A stretch of 64,000 nucleotides of DNA from positions 310,001 through 374,000 of the forward strand of contig JAUFOR010000008.1 of assembly GCA_040285745.1 (NCBI GenBank), given 5' to 3'. Below are positions 1 through 64,000 of the stretch, piece by piece. Both the position numbers and the translations under genes were made by a program. Below the pieces are notes generated by a model. The model was not told the DNA's origin, did no database searches, and was given only the letters and a program-made list of their open reading frames with translations. Source of the stretch: Barthelona sp. PCE (lineage: Eukaryota). Within the stretch, counting starts at the first letter, position 1, and each line of letters opens with the position of its first letter.

Positions 1-2124
1 ATAGTTATAATAATCCCATAACCCCTTCTTACTAAACCCAGGGAAGAATGCCTCAACATATTTCATAGGCAGTGCAGTCATGCCTGACATTGTTGTACCG
101 TCGCAGAAGGATGAATAAGCGCATACTTTAATGGATTTCATTACTGTATCAGCTTGGTAGGCCAAACTAAAATTCATTAATGACCCTGGTGTTAAATAGT
201 ACTCTCCTTTAAAAAATGTTGTACTGTCAACGCACTGAAACGCAAATCCCTTTTCTTGCACAAAAATCTGAGTTAAAGGGTCGCACATAGAGCAAAAGTG
301 TGAATTATCTCGGTTACTGTAAAAGAAAGAACATTTTGGAACAATTGGAATAGTAAAATTGTGTTTCATATACTGTACTTGAACATTGGTGTAGGTGACA
401 GCAACTGGGTTTGTAGCAACTATGTACCAATACTTTTCTTTAATCATGTTCAAGTACAAAAACATTGGTTCAATTTGTAAACATGTGGAGTAGTCATACT
501 CACGATAGGGCTTTGGTAACAAACATGATTCATGCTGTTTTGCTATTACCGTCCAGTCCTTATCATCAATATTCACTAGCGTGACTGCATTGTCATAGTT
601 AATGGGAAACGATGTTTCACATCCTGTGCTATGTATTTGTGCAAGTTTTGAAGTGATTGATAAATTTGGGCTGTTTGTTACATGAAGTTCACAATCTCCC
701 AGCACTCTATTAACAGTAATATCTCCACTAACACCGTCCATAGAAAGAAGGCTGCCAGTTATACCAAACATAAGATGTGACATATTAATGCTTTCCATTG
801 TGCAATTTTTTAGAAAAAGAGTAGTGTCCATTGAAGAAGCCCATGAAGAGATATGACTGTTCTTAAAGTAACTATCATCTACATGTATCACAAAATCACT
901 CGTTTGGTTACCAAAGAAAAAAGGAATGTTGAAAAAACAGTCGATTACATTTAGTTGTTGAATTTCTACAAGACCCACAAAATCATAAACAAACAAAAAG
1001 TTAAGGGAGCAATTAACACGATACATATCGATATTGACAGCTTTTACGTCAAATGGTGATGTACTAGCAAAAACAGATATAATTTCACTGTCTCGTATAT
1101 ACAAAGCTTCGACATAAAAATTTGAATTCAGCGACATAAGCATAAAGTCATTAACGTTGATGAACGTATTATTGACCATATTGATATTTTGATTCGTTCC
1201 GATTAAAGTTGCAAAATATGCACTTTGCTCATGATAAAAATTTTCAAAATAATTATTTTTCACATTTCCCCTAATATTAATGCACGGAAGCATGTATGTT
1301 GGAACACACTTACTATCAGTGAATGTATTATCCGTGAATATATTACAAGCAATATTAAGCTCAGAATTCGAAATAATATTTCTTTCAAAATTATTAATTT
1401 GTATCAGTCCATCAGTTACATTAGTGAACGTTGAATCTGTTATAGAAACAACTGATTCAATATATACTCTACCAGAAAATTCCATCCCAATCAAATCTGA
1501 TCCAGAACCAAAAGCTTTAAATATTACATTTTTCATTGATGAACCGGATATTTGGTATTTTCCATAGAACCCAATGGTTATTTCTGTGAATTTTGTGTCT
1601 AAGATTGTCATATCATCAGATGCTATTGAATATCCACTGATGAATGAATTATCTAACACAGAAAATGTATTGGCCCATAACAAATATTTGTTTGTTATAC
1701 AGTTGAGTGTGGAATTTTGAATGGTTGCTATGTTGATTCCAAATGAATCTAAACAGCTAAGTTTGGAATCAATTAATGTAAAATCGGAATTGTTAGACGG
1801 TAGTTCCAAGTAATTGATTGAAGATGAAAAATATTCTGTATTGGCGTTCAAAATCGTTATTTGACCTGCTATAGATACGTTATTAAATCTAATAGTGAGG
1901 GATTTGTCTGCATCGATAATTATCTTAACTGACTTGACTTCGAACTTAAAATCATCCAGCTCACAGTATGAAGCCTCGTAAATTTTAACACGACACAATT
2001 TTTCCTCATTCAAACAAGGAGCTAGGTCGTTTTTCAGTTTGCCACTCTCACATCTGGTTTCAACAGATATTGCGGTTAAGAGCGTGAATTGTAGAAGCAA
2101 AAAGATGAAGTTTAAGCTGCCCAT
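1..2124 (-). CDS. Secreted/surface protein, 3' end outside window (>=708 aa); Asn/Ile/Ser-rich beta-helix-like region followed by a Cys-containing region
   Basis: Absent from the ORF track. I read this frame by hand from the ATG at 2124 to base 1 and found no stop. The N-terminus MGSLNFIFLLLQFTLLTAIS is a signal peptide. Confidence 0.8.
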   Translation of the reverse strand, partial: MGSLNFIFLLLQFTLLTAISVETRCESGKLKNDLAPCLNEEKLCRVKIYEASYCELDDFKFEVKSVKIIIDADKSLTIRFNNVSIAGQITILNANTEYFSSSINYLELPSNNSDFTLIDSKLSCLDSFGINIATIQNSTLNCITNKYLLWANTFSVLDNSFISGYSIASDDMTILDTKFTEITIGFYGKYQISGSSMKNVIFKAFGSGSDLIGMEFSGRVYIESVVSITDSTFTNVTDGLIQINNFERNIISNSELNIACNIFTDNTFTDSKCVPTYMLPCINIRGNVKNNYFENFYHEQSAYFATLIGTNQNINMVNNTFINVNDFMLMSLNSNFYVEALYIRDSEIISVFASTSPFDVKAVNIDMYRVNCSLNFLFVYDFVGLVEIQQLNVIDCFFNIPFFFGNQTSDFVIHVDDSYFKNSHISSWASSMDTTLFLKNCTMESINMSHLMFGITGSLLSMDGVSGDITVNRVLGDCELHVTNSPNLSITSKLAQIHSTGCETSFPINYDNAVTLVNIDDKDWTVIAKQHESCLLPKPYREYDYSTCLQIEPMFLYLNMIKEKYWYIVATNPVAVTYTNVQVQYMKHNFTIPIVPKCSFFYSNRDNSHFCSMCDPLTQIFVQEKGFAFQCVDSTTFFKGEYYLTPGSLMNFSLAYQADTVMKSIKVCAYSSFCDGTTMSGMTALPMKYVEAFFPGFSKKGLWDYYNY

Positions 2125-2520
2125 TGACTACAACGAATCATGTAAAAGTTGAATTATGGAAACCAAGGCTTTTTGGTGTAAGTGAATATTTAGACGAAAA
2201 ATGTTTGTGGTGTTAGTCACAAAATTGAAGGATTGTGGTTCAAAATCTGCATCATCTCATTGAATGGGTAGTTTTCCAAATCCCATTTTTAGAAACCTGT
2301 GCAGGTACATCATTTGCAGTGTTTCGATAAAAAATGAGAAATTGGATTGGGAATACTGATATAATTTGCATAAATTAAGGAAGTTTTAGAATGGGCTTAT
2401 TTAACATACCACGGTAATGCCGATATATATACATCAAAATGTGTTTTTAATTGTCTTATGTGTCGTATAAGCAGCTTTTATAACAAAACAAATCTTGTTA
2501 TAACAAATATCACTCTTTCA

Positions 2521-3222
2521 ATGGATCCTTTTGACGAGGTTGCGACAGACGTTGACACAGGGTTGTCTGAGATCGTCAACGATTTGGTTTACTTAGAAAC
2601 AAGTCCTCCTTCAAGCCAAATGGAGATCAAAGAACAAATTTTACAAACACTTGAGGATGCTGGTGAAGATCTAGATGAGCTAAAGCGTGCCCTAGATGCC
2701 ATGAAGCAAGATCCTAGTAAGTTTCCTCTTTTAAATTCAGACATCATAAGGGATCGTGAGCGAATGATTAAATCGATGGAGGAGCGCTATAAGAATGTGA
2801 AAAATAGGGCAGCCCACTTCAGGATCAAAGTTCAAAACACACCACAAGCTGCAAAACCACAAGTTTCTTCAAAGTACGCAAAATATGAGCAAGATCAAGA
2901 TGAAGAACATCAGAATTATGTTGATCAGTACGAAGACCAGGTGGTTGAGGTGCTTGAGAAGGAAGAAATTGTCCTGACAGAGATAAATGATCAAGTAACA
3001 ACCATTAATGAAGTAGCGAAGATGATTAAGGATGAGCTTGATGTTCATGATGATATTATCACCAACATAGAGACAAAAACACTCACATTGAACGATCGTT
3101 TATTAAATGCAAGTGATAAAATTGATCAAGTAATCAAAATTTCAAAGAAAAGTAAGTATTGTTTAATAATTATGCTAATGATGGTTAATGTGTATCTCAT
3201 TTACAAAATAATGTTGGGGTAA
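2521..3222 (+). CDS. STX6: Syntaxin-6/Tlg1-like Qc-SNARE
   Basis: N-terminal DPFDEVATDV resembles Syntaxin-6_N. C-terminal SNARE heptads and a tail-anchor TM. Start placed at the ATG preceded by CTCTTTCA. Confidence 0.8.
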   Translation: MDPFDEVATDVDTGLSEIVNDLVYLETSPPSSQMEIKEQILQTLEDAGEDLDELKRALDAMKQDPSKFPLLNSDIIRDRERMIKSMEERYKNVKNRAAHFRIKVQNTPQAAKPQVSSKYAKYEQDQDEEHQNYVDQYEDQVVEVLEKEEIVLTEINDQVTTINEVAKMIKDELDVHDDIITNIETKTLTLNDRLLNASDKIDQVIKISKKSKYCLIIMLMMVNVYLIYKIMLG

Positions 3223-3248
3223 TGTAAATAGGCTAGCAATTATGAAGT

Positions 3249-5279
3249 TTATCGAGATAAATCGAAAACACAAGCTTTAAAATCATCTAAGTTGCTTGTA
3301 TCAGTAATAATCATCAGTTCACGAATAACAGCAAGCATTTCTTCAAAGTTCTTTGACATCTCCAATAACTTTTTAACTAAAACAGGTAGTTGTTGAGCTG
3401 AACTAACGCCGGAAACTTCTAACAATTCTTTGATAAGACGAACATGTTCCATTAGCGTTTCCCTCTCATTGACGAGGGTTTCGACGCGTGCTTCACTTTG
3501 TTCCATACGTGTAATATTCTTGAAAGATCCCTCAACTATTGACGTGAACTGACGCATCAATTCAGCACTACTTGCGCTTCCGTCCATATTCACACAACTC
3601 TTAAGTGACTGTAACACATTAGTTTGCTCACGCAGAGCTTGGTAGATCTCAGCAAGCTTTGGATATGCACCATCCTTATTTTTAATATCAAAAAGTGAAC
3701 AATAGTAGCTGAAAAATTCACGTAAATATTCATCAGTAACATCACTAAAGTTAATCTCTCCATCTGAATCGAATTTTGGAACAAATTTCTTTGATTCAAT
3801 AAATTTATGATATACTTCAAGTAAATTATCGATTTCAGTAAGTATTTGGGGTGAAACATTAATAATTTTCTTTGATTTTGCCGTTATTCTATTGAATATG
3901 CCTGATTGTGTTACTCTTTCATCGATTTTTGTTAGTAACACATGATTATCAAACACAACTCGTGCTTTCTTAATAACTTTTGGTAATTCCTCTATATCGT
4001 CCACCTTGCACAATTCACAAAGTTCTTGGAGGAATGCTCTTATCTTAGGCACACTGTTCACAACAAGACCAAGATTCTGCACGCCAATTAACAGTTGTTC
4101 TGGACGGCATTTCATTTGTAAACATAAGTCTCGAAGTAATTGCTCGCAATGCTCTCGGGAGAACTTCGCTATATTATGTAAGCCAAGCTTATACACTTCC
4201 CGATCCTGTTTCATTTTCTCTCTTGTGGTTGATGTATGAGGTTCAACAGGAACATAAGCAATTAGTTCTTCATCCACTTCATCCTCTAACAACAGTTCTA
4301 ATCTAACAATTTCTTCATCTTTTTCCTTGAGTTGGGCACGTGTTGGCCTGTTGATGAGCTCAGTTTCAATATTTTTCATTTGTGTTCTTAAATGAGTAAT
4401 TGTATTCCTCAGCTCCATAGAATTTTCCTTCTCTGCCGTTAAACTGTCCTTCTTCTCGTTGTAATCCTCTCGAAGATCCTCCAACTGCGTCTCCAACTGT
4501 GCTTTCTCTACCTTCAAAAGGGCAACAACTCGTGGTACTTCAAGATTTCCAGTTATTGTTGACGCTGGTAAAACTCCTTCTTCTAACTGTGCCTGTCTAT
4601 CAAGAAGGGAGTTGATTTTGCGACGCATGGTTGCCTTGATCACTTCTTCATCTTCACTATCAGTTTTTTCAGATTGAGATAACTCACTTACACGACTCTT
4701 TAACATATCATTCGAGCGTTCATATCTCCTTATTGTCTCCATCTGTTTGTCCACGAGTGCATTTAAACTGTCCTTATCTCTCTCAAGGTTTTCAATTCTT
4801 TTTTCCTGAACTTCAATTTCGAAATCTACATCATTAGTCTTCAACTGTTCATAATTCTTAAACAGACGAACAAAGTTCTTGAACAGGTTGCCCTCTGACA
4901 AGTCACTGAAATCCATTTTTAGTTTATCTGCCAAAAGATTCCAATTAACGATATCCTCTTTTAACTGTGTTGCTCCTTCAATAAAGAGCTTTCCAATCAC
5001 TTGCCTGGGGTTGCGGGACGTGGCAACAACCGATTTCTCGAATTCTTGCCCCTCAGTAATGGGAATACGTTCTGTTAGAGAATATGTTGCGTTTCTTATG
5101 GGACTAATGGTTTCTGCAGTGATTGCTGGTCTGGTGGCGGACGATATCGCGGAGAGCGCAGGGGTGGTGAGAACAGAAGTCGTTGTTACAGTCTCTGAAA
5201 TAGGTGTATCGAATGGTAAGAATGAAATTGTGCTCTCAAGCTCCTTCAAGAGATCTGGGGATGGTAATCGTTTAGACAT
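3249..5279 (-). CDS. CEP70: Centrosomal protein CEP70-like
   Basis: Long coiled coil plus C-terminal YYCSLFDIKNKDGAYPKLAEIY, similar to the CEP70 LFDV...GVYPRMNEVY motif. Start MSKRLP chosen; upstream ATG at 5342 is possible. Confidence 0.7.
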   Translation of the reverse strand: MSKRLPSPDLLKELESTISFLPFDTPISETVTTTSVLTTPALSAISSATRPAITAETISPIRNATYSLTERIPITEGQEFEKSVVATSRNPRQVIGKLFIEGATQLKEDIVNWNLLADKLKMDFSDLSEGNLFKNFVRLFKNYEQLKTNDVDFEIEVQEKRIENLERDKDSLNALVDKQMETIRRYERSNDMLKSRVSELSQSEKTDSEDEEVIKATMRRKINSLLDRQAQLEEGVLPASTITGNLEVPRVVALLKVEKAQLETQLEDLREDYNEKKDSLTAEKENSMELRNTITHLRTQMKNIETELINRPTRAQLKEKDEEIVRLELLLEDEVDEELIAYVPVEPHTSTTREKMKQDREVYKLGLHNIAKFSREHCEQLLRDLCLQMKCRPEQLLIGVQNLGLVVNSVPKIRAFLQELCELCKVDDIEELPKVIKKARVVFDNHVLLTKIDERVTQSGIFNRITAKSKKIINVSPQILTEIDNLLEVYHKFIESKKFVPKFDSDGEINFSDVTDEYLREFFSYYCSLFDIKNKDGAYPKLAEIYQALREQTNVLQSLKSCVNMDGSASSAELMRQFTSIVEGSFKNITRMEQSEARVETLVNERETLMEHVRLIKELLEVSGVSSAQQLPVLVKKLLEMSKNFEEMLAVIRELMIITDTSNLDDFKACVFDLSR

Positions 5280-5398
5280 CCTTGCTGAACGAGTAGCACG
5301 TGGTGAAAAAAGTGTAAAAAGGTGTAACAAGACTTTGTACATTACTGTCCTTTTATTTTTTAAAGAAAACTATTATCAGTGAGTGCAATTGTGCATTT

Positions 5399-5407
5399 TA
5401 AGCCACA
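5399..5407 (-). promoter_or_regulatory. Candidate upstream element TGTGGCTTA
   Basis: 120 nt upstream of the CEP70 ATG; exact copies at 19671 and 51704. Confidence 0.4.
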
Positions 5408-5611
5408 ATATTTGGTCCTCAATAACTATACGAACAGTATTGCGAAAAACCGAATGCCGCAAACACTGCGATTTTTTATATGTGAATTTTTCAATATGAT
5501 GCACATGTGATAAACTGTTGTAAGATAACCCATCCATTTAAAAAACTGAAATAACATTATAAAGAAGTGTATTCTGAATGATCATCCTTTTCAACAGTAC
5601 ATCGTAATTCA

Positions 5612-6277
5612 ATGTCTGATTCACAGCCATTTCGTCGCATAGGTCTTTCTAACCCCGCTGGATTCTCTGATCCTATTGTTCAACCCGAAACAGTTATTCC
5701 AAAGGCTCCGGTTGTTCAAAGCACAAATAGCAAGATCGATCAATCCCTCCTCCTTCCCGTTGTCGACACCGTTCCGTTACTGAAGGAACTGGGCATTGAT
5801 TTTGGTATGCTTTTTCACAGATTAAAATTAACACTCGCACCAACAAGCAATCCATCCTTTGATGTTATTAAGGGATTTGACTTCTTTGGTCCAGTACTTT
5901 TTTTCGTTTTTCTTGGTTTTATTCAGACGATGAGATCCAAGCTTCATTTTGGTTATTTATATGTTTTATTACTACTCGCTAGTTTTGCTTTCACATTCTT
6001 ACTGAGTTGCTTAAGTTTGGGTAAGTCATCATGCACAGTGTATCTTTCAGTTTCGATATTGGGATATTCAACTTTCCCAATGATTATATTTGCCTTGGTA
6101 CAATTGATAGTTGGTAATATATTTCCTGTTGTTCAATTCGTTTTATTTGTGTTGTGGTCAACGAAATCAGCTTCAGGTTGCTTTTCTGTGATTGCCAATA
6201 TACAAGAGTCTGCTATTCTAATTGGCTATCCTTGCTTTTTATATTTTTCAACAATTGCCACTTTGCTTCTTTTTTAG
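5612..6277 (+). CDS. YIP1: Yip1-family Golgi/ER membrane protein (YIPF5-like)
   Basis: PLLKELGIDF, DFFGP, KLHFGYLY, SILGY and GYPCFLYF motifs; 5 TMs. Confidence 0.9.
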   Translation: MSDSQPFRRIGLSNPAGFSDPIVQPETVIPKAPVVQSTNSKIDQSLLLPVVDTVPLLKELGIDFGMLFHRLKLTLAPTSNPSFDVIKGFDFFGPVLFFVFLGFIQTMRSKLHFGYLYVLLLLASFAFTFLLSCLSLGKSSCTVYLSVSILGYSTFPMIIFALVQLIVGNIFPVVQFVLFVLWSTKSASGCFSVIANIQESAILIGYPCFLYFSTIATLLLF

Positions 6278-6477
6278 GCATTCTTATTATTCGTTAAACA
6301 GTTCCCTCTCAATGTTTTTTGTTTGATTGGGATGCTAAAACGGTTTACAAAAAGTTATAAACTAACTTAACAGTTGAGTGGTGTGTTCAAAAGAAAAAGT
6401 GAACTGCAGAGTGAACTCGGATAACTGTAAAACCATTTATAAATGCAAGTAAGAAAATAAAATTTTTAAAAATATTG

Positions 6478-7029
6478 CTAAATACGTGTAGCATCATCTA
6501 CACTTGGGGTTTGAGGATGGCTCAGCAACCTGTTTGGTATTGCCCATCTAAACGCTGAACCTAATTTTGTGATTCTGTTTATCCAATCAGGTGTGTTTCT
6601 TCCAGTTAGGATAAATGCTAAAATCTGTGAGAAATGGTTGCAATTTCGGTCCAGTAGATGATAGGAATTTCCTAACCATGACTTTCCCAGGGCACTTACC
6701 ATTTCCAATACATTAAGCTTTGATAGTTCTGTTCTTCCCAAATATATGCTGCGGTTAAAGGTCACCAGACCCGGTGGGCATTTGGGTTTGGTTGAAAAAA
6801 TACCAGTTATTGAGTAAGCATGTCCGCCAAATGCAAATTCACTGTCAAAAACTTCAATAGCTGTATGAAAAGCCCCAATTCCCAATTTCTGTAGAACCCT
6901 GTTGGCATTTGTTAGGTTATAAACGTTTAAATAGACTGAATTCAAACATTTCCCTTTCATAGCACGTTCTGACTGGTCTTGATCCCTTAAAGGTTGTGTT
7001 GTTTCTGCTGAAGATTGCTCTTCGGGCAT
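6478..7029 (-). CDS. PPPDE/DeSI peptidase (deubiquitinase/desumoylase)
   Basis: VYLNVY, GAFHTAIEV (catalytic His) and YHLLDRNCNHFS (catalytic Cys). Confidence 0.93.
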   Translation of the reverse strand: MPEEQSSAETTQPLRDQDQSERAMKGKCLNSVYLNVYNLTNANRVLQKLGIGAFHTAIEVFDSEFAFGGHAYSITGIFSTKPKCPPGLVTFNRSIYLGRTELSKLNVLEMVSALGKSWLGNSYHLLDRNCNHFSQILAFILTGRNTPDWINRITKLGSAFRWAIPNRLLSHPQTPSVDDATRI

Positions 7030-7230
7030 AAAATTTAGAGATTACAGGAAAGATAAAATGGATATAAATATATACAAGTTCTTCATCACAATATTCTTTC
7101 TTAGTTCAGCTGTATGGCGATAATAAGAATGTTTGAAGCTGTGCAACCGCGCCTTACCCCTTAATTTCAGCAAACAAAAAAATAACTCATTTATTCTGTT
7201 GATGATTTGGGGAAAAATTGGACGAAAAAA

Positions 7231-10200
7231 TTATTGAAAACGCTGCATGCGATCATGTACCTGCTCCAATGTTATCTGCTGGATGCTTGCGACGCTGCAC
7301 TGACCAAAATGCCCACAATGACCAAGCGACAGACACGAGAAGCAGAACTCGCAGTTACATGTGGGGCACGCCATACTCTTGCACCCATGGCTGTGCTCAG
7401 TGGGTGTCAGACAGTTTGGACATACGCGAACAGATGGAACATTATCAATTTGGTTAAACACAATCGTCTTCAGTGGCGCATTCTTCAGTCGGTTGTTGAG
7501 CTCGTCAACATCTTGTTGAGTCCACTGTGAGAGACGCTGCACGATAAGAAGCTTGAACTCGTTTGGGAGGATGCCGCGGATGGCAAGCGGCAGTCCCTCA
7601 CGAACACGTAAAATGTTATTGGGCAACCTCAGTGTATGATCACAAAGAGCAATTGAGGGCAGCATTGTGTCGTCTGGTTGTAGGATGACGGTGAATGAAT
7701 GCAATTCTGGTGAGCTGTTGAGCCAATACACGAATTGCAGCATATCGAGCGAGTTGAATCCTTGCACCACCTCTGTAAAAGCTTCGCGCACGTTGTTAGG
7801 AACCACATCGCCGAACTCTAGCGTAGCCAAAACATGCTCGGCAGTGAAGCGAGGAGGTCCACACAAAATCGTCTTCACCTCTTTGAATGTGAGTGTAACA
7901 CTTAATTCTCTTAAAAGAAGCTGAGAATGAAAGCACTCATGAATGACATGTGACAAATTCGTCCACTGATTGGAAAACTGCAGTCTAGCAAATTCAAAAA
8001 ATTCATTAATATTATCTGAAGCTACTAGCTTATCTTCTCCACCAAAAAAGTTAAAATTCAGATTTCTCTCACGTAACATGCGTAATATTGCTGCAGATTC
8101 GTTTGGAAAAACCCTAGCAAAAACATTAGGCTCCATTAATTTGTCAAAATCATTACTAAGAGCATTTAAAAAGAATTGACTCAGTTGTGTATCATCTACT
8201 GGAGCCTGAAACATTAAACAACAGCTAATGAATCCACATAAAGCTCTTATAAAGTCCAAGGAAGATGTTAAATTGATACTATAATGATCTAAAACTCTAT
8301 TCTCGAAAATATATTCTGTAAACTGCATTAATGAGAGTGGTTCTTCATTGGGAATCTCGATTGTGGCACCAAAATACTCTGTTGCATCAATTAAAGTGCT
8401 TGTATCTTTGAAAACACGAGTAAAAAAGTCATAAAAACATTCATCTTCATCTTGAATAATGTTTGCTTCACCTACACGGCCTTCACTATCCCGCACCTGT
8501 CCCTGTTTGGTAACAACAAACTGTACAGTCTGTTTTCTGATGAGTCCCAAACGATCACTGCTTCCATCTCTAACGGACCACTGATAACTAACTAACTGAT
8601 ATATTGATGGTCTGAGCATGGGATCTTCAGCCAGACATCTTTGAATAATTTCACAGTGCAAAGATTGATCATCAGAGAATATTGTTGATAATGTCATTCC
8701 GACCGAAAAAATATCACTTTCAAAGGTGATATTCTCGTTTCTAAGCACCTCAGGCGCCATAAAACCCACCGTTCCAACAATAGAATTACTTAAAGTTGAT
8801 GAAGAGTCAACACTAACACCGAAATCGCACAATTTCACTTTAGGATTGAAACCATTTTCATCACAGAAAACAAGAATGTTCTTTGGCTTTATGTCACGCA
8901 GCATTATACCCTTTGCATGCATGGAAAACACACAAAGTACGAGCTGTTGCGCTATTGAATTTTTTCTTACCAAATCAACACCTGGAAACGAAATCAAATA
9001 CTGATCAAGATCATAAGGTGCGCGTTCAAGCTCTATACAAACAAATTTGACTGAAGCAGAGCCATCCCTCATCTCAGGAACCAGTACTACATCCTTTAAC
9101 TCAACTGTGCACTGATCCATTTTGGTGAGTATGCGCAGTTCTCGTCTTAGCGCCTTTAGATTGGCATCTCGGTTTCCCTTAAACCTCTCAGATACACATA
9201 TACACTTAACAAACCGATCACCATTAGGTTCACAACAGTTGAATAAACCAGCATCTTCTAAACTTCCTTGCATATAGTGATCAAAGTTAATGATCTTGGG
9301 GACGAATGGGAACCTGATGGAAGATAATTGTAATTCGGTTAAAGCTGAGGTTAAATTGACTGACAAAGAATATTCACAAATTTTTCCATTCAATTCTTTT
9401 AGATATTCATAATAATTCATACACAATTCTTTTTTGGCACAAGAAAAATAATCCCCTTTCAGAGATGTGATGTCATCTATGTGACGTTGAACTTGATCTC
9501 TAATTGTGTACAAAAGATTAAAATCACAACCTTCACCGTCAGCTGATTTTAACAAAATGTCCACGATGAATCTATCTATATCATCTATAAGCTCATATTT
9601 ATCCACCATAATCGCTGCTACTGAGCGGGCATCAAGCAGCACGGATAATGACGTGTTAAAGAAAAAATCAAAGCATCTATCCACATTTTTCAATTTTTTC
9701 AGTACAGATGCATGCTTCTGTTCATTGACTGTAATGTCAAGCAAAGGGAATGCGGTAGCTAACTCCTCAAAGCGAGTATTAAACAGTACAGTGAGTGATT
9801 CAGTGATGCCGTGATCTGATACGATATTATCCATACATCTTACAAACTTAATAGCCTCGTCTAGTTCGCGTATGTGGCCCGCCATATCCTTAATCTCAAT
9901 ATATGTACCCAACAAATGTGCTACATCCTTACAAGGCACAATTAACTTACAAACATCGGTGTAACATCTGTTGGTGCATTGAATTAATTCAGAATACTCC
10001 ACATTGCCTGAATTCGGCACTGTTCGGCTGATTGCATCGAGAGCAATGGTTAGTCTCGACTTCATTTGAGCATTCTGTGCTAATACCAATTGTTTCATTG
10101 AAAGTTTCATTTCTTCAATCTCAACCTTTAACTTGAGGTGTTCAGACTTTAATTTCTCATGGTCATTCCTTAACAGATCATATCTTTTCTGTAAACAAAT

Positions 10201-11388
10201 ATTATCATCTTTCATACTGTTGATATCAAGTTGTACATCAATGAAGTTTCCTTTAACAATATAATCGCGACCAAATCCATCATCCTTGCTCCACTCAACC
10301 ATTAAAACCACATCATCATCAAATATCACACGATACAAACAACTATGTTCATGCACCACTTTTGCAATTCTACCAGAGTAGCTATTATAATGCTGATAAT
10401 GGTGTTCATCGTCCGAGCAATACACAACCTTTGAGGTACAAAACACCAACATTGCATTATCAGGCAATGAGATTTTAAAAAATGAAGTGTCGGCGGTGAT
10501 GAACGTATTCTTGTGATACCATAAACTTCCTATTTCTGAATGTACGCAGACAAACCTATCCTCGGAAACCGTATAGTTAAAACAACATTCAGCAAAACGA
10601 ACTGGTATTTCAGAAATTTTTTTTCTATTCTCAACAAGAAATAAATGTGCTATGTTCACTTCTCTAATAACAAAGTGGCGGTTGTCTGGGGTTATACAAA
10701 TGGACTGAACATCATATTCTTCACTATAAAACAATTTCTTTCTTGGGTATCGACTGAATAAAACCACTTCTGTATTAGCAAAACACATAAAATAATCTTT
10801 GGTCACGCAACAATTCCTAACAGTGGTGTGTGGCGTCCTAAACATTTGATGTGAGCTTAAATTACCTGTTGATAACCAAAAATAATAGCCAATATCGTAA
10901 ACAATCCTCACTAAATTCATTTTCTCTCCTTCATAAACAATTCCCTTATCACAAACATATATTAGCTCTGTTTCTGTTCTATATTTCCAGGTATATATGC
11001 TACTATTTGATATTATTCCAACATAATCAGAATCAATGCCACAGCTAACACAATCTACCGCTAGATCGGTTGAAAAAGTCTCGCCTGTGATTAAATCAAC
11101 TACATTCAGCAGTCCCGAATCAACATAGACCAGTATATTACCAGAATTGTTCAGATACAAATAGTCACAATTGGTGACTGGTGCGTTATATATCATACCA
11201 TCACTGTCAATGGTTGGATGACACACAAAAAGGGTGCCTTCAGAATTACCGACTGCAAAAGTGCTCAAATCCCTCGAAAAACATCTTTTTGATCCCATTC
11301 TTTGGCAAGCAATTCTAGTCTCCTGTAATACATCATTGCTGATGGTGTTGAGAACCACCGCGTCTTCAGTCAATTGACTGATTAGCAT
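7231..11388 (-). CDS. Multidomain protein: beta-rich N-terminus, coiled coil, Ser/Thr kinase, HECT-like E3, C-terminal RING2/IBR-type zinc finger
   Basis: Kinase motifs LRDIKPKN, DFG, GTVGFMAPE, SDIFSVG. HECT-like LTFKEVKTILCG and LPSIALCDHTLRLP. Zinc finger CPNC..GCKSMACPTCNCEFCFSC. Start MLISQL chosen; upstream ATG at 11445 abuts the previous gene's stop. Confidence 0.8.
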   Translation of the reverse strand: MLISQLTEDAVVLNTISNDVLQETRIACQRMGSKRCFSRDLSTFAVGNSEGTLFVCHPTIDSDGMIYNAPVTNCDYLYLNNSGNILVYVDSGLLNVVDLITGETFSTDLAVDCVSCGIDSDYVGIISNSSIYTWKYRTETELIYVCDKGIVYEGEKMNLVRIVYDIGYYFWLSTGNLSSHQMFRTPHTTVRNCCVTKDYFMCFANTEVVLFSRYPRKKLFYSEEYDVQSICITPDNRHFVIREVNIAHLFLVENRKKISEIPVRFAECCFNYTVSEDRFVCVHSEIGSLWYHKNTFITADTSFFKISLPDNAMLVFCTSKVVYCSDDEHHYQHYNSYSGRIAKVVHEHSCLYRVIFDDDVVLMVEWSKDDGFGRDYIVKGNFIDVQLDINSMKDDNICLQKRYDLLRNDHEKLKSEHLKLKVEIEEMKLSMKQLVLAQNAQMKSRLTIALDAISRTVPNSGNVEYSELIQCTNRCYTDVCKLIVPCKDVAHLLGTYIEIKDMAGHIRELDEAIKFVRCMDNIVSDHGITESLTVLFNTRFEELATAFPLLDITVNEQKHASVLKKLKNVDRCFDFFFNTSLSVLLDARSVAAIMVDKYELIDDIDRFIVDILLKSADGEGCDFNLLYTIRDQVQRHIDDITSLKGDYFSCAKKELCMNYYEYLKELNGKICEYSLSVNLTSALTELQLSSIRFPFVPKIINFDHYMQGSLEDAGLFNCCEPNGDRFVKCICVSERFKGNRDANLKALRRELRILTKMDQCTVELKDVVLVPEMRDGSASVKFVCIELERAPYDLDQYLISFPGVDLVRKNSIAQQLVLCVFSMHAKGIMLRDIKPKNILVFCDENGFNPKVKLCDFGVSVDSSSTLSNSIVGTVGFMAPEVLRNENITFESDIFSVGMTLSTIFSDDQSLHCEIIQRCLAEDPMLRPSIYQLVSYQWSVRDGSSDRLGLIRKQTVQFVVTKQGQVRDSEGRVGEANIIQDEDECFYDFFTRVFKDTSTLIDATEYFGATIEIPNEEPLSLMQFTEYIFENRVLDHYSINLTSSLDFIRALCGFISCCLMFQAPVDDTQLSQFFLNALSNDFDKLMEPNVFARVFPNESAAILRMLRERNLNFNFFGGEDKLVASDNINEFFEFARLQFSNQWTNLSHVIHECFHSQLLLRELSVTLTFKEVKTILCGPPRFTAEHVLATLEFGDVVPNNVREAFTEVVQGFNSLDMLQFVYWLNSSPELHSFTVILQPDDTMLPSIALCDHTLRLPNNILRVREGLPLAIRGILPNEFKLLIVQRLSQWTQQDVDELNNRLKNAPLKTIVFNQIDNVPSVRVCPNCLTPTEHSHGCKSMACPTCNCEFCFSCLSLGHCGHFGQCSVASIQQITLEQVHDRMQRFQ

Positions 11389-11447
11389 AAAAACCTTGTA
11401 AGGGATAAAAATGTTACAACAAAAAAAATCAAAAAAAAACCACATTT

Positions 11448-13319
11448 TTACAATTCTGGAACTTCAAAAGCTACTTTTTCTCTCGTAGTTAGAATGATAT
11501 CTTCCTTAGTGATGGAAAGCTTACCGTTAATAGATAAATCGAAAGTATAAGCATAATACTTTCTTGTCCACCCAGAACCCTTCTTCCAAATTAAAAACTC
11601 TTTTGATTTAGGGAATAATCCAAAGCCTCCAATATTTTGATACATTTCAGGTAGATGCTCCCATTTAAAAATGATTGTTGGTTTTTCAACCATATCTAGT
11701 GAATAAACCACGTTGTCGTCCACTAAAAAGTGATAATCCGTCAGCCACACAGCCTTTTTACCTTCAATTTTATCATTACGAATGTTGAGCTGCAACAAAG
11801 TACGATTGAAATCAGCCACTCGAATATCACCATCAATCTTCAGCAAAACACGCGCGCCAAAACTCGTTGTATCAATTACTTCAATCTTAGCATCGTGTGT
11901 GCCCTTGCTTGCAGACTCACCTTGGCTCAGAAGAGGCAATGAAATGTTGTAAAAAACAGTTTCACCTTCCGAAACAAGATAAATAACTCCAGTTCCAATA
12001 AATCCTCCTTCAAAGTACGTATCATTACAGATCTTGTATTCGTTGACATAAACACCATCGTCGTGGACATGAAGATACTTCTCGTCATTAAAAACACCAA
12101 GATACAAAGGTCTTGTCATCTTATATTTCTCAGTAACCTCCTGTGAATGTACTAAGTCATACTTCACCTGATACATCCAACGCTCGTCAGTCCCCTCCTT
12201 CCTCATGACAAGGTGATATGCTTCATCAAAAGCTGAGTAAGAAATAAATTCAGCTTTCTTACTATCCTTATTAGTAATTCGATTGTCAACAATTGCAAAA
12301 AATTGTTCTTCATTAGAATTATAAATTGCATTAGCATCACAATACTTGATATTGTTGCCTTGGAATGTAAAACTGCTCTCATCAACTGATGCCATAACAC
12401 ATGTATAAGCATCTTCACTCATCATGACAGAAAGAGGTGTCAAGATCATGTAAGGTGCGTTTAAAATAATGTTGTCAGTGGAATAGCGGGTATGTTTGGG
12501 ACTACATGCTTCTTCTGCATTGCGGTAAGTTAAAGTTTTGGTTGTTGGTTCATAAGAATAAAAATTACTGCTGATAATGACCTCAAAAGCAAAGCGTCCT
12601 TCCTCTCCTGGGTGGTATGTGAGCAACAAAGCATTTGTATCCTTATATTTATGACCAATTGACTCTTTAAAAATTTTCTCAACCAGCTCAGCGGATTCAA
12701 AGATGGAAGTACGTTTTGTAGTCATGTCTATCAGCTTAAACTGCTTTTTAGGCATGTCCAATTTAAAAACCAAATTATTGATGTTTGCAAAACTTCCATA
12801 AATAATTTTTGCCTCTAGACTAACATCAATATCTTCTTCAACAACTGTTAAGACTAATTTATCTTCGGATGTGATCCGGTAGTTCATAAGTTTGATATCT
12901 TTGACGCCATCATGATTCTTAAGGAGCACAATGTTACGACAAAAACAAGTGTTGGAAGTATTTACCATAACACAATCTTCTTCAATTTGTTCAGATACTC
13001 TCGTTAACAAGTTACCATGGTATATAGAGCGCTTACCAGTTGAAGAATCCTTAACATTGTAAAGAATGTGGAACTCTGAAACAACCAGGTATCCTAAAAT
13101 TTCTAATGTTGGATGAGTAGAATCAAGCACGTTATAGTTGACATCGAACTCCGAGTCTTCGTCTTCGACCGAAGAAATGCTTAACATTGACCCATTATAA
13201 GAGGATGTAAAATAAAAGTTTGGATCAACACAAATACCCATGTCAATAACGTCTTGGTATTCTGGGTAAACGTGATTAGCCTCAAAAACGAGTCTTTTCG
13301 AACCCCAAACGCTAGTCAT
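11448..13319 (-). CDS. Hypothetical beta-strand-rich (propeller-like) protein, 623 aa
   Basis: Long ORF of short hydrophobic/aromatic strands; no recognised motif. Confidence 0.65.
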   Translation of the reverse strand: MTSVWGSKRLVFEANHVYPEYQDVIDMGICVDPNFYFTSSYNGSMLSISSVEDEDSEFDVNYNVLDSTHPTLEILGYLVVSEFHILYNVKDSSTGKRSIYHGNLLTRVSEQIEEDCVMVNTSNTCFCRNIVLLKNHDGVKDIKLMNYRITSEDKLVLTVVEEDIDVSLEAKIIYGSFANINNLVFKLDMPKKQFKLIDMTTKRTSIFESAELVEKIFKESIGHKYKDTNALLLTYHPGEEGRFAFEVIISSNFYSYEPTTKTLTYRNAEEACSPKHTRYSTDNIILNAPYMILTPLSVMMSEDAYTCVMASVDESSFTFQGNNIKYCDANAIYNSNEEQFFAIVDNRITNKDSKKAEFISYSAFDEAYHLVMRKEGTDERWMYQVKYDLVHSQEVTEKYKMTRPLYLGVFNDEKYLHVHDDGVYVNEYKICNDTYFEGGFIGTGVIYLVSEGETVFYNISLPLLSQGESASKGTHDAKIEVIDTTSFGARVLLKIDGDIRVADFNRTLLQLNIRNDKIEGKKAVWLTDYHFLVDDNVVYSLDMVEKPTIIFKWEHLPEMYQNIGGFGLFPKSKEFLIWKKGSGWTRKYYAYTFDLSINGKLSITKEDIILTTREKVAFEVPEL

Positions 13320-13456
13320 TGAAGAAAACGAAAGAAAAGCTTAAACGAGACTCAACAGCAACATACGTGCCATCGGAGATGCTTGCAGGTATAACACCAG
13401 AACAATAGTATAAAATCATTCAAATAACTTTTATTTAAAAAAACAAAATGGAGGCA

Positions 13457-16400
13457 CTACAAATCACACATTTGACTCTTCATTAACATTAGTTCCATGT
13501 TCAAGAGTGTCTTTGTCGCATCAGACAAAGATGCATCACACATTCGCGTTAATAAAAATTCAATTTTTGTTTTGAAAAACATTCGCTCATAAAGAGCTGC
13601 TTCACTGAAGAATCTAGCATCATATTTACCATCATTCTGAAGCGCCACCCAGCTCACGAAATCTAAATGAGCGTTAAGTTCCAGCTCCTTAATCATATGC
13701 TCAGTCGAAAAGTGAATGTGCTTATAAACATCTGCTGCGACAGGATCAATTAGTTCTAATCGCTGCATCTCGCTCATCTCCTCTCCCATCGTGAGTGCAT
13801 ACATCTCTCCTGGTGTTTTGTCAAACATATCGTAGGTTCTCCTAAAATAGTCAAAATCTAATGGAGTGTCAAAATGAACACTTTGCACGAAATCACTAAG
13901 CTGCTTTGAATCTATATGCTCGTTGATACAGCACACATGGCCGTGACGTAGCTGTTCATAATCACTGTTTGTGCCCTGAGGTTTTAGCTTACTCTCAAAG
14001 GTATTGAACATGTGTTTGTCATAGTCGTACGGAGCTGGATGATCACCAACACGCCATCCACCGGACTTCCAGTCATAGTGGTATGTGTGCTGTGGACATC
14101 CGCCGCTCCAGGCCAGTTTTGAAGAAAAGGTGTATGTGCTAGTGAAAATAGCCTGCTCAACAGTTTTTGTATCAATATAAGGGGTATTTCGCACCTGGCC
14201 AAGAACAGCTACATGTGACCGGGTTGCTATAGCAGGACCCTTCAATGCAACGTTTGAAGAAGACGCATGATGTATCACATTAGGGTGCTTTGTGGAAAGA
14301 TGTAGTTTCAGAGGCCAATGACCACTCGGTATCGCAACACATGACGGGCAGAAGGAGTGCCTGGTGAGTGGTACAGGGAAACACAAACTCAGTTGGTACA
14401 ACAAAACACCAATCGATTGGAATCCAGTGGGGCACATAGAAACACCAAAGTATGCCGTTAACCGCATGATGATATGTGTTATTCCGGCCTTAAAGACTCG
14501 TTTCTCACCACGTGTCAAAGACAAGTGGTTAATAGCACTCGACTTAAATAGTAGAAGTAGGTATCCTGCAATATCCAACTCACAAGGATCCAACATATCG
14601 CTCAATATCGTAAGCATGCGAACTGCTAACATAAATGTTTCCACAACGTCTTGCTTTGGTTGAACGGAAGGCAATGAGTTACTATGCGTATAAAAATGAT
14701 CAACAGCTAACTGTAACGGTGTTTTTTCCTCTATAGCGCTGAAATCCACGCTCATGAGACTAGGTATCGCGTCAGGCGTGAATACATGAGATGAAATCGT
14801 TCGCATGAAATTGTCAACGGCGCTTTTCAGTTCCAGAGAAGATTTTTTCTGCCTGGGAAGCAGGTGAAGCATCTGGCGCGCTCTCTGTGGATCGGAAACA
14901 GAAATGGAGCATACTTGAGACAGTATCATCATTGCCGAGTGTAAAAAGTAACCGTGCTTTGCGTAGTGCATCAGTAAATATAGATACGGTGGGGTGAGGG
15001 GAATGTCTCCCACCAGTTCAGGTAGGAACTCAGGCCGCAAAGAACAAAAGAACATAATGATATCTGGGTGCGTTTGAATTAAGCTAAAAAGAAACACACA
15101 CATTTCACTGAACTGATCTATAGCAATCATTTCTGCACGTTTAAGTGATATTGACATCGGATCAAAAGAATACAAACAATACTGAAGTGCTGCAAAGAAA
15201 ACTGTAACATTTCTCTTTCCAAATAAAATACCAGTGTTATTTGCCACCCGTACAGCAGCTCCGCAAAGGAATGAGACCAAAATATCATAAAAAGAAGAGA
15301 CTTCAGCATTTGTAATATGAATGTCACTTAATTGAACAACCTCCATGAGTCTTAAAAAGTCAAGCTTCATCACATTCATTTCCAGTGGCATGTCCACATT
15401 GGCCCACGTGTTGCGTGATATACAAGCCAACAAATTGGATAAGAGATAAACAATACTGTTACGATTAGAAACAATCAATGAAACATGTTTCTCCTCTCTC
15501 TCATCCAATAGTGATGCATGTGAGCTCAGGAAGCTCTTAAACGGGCTCGAGGGGCTGGGTTGATACGTTTGAATGAATTCTTCAGAGAGGTGATTCAAAA
15601 AGACAATTACATCAGAAATAAACGCAGTGTGCGACCCAACCGGATAGTCTCTCATTCTGGGTAGCAGGGAAGCAACGACAGACACAACAATGGTGTGTTC
15701 TGAGTCAGATAATACTTTAATAGCGTTGAAAATAACTTTTGCAGTATCAATATCAATAAACATATTTAATTTAATAATATATTGCACAAGAGCGCCTAGA
15801 GTGAAGACACGGCGTGAAACCAATAAATGTGATGGATTATCCATTAAATCAGATAGACATAAGCGAACATAAAAAAGTGCTTGACTGGTAGACACTGTTA
15901 TATCCAGCCTACGCATGTGTTCCAGCTTCGGCATCGATGCAAGACATATAGAAATGAGCGTCTCCTGCAAAGGACTCCATCCCATAAGCGGTTTGTTAGG
16001 GAAGGTATCGATTGTGACTACATCAAGTGAACTGAGCTGTTTTTTTGTCGGGGACTGGAAGTGTGAACGGACTTCACGTGACCTATTGTGCACATCTGGT
16101 GCTGAAATAAAATCACTCAATAATGAAGGTATACCGTACAAGACATTAGGTAAAATTGAAACGAGTGCCTGTGATAGTCCACATTTAACAACACATCGTT
16201 CAATTCTTGACGAGGAAACAGAGTGCAACCGTGTGAGAATGGAAGCAAGATGATGCCAGATGACTGCAAGACGAGATAGTGTTGAAAATGATTGTGAGTT
16301 AGCTGGAACGTACACTTCACCTTTAGCATTCATGAACGCAGGCCCCACTGTGCTGTCTGTCAATCTAGGATTGTCTAGATTCTTCTTCCTAATATCTTTT

Positions 16401-17266
16401 TCTGCAATTTTTGTGAAATTCATTTCAATGAAGCTTTCAGATAAATCAAGTACAGATACTATGACAAATGCGCGCAATACAGCAACAACAATTCCATCAG
16501 ACATGATTGCTTTAATGTCAGAAACGGTACATGATAGAACCAATTGAGTGTACAATCTCTGAGCACAAACAACAGCAAAATCAAGTGGATGGCAGTGGGA
16601 AGAACGTGCAATGCAATGCGTACCGTAAGCAAGCAACTCTATAACTGATTCATGAGGGAAATTTAGCATGCTAGATATTTGAAGCAGTGTTGTCAAAGAA
16701 AACTCTCCAACTGCCTCTGGGTTATGCTCTGTCACCACTGAACGTAAATTTATCAAGAGTTCATTATTTGTACAATTTAACAATTCACCATTTTGGTTCA
16801 ATATTGTTTTAAGGCTAATAAACGTAAAATATTCTCCTGAAAGATCTAGGCCAAGAAACTCGCTTGTCTGCTCGCCTATACGGGTTAACAATCTCTTATT
16901 TGCCTCAGCAATCTCCATATTCATCTCTTCCATACGTTTAACGAGATCTGAATGAAAACTTGGGGATACGTGATGGTGCAGGCTGGCAGTGCTTGACGTG
17001 TACGGGCTCAGAATCTTTGCTTTGTTAAAAAAATCTGATGGCACCTCTTCAAAAAAAGTATCTGACTCCATGGATCGTACAAACGATTCTTCTTCGCTTG
17101 TTACTGTATCAAACGAATCCGATAGGAAGCTCAGTGAGCGCTGAAGTTGCAGTCCTTCCGTCACGTTTGTGAGATTATGGGGAACAGAATCACATGGTTC
17201 TGATGCGTTCCTGGGGCCCTCCTTTTCTTTGTGTGGTTTAGATATCTCAAAATCTGGCCCTAGCAT
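13457..17266 (-). CDS. Large hypothetical protein, probable alpha-solenoid (ARM/HEAT-like) core
   Basis: 1269-aa ORF with Leu-rich amphipathic helices; family not recognised. Confidence 0.7.
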   Translation of the reverse strand: MLGPDFEISKPHKEKEGPRNASEPCDSVPHNLTNVTEGLQLQRSLSFLSDSFDTVTSEEESFVRSMESDTFFEEVPSDFFNKAKILSPYTSSTASLHHHVSPSFHSDLVKRMEEMNMEIAEANKRLLTRIGEQTSEFLGLDLSGEYFTFISLKTILNQNGELLNCTNNELLINLRSVVTEHNPEAVGEFSLTTLLQISSMLNFPHESVIELLAYGTHCIARSSHCHPLDFAVVCAQRLYTQLVLSCTVSDIKAIMSDGIVVAVLRAFVIVSVLDLSESFIEMNFTKIAEKDIRKKNLDNPRLTDSTVGPAFMNAKGEVYVPANSQSFSTLSRLAVIWHHLASILTRLHSVSSSRIERCVVKCGLSQALVSILPNVLYGIPSLLSDFISAPDVHNRSREVRSHFQSPTKKQLSSLDVVTIDTFPNKPLMGWSPLQETLISICLASMPKLEHMRRLDITVSTSQALFYVRLCLSDLMDNPSHLLVSRRVFTLGALVQYIIKLNMFIDIDTAKVIFNAIKVLSDSEHTIVVSVVASLLPRMRDYPVGSHTAFISDVIVFLNHLSEEFIQTYQPSPSSPFKSFLSSHASLLDEREEKHVSLIVSNRNSIVYLLSNLLACISRNTWANVDMPLEMNVMKLDFLRLMEVVQLSDIHITNAEVSSFYDILVSFLCGAAVRVANNTGILFGKRNVTVFFAALQYCLYSFDPMSISLKRAEMIAIDQFSEMCVFLFSLIQTHPDIIMFFCSLRPEFLPELVGDIPLTPPYLYLLMHYAKHGYFLHSAMMILSQVCSISVSDPQRARQMLHLLPRQKKSSLELKSAVDNFMRTISSHVFTPDAIPSLMSVDFSAIEEKTPLQLAVDHFYTHSNSLPSVQPKQDVVETFMLAVRMLTILSDMLDPCELDIAGYLLLLFKSSAINHLSLTRGEKRVFKAGITHIIMRLTAYFGVSMCPTGFQSIGVLLYQLSLCFPVPLTRHSFCPSCVAIPSGHWPLKLHLSTKHPNVIHHASSSNVALKGPAIATRSHVAVLGQVRNTPYIDTKTVEQAIFTSTYTFSSKLAWSGGCPQHTYHYDWKSGGWRVGDHPAPYDYDKHMFNTFESKLKPQGTNSDYEQLRHGHVCCINEHIDSKQLSDFVQSVHFDTPLDFDYFRRTYDMFDKTPGEMYALTMGEEMSEMQRLELIDPVAADVYKHIHFSTEHMIKELELNAHLDFVSWVALQNDGKYDARFFSEAALYERMFFKTKIEFLLTRMCDASLSDATKTLLNMELMLMKSQMCDL

Positions 17267-17461
17267 TTTGTTTTAAATCCTATTACAAACGCTAGCTGAG
17301 AAGGTAGTAAAACTGATAGCAGTTTACCATATGTTTCGCATTTTTTATCTCTGAAAAGTCTGTCATTCTTGTGTTTTCAGCTACAAAATAACAACAAAAA
17401 CTCTCTGTGAACGTATTGGATGTTTTTTAATTTTCATCCCGTTCCTTCACAGCTTTTGTGT

Positions 17462-17753
17462 ATGAATAGAAGGCTCAACTTTGCAAGTCCCGATAATTCG
17501 CCCCAAGACAAGCAAGTCAGCGTTAACGCTGATCATTTCTTCAAATACTACAATGAAAGGGAAATCATTGATCTCCTAAAAAACAAGCAAGATTATGTTG
17601 CAAAAATGCTCGATGAAATTATAACCCACATTCGTTAGTTCTTATTCAACGGGTACATACCCTTTTTTATTTTTTCATATACTTCCACGATAAGTTGAAC
17701 TTCAACACGATCAAAAAGTCATGTATGACAACGTTTCTCTGTCTTTGAGTTAA
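17462..17753 (+). CDS. Small protein, 58 aa if unspliced (stop 17638) or 76 aa if intron 17634-17694 is removed
   Basis: ATG preceded by TTTTCA/CCTTCA initiator-like motifs; protein-like composition. The candidate GT-AG intron contains the TAG and joins a second open frame. Confidence 0.45.
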
Positions 17754-17950
17754 ATTGTACAAATAATCTTCAGCATATTGAGTTTTTTATTCCATTAGCA
17801 AACAACATTAATATAATGTGTAAAACGTTTACTGCCCTGTAATCAATCACTAAACAAGAATGAAGCATGTCATACGAACGGTTCACTCATAAAGACTGAA
17901 ATAAATAAATTATCTACACAAATATGATCGAATAGCATATCTACAGTGAT

Positions 17951-18229
17951 CTAATCGCTAGGAAGGAACTGTTCTGGACATTCTGAAATTCCCACCACGT
18001 TATCTCCCTTAAGAAGTGTGGTACCAATATGCGTATGACTGTTGTTATTAATATCGTACAAATAACAATCACCGAGCGTGAGCGACATAAATTCGTCAAA
18101 ACCAATCAGCTTACCAATGAGTCGCGTCTTGTTAACAAGCAGAACTTGAACAAACTTTTCGCAGCGTACGAAATCTGTAACTAACTTAACAGGTCTGATA
18201 GCTTTATCCGAAGCCCCTACAGGTTCCAT
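17951..18229 (-). CDS. SNRPE: Spliceosomal Sm core protein E
   Basis: Sm1 motif GKLIGFDEFMSLTLGD and Sm2 motif IGTTLLKGDNV, closest to the SmE pattern (LSm5 not fully excluded). Confidence 0.8.
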   Translation of the reverse strand: MEPVGASDKAIRPVKLVTDFVRCEKFVQVLLVNKTRLIGKLIGFDEFMSLTLGDCYLYDINNNSHTHIGTTLLKGDNVVGISECPEQFLPSD

Positions 18230-18313
18230 TGCAATATGTGTTGAAAAAAGTGAAAAGGGTCGCAAAAAGAAAACAAGTTTACTACCAACACTATTGTAAT
18301 TGCTACACACTAT

Positions 18314-19576
18314 TTACTCATCATCTGAGCTTACATCCGATATTTCCGACTCTTCCTCGTCCTCTTGAGCCTCTACCTCTCCTCCTGCACGCACTATATC
18401 TCTTTCACGAACCTTCTCCGGATCAAAACTGACTTCCAAAATCTCAGCCACTCCTTTAACGCTTTTGGGGATATTTACGACCCTGTCGTGTTCTACAATC
18501 TCATCTTTGACACGAGGAATATCTAAACCAGCTTTTTGTAAAAGTTTCACTGCTTTTGCTCTAAAAAGTCGATATTCACTGATGGGTGCATCTCTTCTAT
18601 CATCAAACAGAGAGAAGACCTCGTTCCTTATACTCTGGAACTTCCGAACTTCTTCATTGGCCAGTTCCTCCATATCATCTCTATTATAATCGAAACCTGA
18701 GCTGGGATACAACTTTTTCCAAACCAACTTTTGGTCTCCGTTCAACTGACGCCCCTCAGACTTGTCTTTCATAATGTCTTCAAGTTGTGAATATACTGCA
18801 TCAACATTATCACTCATTTGCGATACTCGTTGAGACAATGGAACACTTGCAACCAAAGCAGTAAACCTAATCCTCTCATTCACACTCAATTCATCTGTAC
18901 TATACTCATTTTCTGCAACTTTATCCAACAAAATTAAATCATTTTCGATCGTATTGGAATAACGGAACCGATCTGGTCGAATTCGTTGCCATCTTTGACT
19001 GTAGCTGCTCAGTGACTTGGGGGAGAAAAATAGACCAATTTCCGTTACTGGTACACTTTCTCTAAACATTGTTCCATCAGAAAAAAAAACTTTCATTAAA
19101 GCTAACAGGCGAGCATCTTCTTCCATCGTAAATCCCAATCTGATGTCTAGCAACTCTCCTTCTGAGTTCACCATAATACATTTTAAAGTAGACATTCGTG
19201 TTCGACATGCCTGAACAGGTCTTTGCATTTCATGCGAAATGACTCGAAATTTTGATCCATGCTCGCTGTGTAGATCCCACAGTTTCTTGTCCTCCTGGGG
19301 CGTCCATTTTCGACCCAGCGCTCCTTTGTACTGTGCGTATCTGGACCGAATAAATCTATGTAGTTGAAACGGTGATCTACTTGGTAATCTTTCACATATC
19401 AGTGTGAACAGCTTGCTTGATGTTGGTGTGGACTTCTCATTGCATAAATTAAAGCGATCTTCTTCTGTAAAACCCAAATGAGTTAATGCCTCGACAAAAG
19501 TTGACTCAACCGCATCTATTTCAGCTGGAGTAAATCTCCCGCTAACTGTGTGATCGTTGTCCCACTGTTTTGTCAT
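18314..19576 (-). CDS. Myb-repeat protein, Reb1/TTF1/DMTF1-like
   Basis: GRFTPAEI, KWTPQEDKKLWDLHSEHGSKFRVISHEMQR and FTMEEDARLL Myb repeats; acidic tail. Confidence 0.75.
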   Translation of the reverse strand: MTKQWDNDHTVSGRFTPAEIDAVESTFVEALTHLGFTEEDRFNLCNEKSTPTSSKLFTLICERLPSRSPFQLHRFIRSRYAQYKGALGRKWTPQEDKKLWDLHSEHGSKFRVISHEMQRPVQACRTRMSTLKCIMVNSEGELLDIRLGFTMEEDARLLALMKVFFSDGTMFRESVPVTEIGLFFSPKSLSSYSQRWQRIRPDRFRYSNTIENDLILLDKVAENEYSTDELSVNERIRFTALVASVPLSQRVSQMSDNVDAVYSQLEDIMKDKSEGRQLNGDQKLVWKKLYPSSGFDYNRDDMEELANEEVRKFQSIRNEVFSLFDDRRDAPISEYRLFRAKAVKLLQKAGLDIPRVKDEIVEHDRVVNIPKSVKGVAEILEVSFDPEKVRERDIVRAGGEVEAQEDEEESEISDVSSDDE

Positions 19577-19587
19577 CAAAAAGACTG

Positions 19588-19596
19588 TGAAATGGG
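19588..19596 (-). promoter_or_regulatory. Initiator-like motif CCCATTTCA
   Basis: 11 nt before the Myb ATG; exact copies precede three other genes. Confidence 0.6.
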
Positions 19597-19670
19597 GTGT
19601 AAAAAGTATAATACTATATGAAAAGAAATTTATTGAATATTCTTGCTAAACAAAGCTTTAATATGTGCGA

Positions 19671-19679
19671 TAAGCCACA
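19671..19679 (-). promoter_or_regulatory. Candidate upstream element TGTGGCTTA
   Basis: 95 nt upstream of the Myb ATG. Confidence 0.4.
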
Positions 19680-19865
19680 TATATCCACAAAAACTGCTAA
19701 AAATTGAAAGAAAAGAATGAACCATAGGAATCTTTTCTATTCAAGCCAACTACACGACTATCTGCTTAACTTGGATCATCAATCCAAGAATATAACAACC
19801 CAAGACGTGCAGGAAACTGCAGATTTCTGTAACGCCATGTTATTCTATTTCTCTTCAATTTCTAC

Positions 19866-21941
19866 ATGTTGGTAAGGACATTCGTTCGTTTTGTCTCCGA
19901 CCATCGTGCAAACGGGGCACCTAAGCTAGCCAGAACAAATTCCACGGTGAAATTGCCAGATGACGAGTTGCATTTCACAGATGTATCCTCTGACGACACT
20001 CTGCCCGATGAGAGCTTCTTCCACAATTTCATGAGCATATACAGCAATATAATTCGTGTAGGTGAACAATCCAGTATTGTATGTTTGGAAAATCTTCAGT
20101 CCTTTTTGAAGCTAATTGATAATTTCACCAGCTTCTTTCCAAACCAAATTAAGAATGTTTCTGCATGTTCTATGCATAAACAATCGTTTATTGATCTCAG
20201 TACAAGAAATCGTCATGAATCATCATCTAGAACTGCTTTGATGACAATGTCAACCGATGAATTTAATCCAAGATCTCTACTGTTGGACGAAGACATGTGC
20301 TACCTTGTTGAATTCAGCTTAGGTGGAAAGAAAAAGGTGAGAATGTTACAGATTCCATCTATAGATGCAACTCAAAATGGTGCATTTTGGTTTTCATACA
20401 TTAAATCCCTTGCAATGAACGAGAAGCCTTCATACTGTCACATTTTAGATAAAATCTTTAATTTACTTGTCGACTCTATTGTTTTCATTGCATTTGTTCC
20501 AAATAGTATTGAAAATCGATTAACTTTGATGTATTTAGACAGTATGAAGAAGTATAATGGGTTATTTATTGGTAGTCCAAGCAAAAAATCACCTATACAT
20601 TCATTTTTTAAAAAAACCACCTTTGATGATGAAAATTGGGATAGAATAGAAGAATTAAATCAATTAAAACGTGTGGATAACATCGAGCGTATATTCTATG
20701 ATGCTGACGTTGGTATCAAGGATCTTGAAACACAATTCGAAAAGATTTCTCCCAAAGTCACCAAAAAATCGTCACCAAACATAGCTACTGTCTCACCAGT
20801 CTCAATATCACGTAACACAGAAGAGCGTGAACTTCTTCGTACCCGTGTTGCATTTTTAGAGAGTCAATTAGACGATGTACACAAGAAAATGGCTGAATTA
20901 TCAGCTAATATTGCCAAACCACCACATCGTTTACCTTTACCAAATTTTTCTCCAAATGTTGAAGTCCAGACATCAACGACAACACCATTAATACAAACGC
21001 CAACGCAAACAGATACGATGGTTCATCTGCAACGCGAGACTGGTACCCAGACGAATCTGATCATGAGCGAAGTTGGCACTCCGATACTCGCACCGGAGGA
21101 AATAGCCCCACCTTCTCCTGTCCCAGCTCCGTCTCCGTTGAAAGAAATGCGTAGGAAGAGTAAGGAGGATGAGCATGAGCGTATTACACAAGCAATTGAT
21201 AAATTTATCCTTACGTCGTCTTCTGAAGACGTTGTTGATAATGCCCAGTTTGAAAAGCTGATAGGACATCTTGACGAAATCAAGGAGAGGCTTGGAGCTT
21301 TAGAGTCAAAAGCTATTCCACTTAGTCCACCTGAAGTCGAAAAACCTCCCATTCCTGATGATATTAAGCAGTCTGTGATCAGTATGGAGTCAATGACTGA
21401 GCTTGCACACGTCATCAAAGAAGCAATTGTATCTGCTGCGCCAGTAACCCCTGAGAAGAAAATTGTCAGGACGAAGGACGTTTCACAAAGAATGGTTGAC
21501 ACAAACACCAGTCCTGACACGTTCTTCGATGTTAGTGCTGTCGATGATGATATCTATTCGGGATTTGAAACTTTTTCTGCACCCAATCCGATTTCTAAGC
21601 ATAATGAAGCCCCTCTTCATGTAGAAGATCTTGCAGAGCCAGTGAGGCCCGCTACAAAGGTGCAGGAGGATGTACCCAGATTGAGTAATTCAATTCAAGA
21701 ATTGAAGTTACGAACATCATCATTGATAACTGAAGAAAGGACTCCTTCACCAAAGAGAAAGAGGAGGCGAAAGTCACCTTTCTCTCGTCTCACTAGATCA
21801 CCCAAATCTCCGACTTCACTTAATGTATCTCCCAAACGAAAATCCCCATTAAGAAGTCCAAATAGAAGAGTCATCACACCAAGGACAAAGTCTAAAATAA
21901 TTAGGCAGCACGAAAAGCTTCATCAGAAGCCATGGTATTAA
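19866..21941 (+). CDS. Hypothetical protein with coiled coils and a Ser-Pro/basic C-terminal tail
   Basis: 691-aa ORF with a low-complexity SP/KR-rich end. Confidence 0.65.
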   Translation: MLVRTFVRFVSDHRANGAPKLARTNSTVKLPDDELHFTDVSSDDTLPDESFFHNFMSIYSNIIRVGEQSSIVCLENLQSFLKLIDNFTSFFPNQIKNVSACSMHKQSFIDLSTRNRHESSSRTALMTMSTDEFNPRSLLLDEDMCYLVEFSLGGKKKVRMLQIPSIDATQNGAFWFSYIKSLAMNEKPSYCHILDKIFNLLVDSIVFIAFVPNSIENRLTLMYLDSMKKYNGLFIGSPSKKSPIHSFFKKTTFDDENWDRIEELNQLKRVDNIERIFYDADVGIKDLETQFEKISPKVTKKSSPNIATVSPVSISRNTEERELLRTRVAFLESQLDDVHKKMAELSANIAKPPHRLPLPNFSPNVEVQTSTTTPLIQTPTQTDTMVHLQRETGTQTNLIMSEVGTPILAPEEIAPPSPVPAPSPLKEMRRKSKEDEHERITQAIDKFILTSSSEDVVDNAQFEKLIGHLDEIKERLGALESKAIPLSPPEVEKPPIPDDIKQSVISMESMTELAHVIKEAIVSAAPVTPEKKIVRTKDVSQRMVDTNTSPDTFFDVSAVDDDIYSGFETFSAPNPISKHNEAPLHVEDLAEPVRPATKVQEDVPRLSNSIQELKLRTSSLITEERTPSPKRKRRRKSPFSRLTRSPKSPTSLNVSPKRKSPLRSPNRRVITPRTKSKIIRQHEKLHQKPWY

Positions 21942-22288
21942 CTTTATTGTGATACCTTTCGCAATAGTGTAAAAGTATGTGATTTTTCTTCATTTTTGCT
22001 AGTTTTTGATTCTTCTTGCATTGGGCAAACATTGATATGGTATATATTTTTCATATTCACCTTATTTAATTCCGTATTGTAAGGTGAATTTCAATATTCT
22101 CCTTTGAGCTATCTCGACGATCCAGTAAAATATTTATGTCTAGTTGATAGAATGAATGATGTTTATACAAATTGTACCTGCTAATACTAAAATCGTCCAC
22201 GGATGTGCAACCGAAACCTAATTTTTTGACAATGCCTTGTTTTCTTTTATTTTCCCCTATTCATACATATCTACCCATACCCCATACA

Positions 22289-22942
22289 ATGAACAACACA
22301 GAAACAACCGCCCTAATCGTTATTGACGTTCAGAATGACTTCGCATCTGAAGAAGGCTCCCTATTTGTGTCAGGTGGGCCAGCAACAGTTCCCAACATCA
22401 ATGAAATCATGGAACACGAGTTTTTCGCCGCAAAGAACCCCATAATCGCAACCCAAGACTGGCATCCCACAAATCACTGTAGTTTTGTCTCAAATCATGA
22501 AGGTGCTCAGCTTTTCTCTCTTAAAACGCTTCCAAATGGTATTGAACAAGTCATGTGGCCTGTCCATTGTGTTCAAAACACAAAAGGATCGGAGTACCAC
22601 CCTGATCTCAACCTTCCCACAAACACAATTCACGTTAAGAAGGGAACTTTAAGTGACATAGACAGCTACAGTGCGTTCTTTGACAATGCTCGTGCCAATG
22701 CAACTCCTTTACATGGTATTTTAACTGATTTGAACGTCAAAAAGGTTATTTGTGTCGGTATTGCAACAGATTATTGTGTTAAATTTTCTGCTTTAGACGC
22801 TGTCAGCTTAGGGTATGAGACCCACCTTATTTTGAATTGTGTAGCAGGTGTTGCAGAAGATTCAACGAATACAGCTCTTGAAGAGCTAAAGGAAAAAGGT
22901 GTAATTATTCATGAGAATTTTGATATGTTTATTAATGAGTGA
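22289..22942 (+). CDS. pncA: Nicotinamidase/pyrazinamidase
   Basis: ALIVIDVQNDF, DWHP..H, WPVHCVQ, KKG..DSYSAF and GIATDYCV: full Asp-Lys-Cys triad and metal ligands. Confidence 0.95.
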   Translation: MNNTETTALIVIDVQNDFASEEGSLFVSGGPATVPNINEIMEHEFFAAKNPIIATQDWHPTNHCSFVSNHEGAQLFSLKTLPNGIEQVMWPVHCVQNTKGSEYHPDLNLPTNTIHVKKGTLSDIDSYSAFFDNARANATPLHGILTDLNVKKVICVGIATDYCVKFSALDAVSLGYETHLILNCVAGVAEDSTNTALEELKEKGVIIHENFDMFINE

Positions 22943-23008
22943 TCATAATCTCTTTGATTGTTATTAATGAAAGAATCAGATGCTTGTTATTGTAAATGAA
23001 TTAAAAAT

Positions 23009-23473
23009 CTATTGAGGTGATAATGGACTAAATGGCATATTTAAAGCTTGTTTTAGAGACGGTGTCACGGATGTTTGATGATCTACAAAGCTATCAACAA
23101 CATCCGTTGGCAAATCATACACATGTTCAAGTGCACTGTGTTCTTCCATCACCGAAAAATACTGGCTGATATCAAAATTGTACCCCGCTGCGGTTTTTTG
23201 TGAAGCATGAGTGTCAATTGGTGTTAAAATCCCATCAAAATCACTGAATTCTGATGTGAGCTCACAATGTACAACACTTGCTTCGCTCAGTTCTTCATCA
23301 TTTGGCTGTTGAACAGCAACGGTCGCAACCATTGATGTGTTTTCCATGCTTACCGCACACTGTTCCTCACCATTGGAATAATAAAAAGGATGACTGCTTG
23401 TACAATCACGCTCATCATCGTTATCATTGATGTCTACTCTGTGTATGCGGTGTGTAAAGGGTGAAAACGTCAT
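23009..23473 (-). CDS. Hypothetical acidic protein, 154 aa
   Basis: ORF fills the gap between neighbours; upstream TTTTCA/CCTTCA motifs. Confidence 0.55.
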   Translation of the reverse strand: MTFSPFTHRIHRVDINDNDDERDCTSSHPFYYSNGEEQCAVSMENTSMVATVAVQQPNDEELSEASVVHCELTSEFSDFDGILTPIDTHASQKTAAGYNFDISQYFSVMEEHSALEHVYDLPTDVVDSFVDHQTSVTPSLKQALNMPFSPLSPQ

Positions 23474-23647
23474 AATAACATTTGAAGGAGGTAATTATTG
23501 AAAATAAGCTTTTCTAAAACAATTTCATTGAAAAATACTGAATCAAACGGGTAACTTCACAATTAAAACATCGCCTGCGTTACACAAATTGGAATTGAAA
23601 ATATTCAGCTTGCAAATCCTTTATTTACTACCATTCATTGGATTTTC

Positions 23648-25498
23648 ATGTTTAATTCTATCCACATTCTGCTTTTTCTAATCTTATTGGGGTTTTCAAC
23701 TGTGAATTGTGTTTATGAACTAACACTTCGCGATTCATTTGATCTGGCATCCTATTCTGAGTTTTCATTCTTTTCTATTGCAGACGGAAGCTGCTCGGTG
23801 ACCATTTCATCCAACATTCCATACACATTTGCTGTTTGCCCATTATCAACAATGCATCTAAGTTATCCAAATTCTTTAACACTATTTGACACTACTCAGT
23901 ATGATTATCAGTGCATGTACGCTGCAAATGAAACGGGAGATAGTGTGCATCATATAACTTTTGACACAGCTTATGATGCTGAACTTCTTTTTCTAGCATC
24001 AGATGGATTATCTAGTGTTGGAACCGCAAAGATCATGTGTGAGCAGGGCGGGGCCAGCGGTTTCCTAAGCAGGAATTGGATCAGTGTAATGAGTAACTGT
24101 TTGCTTCTGGCTGGTTTGAATCTATTCATACTAATTGCTTTTTATTTCACTCGTAGATCCGGTGAGGCTGGTGTCGTGAAGGGAATAGTCATACCAATCG
24201 TGTTTACTCGGTCTGTCCTGTACTTATTTCAATATGCTGTTTTAACAATGGCTAACTCAGGTAGTAATGTAGGTGAGGGATATTTTTACATGGTTGAAGC
24301 TTTATTTGTCTCTTTTTGTATCTATCATCTCATGGGATGCTTCCTCGCACAAGAAATACCAATACAAATTTTTAAAAAATTGAAAATCACACGTGGTCAT
24401 AAACTTGAAGCTGAAGAAGAAGCCACAAAGATAAGAGGTATCATGATAATGTTGTTTGTGTGCTCTTTCCTGGCAGGATGGGCTGGTAAAGTATGGAACG
24501 TCATTTTCCCTCCTATGGTTCAAACTGGTATGCAGTGTGCACTTTTTATTGGTTACTTTGCGATGGATTTCAAGGTGGCTGGGGATGATTTCCACGGCGA
24601 ATTTCTTCAGTGTGATGAGATTATAGAAGCAGGCCTTGACGCCAGTGACCAATTTGTTCAAGCGGAAGGAGTCGACGTCCAATCCATATGGGAAGGCAGA
24701 TATGAGTCTGTCGCGTCGTACTCGATGATAACACTGGGTATTTATACTGCTTGGCTTGGATTTTATTCATTCCTTGGCAGATTCTTCTGGAACCCAGTAA
24801 CGGAGCCTAATGTCACCTTATGGTCGTATGGAATATTTGATATTTTGTTCATTGTGTGTTTGATGGCTCAGTTTTTCAATGAACGATGGTTCTTCAAGTC
24901 TGAGACTAAATTTTCGAGTTCAAATACGAATATCAGACCAGTACAGGTACAACCTCCTCAAAAGGACATGATGGCTACAATGAAGAACTTACCAATTGAA
25001 GAAACTGATGAGGAGGAGGTCATGTTCACGCCAGCTGAATATTACAGTGGTTTTGAGAGTGTTACTGCCGATAGTGAGTATGAGAGTGGTCCATCAACAA
25101 CCGCAAATATTGCTAACATGTATACAGGAACTGACGCTATCACAAAATACTATGGCCCTGAGCAAACAGCAACATATCCTGGTGCAAACCCAAGTACCAT
25201 TGCCATTGGTGGCTTACAGAGAGTTGAGAATGGACACTTTTTCATTTCATTAACTGATGTATCTGAATTAATCCGCATCAAATCTGAAAACTCTGTTATG
25301 ATTAAGATGAAGTTTACTGATTGGGACGATTCCACCATTGAACAATTTGGAACAGAGCTGGATTGTCATCAGGGTTGTTATGATAGCTCGCTAATTATGA
25401 TTACTGAACCTACTAACGGTGTTGTTTCTATTAAGCTAAGGAAACCATTAGATCTTGAATTTGAAGTCAGCTATATTGAAATTGAAATCATGAATTAA
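23648..25498 (+). CDS. Signal peptide + ectodomain + 7-TM protein (GOST/GPCR-like topology) with a long C-terminal domain
   Basis: Hydrophobic N-terminus, ~120-aa luminal beta domain, seven hydrophobic segments, ~200-aa tail. Confidence 0.6.
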   Translation: MFNSIHILLFLILLGFSTVNCVYELTLRDSFDLASYSEFSFFSIADGSCSVTISSNIPYTFAVCPLSTMHLSYPNSLTLFDTTQYDYQCMYAANETGDSVHHITFDTAYDAELLFLASDGLSSVGTAKIMCEQGGASGFLSRNWISVMSNCLLLAGLNLFILIAFYFTRRSGEAGVVKGIVIPIVFTRSVLYLFQYAVLTMANSGSNVGEGYFYMVEALFVSFCIYHLMGCFLAQEIPIQIFKKLKITRGHKLEAEEEATKIRGIMIMLFVCSFLAGWAGKVWNVIFPPMVQTGMQCALFIGYFAMDFKVAGDDFHGEFLQCDEIIEAGLDASDQFVQAEGVDVQSIWEGRYESVASYSMITLGIYTAWLGFYSFLGRFFWNPVTEPNVTLWSYGIFDILFIVCLMAQFFNERWFFKSETKFSSSNTNIRPVQVQPPQKDMMATMKNLPIEETDEEEVMFTPAEYYSGFESVTADSEYESGPSTTANIANMYTGTDAITKYYGPEQTATYPGANPSTIAIGGLQRVENGHFFISLTDVSELIRIKSENSVMIKMKFTDWDDSTIEQFGTELDCHQGCYDSSLIMITEPTNGVVSIKLRKPLDLEFEVSYIEIEIMN

Positions 25499-25553
25499 CG
25501 GAACCATTGGTATTTGATTAATTCTAATCTTGTAAATATTCTTATGTTTTACA

Positions 25554-27374
25554 TTAATTAATGCTCCATCCTGAACTCTCTTCGGGATCTGCAATTTGTG
25601 AACGAAGACGATTACCCAACTCCTCGCTGATAACAGCACTATAATCTTCAAAAGCCAAATCATTCTCACCTAATTCCATAAGACAAAAAGCACGGTTCTG
25701 TAAAGCATGTTTGTTGTATGGGTTTAACTCTAATACTCGAGAGTATTCATCAACAGCTTCTTTAAATCTACCAAGACGAGCAAAAACATAAGCGAGGTTA
25801 TTACGAGTACGTACGCATGATGGTTTGAGCTCCAACGACCTTACATAATCTTGGATAGCATTTTTATAGTCATGCAGCTTACGAAACGCAAATCCACGAT
25901 TATTGAGGGTGCTTGTATTATCAGGTTGTAACTCTAGCGCTGTTGTGTAATCCATGAGAGCCTTGTCAAACTGACCGATAGATCTGTATGTATATCCTCT
26001 GTTATGCAGAAAAGTTGCGTTGTTGGGTTCAAGGAAAGTTGCCTGCGTAAAGTCATTAATTGCAAGATCATATCTCTGAAGTCGGTCATAAGCAAGCGCC
26101 CGGGAGTTATAGAATGATGCAGTGGGTTGTAACTCGATTGCCTTTGAAAAATCCATAATACTCTCTTCCAACTTGTTGAGCTTAAAATAACTGGATCCTC
26201 TGTTATGATATGCGTTAGAGTTTTCCTGCTGCATCTCAATTGCACGTGTGTAAACCTCGATTGCACGCTTGTTGTCATTCAGCTTGTCATAGGCAAATGC
26301 TAGATTGTAGCATGCTTTGAAGTGATCTGGGTTATACCTCAAACTTGTGATGTAATCTTTGATAGCCTGATGGAACTGACCTAATTTACGGTAAGAAAAA
26401 CCGCGGTTATGGTAGAAGTCCGCATTATCGTCTACTATTTCAATGGCTCGTGAAAAATCATCAATAGCAAGCTCATACTCTTCAAGACGGTCGTGTGAGA
26501 TACCTCTGTTATAAAACGCATATGCGCTAGATGGATCGATATCAATGGCACGTGAATAATCAGCTATGGCCTTTCTGTACTGATTGAGTTTGTCAAATGC
26601 AAAGCCACGATTAAAATAAGCTTTGAAAAAGGTATTATCAATCTCAATTGCTCTCGTATAGCTGACAATGGCTTCCTGAAACTTACCTTGCCTCCTAAGC
26701 ATCAATCCTGTCTCGTTACATTTGAGCGCTTCGTCCTTATTAGGTAACATAGCCTGCGGTTTATGTGGTAGGCGTGGTGTGTCTGAAGAGCGAACCTCTG
26801 TAGCCTCCTCCACAGTCGATATGCTGCGCGTTGACGTCGTGTCATCGTTCAGGAATGACATCTGACTCAGTGATCTCGGTCTTTGCTTGATTGGTGATCT
26901 TGTTGGACGATTGAGTGCCTTACCAATCTCTTCATCAATGACTCCTCGAAGCCACTTGCTGTTGCTTGTCTGATATGCAGTGTCGTGTGAGACCGAATCA
27001 TAATCGATCAACGCCTCTGCAAAATTATACATGTAATTCTTTAATCCACCTCGGGCATACAATGACCTACAACACATAGGGTCGCACTCGAGCGCACGGT
27101 CAAAGTCGTGCATGGCTTGGTCGTAATTACCATCACGCTGCGTTGCAATACCCTTCAAAAACAATATCTCGCTCACAATACTTTGTGATATCTTTTCACC
27201 AACCGCTAACTCGTAGGCTCTCTCCATGTCAGAAATAGCCAATGAGTAGTTCTTTAAACTCAAATATGCTTTCCCGCGCGAATAAAAATGATCGTACGTG
27301 ACGTTTTCTGACATATTAATCATCCCAGTCATGTCCTGGACAATGTCCGATGGTCTGACATGTATGTCCGTCAT
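25554..27374 (-). CDS. Tetratricopeptide-repeat protein (roughly 14 TPRs)
   Basis: Repeated AY.NRG...LG.Y..AI.DY.RAIE.DP units. ATG 27374 follows CCCATTTCA. Confidence 0.92.
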   Translation of the reverse strand: MTDIHVRPSDIVQDMTGMINMSENVTYDHFYSRGKAYLSLKNYSLAISDMERAYELAVGEKISQSIVSEILFLKGIATQRDGNYDQAMHDFDRALECDPMCCRSLYARGGLKNYMYNFAEALIDYDSVSHDTAYQTSNSKWLRGVIDEEIGKALNRPTRSPIKQRPRSLSQMSFLNDDTTSTRSISTVEEATEVRSSDTPRLPHKPQAMLPNKDEALKCNETGLMLRRQGKFQEAIVSYTRAIEIDNTFFKAYFNRGFAFDKLNQYRKAIADYSRAIDIDPSSAYAFYNRGISHDRLEEYELAIDDFSRAIEIVDDNADFYHNRGFSYRKLGQFHQAIKDYITSLRYNPDHFKACYNLAFAYDKLNDNKRAIEVYTRAIEMQQENSNAYHNRGSSYFKLNKLEESIMDFSKAIELQPTASFYNSRALAYDRLQRYDLAINDFTQATFLEPNNATFLHNRGYTYRSIGQFDKALMDYTTALELQPDNTSTLNNRGFAFRKLHDYKNAIQDYVRSLELKPSCVRTRNNLAYVFARLGRFKEAVDEYSRVLELNPYNKHALQNRAFCLMELGENDLAFEDYSAVISEELGNRLRSQIADPEESSGWSIN

Positions 27375-27383
27375 TATAAAAGG

Positions 27384-27392
27384 TGAAATGGG
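27384..27392 (-). promoter_or_regulatory. Initiator-like motif CCCATTTCA
   Basis: 9 nt before the TPR-gene ATG. Confidence 0.6.
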
Positions 27393-27437
27393 AAAACTTT
27401 GGTGAAACACAATTTTAATCCCTTTTACAACTGAATT

Positions 27438-27923
27438 ATGGCAAATAAGTCAGCCAAAAATCAACTCCGCAAGAACAAAAAGCATATGAAAGTACTGCGA
27501 CTGTGCCTTCTAGGTTTTAATTCTTGGTACTTATTATTTAGTTACCTTAGGGGGCTTAAATTCGGGTTTGGATCCATTTTAATGTATATAATAATTGCTG
27601 CTCTCCAGGTAATCCCATTCATGCTCCTTAAAAATGCAGCTAAACCAATTTATGAAGATGGTAATCTCATTTCTGGTGGCAAAGATTTAAATGCTGGTTT
27701 CATCAATGTGTATGCACACGATATTCTTTATCTTATGTGGATATTACTTGCTTTAAGTGCCATAAGTCCCAAATTTTTCTGGTTTTTATTAATAGTTCCA
27801 GGTTACGTTTTGAAGAAGGCTTGGACGTTATTTTTGAAAAACTACCTATTCCCTCCGTCTCCAGAGGACACTGTTGAGGAAACTCAAAAGAAAAAGAAAC
27901 AAAAAGTTCGTTATGTTCGATAA
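27438..27923 (+). CDS. TMEM208: TMEM208/Snd2 (DUF788)
   Basis: MANKSAK start, AKPIYEDGNLISGGKDLN, DILYL, S.KFFWFLLIVP and a basic tail. Confidence 0.9.
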   Translation: MANKSAKNQLRKNKKHMKVLRLCLLGFNSWYLLFSYLRGLKFGFGSILMYIIIAALQVIPFMLLKNAAKPIYEDGNLISGGKDLNAGFINVYAHDILYLMWILLALSAISPKFFWFLLIVPGYVLKKAWTLFLKNYLFPPSPEDTVEETQKKKKQKVRYVR

Positions 27924-27964
27924 TGATTAAAACTTTAATAGTAAATCGTAACTCTTTCACTTTA

Positions 27965-29479
27965 CTAATTTGTTTCATCAAACACTGATTGCATAAGCGT
28001 CTGTAACTTCTCATTAATAGAAGTATTTGCTTTCTGAAGATTACGCATTTCAGTTAAGGATATGTTCTTGAGCTCATCTGCAATCTTTAATCTGCGCTTA
28101 ACTTCATCCAACTCACCCGAAACTACGGCGTTGCGTTCCTTAAGGGTCTCATTGACACTTAACAAGCTATCTCTCTCAGTAGTAATCGAAGACAGTGAAT
28201 CAAGTGCAGTGGCGTTATCAACATTGGTTGTTGACACAATCTCGCGTAACTGTTCCAGCTCCTCAACAGCCTTAAGTAACTTCTTGGACTCTGTTAGGTA
28301 ATCAGTATTCGATTTGTTCAATTGAGATTTTGTTTCACTCAATTCCTTTGAGATTGACTCGATTGTTCCTTCTAATTCCTTAGTGTGCTCACTGTACTCT
28401 CCTCTAATCAGATCCAGCCTCTCAAACTCATGGTGCGTGTCTTCAATCCTACTTCTCTCTGATATTAGCTGATTCGAAAGTGTCTCCACCTCAACTTTCA
28501 TCTCTTTTGTTTGATCAACGGCAATGCGACGTTCCATGTCTGCCTTTGATGCCACCTCGTTAAGACGTTCATTTTGAGCTGATAATGCAGTATTGGTTGT
28601 ATTTAATTGTTCAAGATCCATCTCTAAAGTACGAATCTTTGTCTCCAATGCCATTTTGCTCGTCTCAAGCGACGATCTGAACTCCTGGTACTTGCGTTTA
28701 ATCATAGCAACTGCATCAGAAGTCTCATTCTGCTGGAATTTCTCTAGATCAAGTGAAAGAACCGCAACTTCACTTTTAGATGCAACAAGGTGGCTCTTCG
28801 TCTGCTCAAGCTCCTTTTCGCGTGAAACAAGTGTTGTTTTCACTGATTGATGATCAAATCGAAGAGCCTCCAGTTCCTTCCTCATTGTATCAAGTGATTC
28901 ATCTCTGTCACTGAGCAAAGCCTCAAGCTTCTCCTTATCAGAGTTCAGGAACGTAATTTCATTATCTCGTTCAGCAACCTTGGTGACCAACCCTTCTATG
29001 CGATCATTCTCAAGATTTTTAACATTATCAAACTGTACCTTCAGTGTCTCGTGGTCCTTTTGCAACGTATTATACAATTCTCTTAACTCACTCAGTTCGA
29101 CATTACGCATGTTTAAAGACTCTTTAGTATTGTCCACTTCTTCTTTTAATTCATCTTGCATGGAAACGTATTTCATCTTCAAGTTTAACATGTGGTCATC
29201 AAGATGACGAGTACGCTCTAATTCAGGAAGAGCAAGAGTAGCGCCGGTATCTGTGGCCCTATTCTTCAATCGAGGTCCTGGTTGCGTGATCTTCTTCTTA
29301 AGTAACGTACGTTCGAATTCTAATACTCGGATTTGGTCCTGAAGGTTGTTAATAATACCTTTTTCAACATTCTCTTCATCTTTTGATTGTGCGGAATGAG
29401 AAAAACGCAAACTACCATCATTGGTTGTGCCCAAAGAAGTGCGTAAGGTCCTTCGCGTTGAAATCAGCTTTGGATCCAT
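27965..29479 (-). CDS. Long coiled-coil protein
   Basis: 504 aa of E/K/L heptads. Confidence 0.75.
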   Translation of the reverse strand: MDPKLISTRRTLRTSLGTTNDGSLRFSHSAQSKDEENVEKGIINNLQDQIRVLEFERTLLKKKITQPGPRLKNRATDTGATLALPELERTRHLDDHMLNLKMKYVSMQDELKEEVDNTKESLNMRNVELSELRELYNTLQKDHETLKVQFDNVKNLENDRIEGLVTKVAERDNEITFLNSDKEKLEALLSDRDESLDTMRKELEALRFDHQSVKTTLVSREKELEQTKSHLVASKSEVAVLSLDLEKFQQNETSDAVAMIKRKYQEFRSSLETSKMALETKIRTLEMDLEQLNTTNTALSAQNERLNEVASKADMERRIAVDQTKEMKVEVETLSNQLISERSRIEDTHHEFERLDLIRGEYSEHTKELEGTIESISKELSETKSQLNKSNTDYLTESKKLLKAVEELEQLREIVSTTNVDNATALDSLSSITTERDSLLSVNETLKERNAVVSGELDEVKRRLKIADELKNISLTEMRNLQKANTSINEKLQTLMQSVFDETN

Positions 29480-29766
29480 GCAGAAATAAGAAATTTAAAT
29501 TGAAACAGGACTAATCCGATTGTTTCTTACCTTTATGACATCTGTAAATCGTTATATACAGCGCTTAACTTGATAAAAAACATGAACTCGCTCTCAAAAA
29601 AAACCTGTCGAATTTCTTTTCTCAAACATTTATTTTGCACCAGCTTCTTATCTTTCTAAAGAACAACAAATCAATTTTTACAACAAATTTGCTTACATAA
29701 TACTCAATTATATCCGAATTAAGAAACTTCCAATTTTCCTAACATGTAAATTGACATTGATATAAC

Positions 29767-30429
29767 CTACATTGAAAGAGTTACAGGCTTTTCCATGTCT
29801 AGATGTTCAAATGCAATATCAAATAAAACCTTATGGTCATCATAAGGTAAAACTTGAAACAATATATCTAATGAAGCTTTCTTGTGCTGTAAATAAGCTT
29901 CTGTTCGCTCAGGGCCCCAAATTGGCCTGCATTTGATACTATCAACATTATCAATTATATCTAAAAGCTTAACAATGCAAGCTTGTGTATTATATGAGTA
30001 TATGTCTTGCTCTTGTGCTCGTTTTGATTCTTCCCCGTGTAAGTTGGGGTCCTTTGTAACGTGCTTAACGGTTTCTACAACTGCAGCTCCGAAATGTTCA
30101 GTCATGAGTTCCTCAGAGCATTCTGTATCTTCTAAAACATCATGTAACATGCAGGGAATCAGCACATCGTTGCCATACCCAAGCCCAGCACCCATTCTTG
30201 CAAGTCTCATTGGGTGAATAATGTACGGTAAATTTGATGACTTGCGCTTCTGTTCTTTGTGCTGTTCAGTTGCGAAAACACAGGCGTCCAAAAGGCTAGC
30301 AGTGTTTAAACAGTGGGGATCGACCATGCTCCTGCCAATTGGGGGTTCTTCAGACTCTGCAGGTCTGCTTCTTTGCTCATTTGAGGGTTCAGTATGCCTT
30401 CTTCTTCTTGGTTCCTTAGCTTGAAGCAT
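29767..30429 (-). CDS. MESH1/HDDC3-like HD-domain hydrolase (RelA/SpoT hydrolase-only family)
   Basis: FATEQHKEQKRK, PYIIHP, LHDVLEDT, VTKD and VKLLDIIDN. Confidence 0.88.
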   Translation of the reverse strand: MLQAKEPRRRRHTEPSNEQRSRPAESEEPPIGRSMVDPHCLNTASLLDACVFATEQHKEQKRKSSNLPYIIHPMRLARMGAGLGYGNDVLIPCMLHDVLEDTECSEELMTEHFGAAVVETVKHVTKDPNLHGEESKRAQEQDIYSYNTQACIVKLLDIIDNVDSIKCRPIWGPERTEAYLQHKKASLDILFQVLPYDDHKVLFDIAFEHLDMEKPVTLSM

Positions 30430-30722
30430 TAATATTTGTTAGGTTTTGTATGTACCGGTATGAAAAAGGTTGAAAAAGGTTTAGCAAGTTGAACTGTGTC
30501 TCCAATACAACGACAGCCCAAATGACTTAGGTTATATGTCACTGATGTCCATGGCCCAGATATATTGAAACAATGTCTTAAACGCACAATAAAGTGTCAG
30601 TCTATAGATCTCTTAGGATCCTGGAATATTCTCACGTTTGTCGTACTTTTCGTGGAAACTACACCTAACATAGCTTAAATTCAGGCAAAAATCGAGCACA
30701 CAAAATTGAATATCCTTTTTCA

Positions 30723-30731
30723 CCCATTTCA
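30723..30731 (+). promoter_or_regulatory. Initiator-like motif CCCATTTCA
   Basis: 7 nt before the CCX ATG. Confidence 0.6.
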
Positions 30732-30738
30732 GTCTGAT

Positions 30739-32412
30739 ATGAGTTCTGCTATTGAAGAGGTTGTCAAGGCACCTCCATTTCCTCAAAGAAGGGCCAAGAG
30801 AAGAGGACACAAAAGTCTTTCCTTTGCACTTATCTTTCTTGCCATCCTGGTAGTATCAGCTGTGTTTTCGGGGCCCCGTTTTCCAGACTACCGTCCACAT
30901 GAGGCACCTTCTAATGGCCCTCTTGATGTCGTAGATCCCCAAGACGTTGCTATGTCCAAATGTATTGATCCTATTCGTGTAGCAGCTGACCTTGGGTTGA
31001 CCCCCTGTGAATATGTGCAACAATCGAAGGGGTGCAACGACTTCCAGGCAATGGTTCCTTGGTTAGAAATTTATTATTGTGATATGAAGTCCTCTCACTA
31101 TTTATGGCTTATTGGAGCTGTATTCTTCATTCTTTTAGGCTTCAATCTTCTGGGAACAACAGCCGACGACTTCCTTTGCCCTCCTTTACTGCACATTTCA
31201 AAGTTTTTAAAACTTTCTGATGCTTTAGCAGGTGTTACAATCATTAGTTTTGCTAACGGTGCACCTGATGTCTTCAGTATCCTTGCAGGAAACGACGGAG
31301 AAGACGCTACAGTTGCTCTGGGAGCCGGTCTTGGTTCTGCAGCTTTCATCATCTCCCTTGTTCTTGGTGCTGTCGTTGCTGTGAACCCTGTGACTGTCCG
31401 TAAGTTCGCTTTCGTGAGAGATATCGTTGCCCTTTTCATCGCCACGATCGCATGGTTTGCAATTGTCGCTGATGGTGAAATTCATATTTGGGAGTGTATT
31501 GCATTCCTCGCATTCTACGTCATTTACGTACTTGTTGTCGTCGTAACAAGCGGCAAGGAGGCCCCTATTGACATCAAGATCGAAGACGAAGAGGATGGTG
31601 AAACACTTATTGATCACAGTGATGATGAAGACGAAGAATCAGGAATCTTTGGAAAAATTATGGGATTCTGTGAGCTACCTTTCACATTCCTCAGATACGT
31701 CACTGTTCCCGTTATTGAGAACGAGAGCAGATTCTTCCCTTTCGCACAAATTCTAGTTCCCTTGCTTGGTTCAGTCTTTTTTGCATGGGGCTTCGAGATC
31801 CCTGAGATGCTCCCAATTGACCCCATGGTTACATATTTCATTATATTCATCATTGGTGCTATCGCTTCACTTTACGTAGCACAAAAGATTGGTCAAGATA
31901 AAGAGTTAAACCCCAACTGGGTTGCTACCTTTGGTGTATTCGTTTGTATTGTATGGATGTTCAAGCTCGCTGACGAAACAGTTGCTCTCTTGCGTTCCGT
32001 GGGTGTCGTGCTTGATATCCCTGATGCTATCCTTTCACTGCTCATTCTAAGTGCTGGTAACAGTATTGGTGATCTCGCTACCAACGTCAACATCAGCAAA
32101 AAGGGTCGTGGTAACATGGCTGTTGCTGCAACTTACGCCGGTCCTCTATTTAACGTTGTTGTTGGTCTTGGTGTTTCTTTCTTATTTGCAACCATGGCTC
32201 AAGATGATAAGGTTTATAACCTCGGTGTCACTGAGTTCCTCAACCCCTTCACAGTCTCCTTCATCTTTATTGCCATTGTACTTATTCTCGCATTGCTGGT
32301 TGTTCCGCTTCGTAAATATGTCATCGCTAAGGGTTTTGGTATTGTCAATGTCTTCTTATACATTGGTTATATCGTTGCGGTTTGTTTAGTTGCAATGATT
32401 AACGGTACCTAA
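30739..32412 (+). CDS. Cation/Ca2+ exchanger (CCX/NCLX family)
   Basis: alpha-1 repeat GVTIISFANGAPDVF and alpha-2 repeat GNSIGDL...GPLFN; many TMs. Confidence 0.92.
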   Translation: MSSAIEEVVKAPPFPQRRAKRRGHKSLSFALIFLAILVVSAVFSGPRFPDYRPHEAPSNGPLDVVDPQDVAMSKCIDPIRVAADLGLTPCEYVQQSKGCNDFQAMVPWLEIYYCDMKSSHYLWLIGAVFFILLGFNLLGTTADDFLCPPLLHISKFLKLSDALAGVTIISFANGAPDVFSILAGNDGEDATVALGAGLGSAAFIISLVLGAVVAVNPVTVRKFAFVRDIVALFIATIAWFAIVADGEIHIWECIAFLAFYVIYVLVVVVTSGKEAPIDIKIEDEEDGETLIDHSDDEDEESGIFGKIMGFCELPFTFLRYVTVPVIENESRFFPFAQILVPLLGSVFFAWGFEIPEMLPIDPMVTYFIIFIIGAIASLYVAQKIGQDKELNPNWVATFGVFVCIVWMFKLADETVALLRSVGVVLDIPDAILSLLILSAGNSIGDLATNVNISKKGRGNMAVAATYAGPLFNVVVGLGVSFLFATMAQDDKVYNLGVTEFLNPFTVSFIFIAIVLILALLVVPLRKYVIAKGFGIVNVFLYIGYIVAVCLVAMINGT

Positions 32413-32448
32413 ATTTAATTGCACAGACCTAGAATTTAGCAAAATAAA

Positions 32449-33828
32449 TTAACTTTGATCAAAAGTCTCAAAAATTTCTTCTTCAATTACTGGAGCAACA
32501 CCCCAATCATTATAGACCATGTACTTACCGTTTTGTGAATGAAAATGTGTAGAAACAACATTCTCATGATGTGAATTTTCAATTTCACAATCAATAATAA
32601 ATGGTTCACTCTCTGGTACAGCAAAGTTTAACTCAACATGACATTCATCTGTCCGAAGATATGATTCAAGAGTAGCCTGAGAAACAGCCGTTGCAAAATT
32701 CACTGTACACCATAACTGAACCTCACTAGATGGAATTGCGTCAGGTAGTCTCCAAAAAATATCCGAACGACCATCTTTCTTAACGATCTTAACCGTACCA
32801 CATAATTCACTACCATCATTCAGTGAATATGACGAGATTATGGGAAAACTCGGTAATCGGAGAACTGCAGTCATTGAAGTACCAACTTCTGAAGAAAATG
32901 ATCGAACAAGATCAGATCGATGGGGTCTCAATTGGATTATCAAAAGCGCTTGTGTTGGCTGCTCGTCGCTGAGAACGAACTGTAGCGACGCCTTGATGGG
33001 TGGGGGGCATGTTCTGTGCAGTCTACAGACTCGAAGAGATGAATCATTGTTAATTAGTAATTTTGGCATTGGCACTCGAAGATAGAGATTATCATTTGTT
33101 CGCTCAATATCTACTCCTGGGTCAGCGATGAGTTCGTAGTCGCTGTTCAGCTGAGTGATATCAAGAACTAGGGTAGGTGTGTTGCCGGTTTGCATTTTGT
33201 AAAACAATAAAGTACGGCCTGTGATACTAACATCTATAAGACTTTGATATACTGGCGCGCTGCCGTGTTGTTCGCGATCTGTGATTGATGCTGAGAGTGT
33301 TTCCTTAATAATTACTCCTATATTAGGTGAACTTGTTATCTTGCTCAATGAAGGAGGTGTGAAATACTCAAAATGCTGACCTAATATCAAAGGAGAGCTC
33401 AACAGTGGCCTACCAAACGGACAGCAAACTGAGAGCAGGTTTTGAATGAGTGTAGCACTGTTAAGTTTCGTGGTAAGATCAATCACTTTCGCCAAAGTGC
33501 TAGATGTGTAAATAAGGATAGGTACAAGGCGCATGAAGTCCCGCAGGAATACCAAAATCTCACGGAACGTGTCTGAAGTACGCTCCTGATTAATCATAGC
33601 AATCATGTAAAACTTGGCATTCTGTGAAGGTACAGCAACACATAATCCACTCTCTGTATCTACCAGGTAGAAATTGTGGATCGATGAGCTTTTATCAACA
33701 TCGTTTATAGATCTAAATACAGCAGAACTAATAGCATTATCTGACAATTCATCGTTGTTAAAAGCCTGACTTCCAATAACATCTAGCCCCTTGCTGTTTG
33801 CCCTACAAATTAGTATGCGCAATATCAT
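32449..33828 (-). CDS. AP5M1: Adaptor complex mu subunit, AP-5 mu-like
   Basis: CPFGRPL (AP5M1-type CPFGT), a mu-homology beta region, and C-terminal YMVYNDWGVAP resembling AP5M1 YYIWNS..AP. Confidence 0.6.
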   Translation of the reverse strand: MILRILICRANSKGLDVIGSQAFNNDELSDNAISSAVFRSINDVDKSSSIHNFYLVDTESGLCVAVPSQNAKFYMIAMINQERTSDTFREILVFLRDFMRLVPILIYTSSTLAKVIDLTTKLNSATLIQNLLSVCCPFGRPLLSSPLILGQHFEYFTPPSLSKITSSPNIGVIIKETLSASITDREQHGSAPVYQSLIDVSITGRTLLFYKMQTGNTPTLVLDITQLNSDYELIADPGVDIERTNDNLYLRVPMPKLLINNDSSLRVCRLHRTCPPPIKASLQFVLSDEQPTQALLIIQLRPHRSDLVRSFSSEVGTSMTAVLRLPSFPIISSYSLNDGSELCGTVKIVKKDGRSDIFWRLPDAIPSSEVQLWCTVNFATAVSQATLESYLRTDECHVELNFAVPESEPFIIDCEIENSHHENVVSTHFHSQNGKYMVYNDWGVAPVIEEEIFETFDQS

Positions 33829-33918
33829 AATGTGTGAAGAGTGAAAGAAACTGGAAAACGTCGTATGTCTCTCTTTCTCTCATTACATACTTTTTTTTGA
33901 TAAAAAGGGACTTTTATT

Positions 33919-35019
33919 ATGGAGACACGTTTTGCACATGGGGAAAATTCGCAATTGGAACATATTAACCGTAATGATTTTTTTGAGCGCTTCTTTGGAT
34001 TCACTGAGTCCGTAAAAAGCGTCAAGGAGAACGTCGCTGTGTCCAAAGAGGGAGATACAATCCACATGGAATGTCCTGCTGGCATATATCAAGTTGGAGA
34101 ACTGTCTATCAAGTCTATATCAGACTTAAAGGAGATTGTCGATGCGATTGAGCCATCAGAAGAGAATGGCACCATATCTATACTGATGGGTAACGGTGTA
34201 GATACCAAAAACTTCGAAGAAATTGATGTAGGGGGTCAACAAGGCCAGGTGTCGAATAAGGGTGCTACTTTTCAGGTAGCCAGCAATTTCAATGCACTGG
34301 AGTTTGTTTCTCCGAACGATAATGCTTCGATGGGAATAACTAGATATGTATGGGATCGAACTCAGGGACCAGCTGCTTCCATTTCATGTGCTCCATCCAC
34401 CCTTTATCGTAACTATTTCCACGAACATGATGGTCACGTTGGCCAGCTTGACACGGAAATCAATCTTCTTGATGACTATAACATTCCAGTTCAACATGGA
34501 TATGTTGTTTTGAACAGAAGAAACGTTGATGAAAAAATGCAACTAAGAAACAATTGGCAAACTATCAAAGTAGGTTGTCAACGTGATACACAGGTTGTCA
34601 CCGGCCTGGACAGCAGGGGGTTACTGCGAGTGATCCCTATCACCCAAGAGCAGGTTGTGAATCAAATTTTTTGCGCAAGTGTTAATATGAACATAATGCC
34701 AGTTTCATGGAGAAAAAATCCTGTCCTCCCGCTGGTGCGCGACTTATTGATGGCTGCCTATCATGGTGCAGTGTACAACGCAATCATTAACAAGCATAGA
34801 AATCCAGATTTACCAGGTTCTCACAAGCTTTTCTTAACGTTAGTAGGTGGTGGGGTGTTTTCCAACCCCCTTAAAGAAATCATAGGTGCAATCAAGGAGG
34901 TTAAACCACTCATTTTAAAATATGGAATCGAGGCGAAAATAGTCTTATTCAGTGGTCCTATGAACAAAGCTGTCGCGATTCAGAGGGAGCTAGGCTGTGA
35001 GATCGAGATTATCGAGTAA
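33919..35019 (+). CDS. Uncharacterised enzyme-like protein, possible macrodomain/PARG-like fold
   Basis: FQVASNFNALE, DRTQGPAASI, LYRNYF and LFLTLVGGGVFSNP motifs. Confidence 0.6.
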   Translation: METRFAHGENSQLEHINRNDFFERFFGFTESVKSVKENVAVSKEGDTIHMECPAGIYQVGELSIKSISDLKEIVDAIEPSEENGTISILMGNGVDTKNFEEIDVGGQQGQVSNKGATFQVASNFNALEFVSPNDNASMGITRYVWDRTQGPAASISCAPSTLYRNYFHEHDGHVGQLDTEINLLDDYNIPVQHGYVVLNRRNVDEKMQLRNNWQTIKVGCQRDTQVVTGLDSRGLLRVIPITQEQVVNQIFCASVNMNIMPVSWRKNPVLPLVRDLLMAAYHGAVYNAIINKHRNPDLPGSHKLFLTLVGGGVFSNPLKEIIGAIKEVKPLILKYGIEAKIVLFSGPMNKAVAIQRELGCEIEIIE

Positions 35020-35355
35020 TTTTAAGGTCTTATGAACTGCAAGTGTAAATATAAAAAAATCATTTTTTGGAGAATACAATTATTTTGTGGTGTTATTGGG
35101 AAATAAAATACTGTCAGTCCCCACATTGTATTACAGAACTGGAAGTATCCGAATTTAACAACAAGCAACTAATTGTCATTAAACATAATCTTAAGGGTAC
35201 ATTACATCGTTAAAAGATCTACATCTATACAAACCTCGTTGCAAAAAGGGTTGAACGAAGCTCAAGCGGCAATGCTGCAATTTTTCCTTGTACTCATTAA
35301 ATATTCCCCTTCACTCTTTTTTTTTATCGTTTAGCCGAACCTTTAGAGATCCGTA

Positions 35356-35952
35356 ATGACTAAACAAACGATTTTTCTGTTATTCCTGCTTCTTTGCGTT
35401 GGATTCGTAAATTGTTCGGAGTATCAACTGGTTAAGGACTCTGTAACTATTCAAAAGCTACCCGGATACACCCAGCGAGGTGTTACCGTGAAATTTCACT
35501 TCAAAAGCGGAGGTATCGATGATAGTGATTGCACCCTTGCAGAAATGATCAGTGTTGATGTCACACTCGGTGCAGGCCGTCTCTTTTCCTTTGAGAAGTG
35601 TCGCAGAGAAAACGGTGTTGCTTATCACACAATTGAATTTATTGCTGAAGATAGTGGCAAATACTATGTAACTATTTGGTTTGATGGAACAGCGTACGCC
35701 AACTGGAAGATCAACGTACCCAGTGATGGAATCTGGGGATCTATCTTTATGTTATTAGGTGTAGTTATTATCGTTTTAGGTGCCATTGTATTCTTACACA
35801 TTAAAGGTTATTTCCATGTTCGTCCACTTGAAAAAATCAGCTTAATCAATGACCAAGTTTCTAAAAGAAAGAAGGATGATGACTTACTTATTCTCAACGA
35901 AGAAAGTGCACCCACCCAAAAGATCAACAATGATTATGAAAAATTAGCTTAA
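35356..35952 (+). CDS. Type I membrane protein with a small beta-sandwich ectodomain
   Basis: Signal peptide, one TM, and a tail with DDDLLIL and YEKL. Confidence 0.75.
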   Translation: MTKQTIFLLFLLLCVGFVNCSEYQLVKDSVTIQKLPGYTQRGVTVKFHFKSGGIDDSDCTLAEMISVDVTLGAGRLFSFEKCRRENGVAYHTIEFIAEDSGKYYVTIWFDGTAYANWKINVPSDGIWGSIFMLLGVVIIVLGAIVFLHIKGYFHVRPLEKISLINDQVSKRKKDDDLLILNEESAPTQKINNDYEKLA

Positions 35953-35972
35953 TTCAATAAATTCGAGTCTAA

Positions 35973-36584
35973 CTAGAAGTCTATAGTTGCAACATATTCA
36001 TCTGCTGATATCATTGGAACCGTAGCTAGAACATTTTCAGGCCATAGATTTGTGCGAACGTCTGGTGGTTCCAAGAAATGCAACTTAATTAAAGGACGAT
36101 GGAATATATCTTCCTCCAAACTTCGATACAATCCTAACAACGCGTGTTTCGCAACAACATATGGTGCACAGTCTGGCACCGCCTCGTGGCTCAGCTCTGA
36201 ACCCAATAGATATATATCAGCCTTGTCTTCATCACAGAACTGTGCTAAATGATTTGATAAATGAATAACAGGGTTTAAATGTGCTTCAAAAGCACGTTGA
36301 TAGTGGTCTACGCCTGCTTCAAGGGCCGAAACATACTCCAAATTACCAGTAGAAATAACATATATGTCAAATTTTGATTGTAAATTCTCCCACAACTCCG
36401 ATTTTGAACAATCCATCATTATACACGTCACTCTGCCGTTTCTATAATCAGCATCATCCAAAGATTGAGCCCGCTCCTTAGACCTTGTAGTTATTGTTAC
36501 ATGATACCCTCGATTTGCCAATGCTAATGCAAACGCCTGCCCAATGCCAGATGCCCCACCGCATACAAGAGCTCGTTTTTCCAT
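35973..36584 (-). CDS. Short-chain dehydrogenase/reductase
   Basis: GGASGIG Rossmann motif, catalytic Ser and YVVAK. Confidence 0.9.
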   Translation of the reverse strand: MEKRALVCGGASGIGQAFALALANRGYHVTITTRSKERAQSLDDADYRNGRVTCIMMDCSKSELWENLQSKFDIYVISTGNLEYVSALEAGVDHYQRAFEAHLNPVIHLSNHLAQFCDEDKADIYLLGSELSHEAVPDCAPYVVAKHALLGLYRSLEEDIFHRPLIKLHFLEPPDVRTNLWPENVLATVPMISADEYVATIDF

Positions 36585-36674
36585 AATGTACTGTATTTAT
36601 GCTTATGAAAGGGAGAAAAAGCTGCTTCATTTTTAAACTTCATTTTCACGGTTCATTTCACCGTAAACATAATA

Positions 36675-37337
36675 ATGACGAAGTCACGCTTATTAAAAAG
36701 GCTCAATTTTACGTTTATTGTTCTTTATTTTTGCTTCAGTTTCTCCAATGCATCAGTTAAAGAGCCTATCACGTTAGGTGGGGATAGTATCGGTATGGAA
36801 TTCAAAGCACAACCAGATCTTAACTATAACACCGCTTGTGATACTAGTTCTCAAGTTTATTGCTTAAGTTCTACAATTAAAGATGTTCTTATTTCATTCA
36901 ATGTTGAAAGGGTCGTATTTATGAATGAGGATGTGGACATAATTCAATTTACACCCACTTTAAAGGTACATTTATCTTCAAATCAATGTTTTAAGGTTAT
37001 TTCATCATATAATGGATATTTTCAAGTTTTTGATGAAATTAATGATCCCAACAATGAAGATAAAGACGAAATGGATGTGGATAAAGAAGTTACCAAAATA
37101 TTTAAATACATTTTGTGGTTTGCAATTGGGATTTTTGGGGTTTTTGGTTTTACAGTCATTTGTTTTAATGCTTTGAGAATCTTAAGTTATTGGATTAGTT
37201 TGTTTGATAATGGTAATAGATATATACCTATAGATGATGATTATTTTCACAGGCGGCAAATAATTAATGAAAGTTCAACTCTTACTGATGAAGAGTTTGC
37301 TCTGTTTGCTGAGGCTATGCAAAATGTTCACCTTTGA
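36675..37337 (+). CDS. Type I membrane protein, hypothetical
   Basis: Signal peptide, one TM (YILWFAIGIFGVFGFTVICF); AT-rich. Confidence 0.6.
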   Translation: MTKSRLLKRLNFTFIVLYFCFSFSNASVKEPITLGGDSIGMEFKAQPDLNYNTACDTSSQVYCLSSTIKDVLISFNVERVVFMNEDVDIIQFTPTLKVHLSSNQCFKVISSYNGYFQVFDEINDPNNEDKDEMDVDKEVTKIFKYILWFAIGIFGVFGFTVICFNALRILSYWISLFDNGNRYIPIDDDYFHRRQIINESSTLTDEEFALFAEAMQNVHL

Positions 37338-37783
37338 TTTTTTTTTGCTTTTCTGTTCAAAAAGAGGGATATCGATAAGGAGTGTGAATAATTTTTTTTT
37401 TTATGTAAACAAGAAATGAAGTTGAAATATCTAAAATTTACAGTATATTTGGTGAAATTATGTGTTTTATCACAAAAAATGCAGTATTAAATGGTATAAT
37501 AACTGCCGAATAACAACTTTTTTAAGAAATGAAACCAATATCGCTTTGATGCATTTTTTATACAGCACATTAGATCATAAAGGCAAAAATAAAGTGTTGT
37601 AATCAATTCCTTGAAGGAAAAATAGATCCACTTTGCTCGAAAAATTAGCAGGGTGAATATCTTACTCTCCAATTGCACAAATGTTGCCTAAACCCGTGGC
37701 ACCATACAAAGAATAGAAGTTTTTTGCTGAGGTAAAGCAAAATATCACAACAAAAACCGTATTCAAAATTTTCTTCCCTTTCT

Positions 37784-40700
37784 ATGAGTGATTTCAAGCG
37801 AAATAAGCGATTAAGCGGGTTCTTCAACTCCACAAACCATTTAAAACAGCTTAAAAGCATTGTATCATTCCTCGAATCTTCACTTGAGGTTGAACAGCGA
37901 TCTCTGTACAGCGTTCACTACGCCGACATATACTCTTGTTTTTTAAGTGCCATTGAGCACCTAGACTCTAGAAATAAGAATCTCAACGTTAATGACGTGC
38001 TCAGTTACGTTGGAGTAACCAAAAGATTGCTACAGTATCTTCCTAATGTCATACGCACGAAATGGCAAGAAAGATCTTTATTATACACTATTGGGCTTGT
38101 TTTAAAAAAAACTAACAAGCCAAAAATTCGTATTGCTGGTCTTGACATGCTTCTTCTGTTGATTGACAGCTTAGATGACACAGTAGCACCTGAAGCTCTT
38201 GATATGCTCATGACCCTCATTGACTATGAAGCATTCAGATCAGATTGTTCACCTGAGGAATGGGAGTGTGTCGAGAAGTCACTACCCCAGTCTTCTGATC
38301 TGGATTATACCGGATCTTTGGTATCGTGTACAAGAAACAATCCTGCTTCCAAGGAAGAGGCTTCTGAATTGCTGAACTTTGTTTTAAGATTTATTGATAC
38401 TCGTCCAGTCAAACGTTTCTCATTTTATTGGCCTGTTATGGTTAACCATATTTTCCCAGTTCTTTTTGGTAGAGAAGGTGTTGGTTTCCAAAAATGCCCT
38501 GATGCACTACTATCTCCAATTGCTGAATACATTGTCAGATGGTTTGAACGACCTTATCAACGTACAATCATGTCGGTAGACCGTAGAAACGTTGATATAG
38601 GACTGAATATTCTCATTCAGTCACTCAGCCTCAGCTCTGAATACGCTGAGACAGTTCAGCGTATTGTATCTTTATTCAAACGTTGGCTTTCAGGTATTGA
38701 ACTTCCTGAAATTTTGGATGGCGATTCTCTTGACAGCACATTCAAACTTTTAATAACTGCACTTCCTAATGTTTTTTCAACTTCAGCCGATATGAACACA
38801 GACAAGTCGTGTCAGCAAGCCGTCGAACTCCTTGCTAACATCCAGTCTTTTAGAGTCCTTAGTGAGGATCTACTTATTGTGCTGATGACCACCATGATTG
38901 ATTGTCTTGAACTTACGTTGAACGAAGGAGAAGAGCGTGCTTTTACCGGTAACATGTCTTCAACATTCTTCAATACTCTTTTGCGATCAAAAGTGACCAG
39001 TGCAATCCTATGGGATAAAATCAAATTTGTTATGAAGGAATGGCGCAACAACGATACCTTAATGGTTCGTTGGAAGAAGGTAGTCAAGTCCATTGCAAAG
39101 TTAATATGCACTCGTGCTTTCGGTGTTGCATTTGACGCAAAGAAAACTCAGGACATAGTTATACTGACCTCTTTAGATACTGCAGACGATGACTGGGTGC
39201 GCCTTTGCTTCGTCAATTTGTTATATTATGTTGAAGGACATAAGATCCACGTTGAAGATGCGCATTCCACTTTTATCGTAGCTATTCGTGACATTGTGCT
39301 TGAGTTCATTCAGTTCGCTCAAGGCCATCCTGATCACGTTGTTGGGCCTGCAAAACACACGCTCATAAGTATCGTGGGAGACTTTCTATTCAACGAGTGT
39401 GGTTGTGGTGTCGATACTAACACTTTACCTAGACACGCTTCCGTCACAGGCATTGCTATATCAACGCTCAACACTATTATGTTGTTGCCTGGCACACCTG
39501 TCAACGATGACGTACAGAAGGCTTATATGACTGCTGTATACAACGTGTTGAATATGAAGCTGTTTGCCAGCACAATCCCCGCTCAGTACTGTATTAAATC
39601 GATGGGCAACTTCTGGCATGCACAAATTGAGGGATCCCTCTCATTGGTGCCAGTAATTGTCCGTGGATGCGTATCACTGCTCCAATCCATTGAGGAGGTA
39701 TCACCAGACGTTGTCATTCCTACTTTTTCACTTCTGAAGAGCACAATCCCAATGATCTTCTTTGCTGGTCCAACCCCAGTTAAGGATGGTGTATCAGGCA
39801 TTGATTCGCTCGGTGCGCTGGTTCCTGACTTACTTTCTTTCATTGGCAACCTCATGGCACGTATCACTGAGCATCCAAACGACTTTGATACCAATATCCA
39901 ATGCGCAATCATTTCAACTGCTGCTGTCACCGCTTCTGCGTCACTTCTTGTGTCTGGAAGCGGACAGCTCAACGAGATTGTGAAGGCAGTTGTTGAATCC
40001 TTGATTCAACTGGCAAAACTCTCTCAGAACAAGACGCTGATCAAATTCGCCTTGCGATACCTTGTGGATCTCCCTCGCCTTCTGCCACACAACGCACCAC
40101 AGTCTGCCGTCCTTGCAGTCACCGTTGTCGAACGCATAACGGAGCTGATTCACCTCCGCGTTGGAAGATTCACGCCATCTATGAAGCCTGGTCACATCAA
40201 CTCGACGGTCATTGCGATTATCGAGTCAATCAACGTCATCCAGGCGTGGGTCGACTGCGCTCCTGCTGGCCTGAAGGCTGACGATACTACTGAAGTTATG
40301 AAGCGTTGTCTTGCAACTCTCGAGCTTCTTGTCGAAGGTGAAGAATTCCAAGCCGTGTCCGAGGAAGATTCGATGATCCGCCAGCTCAAGGTTGGTGGTC
40401 TCAAGTATTTCCTCGATAGCCAAGTATCCTCCGATGTGCGTCAGATCATTGCTCATTTTATCAGATATATGGTGTGCTACTACGACAACTACCCGCTTGT
40501 AGACAACCACATATGCATGAACACACAGTACACAGAGAAAGAAGTCGATACCAACCCCATATTCTTTTCCATCGGAGATGATACCATTGTGTCCTTTGTT
40601 GAATTGCCTACTGAGCCCGCCAGCATCCGTGCGATCGTACGCAACCCAATGGGCCGCATGGCTTTTGAGATCGAAATGACCAAAGATATCCACGATCATA

Positions 40701-41884
40701 TCACCCAGCAAAAAACCCAACACGAGAGTATCACTCCAGCAAAGGAGGAAGCTTCTGCGACCACACCCCCTACACCAGCAAAGGCAAGGGCAGAGGAGAT
40801 CGTGGAGAAGAGAACTGAGCGTCAGATCATTGCTAGTGTGTTTAGTATGATTGATGAAAATGAGGTTCTCAGTGAAGTCATGACTAGAACTTATGGTGAT
40901 ATAGCTCCTGACGCACATGAGCGTGAAATCTCCGTTCTCAAGAGCCTGCGCAACCAGACTCTCATACTGCAAGCAAAGAAGCCCAGGGATTTATTGGTTG
41001 AAGAAGACAAGAAACCAGTTAAAGCAAACGTTCCCGGAGTTGATAGAGAACCTTATGATTTCATCCTCTTGAAGCAGTTCCTGTTACAGATGGGTCTTTT
41101 AGATGTCGATTCTATGGTTGAAACGTTTTTCAGACCTGTGTTTCTCTCTAAGGAGTTGCTTAACGCAATCGATCAAGTTGACGGAAAAGTCCTGCGTCCT
41201 ACATTCAATGTACCTATTTTATTCATCAAGGAACATCAACGCGTTGCTCAGAATATTTTTAAGAATGATGACGTGTCGCTTGACTTTATGCGTTTCTATG
41301 AATCGTTGGGTGAGATTGTCACCATAAAGGGTACTGATCTTCGACCCATGTTTGATCCAAACGATTACACTGAAGGCAAGGCAGTCATAGCATCCTCCCC
41401 AACGTGTCACATTTGCTTTGGTGCTACACCTCTCATCACAAGCGCACCTGAGAAGAAGGAGACTCTCACAAAATGTACTTCTGTGCAGATCATATACGCA
41501 GAAGAAATGCCAAGCACTGAACTTCTGGAAAGCTTAAAGAGTCACTCTACTAAGGTCGTCTTTGTGATTTGCCCTTCACATGTCGATGGAGCCAATATCA
41601 TTAGGGTTATTACATACTCTGAAGATCTCCGAATGTACTCCAGTGTTATTGGTAGTGGTTCTATTGTTCCCACCGAAGCTGTGGCCCCTCTTATGAGATC
41701 AATGGTCCACGGTATTCTAAGCATTCTTTATTCATCGAATTCATTCTTTGCAAACGCAGCAGCACGTAGATCATTGCTTGATACGCTAGTTAACAACCAT
41801 ACAGTAAGTGAAAATGGTAAGAGTATCAACTCTCTCTTCTTCCCACAAAATGTAGGCGTTACAAAAGCGCCTTTAATCGAGTAA
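37784..41884 (+). CDS. RalGAP-alpha/tuberin-family protein with a C-terminal Rap-GAP-like domain
   Basis: N-terminus LLQYLP..IRTKWQERSL...KIRIAG matches the RALGAPA pattern. IVRNPMGR and FMRFYESLG match the GAP region. Confidence 0.8.
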   Translation: MSDFKRNKRLSGFFNSTNHLKQLKSIVSFLESSLEVEQRSLYSVHYADIYSCFLSAIEHLDSRNKNLNVNDVLSYVGVTKRLLQYLPNVIRTKWQERSLLYTIGLVLKKTNKPKIRIAGLDMLLLLIDSLDDTVAPEALDMLMTLIDYEAFRSDCSPEEWECVEKSLPQSSDLDYTGSLVSCTRNNPASKEEASELLNFVLRFIDTRPVKRFSFYWPVMVNHIFPVLFGREGVGFQKCPDALLSPIAEYIVRWFERPYQRTIMSVDRRNVDIGLNILIQSLSLSSEYAETVQRIVSLFKRWLSGIELPEILDGDSLDSTFKLLITALPNVFSTSADMNTDKSCQQAVELLANIQSFRVLSEDLLIVLMTTMIDCLELTLNEGEERAFTGNMSSTFFNTLLRSKVTSAILWDKIKFVMKEWRNNDTLMVRWKKVVKSIAKLICTRAFGVAFDAKKTQDIVILTSLDTADDDWVRLCFVNLLYYVEGHKIHVEDAHSTFIVAIRDIVLEFIQFAQGHPDHVVGPAKHTLISIVGDFLFNECGCGVDTNTLPRHASVTGIAISTLNTIMLLPGTPVNDDVQKAYMTAVYNVLNMKLFASTIPAQYCIKSMGNFWHAQIEGSLSLVPVIVRGCVSLLQSIEEVSPDVVIPTFSLLKSTIPMIFFAGPTPVKDGVSGIDSLGALVPDLLSFIGNLMARITEHPNDFDTNIQCAIISTAAVTASASLLVSGSGQLNEIVKAVVESLIQLAKLSQNKTLIKFALRYLVDLPRLLPHNAPQSAVLAVTVVERITELIHLRVGRFTPSMKPGHINSTVIAIIESINVIQAWVDCAPAGLKADDTTEVMKRCLATLELLVEGEEFQAVSEEDSMIRQLKVGGLKYFLDSQVSSDVRQIIAHFIRYMVCYYDNYPLVDNHICMNTQYTEKEVDTNPIFFSIGDDTIVSFVELPTEPASIRAIVRNPMGRMAFEIEMTKDIHDHITQQKTQHESITPAKEEASATTPPTPAKARAEEIVEKRTERQIIASVFSMIDENEVLSEVMTRTYGDIAPDAHEREISVLKSLRNQTLILQAKKPRDLLVEEDKKPVKANVPGVDREPYDFILLKQFLLQMGLLDVDSMVETFFRPVFLSKELLNAIDQVDGKVLRPTFNVPILFIKEHQRVAQNIFKNDDVSLDFMRFYESLGEIVTIKGTDLRPMFDPNDYTEGKAVIASSPTCHICFGATPLITSAPEKKETLTKCTSVQIIYAEEMPSTELLESLKSHSTKVVFVICPSHVDGANIIRVITYSEDLRMYSSVIGSGSIVPTEAVAPLMRSMVHGILSILYSSNSFFANAAARRSLLDTLVNNHTVSENGKSINSLFFPQNVGVTKAPLIE

Positions 41885-41894
41885 ATGTACGTAA

Positions 41895-42719
41895 TTAAGC
41901 CTCAGAAGCTGTAATAACCTCAAGCTCAACCACATTTTCAACTTCTTGCGTTGTCAACCTAGACTTCGATCTCTTAATGATGATGTGGTTCAATAAATAA
42001 AAAGGTAGAGGAACAATTGGAAGTGCTACATAGAAAATCCATGCAAAACTATACTTATCCCAATCAAGGAAGGGGTACACGAAGCTATCATACAACTGAT
42101 AGAAGAAGTAAGACCCAGTAAAGAAGATAAAAATAGCTGGAATTACCAACCATAGTGCCCTTCTATCAATTGAAATGTGTTTAGTTGAATAATGGTTTAG
42201 TTGTATCATTGAGTAGATGAAAACAAATAAATGAGCAACAACATCATAAAAAGTGTGGAAAACAATTTGATACTCACGGTAGCTGAACGAAGGAAAGATA
42301 AGTGTCCAATAAACTATAGTAACGAGTGCTGAAGCAGGAACCATGTACTGGAGGAGAAGCGAGTGGAATAACTCTAACGTAAAACGGCTGTTTTTAGTTG
42401 CTTCATCCTTATCAAGATTATCAACTTTTGCAGTTTCGCTATTCAAGCGTTTAGAAATTATTGCACCAACTACAGAACATAGAAGTGAGGCAATGAGTGT
42501 TTGGTTCGTGAAAAAAAACCAGAATTTGCCAAAATGAAAGTTTACGTAATATCCATAAATTGTAAGAACGTATAATAATGCAATGCCAACTTCAATAAGG
42601 AAAAATGTATGCATTTGTATGGTATATCGATAAAAAGTAGATGAAACAGGATACCAAAGCGTAATAAAAAGAGCAAAAAGTAAAGCACTGTTCTTCATCA
42701 ACAAACCTACCACACTCAT
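41895..42719 (-). CDS. FAR-17a/AIG1-like multi-pass membrane protein
   Basis: FFTNQT, TIVYW, a conserved His and VYPFLDW. Confidence 0.7.
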   Translation of the reverse strand: MSVVGLLMKNSALLFALFITLWYPVSSTFYRYTIQMHTFFLIEVGIALLYVLTIYGYYVNFHFGKFWFFFTNQTLIASLLCSVVGAIISKRLNSETAKVDNLDKDEATKNSRFTLELFHSLLLQYMVPASALVTIVYWTLIFPSFSYREYQIVFHTFYDVVAHLFVFIYSMIQLNHYSTKHISIDRRALWLVIPAIFIFFTGSYFFYQLYDSFVYPFLDWDKYSFAWIFYVALPIVPLPFYLLNHIIIKRSKSRLTTQEVENVVELEVITASEA

Positions 42720-42766
42720 GTTTGAGTGCTACTGAGCGTTACTGAGCACAACAACTACACCGTTTA

Positions 42767-43405
42767 TTATCTATCCTTATTCACAAAAGCCATCGCACCC
42801 ATCACCAAAAACAACAAGTACTTCAACATAGGATAATCGGCCATAATGATAGTGATTCTACCACCAAATGGAATGAACGCCTTGACTTGTCCCAATATGT
42901 TCTTTGGTGTTAAATGAAAATCACTAATACCACCCTCAAAATACAAGCCTCTGTCATCAATTGGGTTTGCATCACCCTTTGTCACAATATGTCTTGTGCT
43001 GTTCTCCACCTGTGTTGTCTGCAATATCCTATGTACAATGGGAATCTTCTGTAACGGTAACTCATAAACTACGATATCGTCTTGAACATAATCCTTATTA
43101 TTCCACAGGAAAAGAATGTCTCCACGCTCAAATGAGGGTTCCATAGATCCTGAAAGAACCACAACACCAGGGGTGAGTGATCCTGTAACAACAATCATCA
43201 AATTCCACAGCATCCATGCCCCAATGCCAATAAGAGCGACGTTCACACCTGATTGATAACGGTCCCGTTTGCTCATCACTCCGAAAGAATTGTAAAAGTT
43301 CTTTGCTTCATCTATGAGTCCCTCTACCATTCCTATATTCTTTTTGCTACCTTTTTTATGCCTTGTGTCTGCCACACCTTTCCCACTAGATCGGTTATTT
43401 GACAT
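42767..43405 (-). CDS. SEC11: Signal peptidase catalytic subunit
   Basis: VVVLSGSMEP..RGDILFL, IPIVHR and TKGDAN..DD. Confidence 0.96.
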   Translation of the reverse strand: MSNNRSSGKGVADTRHKKGSKKNIGMVEGLIDEAKNFYNSFGVMSKRDRYQSGVNVALIGIGAWMLWNLMIVVTGSLTPGVVVLSGSMEPSFERGDILFLWNNKDYVQDDIVVYELPLQKIPIVHRILQTTQVENSTRHIVTKGDANPIDDRGLYFEGGISDFHLTPKNILGQVKAFIPFGGRITIIMADYPMLKYLLFLVMGAMAFVNKDR

Positions 43406-43421
43406 ATCCAACCTTCAAAAA

Positions 43422-43430
43422 TGAAATGGG
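43422..43430 (-). promoter_or_regulatory. Initiator-like motif CCCATTTCA
   Basis: 16 nt before the SEC11 ATG. Confidence 0.6.
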
Positions 43431-43593
43431 TAATTTTTGTAAAACACCTTTTGGATAAAAAATTTTATATGTAGTCGCTGTTAGGCTATGAGTTAAGTCA
43501 CAATTCGGTTTTAATGAAGTATACAAAACGATTCTAGTCAAGTTTGTTCTTGTTTCACATTTTTACGTTCTATTTCAACTTTTTCTCGAGCAC

Positions 43594-44553
43594 ATGGGCC
43601 TTGTAGTGGAGCCTGAAGGGGTTTTCCTTGTTCGAGAGCCGTGTTCATTCAGCATAAGAAACGAATCAGATGATTCTTTACCTCTCCGTGTGTTTCCACC
43701 TGTATCGGATTACTTTGAGGTACAGGGTCCCATATCTTTCACCAATATGGCGGCGGGAATGTTCTTACCGTTTATGATTCGACCTAAATGGGATAGTCAG
43801 TGTCAATATCCAGTTATTGAAGATATCATTGTTTTTGCAACGCCCCTCAACACATATGTCCTTGTACTTACAGGGCTTGTTGATATTGAGTCAACAGAGG
43901 AACCATTCAAGCTTTATTCCCGCATCGACTATGATGTGGACATTGACTTTGAGAATTATGATTATCCAGAGGACTGGGAACCAGCAGAACCTATTTTCCT
44001 CCGTGTATCCTTTAACGAAGCATGTGAAAAATACTTTAAGGATCTAAAGCACAAAAGAAAAAATAAGAAAAAGGGAAGACATAGAAGTTTCAGCGTCCCT
44101 GCTCATTCAAATAACGTTTCTGATAGTAGTGATGCGGAGAATGCTGATAAACAAAGGCGTAAAGAGCGGAAGCGAAGGAAAGAACGAGAAAAGCGAAAGA
44201 AGAGAAAACAAAAAGCATCAAGCGCCATGCCACGACTAGATCTGGACGAAGAAGAAGATCAAGTCCCCCGCAAGGAGGCTGCAATCAACAGTAGTAGGTT
44301 CATACTTGAGGAAATCGAAGAAAACCCGGCGGAGGAGAAGCGGTCATTGCTCCCAGCTTTATCATCTTCGACCGTTTCCGTTGGCATTGAGGACCCTGAG
44401 GAGCTCAACTTGAGCGCATACCATTCAGCAATGTCATTGAGAGAACCATCTGTTCCGAGTTTAAAGCTACGAAGTCAACAACCCTCAATCAACACAGCAA
44501 AAACTCTTAATGTATCAAAAGCACTGTCAAAGTTCGGATTGGGACCAAGATAA
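43594..44553 (+). CDS. Protein with an N-terminal ASH/Ig-like (ciliary-type) domain and a basic disordered tail
   Basis: F.IRN.S...LRVFPP.SDYF...AAGM pattern typical of ASH domains. Confidence 0.5.
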   Translation: MGLVVEPEGVFLVREPCSFSIRNESDDSLPLRVFPPVSDYFEVQGPISFTNMAAGMFLPFMIRPKWDSQCQYPVIEDIIVFATPLNTYVLVLTGLVDIESTEEPFKLYSRIDYDVDIDFENYDYPEDWEPAEPIFLRVSFNEACEKYFKDLKHKRKNKKKGRHRSFSVPAHSNNVSDSSDAENADKQRRKERKRRKEREKRKKRKQKASSAMPRLDLDEEEDQVPRKEAAINSSRFILEEIEENPAEEKRSLLPALSSSTVSVGIEDPEELNLSAYHSAMSLREPSVPSLKLRSQQPSINTAKTLNVSKALSKFGLGPR

Positions 44554-44560
44554 CACATGT

Positions 44561-46294
44561 TTACTCTTTGCTTTGTCGTTTCCATCCTTCCAGTTCTTCA
44601 ATTCTTTGTTCAAGTAAAACAACTTTCTTTCTCAACTGTGTCTCTAAATCCTCCTCTGACCTCTGTGGGGTTCGAACAGGTGTCACAGGTTGAGTGGTTG
44701 GAGTCTGTGGTGACAATGGCATTTCCACTTTTCCGTTGCTCATCTGTACTGCTGCAGTTTTTAATGCCTGCTCCAACTCAGCGATGCGCACCTCGTACAT
44801 CTCAGCAGTCTTCGGTGTCTTCTCAACAACTTCACCCTGTAAAGCTCTTGAAAGGAAAGTGCTTTCCATTCCTCGCCTATCTACGCTGCTGTTTCCTCTC
44901 CTGAGTTCATCCAACTGTCTATTTTGTTTTGATATTGTCTGTTCCAGTTGGTAACATCGGTCCCTTGAGTCTGTAAGCTGTCTCTTCAAGTAAGTTAAGC
45001 GCCCTTGACTTTCCCCTGCCGTATCATTTGCAAGCAGTTTTTCGCACTTCTTGGTCAGCTCCATACGCTCGATTTCCAGCTGCTCCTTCTCCCTTATATA
45101 TAGTTGCAACGTATCAGCCATCTCAGAATGTTGCTCTTCGTGGAAACCAACCTTCTTCTCAAGGGTTTCAACTAATATTCTGCTTTGGGTGATAACGTCT
45201 TGCAACTGTTGTATCTCCTTATTACGCGTATCGACGTCGTTGCGCAGTACCTCTACCTCCACCTGGAGTTGACGGCTTGTCCGGTCAGGATCAAGTAAAT
45301 CATCGACAGAGTACTCAATATTAACCTCACCAAGCTCACGAACCAATTCGGATAACCTCACTGTCATCTCAGTAACGTCCTTTTGCTCTAATTGGGTCTT
45401 TGCTAACTCTTCGATTAAATCACTCAGAACCATCCCCTTCTTTCGGATATGGTCAACAGTAGTAGCAATACCTCTGAAATAATCAACAGCACCACTTGGA
45501 GCGGATTGCTCCTTCTTCCTCTGCCTGATACTCAACTTCCCGTGAATGCTGCTAAGGCCAACTCGCATACTAGATAGTTCACTGAAAATTATATCCTGCA
45601 ACGAGTTATCTTTAGCAGCTTGTTTTGTACTATCGATCAGGTATTTTGACGCTGGTGATAGAATGGGCATAAGTACCTCTTCAACTCCACCAAGCTTCTC
45701 AATATTTTCATTAATAGATTCAACATCAAGTTTCGGTAATAGCGGAGTTTGTTCCTTGGTATGACTTGGTTTGGCCTCCTTTTGCGGTGAATTCGCCTTA
45801 GAAACAGGCTGAGGTGATTTTCTGGGTGGTGACTTCTTCCTTGGCGACTTCCTTTTTGGAACAGGTTCTTTTTTCTGTGGAGTTATATGTTTTGGCTTCT
45901 TCCTTCTCTTCTTTGGCTTGTCTGATGGTATTTTGTATGGAGATTTTGCCTCATTCACCTTCTTTGCAGCTTTCCTCTTTTGAGATGCTTTAATTGGAGA
46001 TTCTGGCATTTTTAGGCTGGATTCTGGAAACCGCAGCTGCAAATCGCTATCTTCATCATACCCCATCGATACTACACGCTTGTTAGGGCGCTTAATTGGA
46101 CTTCGTTTTTTAGACAATGCTAAATACGAATTTCGTGTTTGCGAAGGTGACACTTCGGATGTTCTGAGCGCCTTATGGTGCATTGATGAGTCTGTAGGCG
46201 TCTTTGGAAACGGAAGAACCCATTTCTTTCCGCGCTTTGATTTCCCGCTTAGTTTCTGTAAATCTGACAGCTTTGTCAACTTTGACTTCGGCAT
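44561..46294 (-). CDS. Basic SP-rich N-terminus plus coiled-coil protein
   Basis: 577-aa ORF. Confidence 0.7.
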   Translation of the reverse strand: MPKSKLTKLSDLQKLSGKSKRGKKWVLPFPKTPTDSSMHHKALRTSEVSPSQTRNSYLALSKKRSPIKRPNKRVVSMGYDEDSDLQLRFPESSLKMPESPIKASQKRKAAKKVNEAKSPYKIPSDKPKKRRKKPKHITPQKKEPVPKRKSPRKKSPPRKSPQPVSKANSPQKEAKPSHTKEQTPLLPKLDVESINENIEKLGGVEEVLMPILSPASKYLIDSTKQAAKDNSLQDIIFSELSSMRVGLSSIHGKLSIRQRKKEQSAPSGAVDYFRGIATTVDHIRKKGMVLSDLIEELAKTQLEQKDVTEMTVRLSELVRELGEVNIEYSVDDLLDPDRTSRQLQVEVEVLRNDVDTRNKEIQQLQDVITQSRILVETLEKKVGFHEEQHSEMADTLQLYIREKEQLEIERMELTKKCEKLLANDTAGESQGRLTYLKRQLTDSRDRCYQLEQTISKQNRQLDELRRGNSSVDRRGMESTFLSRALQGEVVEKTPKTAEMYEVRIAELEQALKTAAVQMSNGKVEMPLSPQTPTTQPVTPVRTPQRSEEDLETQLRKKVVLLEQRIEELEGWKRQSKE

Positions 46295-46362
46295 ACTCTA
46301 CAAGAACCTTGTGTCAAGAAATGAAATGGATGAATCAATGTAAAACGAACTGATTTACTGAT

Positions 46363-49200
46363 CTAGTGAGTTCTCTGTTTCTTAGCTCCTTGCAAGACAC
46401 GTGCTTTCTCAAGAACTTTCATGTACGCATCATCATTCTCTGCAGCACCGAAATAAGCAGTCTTTTCCTCAAAGCAGGTACTCAACATTCCACATGCTGT
46501 AAGAACGATCCCGCTCATTCTCTCCGCGTTACTGATGTGCTTCATCAGTGACCTGGCGATGCGCTGAAGCTGCGTGTGAGTTGACTCAGCTGAACGCAGT
46601 CTTGCACCGTGAATACGAACAATGGCACTCAATATTTGACCAACCATCTCAATACTTCCTGCGTTCGTGAACAAAGCTGCATCGATGAAGTCCAGCAACA
46701 GGATTAAGTGCTGCCACGGAATTAATGTCACAGTGGTATGCAACTGTGCATTGGGCACCTTTTTCAACTGATGTAACACATGCTCAACAGGCTCCATGTT
46801 CATCAGCTTAATGTCAGGTTGGGGGGCGACCATGGATACCCTATCCTCCTCGCTTGCAGCTGTCCAATCATCGACGAACTTCTTTCTCAATGCGACTTCC
46901 AGTGAAGCAACATCAATTGCAGTAATCAATCGCTCAGTGTGTGTGACATCTGCGGTCGTAGGTCTGGCCATTTCTTCGTTGCCAAAGCCTGCCTCAACGA
47001 GTGCCTCCTTTCTACGTGCCTTGTCGAGTAACTCATCCTCCAGTTGCATTTCCAGTTCTTCGTTCCTCTGATCACTCATAAAAACTTGCTGATCAGTCTT
47101 ATCGAACCACCTAATACCGAGCTCCGCACCAACTGCTGCGAAAAAAGTTCCTTTCGGTGAGACGGAGACGTCAAATACTGAATTGGTAAGACTACACAAT
47201 GCAATGATGCACTTGAAAACGTCACAGTCCCAGAATCTCACGACACCGTCCTTTCCTGATGACAGAAGGAGATGTGTGTCTGGAATGAATTTGACACTCG
47301 TTACGATATCATCATGTGCATATAACGAAGCATGACAATCACCGAAATCGAGTCCCCATATGCGAATGTTTTTATCTGCACTACCTGTCACAATGATTGT
47401 GTTGTCAGTTGAGATAGCAATGGAACTAATGGGAAGGCTGTGTCCGTAAAGGGAAAGATAAAATTTGAGATCGGCCTCATGGAATATACGCACAGTGTTA
47501 TCCAGAAGACCAACGGCCAGGAACTTGGAGTTGGAGGACATACACAATGCCAAAATCTCTGTATCCAACTGCAATGTCCTGGTTAAAACCAGTCCCAAAG
47601 TCTTATCCTCCAGTGTGAAATCATAAAACGCAACCTTACCATCGGCACCAGCTGCAATACACCCACCGTTATCGGGGTGCAACACGATGCTGTACACAGG
47701 GGAACCTCCCTCGATCTGCTGAATAGAGCCAACAACCTCGGCGCGAGAAACATCAACGATCTGAATTGATCCGTCGCGACATGCACAGACAACGAACTTG
47801 TTACCTGGAGCCCAAACCAATCCGCAAATGGGAGCAGTTTCGACCGCGGCAACACACAGAAGCCTGTTAGTGTTCCACACCAACAATTTATCTCCACCAG
47901 TCGCCATATACTGACCATCGTTCGACATTGCCGATGCGTGTACAACGCCCTGGTGATATGTCTCTCCCAGTAAAGCAGTGGGTGCAAGTAGGTTGTTGTC
48001 TGCAATCTCTGTTGAAAACAACATCATTGTATTGTTATTATTTGCCACAAAAAGCTCTTCACCCCCAGGAACAAGATCAATGGAGCGGATTCTGTGCTTG
48101 CTACGGGCGCTACCTACGTACTTAAAAACAGCAGATAATGTGAACTTACGTTCTCTCTTTTCGTATCGCTTCTTTCGTGATTTAGTCTTTGATGCATCTG
48201 CGCGATCGTAAATATCAATGATCTGACTCTTACACACGCAGTACACACGGCCTGAGGCACGGTCACATAGCAACTGCTGAACAGGTGCCGTGAGAGCATG
48301 CTTCCTTTGCAACTCACCCTCATAGACCAACAGCTCAACTGTGTCTTCCACTCGGATTCTGCGCTGAAGAACCTGGTGCAGGTTAAGGCTTCCCGCGTCT
48401 GCGTTAGATTCGGCCTCCTCAGCAGTCCTCTTCTTCGCTTCGGATGCTGTAATTTTTTTGGGGTCAGTCATGTTGATAGAAAACACTCCAACCGTCTGCG
48501 ACAGAGATCCAATCAGAATGAGGTCACCGCCCATATCAGCAGAGCCGTAGCATACTGAAATGCATCCAACACCAGCCTTGAATCCTGGAACAGTCTGGTA
48601 ACACTCACGACCAGCTGGGTGCCAAACACGCACTGTCCCATCCTTCGATCCTGATAGAAGAAGCATATTATCGAAGGAATACGTACCACTCCAATAAATG
48701 GCTAACGTACTTACTACATTTGTGTGTCCTTGAAGTCTGAATAAGCCTGTTTGGCCTGCAACGTCCCAGACTGCAATGTTCGTATCACATGCAGCACTAA
48801 AAAGTGCAAAATCATCAGGCGTAAATACTAATGATGTCACAGCAGATGTATGTGAGGTGAGAGTGCAGAGATGCTCACCTGTGAGAAAACTGAACAGTGC
48901 GACATTACCCGTTGTGTATCCCACAGACAGAGTCCTCCTGTCGTTCGAAAGCGCTATGCACGTCACGTTATAAGCGTTCTTAAGTGACTCTGATGGCTTG
49001 AGAGGTAGGGAAAAATATTTAATAACCTTATTCAGTCTGTAATCAAATAGATGGACTGATTCGAGTGCGCCGACAAGCACGCAGTGCTTGAGATGCTCAC
49101 TTTTTGCTCCCTCAGTCTGAATGTGTAGAGAGCGCGATGCAGATGAACAGAGAAGCCCACTAGTATCAACCAGCTCATAATTCAGATATGAACGGACCAT
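46363..49200 (-). CDS. UTP12: SSU processome WD40 protein WDR3/Utp12/Dip2
   Basis: MVRSYL start, LLDNTVRIF, LSLYGHSLP, SADKNIRIWGLDFGDCH and a C-terminal Utp12 domain. Confidence 0.95.
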   Translation of the reverse strand: MVRSYLNYELVDTSGLLCSSASRSLHIQTEGAKSEHLKHCVLVGALESVHLFDYRLNKVIKYFSLPLKPSESLKNAYNVTCIALSNDRRTLSVGYTTGNVALFSFLTGEHLCTLTSHTSAVTSLVFTPDDFALFSAACDTNIAVWDVAGQTGLFRLQGHTNVVSTLAIYWSGTYSFDNMLLLSGSKDGTVRVWHPAGRECYQTVPGFKAGVGCISVCYGSADMGGDLILIGSLSQTVGVFSINMTDPKKITASEAKKRTAEEAESNADAGSLNLHQVLQRRIRVEDTVELLVYEGELQRKHALTAPVQQLLCDRASGRVYCVCKSQIIDIYDRADASKTKSRKKRYEKRERKFTLSAVFKYVGSARSKHRIRSIDLVPGGEELFVANNNNTMMLFSTEIADNNLLAPTALLGETYHQGVVHASAMSNDGQYMATGGDKLLVWNTNRLLCVAAVETAPICGLVWAPGNKFVVCACRDGSIQIVDVSRAEVVGSIQQIEGGSPVYSIVLHPDNGGCIAAGADGKVAFYDFTLEDKTLGLVLTRTLQLDTEILALCMSSNSKFLAVGLLDNTVRIFHEADLKFYLSLYGHSLPISSIAISTDNTIIVTGSADKNIRIWGLDFGDCHASLYAHDDIVTSVKFIPDTHLLLSSGKDGVVRFWDCDVFKCIIALCSLTNSVFDVSVSPKGTFFAAVGAELGIRWFDKTDQQVFMSDQRNEELEMQLEDELLDKARRKEALVEAGFGNEEMARPTTADVTHTERLITAIDVASLEVALRKKFVDDWTAASEEDRVSMVAPQPDIKLMNMEPVEHVLHQLKKVPNAQLHTTVTLIPWQHLILLLDFIDAALFTNAGSIEMVGQILSAIVRIHGARLRSAESTHTQLQRIARSLMKHISNAERMSGIVLTACGMLSTCFEEKTAYFGAAENDDAYMKVLEKARVLQGAKKQRTH

Positions 49201-49294
49201 GTTATGTGTGTGTGTGAATGAAAAGGGGTATATTTGTTCAACCAAAAAATGTGTTTCATTTTTCAACCCATCTCACCATAGCAACGCATTTTAA

Positions 49295-50689
49295 ATGCTT
49301 ACCAAGCTCGAGAAACGCCAGTGTGCTATCAACGAACTGGTAGAAACCGAGATCAGGTATCTCAAATCCCTTTCACTTTTACATTCGCTGTTGCTTGAGC
49401 CTCTTATTCCTTTCATCATGGAGAATGACCCCGACACGGGCAAAATCCTCGAAGACATGGACAAAGACCTTGTGGGTATCATATCTGTCAGTGATTTTTT
49501 GTTATTAGAACTAGGAATATGTGAAGCAATGTCAAAAGACCAAATAGCCCAGGTCAAGGAAGGATATGAAGACCCGGAACAGAAAGTCCTCCATCACGAT
49601 TTGTTTATTCGTGTTGCTGAAACAACCACAATCGATAAGGTTATTCTTGCTCTACAAGGCCTCAGTCCGTTCTTTCGCAAGTACACGGCATATATGGACA
49701 GCCATTGGGCATTAATGGACTTTTTCTCCAAATTTGTCAAAAACAAGTCAGCTGCCGAGTATCAGAAGCTGCAAGAATTAGAAGCGAACCCATTCCTGGA
49801 GCACCAGAACCTCCAAGGCATGCTTATCAAGCCCGTTCAACGTATTCCACGTTATTCGCTTGTTGTAGCCGAAATGTTGAAAAGAACAGAAGAGAACGAT
49901 CCCTATCACCAACCCCTCACCACCCTGTTGGCCAGCATCGACAGTGTCGCCACAGATGTCAACGATAAACTGAACGACATGGAGAGAAGAAGGGAACTTA
50001 TAGACCTGGCACGTAAATTGTCAGGCAGTCATACAGAGATCTTTGTACCACATCGTAGGCTGCTAAAAACTGGGCCCTGCCAGAAATCTAACAGGAGATC
50101 AAAGCTGCAGCCGAGGAAACTGATTCTTTTCTCTGATGAGTTATGGTACACAACAGAAACTTTTGTATTTAAGAGAAGATCACCGTTAATATATATGGAG
50201 ATCGTGGAAGACCAGGTCAATGTCGCTGATCACGGATTCACGATTCGAACTCCGGAGAAAACGTTCACATTGTATTTTGAAGACGCTATCGACTGCGTTG
50301 ATTGGAGGAACTCCATTACAGCGGCTATCAACGAGGTCAAGCGTAAGTCTACACTGCGGTACACCCCAGACATGGCTGCTACGTGGATCCCTGACGATCG
50401 AACCAGCGATTGTATGGGGTGTGGAGTCACATTCACATTCTTCAACAGAAGACATCACTGTCGTGTTTGTGGACGCATATATTGTTCCAAGTGCACGCCG
50501 CATCGCATTGTAATATCGTCACTGAGCGCTGAACCGGCCAGGACTTGTCGTTGGTGTTACTCAGAACATATCGGTGAACGATCGATCACACCTCCGGTTT
50601 GGAAGGATAGACAGGAAGGTACTGTTACAATGGATAACCCTCTACGTACCATTTCTCCACCTGCAATTCGCAATTCGCAACATCTGTAA
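49295..50689 (+). CDS. FGD-like RhoGEF (DH-PH-FYVE)
   Basis: ELVETEIRY, LIKPVQRIPRY, a PH domain and FYVE motifs WIPD...RRHHCRVCG. Confidence 0.93.
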   Translation: MLTKLEKRQCAINELVETEIRYLKSLSLLHSLLLEPLIPFIMENDPDTGKILEDMDKDLVGIISVSDFLLLELGICEAMSKDQIAQVKEGYEDPEQKVLHHDLFIRVAETTTIDKVILALQGLSPFFRKYTAYMDSHWALMDFFSKFVKNKSAAEYQKLQELEANPFLEHQNLQGMLIKPVQRIPRYSLVVAEMLKRTEENDPYHQPLTTLLASIDSVATDVNDKLNDMERRRELIDLARKLSGSHTEIFVPHRRLLKTGPCQKSNRRSKLQPRKLILFSDELWYTTETFVFKRRSPLIYMEIVEDQVNVADHGFTIRTPEKTFTLYFEDAIDCVDWRNSITAAINEVKRKSTLRYTPDMAATWIPDDRTSDCMGCGVTFTFFNRRHHCRVCGRIYCSKCTPHRIVISSLSAEPARTCRWCYSEHIGERSITPPVWKDRQEGTVTMDNPLRTISPPAIRNSQHL

Positions 50690-50722
50690 AATGTGACTTA
50701 TTTTTCCTTTATTAACATTATA

Positions 50723-51583
50723 CTACGTCTCAAATGTGGTTGAGTCTCCATTGTATGCCTCGTCCTTGGGGTTACTCTCTGCATTCAACCGATCACTGAA
50801 GTACACAACACGCTTATTACCTCGACCGTTTCCCTTGGATCTGTTTGGGAATTTATCATCATGGTTTGGCTCTGTTTCCTCCGTAGCAGGTTTCCGCACG
50901 AACAAACCAAAGGGTTCAACTAATGTTTTGAAAAACCCTACGAAAAATGTAAAAAATTGAAGAAATGCTGTCCAATACTTGATATTCTTCACTTTAGTAA
51001 CAATACTTGGCTTCTTAGGCTTCGTCTGAACTCGCACATACACCTTATCAAAAGTATACCCTAAACGGGCAACCGGTAGATCCCGTTCATAGTCTGACGC
51101 TACAAAATCAATTGAGTTGCGTAAAGGGGCTGGAAACACCAACACTTCATTGTCAGGGTCCTCTATGAAGACAGCTGCGATCTCTCCGATAGTTGTGTGC
51201 TCATCAGGCTCAATCATCAATGTGGGGTTACGATCACAGATGAACTTCTCAGGAAGGACTTCACTATGTGAGATAAAAACATTCGCTAAGAGCTGTAACA
51301 GGGAGAGACGGAACATGGAAACTTCACCTGATAAGAAAAGGATTTCATCATCCTCCTCAAAACAACGAAAAACAACCATTTTAATATCTTCATCTATTCC
51401 CAATGCTTCAAAGACACCTGATCCCCGCGAGTTGATCATCACTACAATAGATTTCAACAATTCTTTGTCGAAATTCTTAAAAAAATGCTTAATGTACGGC
51501 CCATCCTCAAACAAACATATTAACATCTCATCTGCGGCTGCTGCACGTGCCTCCGCAAGTGTTGAACCATCTAACACGATCAT
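50723..51583 (-). CDS. UBXN4/erasin-like p97 adaptor
   Basis: N-terminal thioredoxin-like GSTLAEARAAA, UBX-like FPAP loop, hydrophobic hairpin and C-terminal YNGDST resembling UBXN4 WNGNST. Confidence 0.6.
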   Translation of the reverse strand: MIVLDGSTLAEARAAAADEMLICLFEDGPYIKHFFKNFDKELLKSIVVMINSRGSGVFEALGIDEDIKMVVFRCFEEDDEILFLSGEVSMFRLSLLQLLANVFISHSEVLPEKFICDRNPTLMIEPDEHTTIGEIAAVFIEDPDNEVLVFPAPLRNSIDFVASDYERDLPVARLGYTFDKVYVRVQTKPKKPSIVTKVKNIKYWTAFLQFFTFFVGFFKTLVEPFGLFVRKPATEETEPNHDDKFPNRSKGNGRGNKRVVYFSDRLNAESNPKDEAYNGDSTTFET

Positions 51584-51703
51584 CCTACGTAAAAATAATT
51601 CAAGAAGGAGAAAAAAATGAAACAAACTAAAATATTTACTTTAGACCCATACCGAACTCCTCTACCTCTCAAACATCGCAGAGAATGAGGGTCAGATGTA
51701 GTA

Positions 51704-51712
51704 TAAGCCACA
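51704..51712 (-). promoter_or_regulatory. Candidate upstream element TGTGGCTTA
   Basis: 121 nt upstream of the UBXN4-like ATG. Confidence 0.4.
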
Positions 51713-51743
51713 TTGAGTAGAAAATGCTTCTATTTCGAAACCT

Positions 51744-52181
51744 CTAAGAAAAGTACTTGGCCGCTAACTGATCTACCTTTTGCAGAAACGACAATGAAAG
51801 AATGGGTGTGTTGGGAATATATAGAGGATTAAGCAATAACTTAACATAAAGCTGATGAATTTCTGTCATGAACGATCTGGTGTTATCCTCGATCTTTGAC
51901 AGTGACGGCGCGCTGCTGTCGTTGGGGTTCCGTTCACAATATAAAATATACATCACACCGCTCACACCTACAAATCCAAAAACATGAGAGTTTCCAAATA
52001 CGCTGATACACTTCAGAAATAGGTCATCTGTGCACATCATAGCCTCTTTAATGGAATCTATTGATGCGTGGATAATAAACTGATCAACATGAAGCTCCTC
52101 ATCTTGTAAAGCTACAAATGGACGGCTGAACAGAAGAAAATCATCCTTTCCAACAATATTAAAAACGTATTTTGTTCCCAT
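51744..52181 (-). CDS. Sedlin-family TRAPP subunit (TRAPPC2/TRAPPC2L)
   Basis: IVGKDD.LLF, QFIIHASID and IHQLYVKLLLNPLY.PN.PI.S..F..KV. Confidence 0.9.
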   Translation of the reverse strand: MGTKYVFNIVGKDDFLLFSRPFVALQDEELHVDQFIIHASIDSIKEAMMCTDDLFLKCISVFGNSHVFGFVGVSGVMYILYCERNPNDSSAPSLSKIEDNTRSFMTEIHQLYVKLLLNPLYIPNTPILSLSFLQKVDQLAAKYFS

Positions 52182-52361
52182 TGCCCGATAAAACGTATAA
52201 AAAACGTGAAAATGGATAACTTGCGGAATACACTCAAAAACTGAACTACTACAATGTTTACATTATGTAAAAAGATATATACTACGCAGATTAACCACAT
52301 TATCGTGATTTCAACACTGTAGAACATAATAGTTCAGCTATCACATTTTATACCACATTCA

Positions 52362-52589
52362 ATGTCATCCGATTCAAATACACGGGTGAATAGGGGCATA
52401 CTATTCGAGGCAGACCCTGTGGTTATTGACCTTCTCATAAAATTCGACAAGGAAATGCCAAATAGTTTAGGTTTTGCTAAACTTGACGATTCACATATAT
52501 TTACTGACTCCATGGATAACCAAGCTGTCCGGGAGCGTATTGGGGTGTTGCACGAAAAGATTAGCTCTTTCTTTGAACAAGGGCGATAA
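52362..52589 (+). CDS. TFB5: TFIIH subunit p8/Tfb5
   Basis: RGILFEADP and LDDSHIF; 75 aa. Confidence 0.8.
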   Translation: MSSDSNTRVNRGILFEADPVVIDLLIKFDKEMPNSLGFAKLDDSHIFTDSMDNQAVRERIGVLHEKISSFFEQGR

Positions 52590-52600
52590 AAAGTATTTAT

Positions 52601-55600
52601 TTACAAGAGTGACATCTCATAACTGTCTCCAGAGAGCTCTGTGTTCTCCTGTTTGGTAATGGAGCGGATTGTAGGATCCTTCTCTGAAAAGTTAACAAGA
52701 AGATCTTCCAGAAGATAATTTTCTACAGTATCCACCTTATATTCGTGTGTAAAACGACAACTGAGAGTAAAGTGAGACGATGCAGCAGCGATAAAAGATG
52801 TTAACTGCTTACGATCACTGAGCTCAGCAACACTAAGAAGAGGACTACGCATTGACTCTAAACGGGCTTTCTCTATTGTTTTCTCTTCAATTCCCAGTAA
52901 AAACGCAACTCTGGTGATGATGGGGAGCACAGTGACTGGGTAATCATTGAGATTCTCAAACACAGGCATAAGAGGATCCCTTAGAAGCGACCACTGATAG
53001 AAATGAACGTGTTGGAAACCAATGACAAGAATGGTGTCTAAAAGCTTAAGACAGTGCAACATGACGGTATTGTTGATGGTAAGATCGTCTAGAATACGAA
53101 GAATATTGCTAACAACGATAGGGAAGTAAGGCATAACATTGTCTTCATCGTTCTTAATAAACATCGTCCTAAGGAGAATGAGAGCAGCTGATGTGACTGA
53201 TGGGCACTGACTGTCGATGTTCTCCTGTACCTTTTCGATAATGACAGGAAGAGGAAGAGTGTTGTTCGGACACGCGTACATGAGATACGTAAGCCTGATC
53301 AACAACATATAACGCTGACTGTTATCTGCTGTTGCGCTGATCTTGGTCATAACACCACCCGGGCTCAGCCTTTCAATTATGGAGTCCAATGTCTGATAAC
53401 GGTCATACCCACCAGCGTTATCACATGACGTGACGAATCGAAATGCAATGGGGCCCCACATTTGGAGCACGCGGAGAGTGGCAGAACAAAGGAAGGAGTC
53501 GTTCAAAAAGATGTCAAAAGCCTTTGATTTGAATAGCTTTGACCAAGATGATGGACCTTGCGTCAGACTCGAAAAGAAGTATGATACAGGGGGGTTGGTC
53601 GGTGAGAGTTGGGGCAGAACTGCAGAAACAAGCATCTGGACCAGTGTAACATGGTTCTTAGAGCCAAAAATCTTTGTGCGCAGTAAAAAGAATGGAAGTC
53701 TTCGTCCCAACACCCAGCACAGTTTCTTCGCGTACACAGCATTCTTTTCTGCATCGAACTTACGAGTTTGGCGGGGTGACCAGTTTTTCCTTCCCTCAAG
53801 AATCAAGCTAAAATATCGGAACATAACGGTGAGTGTTTCAACCCACTGACGCTGCTCATCCTGACTTACTGACAAGTGACCTTCGTCGTTCTCTGTAAAT
53901 GCAGATTGAGCAGATGGGTCAAAAGAGACATATGAATTAGACAATGCTTCACTCGAAAAAGCATCTGACATCCTCGCTGATCGTGATTGATTAAGTCTGC
54001 GTACGTTACTGTCTGAGAAACATATAATCACATAGTCGACAACGGTCTCAAACAAGAGTAATAGACAGCTTGATGACGTTATATTCTCAAGCAATACATT
54101 AACAAAGGACATGAAATCAGATTTTGAGTTACGTAGCTCCTCTGTATCGAAATAAACCATTATGTTCTTCAAGATATCAACAAGGTGGAATGCAAGATCG
54201 AAACCCGCCCTGTCAAGCAACATGAGGGAATGCATACGCACCAATATGTTAGGGAAACTTGGCATGGTGCTTAAAACAAGTTGGATGAGGGTTTTCTGAC
54301 CTTCGCTAAGCTCAACTGTGGCTGGGTAATCCTTGATTTCAGATTTGCCTTCGACAATGTCGATGTTCACAATTGGAATCTGTTGGGCAACACTCATGCC
54401 AGACCAAGTGCTGTAAACAGCATGGAATAGAACTTCAAGAGGGATACACTTCAACAGATCGACAATAGCCTCTCGCTTCACTTGATCTCCGACATCCTTA
54501 GACTTTTGGACACGTATCCAGTGATCGGTAAGACCACTGAGCAACAGCGGAACGCAATCAAGAAGAGCCTCTTGGGGTGATACCTCCTTCTTCCGCTCTT
54601 CTTCTTCAGTGACAAAGACCTCCTTGGCAATACCAAAGATGAGCTTGACAGGGAAGAAGACTGTGTCAAGGATAATGTTACTATCATCAATGATCTCCTC
54701 ACCCTTATTGTTGTCACTCAAATGGAGGATGGACGTGATGAGCCTCGAAGAAAGCTCAACCAATGGGGCAAGAAGATCTGATGGACAAGAGCCCAGCTGC
54801 TTAATACATGTGATAAATACAGAAAGCATTGTTGCAGCAGATGCACTTTTATCCTCAACAATCAGCTTCTCAACAAGGTCCTTGTACGCCAACAAACAAT
54901 AGAGCTTATTGTTAGTAACAGCGTAATTGATACCACGATGACACACTGATAAAACACTGTCCAGAGAATCTGTTAAAGAATGCACTAACTTCAAAATCTC
55001 AATTTGCAAAGTACTGTTGGGATACTTGGTCGTCAGGTTACCCAAGATAAGATGCAGCTGATTAGGAAGACTGGTCTGTTGAAGAACTGTCTCAGGGATA
55101 AAGGGAAGAATAAACTTCGCAAAGTCACACACAAAGAACTGAACGGAAAGGATCTCGTTGACATAGGGCTGGGTGGGGGCCAGGTGTAAAATATAAATAA
55201 TAAGAGAAACCAAAAAAGATGCATAATCTTCGAAATACATAAGGAACTCCTGTTTATCGTGCGAGGACTGGCTCTCAGGCAGGTATAGACCCAAGAACTT
55301 TGACTGCAAACTGTTTTCCGATCTTTTATCTGCCAAAACTTGCATTACACGATTGGGAGATATGGCAATAAGCTTTTCAAGAATAGTGAACGTATACTTA
55401 ATTCTGCGCTTGTCCAGACGCTGGGCGAGTGTATGTGAGTGCAACTTACTCTCCAGATTGCTACTAAGTAAGAAATCAAGACACGGGAACACCAAGGAGT
55501 GGATTTCACTGATTAGCTCCAGCACGAACCGATATATCATTTGATAGAGCAACGGCTCAGATGACTGGAGGGCATCCAATGTGAGCATGAGTGAACGGGA

Positions 55601-57613
55601 CTCCATAACGGGCGTCTGAAGATTGCTTGTTTTGCTCAGGTTGTACATCTCCAGGTAACGCTCTAAAGATTGTTTGCGGATGTTAAAGTCCTGAGATGTG
55701 ATCTGTCTCTTAAGATAAGAGGAGACTGCACCAGGATGAATGATTGAAAACTGAGAAAACGCAATGCAGTCGTTTGTTTCCCAAAGACATTCAGCAAGAC
55801 GCTTCATAAGGGTGGTTTTGTCGACTGCATGATAGTGCTCTCGAAGCCAGACACCAAAGCCGAAGTATCGTGGGTGTACTGTGATGTACAAGAAAGTCTC
55901 GCATGAAAGAGCGTCCATACGGATGAATTTGTCCAGTAAAGAAACTATTTCATCTTCGTCGTTCTTTGCTGAATTCTCGCTGGCTTCAGTTTCAGTTTCA
56001 ACTTCAGTTTCAACTTCTTTCTGATGATTGCCTGTTACAGCGAGCAACTTCAGTATGAGTTCAAGGTCATCATTCATAGGCTTCTCCTCGTCGAGGATGC
56101 TCCTCAGCAGGTCAAACACGAAAGTGCGCTGCTCAGCAGTTGTAAAACAACGGAGAACATCTAACGAGTGAGTTCCAACCATGGAAATAGAGCCCAAACT
56201 TGGCTCAAAGATGTTGCTGCTGTCTGAACACGGTGGGAACACAAAGACACGGTCAATGAGATCACTGACTAACTGCACAGTCTCATCATCACGTGATGCT
56301 GTCAAAATACGAATCAAAAACTGGGCGAAATGTGATACATCGTGCTCATCAAACCCTTTGGGGGACAAGGTCTTGGAGCTGAAGCACAGGAGGATGACAT
56401 TGTCAAGCAGAAGTTGGAGGATAGAGAGGGACTGTGAACCAATAATGTCTGCTTCAATTGTGTGCATGATATCCCAGATGTCATCGCTGATGTACTGCCA
56501 CAGTGTGCGCAAGGCGATGAATCCAGACTCAATGTGTTGCTTCCTTCCATATTCAAGGGCCATGCGTACAACGTCTTTACGATCAACAAAATCGGTCTCC
56601 ATTGTAGCCTGTTTCTCGACAATTGCAAGCGCAATCTCAGCTGGCCAGGCGGCACATGTTGACATTATCTGCTCCTTTGATGGTTTGATGAACTCATCTT
56701 TATAACGTAATCTTTCTTGTGCCACATAATTCTGCAATGGTGTTGAAAAGATTCGTTCAAGAGCGACAGTGACTGGTGGGAGAGTGACCTCGTTAAGGAC
56801 CTGCCACACACGTCTTAACAAAGACACGTCTCCAGAAGAAAGAATGCGCAGTAGAGCAACTAGAAGATTAAGCTTCTCATCGTCGGAAAATGTGAGAATC
56901 TCATCCCCGAAGTTGAGGATGACGTCGAGACCTGATCTGATAACAAGGGAATCGAAAGATGATAAAGATCCAATTAATGCTTCACTGACAATAATGGGGG
57001 AGATGAGTGATGGCTCTTTAAAACGTTGGATGATGTACTGCAGACCTGAGAAGCGCGTAGAGGGAGATAGACCGACAGATCTAAACAAAGCAGAGAAAAA
57101 AAGCTCTGCTCCACATCCACTTAATAAGGCATCGAGTAATTCCATAATCTCTCCGTATGTTTCACTACTTTCCTCTTCGATACCGGGTAGGATCGAAGTG
57201 AGAAGTGGTGTGAGACAAGGGCCCAGACGAGGACCAAGAGGAACTAAATGGGTTGAAAAAAGTTGGGCTATAATTGGACGTACTGTCATCGTAGCATGCT
57301 GATAGAGCGAGAAGATGGACAGTATGTAGATGGGTAGCTCAGCTGAAAGGTTATCGCTGCCGATTTTGGTGTAAATTGCATCGAAACATTTGAGTGCCTG
57401 CTCATGTACACCTGACGGAAGTTTATGATTGAGGCACTGTGATATCCTCTTACACAACTCATAGCGCATAGGAAGATGCTGTCCGTCAAATTGATCATAC
57501 TTTGAAGCCGTTAAGATACCGTATAGCTTGGTAAGAATCCTTACAAGGTCTGACCATTGGCTTGCGCCCTTAAACAGCTTCAAGATGTTGTTGATTTCAC
57601 GTTCAAAAGACAT
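52601..57613 (-). CDS. DOP1: Dopey/DOP1
   Basis: WSDL, KRISQCLNHKLPSGVH..AL, ILPGIEEESSE (Dopey_N) and a C-terminal Dopey-like region. Confidence 0.93.
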   Translation of the reverse strand: MSFEREINNILKLFKGASQWSDLVRILTKLYGILTASKYDQFDGQHLPMRYELCKRISQCLNHKLPSGVHEQALKCFDAIYTKIGSDNLSAELPIYILSIFSLYQHATMTVRPIIAQLFSTHLVPLGPRLGPCLTPLLTSILPGIEEESSETYGEIMELLDALLSGCGAELFFSALFRSVGLSPSTRFSGLQYIIQRFKEPSLISPIIVSEALIGSLSSFDSLVIRSGLDVILNFGDEILTFSDDEKLNLLVALLRILSSGDVSLLRRVWQVLNEVTLPPVTVALERIFSTPLQNYVAQERLRYKDEFIKPSKEQIMSTCAAWPAEIALAIVEKQATMETDFVDRKDVVRMALEYGRKQHIESGFIALRTLWQYISDDIWDIMHTIEADIIGSQSLSILQLLLDNVILLCFSSKTLSPKGFDEHDVSHFAQFLIRILTASRDDETVQLVSDLIDRVFVFPPCSDSSNIFEPSLGSISMVGTHSLDVLRCFTTAEQRTFVFDLLRSILDEEKPMNDDLELILKLLAVTGNHQKEVETEVETETEASENSAKNDEDEIVSLLDKFIRMDALSCETFLYITVHPRYFGFGVWLREHYHAVDKTTLMKRLAECLWETNDCIAFSQFSIIHPGAVSSYLKRQITSQDFNIRKQSLERYLEMYNLSKTSNLQTPVMESRSLMLTLDALQSSEPLLYQMIYRFVLELISEIHSLVFPCLDFLLSSNLESKLHSHTLAQRLDKRRIKYTFTILEKLIAISPNRVMQVLADKRSENSLQSKFLGLYLPESQSSHDKQEFLMYFEDYASFLVSLIIYILHLAPTQPYVNEILSVQFFVCDFAKFILPFIPETVLQQTSLPNQLHLILGNLTTKYPNSTLQIEILKLVHSLTDSLDSVLSVCHRGINYAVTNNKLYCLLAYKDLVEKLIVEDKSASAATMLSVFITCIKQLGSCPSDLLAPLVELSSRLITSILHLSDNNKGEEIIDDSNIILDTVFFPVKLIFGIAKEVFVTEEEERKKEVSPQEALLDCVPLLLSGLTDHWIRVQKSKDVGDQVKREAIVDLLKCIPLEVLFHAVYSTWSGMSVAQQIPIVNIDIVEGKSEIKDYPATVELSEGQKTLIQLVLSTMPSFPNILVRMHSLMLLDRAGFDLAFHLVDILKNIMVYFDTEELRNSKSDFMSFVNVLLENITSSSCLLLLFETVVDYVIICFSDSNVRRLNQSRSARMSDAFSSEALSNSYVSFDPSAQSAFTENDEGHLSVSQDEQRQWVETLTVMFRYFSLILEGRKNWSPRQTRKFDAEKNAVYAKKLCWVLGRRLPFFLLRTKIFGSKNHVTLVQMLVSAVLPQLSPTNPPVSYFFSSLTQGPSSWSKLFKSKAFDIFLNDSFLCSATLRVLQMWGPIAFRFVTSCDNAGGYDRYQTLDSIIERLSPGGVMTKISATADNSQRYMLLIRLTYLMYACPNNTLPLPVIIEKVQENIDSQCPSVTSAALILLRTMFIKNDEDNVMPYFPIVVSNILRILDDLTINNTVMLHCLKLLDTILVIGFQHVHFYQWSLLRDPLMPVFENLNDYPVTVLPIITRVAFLLGIEEKTIEKARLESMRSPLLSVAELSDRKQLTSFIAAASSHFTLSCRFTHEYKVDTVENYLLEDLLVNFSEKDPTIRSITKQENTELSGDSYEMSLL

Positions 57614-59052
57614 ATAATCGTTTTAGACAAAACTAACAAAATAGAATAATATATAAGCGTTGGTTGGGGTCTGTTAATGCCTTGAGCTTCGCCAATAGTA
57701 AAATTGACGATGAAAAAGGAGAGATAAATGATTTACACGTGTGCATATAAATAGAGCAATGCTGCACTTTTTCGAACACTAAAAGATGTTATACTAGTAT
57801 TAAAATACTTTTGTGGTCATAACTTATCAAAATAGCCTTGTGAAAAAGACCTGCGTAACGTTTATGACAATTTTTTGTTTCATGCTAGTATAAAACAATA
57901 TACAGGTTAATGTATTTATTTTCTACGTGAAAACCCTACACAAATAAAGATCACAGTTTTCTAGGCATATGAGTGAATATTATTAACTGCTTTTCATTAC
58001 TATTAGACTATCTTTTCTCTTTTTTTCAAAGAGAAAACACAGTATTTTCTAAACGCTATTAAATTTCCAAATAGCCAAATGGTAAAAAAAATTTGCCTTC
58101 ATCTAAAATTTCATAATTCAAGTATAATCAGTATTTACACATGGTATTCACATTTTTTGGAAATACCCTGTTGAATTTTGTTCATAATTGTATAAAGAAT
58201 ACAGAGATGGAGATGTTCTTTTTTTTCTTCAAATTATCCCTTATTACATTCAATCATCAAATGAAGCACGAGAATTTACATCAATATTTATGCTTTACCC
58301 TACAAATGTCCACAAATTGAAGGAAATATTGGTATTTGTAAGTGAAACTATACTCTTAGTGCTTGAATCTGGATTCTGGTCAGTTTGTGCATATTTTGAA
58401 CCATGATACGCTGATTAATTGTACATTTATCCACAAATTCTAAACAAAAAAATCACTCAATTTTTCTAAATAAGTACCTTAGTGCAATGTAAAATATGTA
58501 TTTAATATCAGAATTTTTCAGTGCCCTTAATGTTTTTAAAACCACTAATAAATAAAATATCTTTGTATGAGCTCGTACCGGTTTTTAAAATAACATTTAG
58601 TAGTATAAATATTACCAATTAAGGGATTTAGCTCAGTAATTTAAATTTTTAATAATTATTCAGGAACCTGCGAAATTTACTTTCAAATTGTTAGAAATTC
58701 TATGCTAGTTATTGGTAAACTACAGTATATATGTCACAAGGACATCCAGATACTTCTGTAAACTTGTATTAAAAGCAAATTATGGTAAAAAAAAATTCAG
58801 AGATGCACCATATGAGCTTTTTGCAGTAAAAAAAGGCACAGAAATTAAAAATCACACTAGTAAGATAATCAATTTACAAGGAAAGAGATTTTTTGATCCT
58901 TTAAAAAACATTTTTAGGAAAATGCATGCTTTTCGATCAAATTTTCTTTTAACATGGTAAAATATTCTTCTATACCTTCAAAATCAGAACTAGATGATTT
59001 GAATAACTTTACAATCACAATATAGAGCGTTTTCAGAAATATTTTTCTTTTA

Positions 59053-61131
59053 ATGCCTAGAAAAACTAGTACAGGGCGAAATGTTTTATTAACTCTTGAA
59101 AATGAAGAGTTTCCTGGGGTAATTTCTTTTTTAGATGATAAATCTGTTGAGGTGAGAGTTGGGGAACCAGCACCAGCAATTTTTGCATTTGACAGCAACC
59201 AAGACATATGCTCTTGTAGATATAACACTTCAACAACCATTATCAAGCAAGATTTTGGGTCTGTTAAATACAGACAACTTTTTAGATGTGCATGGGATCA
59301 TTCGCTCTATCACACAGAGGAAAAACAACACGAGGGCCATGATTATCTAAGTGTAGCATTTTTCACTTGTCAAAATGATGACTTTGAATATTTGGAACAT
59401 CAGAGTTTACCAGATATCGACATTGACAGGGAAATTCGATTTCTGGACAGATATACATTTCTTTCAAGGAACGGAATATCCCGGAATATCGTATTGTTAA
59501 ACGAGGATTTCCATCTTTCAAGGAGGATAATTTTGGATTGTTCAGTATATGCTATTTTAGGTCATGGGTTCATTTTCTTCTATCAAAATTATGTGTATTA
59601 TGTTAACTACAATCGTGAGCAACTGGAGTCATATGATGTTATTGATATTCATTGTGAGGATCTTCAAGTTTTACGAGCTGATTCGATGTTTTATAAGCAA
59701 CAGAAGATGACAGACACATTCACTTTCGGTTATTATTTATTCTTATCTAATCGTTATGAATCTTATTATGTTTTATACATGGACGGAGATATTTTAAAGA
59801 AAATTAATTTAGTTAAGGAGTTTCCAATGTTCTCTAAGCTTTCAAGGCTTGCTGATGTTGAGTTTTTACAGTTAAAATTGGATGGGCCTGAAAAAGTATT
59901 AGTAATTTCTGCTTTTTTAAATCAAAAAAGTTGTATTCTCATTTTAAAGGAAAATTTTTGCAGAACACCAGGGTATTGTCCTTTAGATGTAACATTTTTT
60001 AGTTCAAAAAAGAACTTTTCTCGAAATTTTAATTTCTTACCAAACATCACATCCAGGTATTATTTTGCAAAGAATTCATCTACTCTGGTGAAAACAACAT
60101 CGTTAATTGATACAAATCAAACAATATTATCGATACAAAATGTTAACAGAAGCATTAGGAAAGTTTTAGATGATTGCATAATTTTTGCTGAACCTCATCA
60201 GTTGTTTACGTGGAATTTCATCAATAACACCATTCATTCAACAAGACCGTGGGTATTTTGGTCACCTTTTGTGGATGAAAATTATAATATAGATCCACAA
60301 TATATAACAGGACATGTTGTTTTTGAAAGAACCAAAAGATTGGTAAAATCTATGTATTGCTATGATATGAGAGCAGCAATGGATGGATCATGCAGAGGTT
60401 TTAAGTTGATAATGCCGGAAAATGCAGTGTTATTGAAAATTGGTAATGAGAGTTTATGGTTCTCTGTCAGTGTTTTTGCTCGTGGAAGTTCTCAAATCAT
60501 TAAGGTTTATGAGTATGAATACTCTGTTAACGAACTTAAAGTGCTGTTTGAATGCAATTTACCCACAATAACGCGTCCATTTTTTGTTAATGATCATTGC
60601 ATATTGTTTAGAGATAGTGCATCTGGTTTTTACTACCAATACGAGGATGATAAGTGGGAGGCAGCAACTGATATGTGGAGTTATTGTATTAATACCAAAG
60701 GATTTACAACGATTACAGTTGGATCTAAGAATTATAATATCAAAGGTCAATTTATTTGCACCGCACGTGACAACCTTGCAATATTTGTTGATGCAGTTTA
60801 CTTGATCACATCGGAGGCCTTTGAAGAGCAGCCATTTGGATTGAAATTGGTTGATTTGAAGGAGGAGGGTCTTGTTGGTAGCAAGAAGCACATTAATTTA
60901 CTTCCCAATGGTTTTAGTATAGTTCATTTGAACCAAGAATCCATGAAGCTATTGCATAGAATATATACTTTTAAGCAAGATAATTCATATGATGTTGATG
61001 TGAAAGATTGTAATATGTTTGATGTTTTAGCTGAATCAAAATATTTTGATTTCACAGATTGCTTTTTGAGTTTTGATCTTTGCTTCTTGACAGAACCATT
61101 ACATGAATTCAACATAATAAGTCAATTATAA
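59053..61131 (+). CDS. Hypothetical AT-rich beta-strand-rich protein, 692 aa
   Basis: Long ORF, aromatic-rich short strands. Confidence 0.65.
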   Translation: MPRKTSTGRNVLLTLENEEFPGVISFLDDKSVEVRVGEPAPAIFAFDSNQDICSCRYNTSTTIIKQDFGSVKYRQLFRCAWDHSLYHTEEKQHEGHDYLSVAFFTCQNDDFEYLEHQSLPDIDIDREIRFLDRYTFLSRNGISRNIVLLNEDFHLSRRIILDCSVYAILGHGFIFFYQNYVYYVNYNREQLESYDVIDIHCEDLQVLRADSMFYKQQKMTDTFTFGYYLFLSNRYESYYVLYMDGDILKKINLVKEFPMFSKLSRLADVEFLQLKLDGPEKVLVISAFLNQKSCILILKENFCRTPGYCPLDVTFFSSKKNFSRNFNFLPNITSRYYFAKNSSTLVKTTSLIDTNQTILSIQNVNRSIRKVLDDCIIFAEPHQLFTWNFINNTIHSTRPWVFWSPFVDENYNIDPQYITGHVVFERTKRLVKSMYCYDMRAAMDGSCRGFKLIMPENAVLLKIGNESLWFSVSVFARGSSQIIKVYEYEYSVNELKVLFECNLPTITRPFFVNDHCILFRDSASGFYYQYEDDKWEAATDMWSYCINTKGFTTITVGSKNYNIKGQFICTARDNLAIFVDAVYLITSEAFEEQPFGLKLVDLKEEGLVGSKKHINLLPNGFSIVHLNQESMKLLHRIYTFKQDNSYDVDVKDCNMFDVLAESKYFDFTDCFLSFDLCFLTEPLHEFNIISQL

Positions 61132-61177
61132 TGATTGTTCATAACAAATAATTTTTCAGTTCCAAAGAATAAGAACA

Positions 61178-61921
61178 CTATGTTACTGTTGAGCAAAAGA
61201 TTAAAGTATTATCGCTGACATCGTGATCTTGCAGTGTTCCCAACAACAATCTATGTTTGTTAAACGGGACGTAAACAATCGTGTTACGAGCCGTTGTTTC
61301 AAGCAATTTTGCACAAATTCGACGCAGTGTAGCGACTGATTCATCTGGTTGAAGGTATACAAAGCGTGTATTATTGTTCTTTTTCTTAGTTGAATAGCGA
61401 ATTTTGATGCGCATCGAGTCTGGAGTGGCTGGTTGTGAATATTTTTCAACCAGGCCGCTTTGATACTGTTCATAACGGCCCCGCTTTTTAGCAGTAAATG
61501 AGTGTAATTCTTTCACTATATCATGTTTTGAGTTATTATCAATGACATTTTCGATAATAAATCTACGAATATTCATGCGATTTAGGCTCCCTTGCATAAC
61601 ATTCGCAACTGAATCATCAATAAAATTGTAAACAATGATGGCTGGGATTCGTGCCAAGTTTGCCTTCTCCCCTAACTCCAATGGAACTTCATTTGCAAAA
61701 AGAAATAGGCACAGCTGGGGATTAAGTGATATCCACTCAAAAATGCTTTCCAGTTCTACTTTTGACTCATCATCCACGATACACACAATACATTTTGTGA
61801 ATTCTGTTCCATTTCTGAGATGGGACAAAAAATTGTAGAAATCCCTTAGTTTGGAATTAGAAGAATGGCCCGAGCTCCAAGAGCGAACAGATCCCGATGT
61901 TTGCGACCCACAACTCTCCAT
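61178..61921 (-). CDS. UAS/thioredoxin-like plus UBX/ubiquitin-like protein (FAF-like)
   Basis: IPAIIV thioredoxin-like segment and C-terminal RIKIRY...PDESVATL...TLQDHDVSDNTLI. ATG follows CCCTTTTCA. Confidence 0.5.
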   Translation of the reverse strand: MESCGSQTSGSVRSWSSGHSSNSKLRDFYNFLSHLRNGTEFTKCIVCIVDDESKVELESIFEWISLNPQLCLFLFANEVPLELGEKANLARIPAIIVYNFIDDSVANVMQGSLNRMNIRRFIIENVIDNNSKHDIVKELHSFTAKKRGRYEQYQSGLVEKYSQPATPDSMRIKIRYSTKKKNNNTRFVYLQPDESVATLRRICAKLLETTARNTIVYVPFNKHRLLLGTLQDHDVSDNTLIFCSTVT

Positions 61922-61964
61922 ATCATGATCTGAAAAGGGCCTTAAAAATATCAACAGCAATTAT

Positions 61965-63479
61965 TTATTTAGGAAGGCGCATTTGTCGTTTATCAACTGT
62001 TCTTCTGCTTCGAGGAGAGACATGTCTCACCTTAACCCTGGGTCTATCCCTAATTGGGGAATTAGCTTTTTTTTTTGGGATTCTCTTACGGTTTCTCTTC
62101 CGTGGTTCTTCCTGCTTCGGTGAACCCTCACCTTTGACTGGGGAGTTCATGACAAGATGGTGATGCTCTGCTTCAAGGTTTAAATATCTTTTTCCCATAT
62201 GATGTAACTCACGTCTCATTGTTGATGAGTCATTTGGGAGGGGTTGAGATATAAAATCTCGTAGTCTCGCCTCACTTGATGTAAAGTTCTTTCTAGTTAA
62301 TTGCTTGACAGGTGGTGTTAATGGGAATGGACTGGGGACTGGTTTCAAAACAAGAGCTTTCTTCGAATTTGCCACGTATGGCTTCACTCTGAAGTCATGG
62401 TCCCGAACCGAAGGAGTTTCCAGTAATAAATAGTCAGACGGGGTTCTGTAAGGGGAATCAATGATTTGATCACTCATATTAGGCGTCTTTAAAAACTCTG
62501 AGCTCATGTTTGAACGTGGACCACTTTCCTCTTCAATGACTGAAACTTCAATAATCTCCGAAACATCAACCTCATAAGATTCTTGAGGTTTAAATGATTC
62601 TTTCTTTGTATCTTTCGCAATATTCGTTGATGGGGTTACAACAGGTGTTACATCATTAATCACATTATCATTCTTTTTCCTTAAGGCGGCAGTTGGTGTT
62701 ACAATGGGTGTAACACTATTCTTCTTCACAGGTGTTACAACAGGTGTTACATAAGGTGTAACAATAGGAGTAATCTCTCGATCTTTTTGAAGTAAACGCT
62801 GTCTAGGTTTGTAATACTTTGGTGTCCTCTTTGAAGGATCGATGGGGGTTCTTTCCAAAATAGGCGGTGTGTCTACTTCTTCGATTGACACTTCTTTCTT
62901 CATTGGACTCACTAAAAGTGGAACATCTTCATCGATGAGCATGCGATCGTACCCAGCTCCGCTAGGCACTTCAAGCTTCACCTTTGTTAATTTATGTGGT
63001 GGTGTTACAGGTATTTCCTTTGATACTTTTTCTGGTATTGTTTTGACAATGTCAGGTTTTTCAGTTTTTGGTTCAACATCAATAATAATCTGTTTAGGCA
63101 CTTCTCCTACCTGCGGTTCATCAGTATCACTTTCTTGTGGAACTTCAAGTACAGCATTATATATGGATGTCGATGTTATGCTCTTTGCCAAATCGTATTC
63201 CACCAGAGATTCATTTATGACACGATCGAATAGCATCCTGATTTCGTCTAACTGCGATACGCGCGTATTCATACGAATGATGTATGTTGTTAAAAAATCT
63301 AAAATTTCGTTTGGAACGTTATAAGTACTCAAAACATTAACAATATCCTTTGTATTGAGAGATTTAACATCATCTGTAAGCCCACTTGTGTAACGTTTCA
63401 TCAGCATCAGCATATCCTTAAGAAACTCGTTCTTTTCCCCAGTGTCATCACTTGGTAATATTGTTTGTGTCGTGTTCAT
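61965..63479 (-). CDS. Hypothetical protein with a Thr-Pro repeat region
   Basis: Helical N-terminus then a disordered TP/SP-rich region. Confidence 0.65.
   Translation of the reverse strand: MNTTQTILPSDDTGEKNEFLKDMLMLMKRYTSGLTDDVKSLNTKDIVNVLSTYNVPNEILDFLTTYIIRMNTRVSQLDEIRMLFDRVINESLVEYDLAKSITSTSIYNAVLEVPQESDTDEPQVGEVPKQIIIDVEPKTEKPDIVKTIPEKVSKEIPVTPPHKLTKVKLEVPSGAGYDRMLIDEDVPLLVSPMKKEVSIEEVDTPPILERTPIDPSKRTPKYYKPRQRLLQKDREITPIVTPYVTPVVTPVKKNSVTPIVTPTAALRKKNDNVINDVTPVVTPSTNIAKDTKKESFKPQESYEVDVSEIIEVSVIEEESGPRSNMSSEFLKTPNMSDQIIDSPYRTPSDYLLLETPSVRDHDFRVKPYVANSKKALVLKPVPSPFPLTPPVKQLTRKNFTSSEARLRDFISQPLPNDSSTMRRELHHMGKRYLNLEAEHHHLVMNSPVKGEGSPKQEEPRKRNRKRIPKKKANSPIRDRPRVKVRHVSPRSRRTVDKRQMRLPK
62628..62775 (-). 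repeat. Degenerate 12-bp coding tandem repeat (VTP[V/I/Y] units)
   Basis: Repeated acaggtgttaca-like units encode ITPIVTPYVTPVVTPV...VTPIVTPT...VTPVVTPS. Confidence 0.75.
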
Positions 63480-63552
63480 TACATTTAATGGTCGTAAACC
63501 GTTTCCAAAAGGGAAATTAGAAAGGGAATAAAAGAAAAAACACATATATTTA

Positions 63553-64000
63553 TTACTCTGTTTGAACGCATGTAATCTCATCTATGAATCCATCCAAAAA
63601 GCGACGAGTGCTGCGTAATGTTGGTTTAACTTTCTTTCGCGTTATTCTCATTTCTTTGTATAAGGTGCTCTCTTTGGCATTGCTATGAAGAAGTTTTAGT
63701 AAACCAATCAAATTACCTTCTAACTTCTCTTCAAGTATTTCAAGATAAACTTTGTTAAAATTCCTTGAAGAAGATTGTGAAAAAAGTACTAATAGATTAA
63801 TGATACGATGCAAATGTGAATCGCCCCCTAATAATTCATATTTTGCCTTCAAGGTGGTGATATCCTGCAAAAGATAACGTAAGATAGCAACAATCATTGA
63901 GTTCTTTAATTGATTTAATTCACTTTCAATATCATCAATGTGAATTGTTACAACATCCGATGAGTCTCGGTCGGCTGACTGGCTTAAGGCCTGGAGCTCT
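63553..64000 (-). CDS. 3' end of a helical protein whose start lies outside the window
   Basis: The frame of ORF 63553-63897 stays open to base 64000. Confidence 0.7.
   Translation of the reverse strand, partial: ELQALSQSADRDSSDVVTIHIDDIESELNQLKNSMIVAILRYLLQDITTLKAKYELLGGDSHLHRIINLLVLFSQSSSRNFNKVYLEILEEKLEGNLIGLLKLLHSNAKESTLYKEMRITRKKVKPTLRSTRRFLDGFIDEITCVQTE

What the first reader, a model, noticed from the sequence alone, without database searches (positions are those of the whole stretch)
7231..11388. One polypeptide fusing a kinase, a HECT E3 and an RBR-type RING2/Rcat, with two candidate transthiolation cysteines
Seen: beta-rich N-terminus, coiled coil, then a kinase (~8580-9260) with LRDIKPKN, DFG and APE intact but a degenerate Gly-loop. 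Next is a HECT-like region (~7600-8300): FIRALCGFISCCL, KLVASDNINEF, TFKEVKTILCG, FTEVVQGF..LQFV, LPSIALCDHTLRLP (Cys codon 7642-7644). It ends with CPNCLTPTEHSHGCKSMACPTCNCEFCFSC (Cys codon 7381-7383). Established: HECT E3s use LP.A.TC...L.LP, and RBR RING2 domains use the Cys of GCNHM. Here that His is Ser, and no RING1 is visible. Inference: a sensor-kinase-dual-ligase cassette, possibly relaying ubiquitin from HECT to Rcat or acting as a defence effector. I do not know this architecture from characterised proteins.
Basis: partly seen in the sequence, partly recalled or inferred. Interest (0 to 1): 0.8.

Follow-up and report, generated by a model that had tools for sequence, protein, structure and literature searches.

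The report
Kinase–HECT–Rcat fusion ligase gene family
A tiny-genomed marine protist encodes a family of large proteins that join a protein kinase, a complete HECT ubiquitin-ligase domain and the catalytic zinc finger of a second ligase class, an arrangement our searches found in no other organism and that could show how two ubiquitin-carrying cysteines cooperate.

Summary
Window 7231-11445 (-) is one uninterrupted 1404-codon ORF of Barthelona sp. PCE, a metamonad. Its order is beta-propeller-like N-terminus, coiled coil, helical region, protein kinase, HECT domain, helical linker, RBR RING2/Rcat-type zinc finger.

- **Kinase:** Pfam Pkinase, E 2.3e-25.
- **HECT:** Pfam misses it in this protein. 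An AlphaFold model built from family sequences only (pLDDT 82.7) matches HECT ligases alone: Foldseek 3e-10, and all 19 chains with VIA Z>=5. hhalign to HECTD1 gives 95% probability with the catalytic Cys aligned.
- **Rcat:** the finger aligns best with the RING2/Rcat of ARIH2, ARIH1, CUL9 and parkin (E about 1e-5). Cys1355 sits on their catalytic Cys, but the +2 His is Ser, and there is no RING1.

At least 22 paralogs exist, all in this species. Fifteen of the 22 keep both cysteines. The N-terminus is the most variable part and the linker plus Rcat the most conserved.

Which cysteines carry ubiquitin, and any HECT-to-Rcat relay or defence role, remain inference. I rate this a new variant of known kinds and moderately to highly interesting.

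The parts
7231..11445 (-). Whole ORF, 1404 codons plus stop (stop at 7231-7233). The database protein starts at Met20 (11388).
10246..11388 (-). Residues 20-400: beta-rich, beta-propeller-like N-terminal region. It is the most variable part of the family (18% identity to 9 paralogs).
   Evidence: identity. Weak Pfam beta-propeller/WD40 hits in paralogs (the best is P0016 Beta-prop_EML_2, E 1.1e-7, below its cut-off). ESM Atlas nearest clusters are beta-propellers, 0.90-0.92, a lead only. No Pfam or PDB sequence hit for this protein itself.
10036..10233 (-). Residues about 405-470: coiled coil.
   Evidence: Heptad-like K/E/L-rich sequence. Weak leucine-zipper hit HALZ 418-447, E 0.021.
9286..10035 (-). 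Residues 471-720: helical region of unknown family (30% identity to paralogs).
   Evidence: no PDB sequence match; no Pfam.
8566..9285 (-). Residues 721-960: protein kinase domain. Lys747, Glu769, Asp851 (LRD in place of HRD), Asn856 and Asp874 (DFG) are present, and APE is present. There is no Gly-rich loop.
   Evidence: Pfam Pkinase E 2.3e-25, 747-924, profile 30-192/263. DAPK3/MEK1 PDB hits at E about 4e-12. Residue table.
7564..8568 (-). Residues 960-1294: complete bilobal HECT domain (N-lobe and C-lobe).
   Evidence: AF2 model pLDDT 82.7 from a family-only alignment. Foldseek: all 41 listed rows are HECT ligases, best 3.3e-10. VIA-align: all 19 chains with Z>=5 are HECT, Z 9.0-12.9. hhalign to HECTD1 95.2%. 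Pfam HECT above cut-off in paralogs P0006 and P0159.
7642..7644 (-). Codon of Cys1268, the HECT catalytic-cysteine position.
   Evidence: Aligned to the Cys of the HECTD1 ...NTCVHYLKLPEY motif. Cys in 16 of 21 assessable family members.
7555..7557 (-). Codon of Phe1297, which I read (from recall of the '-4 Phe' rule) as the counterpart of that residue of canonical HECT ligases. Here it is internal, 107 residues before the end.
   Evidence: Phe in all 16 members that keep the HECT Cys and in none of the 5 that lost it. Paralog P0012 ends ...GFNAL, which puts this Phe at -4.
7426..7563 (-). Residues 1295-1340: two-helix linker, the most conserved segment (76% identity to paralogs).
   Evidence: (helices 336-347 and 351-362 of the model).
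7291..7425 (-). Residues 1341-1385: RBR RING2/Rcat-type zinc finger (C-x2-C-x9-C-x4-C-x2-C-x4-C-x2-C...C-x-H...C).
   Evidence: Pfam IBR 25.5 bits (cut-off 24.3) on the 445-aa fragment, and 10 of 10 members. Profile hits to the RING2/Rcat of ARIH2, ARIH1, CUL9 and parkin at E 9e-6 to 1e-4.
7381..7383 (-). Codon of Cys1355, aligned with the Cys of GGCNHM in the ARIH2 RING2. The +2 residue is Ser1357, not His.
   Evidence: HMMER alignment. Cys in 16 of the 18 members that have the finger; +2 is Ser in 13 of 15.
7234..7290 (-). Residues 1386-1404: conserved C-terminal helix (...TLEQV..RM..FQ).
   Evidence: helix 434-444 of the model.

Best explanation
This is one real, intact gene of Barthelona sp. 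PCE. It is the earliest-branching member of the core clade of a species-restricted family of at least 22 genes. The encoded architecture is variable beta-propeller-like head, coiled coil, helical region, protein kinase, complete HECT domain, conserved two-helix linker, RBR-type RING2/Rcat finger.

Shown here: the domain identities, their order, and which residues are conserved.

Inferred mechanism:
- The protein is an active thioester-forming ubiquitin ligase.
- The HECT N-lobe docks a charged E2, and Cys1268 takes ubiquitin.
- The canonical free HECT C-terminus is replaced by a 107-residue extension, so the last transfer step is altered.
- The appended Rcat offers a second free cysteine, Cys1355. 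It receives ubiquitin from the HECT cysteine or from the HECT-bound E2, and passes it to targets held by the variable N-terminal head.
- The kinase regulates or primes. It is dispensable in some paralogs.

My odds: architecture 0.95 or more; HECT catalytically active about 0.7; Rcat cysteine catalytic about 0.45; an ordered HECT-to-Rcat relay about 0.3. The confidence given for this field (0.4) is for the mechanism as a whole, with both cysteines cooperating.
For: Gene and architecture:
- Uninterrupted 1404-aa ORF.
- 21 collinear paralogs.

Kinase: Pfam E 2.3e-25 with Lys, Glu, Asp, Asn and DFG-Asp all present.

HECT:
- Family-only AF2 model, pLDDT 82.7.
- Foldseek: 107 hits at E<=1e-3, and all 41 listed are HECT.
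- VIA: 19 of 19 chains with Z>=5 are HECT. HUWE1 C-lobe Z 12.4, rmsd 2.3 A over 97 residues. Tom1-UBE2D2-Ub Z 12.9, rmsd 5.7 A over 315 residues.
- hhalign to HECTD1: 95.2%, E 2.8e-8, Cys on Cys.
- The six non-family hits are all HECTD1.
- Pfam HECT at E<=1e-3 in 4 of 21 scanned sequences, 2 of them above the cut-off.

HECT under selection as a catalytic unit: Phe1297 is kept in 16 of 16 members with the Cys and in 0 of 5 without it.

Rcat:
- The best PDB matches are RING2/Rcat domains, and Cys1355 aligns on the catalytic Cys.
- Cys1355 is not needed as a zinc ligand by the spacing, yet it is kept in 16 of the 18 members that have the finger.
- The linker and Rcat are the best-conserved parts, 76% and 69% against 18% for the head.

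Both cysteines are kept in 15 of 22 members. On the tree this state spans the deep split between P0015/P0016 and the core clade (node 98/98), with later losses.

The ligase C-terminal carboxylate contributes to aminolysis in HECT E3s (JBC 2026 review PMC13196369, passages read). That makes a C-terminal extension mechanistically meaningful.
Against: - No biochemical or expression data exist; everything functional is inferred.
- The Rcat lacks the +2 His of the Cys/His/Glu triad. Substituting triad residues inactivates parkin, HHARI and HOIP in vitro (Spratt et al. 2014, PMC3940038, passages read).
- There is no RING1 or separate IBR.
- Pfam HECT does not hit this protein itself.
- The HECT lacks the His two residues before the Cys that is important in NEDD4; the sequence here is I-A-L-C-D-H.
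- P0012 keeps a HECT Cys without any Rcat, and P0013 keeps the Rcat Cys without the HECT Cys. The two sites are therefore not strictly interdependent.
- Co-loss of both sites in P0017/18, P0019 and P0020 amounts to few independent events on long branches.
- The model's pTM of 0.56 gives no reliable HECT-Rcat geometry, and I could not read coordinates to measure the Cys-Cys distance.
- The kinase has no Gly-rich loop and Leu in place of the HRD His, so its activity is uncertain.
Confidence: 0.4

Rival explanations
1. A HECT-only ligase. Cys1268 is the sole catalytic site. The C-terminal Rcat-like finger is a non-catalytic zinc module for structure, ubiquitin or substrate binding, or autoinhibition.
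For: - The Rcat +2 His is Ser in 13 of 15 family fingers.
- There is no RING1 to bring an E2 to the finger.
- The structural matches of the finger are weak and fall on IBR regions of parkin and HOIP, Z 4.0-4.3, within the noise range the tool states.
- P0012 has lost the finger, keeps the HECT Cys, and ends with the Phe at -4 like a canonical HECT.
Against: - The best sequence matches are RING2/Rcat domains, not IBRs, with Cys on the catalytic Cys.
- The non-ligand Cys1355 is kept in 16 of 18 fingers, and the finger plus linker is the most conserved part of the protein.
- In the wider clade of 126 similar fingers, the +2 His is already replaced in 36, so His is not obligatory in this clade.
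Confidence: 0.35
2. An Rcat-only ligase. The HECT domain serves mainly as an E2-docking platform that replaces RING1, and ubiquitin goes from the E2 directly to Cys1355.
For: - P0013 keeps the Rcat Cys while its HECT Cys is Val.
- The best whole-domain structural match is the E2~Ub-bound state of Tom1.
Against: - The HECT Cys and the -4-type Phe are kept together in 16 of 16 members, and both are lost together in 5 of 5. That argues for selection on HECT catalysis itself.
- P0012 has a HECT Cys with no Rcat.
Confidence: 0.1
3. Mainly a kinase or scaffold signalling protein. Its ligase modules are catalytically inert relics (pseudoenzymes) in this copy.
For: - P0017, P0018 and P0019 keep all five kinase residues although both ligase cysteines are gone.
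- Both ligase modules deviate from their canonical catalytic environments: no free C-terminus, and no Rcat His.
Against: - This copy keeps both cysteines, the Phe, all the zinc ligands and the acidic residue two before the sixth Cys.
- The ligase part is far better conserved than the rest.
- Five paralogs have degenerate kinases but four of them keep both cysteines (P0005, P0008, P0009, P0015).
Confidence: 0.1
4. An artefact: a misassembly or gene-model fusion of separate kinase, HECT and RBR genes.
For: The assembly is Nanopore-based (Williams et al. 2024, PMC11316075, passages read). No reads could be laid on the region here.
Against: - It is a single stop-free frame of 1404 codons.
- The same order of domains occurs in paralogs on at least 7 other contigs, judged by the different longest-contig lengths.
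- The full-length alignment is collinear.
Confidence: 0.02

Closest known systems
Canonical HECT E3 ligases (nearest by sequence: HECTD1; by structure: Tom1, HECTD3, E6AP, HUWE1, NEDD4 family)
   Same: Complete bilobal fold. The catalytic Cys sits in the same loop (hhalign). The LP..C..L.LP motif is present, and so is a conserved Phe in the place I read as the -4 Phe.
   Different: The domain is not C-terminal: 136 residues follow the Cys. It is very divergent, 11-16% identity to whole-domain matches (up to 23% for isolated C-lobes), and Pfam misses it in this protein. It is fused to a kinase upstream and an Rcat downstream.
RBR ligases (parkin, ARIH1/HHARI, ARIH2, HOIP, CUL9): the RING2/Rcat module
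   Same: Same zinc-ligand spacing, with a free Cys at the catalytic position. An acidic residue lies two before the sixth Cys, as with parkin Glu444.
   Different: There is no RING1, no separate IBR, and the +2 His is Ser. The finger belongs to a distinct clade with the signature EH...CK[H]M...FCF.C, seen in bivalves, foraminifera and other protists.
Divergent HECTs with protein kinase domains in Naegleria gruberi and Ectocarpus siliculosus ('GL-Bikonta' group of Grau-Bove et al. 2013, PMC3673628; passages read)
   Same: A kinase plus a highly divergent HECT in one protein of a protist.
   Different: Those proteins were not retrieved by any search here, so homology beyond domain content is untested. 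No Rcat is mentioned for them in the passages read.
MYCBP2/PHR1 RING-Cys-relay ligase (recalled; cited as ref. 8, Pao et al. 2018, in the reference list of PMC13196369)
   Same: Works-like analogy only: two cysteines in one polypeptide that could pass ubiquitin by transthiolation.
   Different: No homology. MYCBP2 uses a RING plus a tandem-cysteine domain, not a HECT plus an Rcat.
CUL9 and the ARIH1-cullin-RING 'E3-E3' assemblies (recalled; CUL9 Rcat matched)
   Same: Two ligase modules of different classes combined, with an Rcat as the final ubiquitin carrier.
   Different: The partner module there is a cullin-RING scaffold without a catalytic cysteine. Here it is a HECT with its own cysteine.

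Membership tests
HECT ubiquitin ligases | Bilobal HECT fold (N-lobe plus C-lobe) | tested here: met
   AF2 model from a family-only alignment, pLDDT 82.7. Foldseek best 3.3e-10, with all 41 listed rows HECT. VIA: 19 of 19 chains with Z>=5 are HECT and cover model residues 1-335.
HECT ubiquitin ligases | Sequence homology to HECT domains | tested here: met
   [quoted passage not shown] Pfam PF00632 is above its cut-off in paralogs P0006 (28.5 bits) and P0159 (24.8 bits), and below it in P0013 and P0157. There is no Pfam HECT hit at E<=1 for this protein itself. PDB profile hits to HECT chains are only E 0.086-1.2.
HECT ubiquitin ligases | Catalytic cysteine in the C-lobe loop | tested here: met
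   Cys1268 aligns with the HECTD1 Cys. Conserved in 16 of 21 assessable members.
HECT ubiquitin ligases | Domain ends the protein, with a short free tail and Phe at -4 (typical of the family; the rule is recalled, and Salvat 2004 was seen only in a reference list) | tested here: not met
   The Phe is conserved (Phe1297), but 107 residues follow it. This is why I file it as a variant. Paralog P0012 does meet the feature.
HECT ubiquitin ligases | Forms an E2-dependent ubiquitin thioester | not testable with these tools
   Needs biochemistry.
RBR (RING-between-RING) ligases | RING1 that binds the E2 | tested here: not met
   No RING-type family is among the 8 Pfam families at E<=1 on the whole protein. 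The only Cys-rich cluster in the translation is at 1342-1383.
RBR (RING-between-RING) ligases | Separate IBR between RING1 and RING2 | tested here: not met
   A single IBR-type match at 1330-1376, one stretch.
RBR (RING-between-RING) ligases | RING2/Rcat finger with a free catalytic Cys | tested here: met
   The profile matches the RING2 of ARIH2 (E 3.8e-5), HHARI (1wd2), CUL9 and parkin. The Cys lies on the Cys of GGCNHM. Pfam IBR scores 25.5 against a cut-off of 24.3 on the fragment.
RBR (RING-between-RING) ligases | His two residues after the catalytic Cys (Cys/His/Glu triad; Spratt 2014) | tested here: not met
   Ser1357. In the family, Ser in 13, Asn in 1 and Met in 1 of 15. The acidic triad position is kept (Glu1366).
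Eukaryotic protein kinases | Pkinase profile above cut-off, with Lys (beta3), Glu (alphaC), catalytic Asp, Asn and DFG Asp | tested here: met
   90 bits against a cut-off of 31.7. Lys747, Glu769, Asp851, Asn856 and Asp874 are present.
Eukaryotic protein kinases | Gly-rich ATP-binding loop (GxGxxG) | tested here: not met
   The Pfam match starts at profile position 30. The corresponding sequence GSLEDAGLFNCCE has no GxGxxG in any of the 10 aligned members. Activity is therefore uncertain.

The most novel reading that the evidence does not exclude
A natural cis 'E3-E3' cysteine relay. Ubiquitin passes from an E2 docked on the HECT N-lobe to the HECT cysteine. It then moves by transthiolation to the Rcat cysteine, or the reverse. 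Both modules have lost their canonical aminolysis aids: the free HECT C-terminus and the Rcat His. The pair may therefore form one composite active site, possibly with non-lysine chemistry. The module would be deployed on a diversifying family of propeller-headed receptors in the smallest known free-living eukaryotic genome.
Probability: 0.3. Interest if true: 0.85.

Novelty: new variant of a known kind. Interest (0 to 1): 0.62.

Why it matters
HECT and RBR ligases are the two classical families that carry ubiquitin on their own cysteine. I found no described protein that joins a complete HECT domain to an Rcat. Literature searches found none. Database searches found the combination only in this species.

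If both cysteines are active, the protein is a ready-made system for asking three questions:
- How is ubiquitin handed between thioester sites?
- What do the HECT C-terminus and the Rcat histidine really contribute?
- Can a HECT N-lobe substitute for RING1?

The family also matters for the organism. About 22 genes of roughly 4 kb each lie in a 10.2 Mb genome, described as the smallest for a free-living eukaryote (Williams et al. 2024, passages read). They combine a fast-evolving head with a conserved enzymatic tail. That pattern suggests a recognition function worth testing.

Tried and rejected
- **Own genome:** none is held.
- **Further copies in the window:** tblastn of 11 family proteins found only this locus.
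- **Upstream ORF 11448-13319 (-):** considered as a possible N-terminal part of the gene and rejected. It lies in another frame. Paralogs already align from about residue 23 of this ORF. No family protein matched it at E<=1e-5.
- **First AF2 model:** built from 10 sequences of about 60% identity, pLDDT 43.6, discarded.
- **Sequencing runs:** none was listed and no RNA holder was listed. Read laying was therefore not run, and expression and the start codon remain untested.
- **Complex prediction (HECT part against linker plus Rcat, with 2 Zn):** no answer, score 0.00. The tool did not use my alignment. It counts neither way.
- **VIA-align on the whole model:** no clear match for the small Rcat part. 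Parkin and HOIP rows score Z 4.0-4.3, within the tool's stated noise.
- **PDB sequence search of residues 1-720:** nothing, best E 2.1.
- **Earlier findings of this scan:** none for this genome.
- **Literature:** searches for a fused HECT/Rcat, HECT/IBR or kinase/HECT architecture gave only generic mentions plus Grau-Bove 2013. The genome paper's main text has no occurrence of ubiquitin, HECT or kinase. Its supplements could not be seen and might list gene families.
- **Word-index searches outside the species:** only HECTD1 at E 0.12-0.63.
- **Limit of the exhaustive profile search:** only the best 150 of its 550 hits were listed. Weaker HECT or kinase-HECT relatives below rank 150 cannot be excluded. 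I do not know whether the libraries hold the proteomes of sister taxa (Barthelona sp. PAP020, Skoliomonas).

Full report
**What is in the sequence**

Window 7231-11445 on the minus strand is one stop-free frame of 1404 codons (translation, kept as P0001). G+C there is 36-40%. The two cysteine codons it named are exact: Cys1268 is 7642-7644 and Cys1355 is 7381-7383.

The database protein for this locus (P0002, 1385 aa) starts at Met20, which is 11388. Which ATG is used is not known.

The neighbouring 623-aa ORF at 11448-13319 is in another frame and is not part of this gene. Paralogs already align from about residue 23, and none matches that ORF at E<=1e-5.

**Organism and family**

All full-length relatives are 'hypothetical proteins' of Barthelona sp. 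PCE, a free-living metamonad.

An exhaustive HMMER search used a profile of the C-terminal 445 residues against 1.84 billion representatives. It gave 550 hits at E<=1e-3, of which the best 150 were listed. Only the first 14 rows cover the HECT-like part. Apart from the window's own protein (listed without a name), all carry Barthelona sp. PCE names. From row 15 on, the hits are short proteins that match only the last 80 or so positions, the linker end plus the zinc finger.

With the cluster members found later, I count 22 family members, including this gene, one truncated copy (P0014) and one 212-aa fragment (P0158). They lie on at least eight contigs.

Only one copy is in this window. No relative was seen in any other organism. 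I do not know whether the libraries hold the proteomes of sister taxa, and hits below rank 150 were not shown.

**Kinase**

Pfam Pkinase matches residues 747-924 at E 2.3e-25. The best solved relatives are DAPK3 and MEK1/2 at about 4e-12.

The beta3 Lys747, alphaC Glu769, catalytic Asp851, Asn856 and DFG Asp874 are present, and so is APE. The HRD histidine is Leu. The Pfam match starts only at profile position 30, and none of the 10 aligned members has a GxGxxG loop. Activity is therefore plausible but uncertain.

Across 21 members with a kinase region:
- 15 keep all five residues.
- 5 are clearly degenerate (P0005, P0008, P0009, P0015, P0020).
- 1 (P0157) has an alignment gap at the Glu column.

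**HECT**

Pfam HECT gives nothing at E<=1 on this protein. The evidence comes from elsewhere:

| Test | Result |
|---|---|
| Pfam HECT in paralogs | P0006 28.5 bits and P0159 24.8 bits (cut-off 23.9); P0013 23.3 and P0157 21.7; 4 of 21 sequences at E<=1e-3, 2 above cut-off |
| 17-sequence family profile against PDB | Only twilight hits, but they are AREL1 (0.086), NEDD4 (0.43) and WWP2 (0.74), all collinear |
| Same profile against long proteins in the 5.8-billion set | All six non-family hits are HECTD1 (E 0.12-0.63) |
| hhalign of the family profile against HECTD1 | 95.2% probability, E 2.8e-8, 149 columns; ...PSValC..tLrLP... lies on ...PSVNTCVHYLKLPEY |
| ESM Atlas features for residues 975-1310 | 28 of 30 nearest clusters are HECT, score 0.91 (a lead only) |

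The structural test was kept free of canonical HECT sequences. The first AlphaFold run, with 10 close paralogs, failed at pLDDT 43.6. The second used 17 family members down to 20% identity and reached pLDDT 82.7, pTM 0.56.

- **Foldseek against the PDB:** 107 hits at E<=1e-3. All 41 listed rows are HECT ligases, about 380 columns each, best 3.3e-10.
- **VIA-align, which does not lean on Foldseek:** 19 chains with Z>=5, all HECT, Z 9.0-12.9. Isolated C-lobes superpose at 2.0-2.5 A (HUWE1: Z 12.4 over 97 residues). The best whole-domain fit is the Tom1-UBE2D2-ubiquitin complex, at 5.7 A over 315 residues.

**The zinc finger**

On the 445-aa fragment, Pfam IBR passes its cut-off (25.5 against 24.3), and it hits 10 of 10 members.

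The family profiles match RING2/Rcat domains specifically:
- ARIH2 residues 296-340, E 3.8e-5
- the isolated HHARI RING2 (1wd2)
- CUL9
- parkin

In the printed alignment, cpncltpiehggaCksmkc lies on CPKCNICIEKNGGCNHMQC. Cys1355 is therefore at the catalytic position.

By spacing, the eight zinc ligands are filled without Cys1355, so it is a free cysteine. That assignment is my reading of the pattern, helped by recall of parkin's ligands.

The His two residues after it is Ser. That His is part of the Cys/His/Glu triad whose substitution inactivates parkin, HHARI and HOIP (Spratt et al. 2014, passages read). The acidic triad position is kept as Glu1366. No RING1 or second IBR is detectable.

The finger's nearest relatives form a distinct clade with the signature EH...CK[H]M...FCF.C.
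- 126 of the 136 listed non-family hits share the exact C-x2-C-x9-C-x4-C spacing.
- Position +1 is Lys in 111, and +3 is Met in 111.
- Position +2 is His in 90 and another residue in 36.
- Named members come from oysters, scallops and foraminifera, and one cluster holds an MMETSP transcript.
- Of nine I scanned, five show only IBR-type matches. None of the nine shows a RING family.

**Conservation pattern**

Identity of this protein to nine paralogs rises steadily along the chain:

| Region | Identity |
|---|---|
| Propeller-like head | 18% |
| Coiled coil | 17% |
| Helical region | 30% |
| Kinase | 52% |
| HECT | 58% |
| Linker | 76% |
| Rcat | 69% |

Site by site:
- The HECT Cys is present in 16 of 21 assessable members.
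- The Phe that I equate with the canonical -4 Phe is present in exactly those 16, and in none of the 5 that lost the Cys.
- The Rcat Cys is present in 16 of the 18 members that have the finger.
- Both cysteines: 15 members.
- HECT Cys only: P0012.
- Rcat Cys only: P0013.
- Neither: P0017, P0018, P0019, P0020.
- Not assessable: P0014.

I built a maximum-likelihood tree of the kinase-HECT region from 21 rows, leaving out P0158 as too short. It puts this gene at the base of a well-supported core clade (97/96). It shows the two-cysteine state on both sides of a deep node (98/98), with later losses. P0012 is nested among Rcat-bearing genes, so its lack of the finger is secondary.

P0012 ends ...GFNAL, three residues after that Phe, exactly as a canonical HECT would. 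P0019 and P0020 sit on long branches and their placement is unsure.

The kinase and ligase features are separable. Three members with dead ligase sites keep an intact kinase. Four with degenerate kinases keep both cysteines.

**How it most likely works**

Shown: the fold, the homologies, the order of the domains, and the residue conservation. Everything that follows is inferred.

The joint retention of the HECT Cys and its Phe argues that the HECT is a working thioester-forming ligase (about 0.7).

[quoted passage not shown] Here 107 residues follow the Phe, so the last step must differ from the textbook.

The appended finger keeps a free cysteine at the Rcat catalytic position and is the best-conserved part of the protein. 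It lacks the His that mainly serves unloading in HHARI.

My preferred reading (about 0.3-0.4) is that the two cysteines cooperate. The HECT N-lobe recruits the E2, and ubiquitin visits both cysteines before reaching a target bound by the variable head. This is analogous to, but not homologous with, the MYCBP2 cysteine relay (recalled).

Nearly as likely (0.35) is that the finger is a non-catalytic accessory.

The variable head on a conserved enzymatic tail, repeated about 22 times in a 10.2 Mb genome (Williams et al. 2024, passages read), fits a recognition or surveillance family. Nothing here tests a defence role.

**Comparison with what is known, and novelty**

The protein is a HECT-domain protein by fold and homology. 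It fails the usual 'HECT at the very C-terminus' arrangement.

It is not an RBR ligase, because it lacks RING1, a separate IBR and the catalytic His. It carries only an Rcat-type module.

Kinase plus divergent HECT has been noted in Naegleria and Ectocarpus (Grau-Bove et al. 2013, passages read). I could not retrieve those proteins to compare them.

I found no report of a HECT joined to an Rcat. The genome paper's main text never mentions ubiquitin, HECT or kinase, and its supplements were not available.

I rate it a new variant of known kinds.

**What could not be done**

- No sequencing run was listed for the locus, so expression and read-level contiguity are untested.
- The complex prediction gave no answer.
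- Model coordinates could not be read to measure the distance between the cysteines.

Noticed in passing
window 6481-7029 (-): The gene immediately downstream on the same strand, about 200 bp from this gene's stop, encodes a PPPDE/Peptidase_C97 domain protein (E 5e-36). From recall, that family is linked to deSUMOylating/deubiquitinating isopeptidases. Adjacency in a eukaryote is no evidence of a functional link.
   Followed up: partly
window 11448-13319 (-): A 623-aa ORF ends 2 nt before the first ATG of this gene's frame, and 60 nt before the annotated start. It has no Pfam family at E<=1e-3 and no match to the family proteins at E<=1e-5.
   Followed up: partly
proteins P0021-P0156 (hits; not in the window): A large clade of mostly short eukaryotic proteins (oysters, scallops, foraminifera, one MMETSP transcript) ends in an Rcat-like finger with the signature EH...CK[H]M...FCF.C. 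No RING family was detected in the nine I scanned. Some carry ubiquitin-like domains in front (P0029, P0042). One has a weak HamA-like match (P0085, E 0.002). I do not recall this clade being characterised.
   Followed up: partly
paralog P0012 (Barthelona sp. PCE, PCE1_002808): This paralog has secondarily lost the linker and Rcat. It terminates three residues after the conserved Phe (...GFNAL), which recreates the canonical HECT C-terminus. It is a natural control for the role of the extension.
   Followed up: partly
window 13460-17266 (-), 3252-5342 (-), 4-2124 (-): Three further long ORFs (1269, 697 and 707 aa) have no Pfam family at E<=1e-3. Recognisable neighbours are a syntaxin-6-type N-terminal domain (2458-3219 +) and a Myb protein (18317-19579 -).
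   Followed up: no
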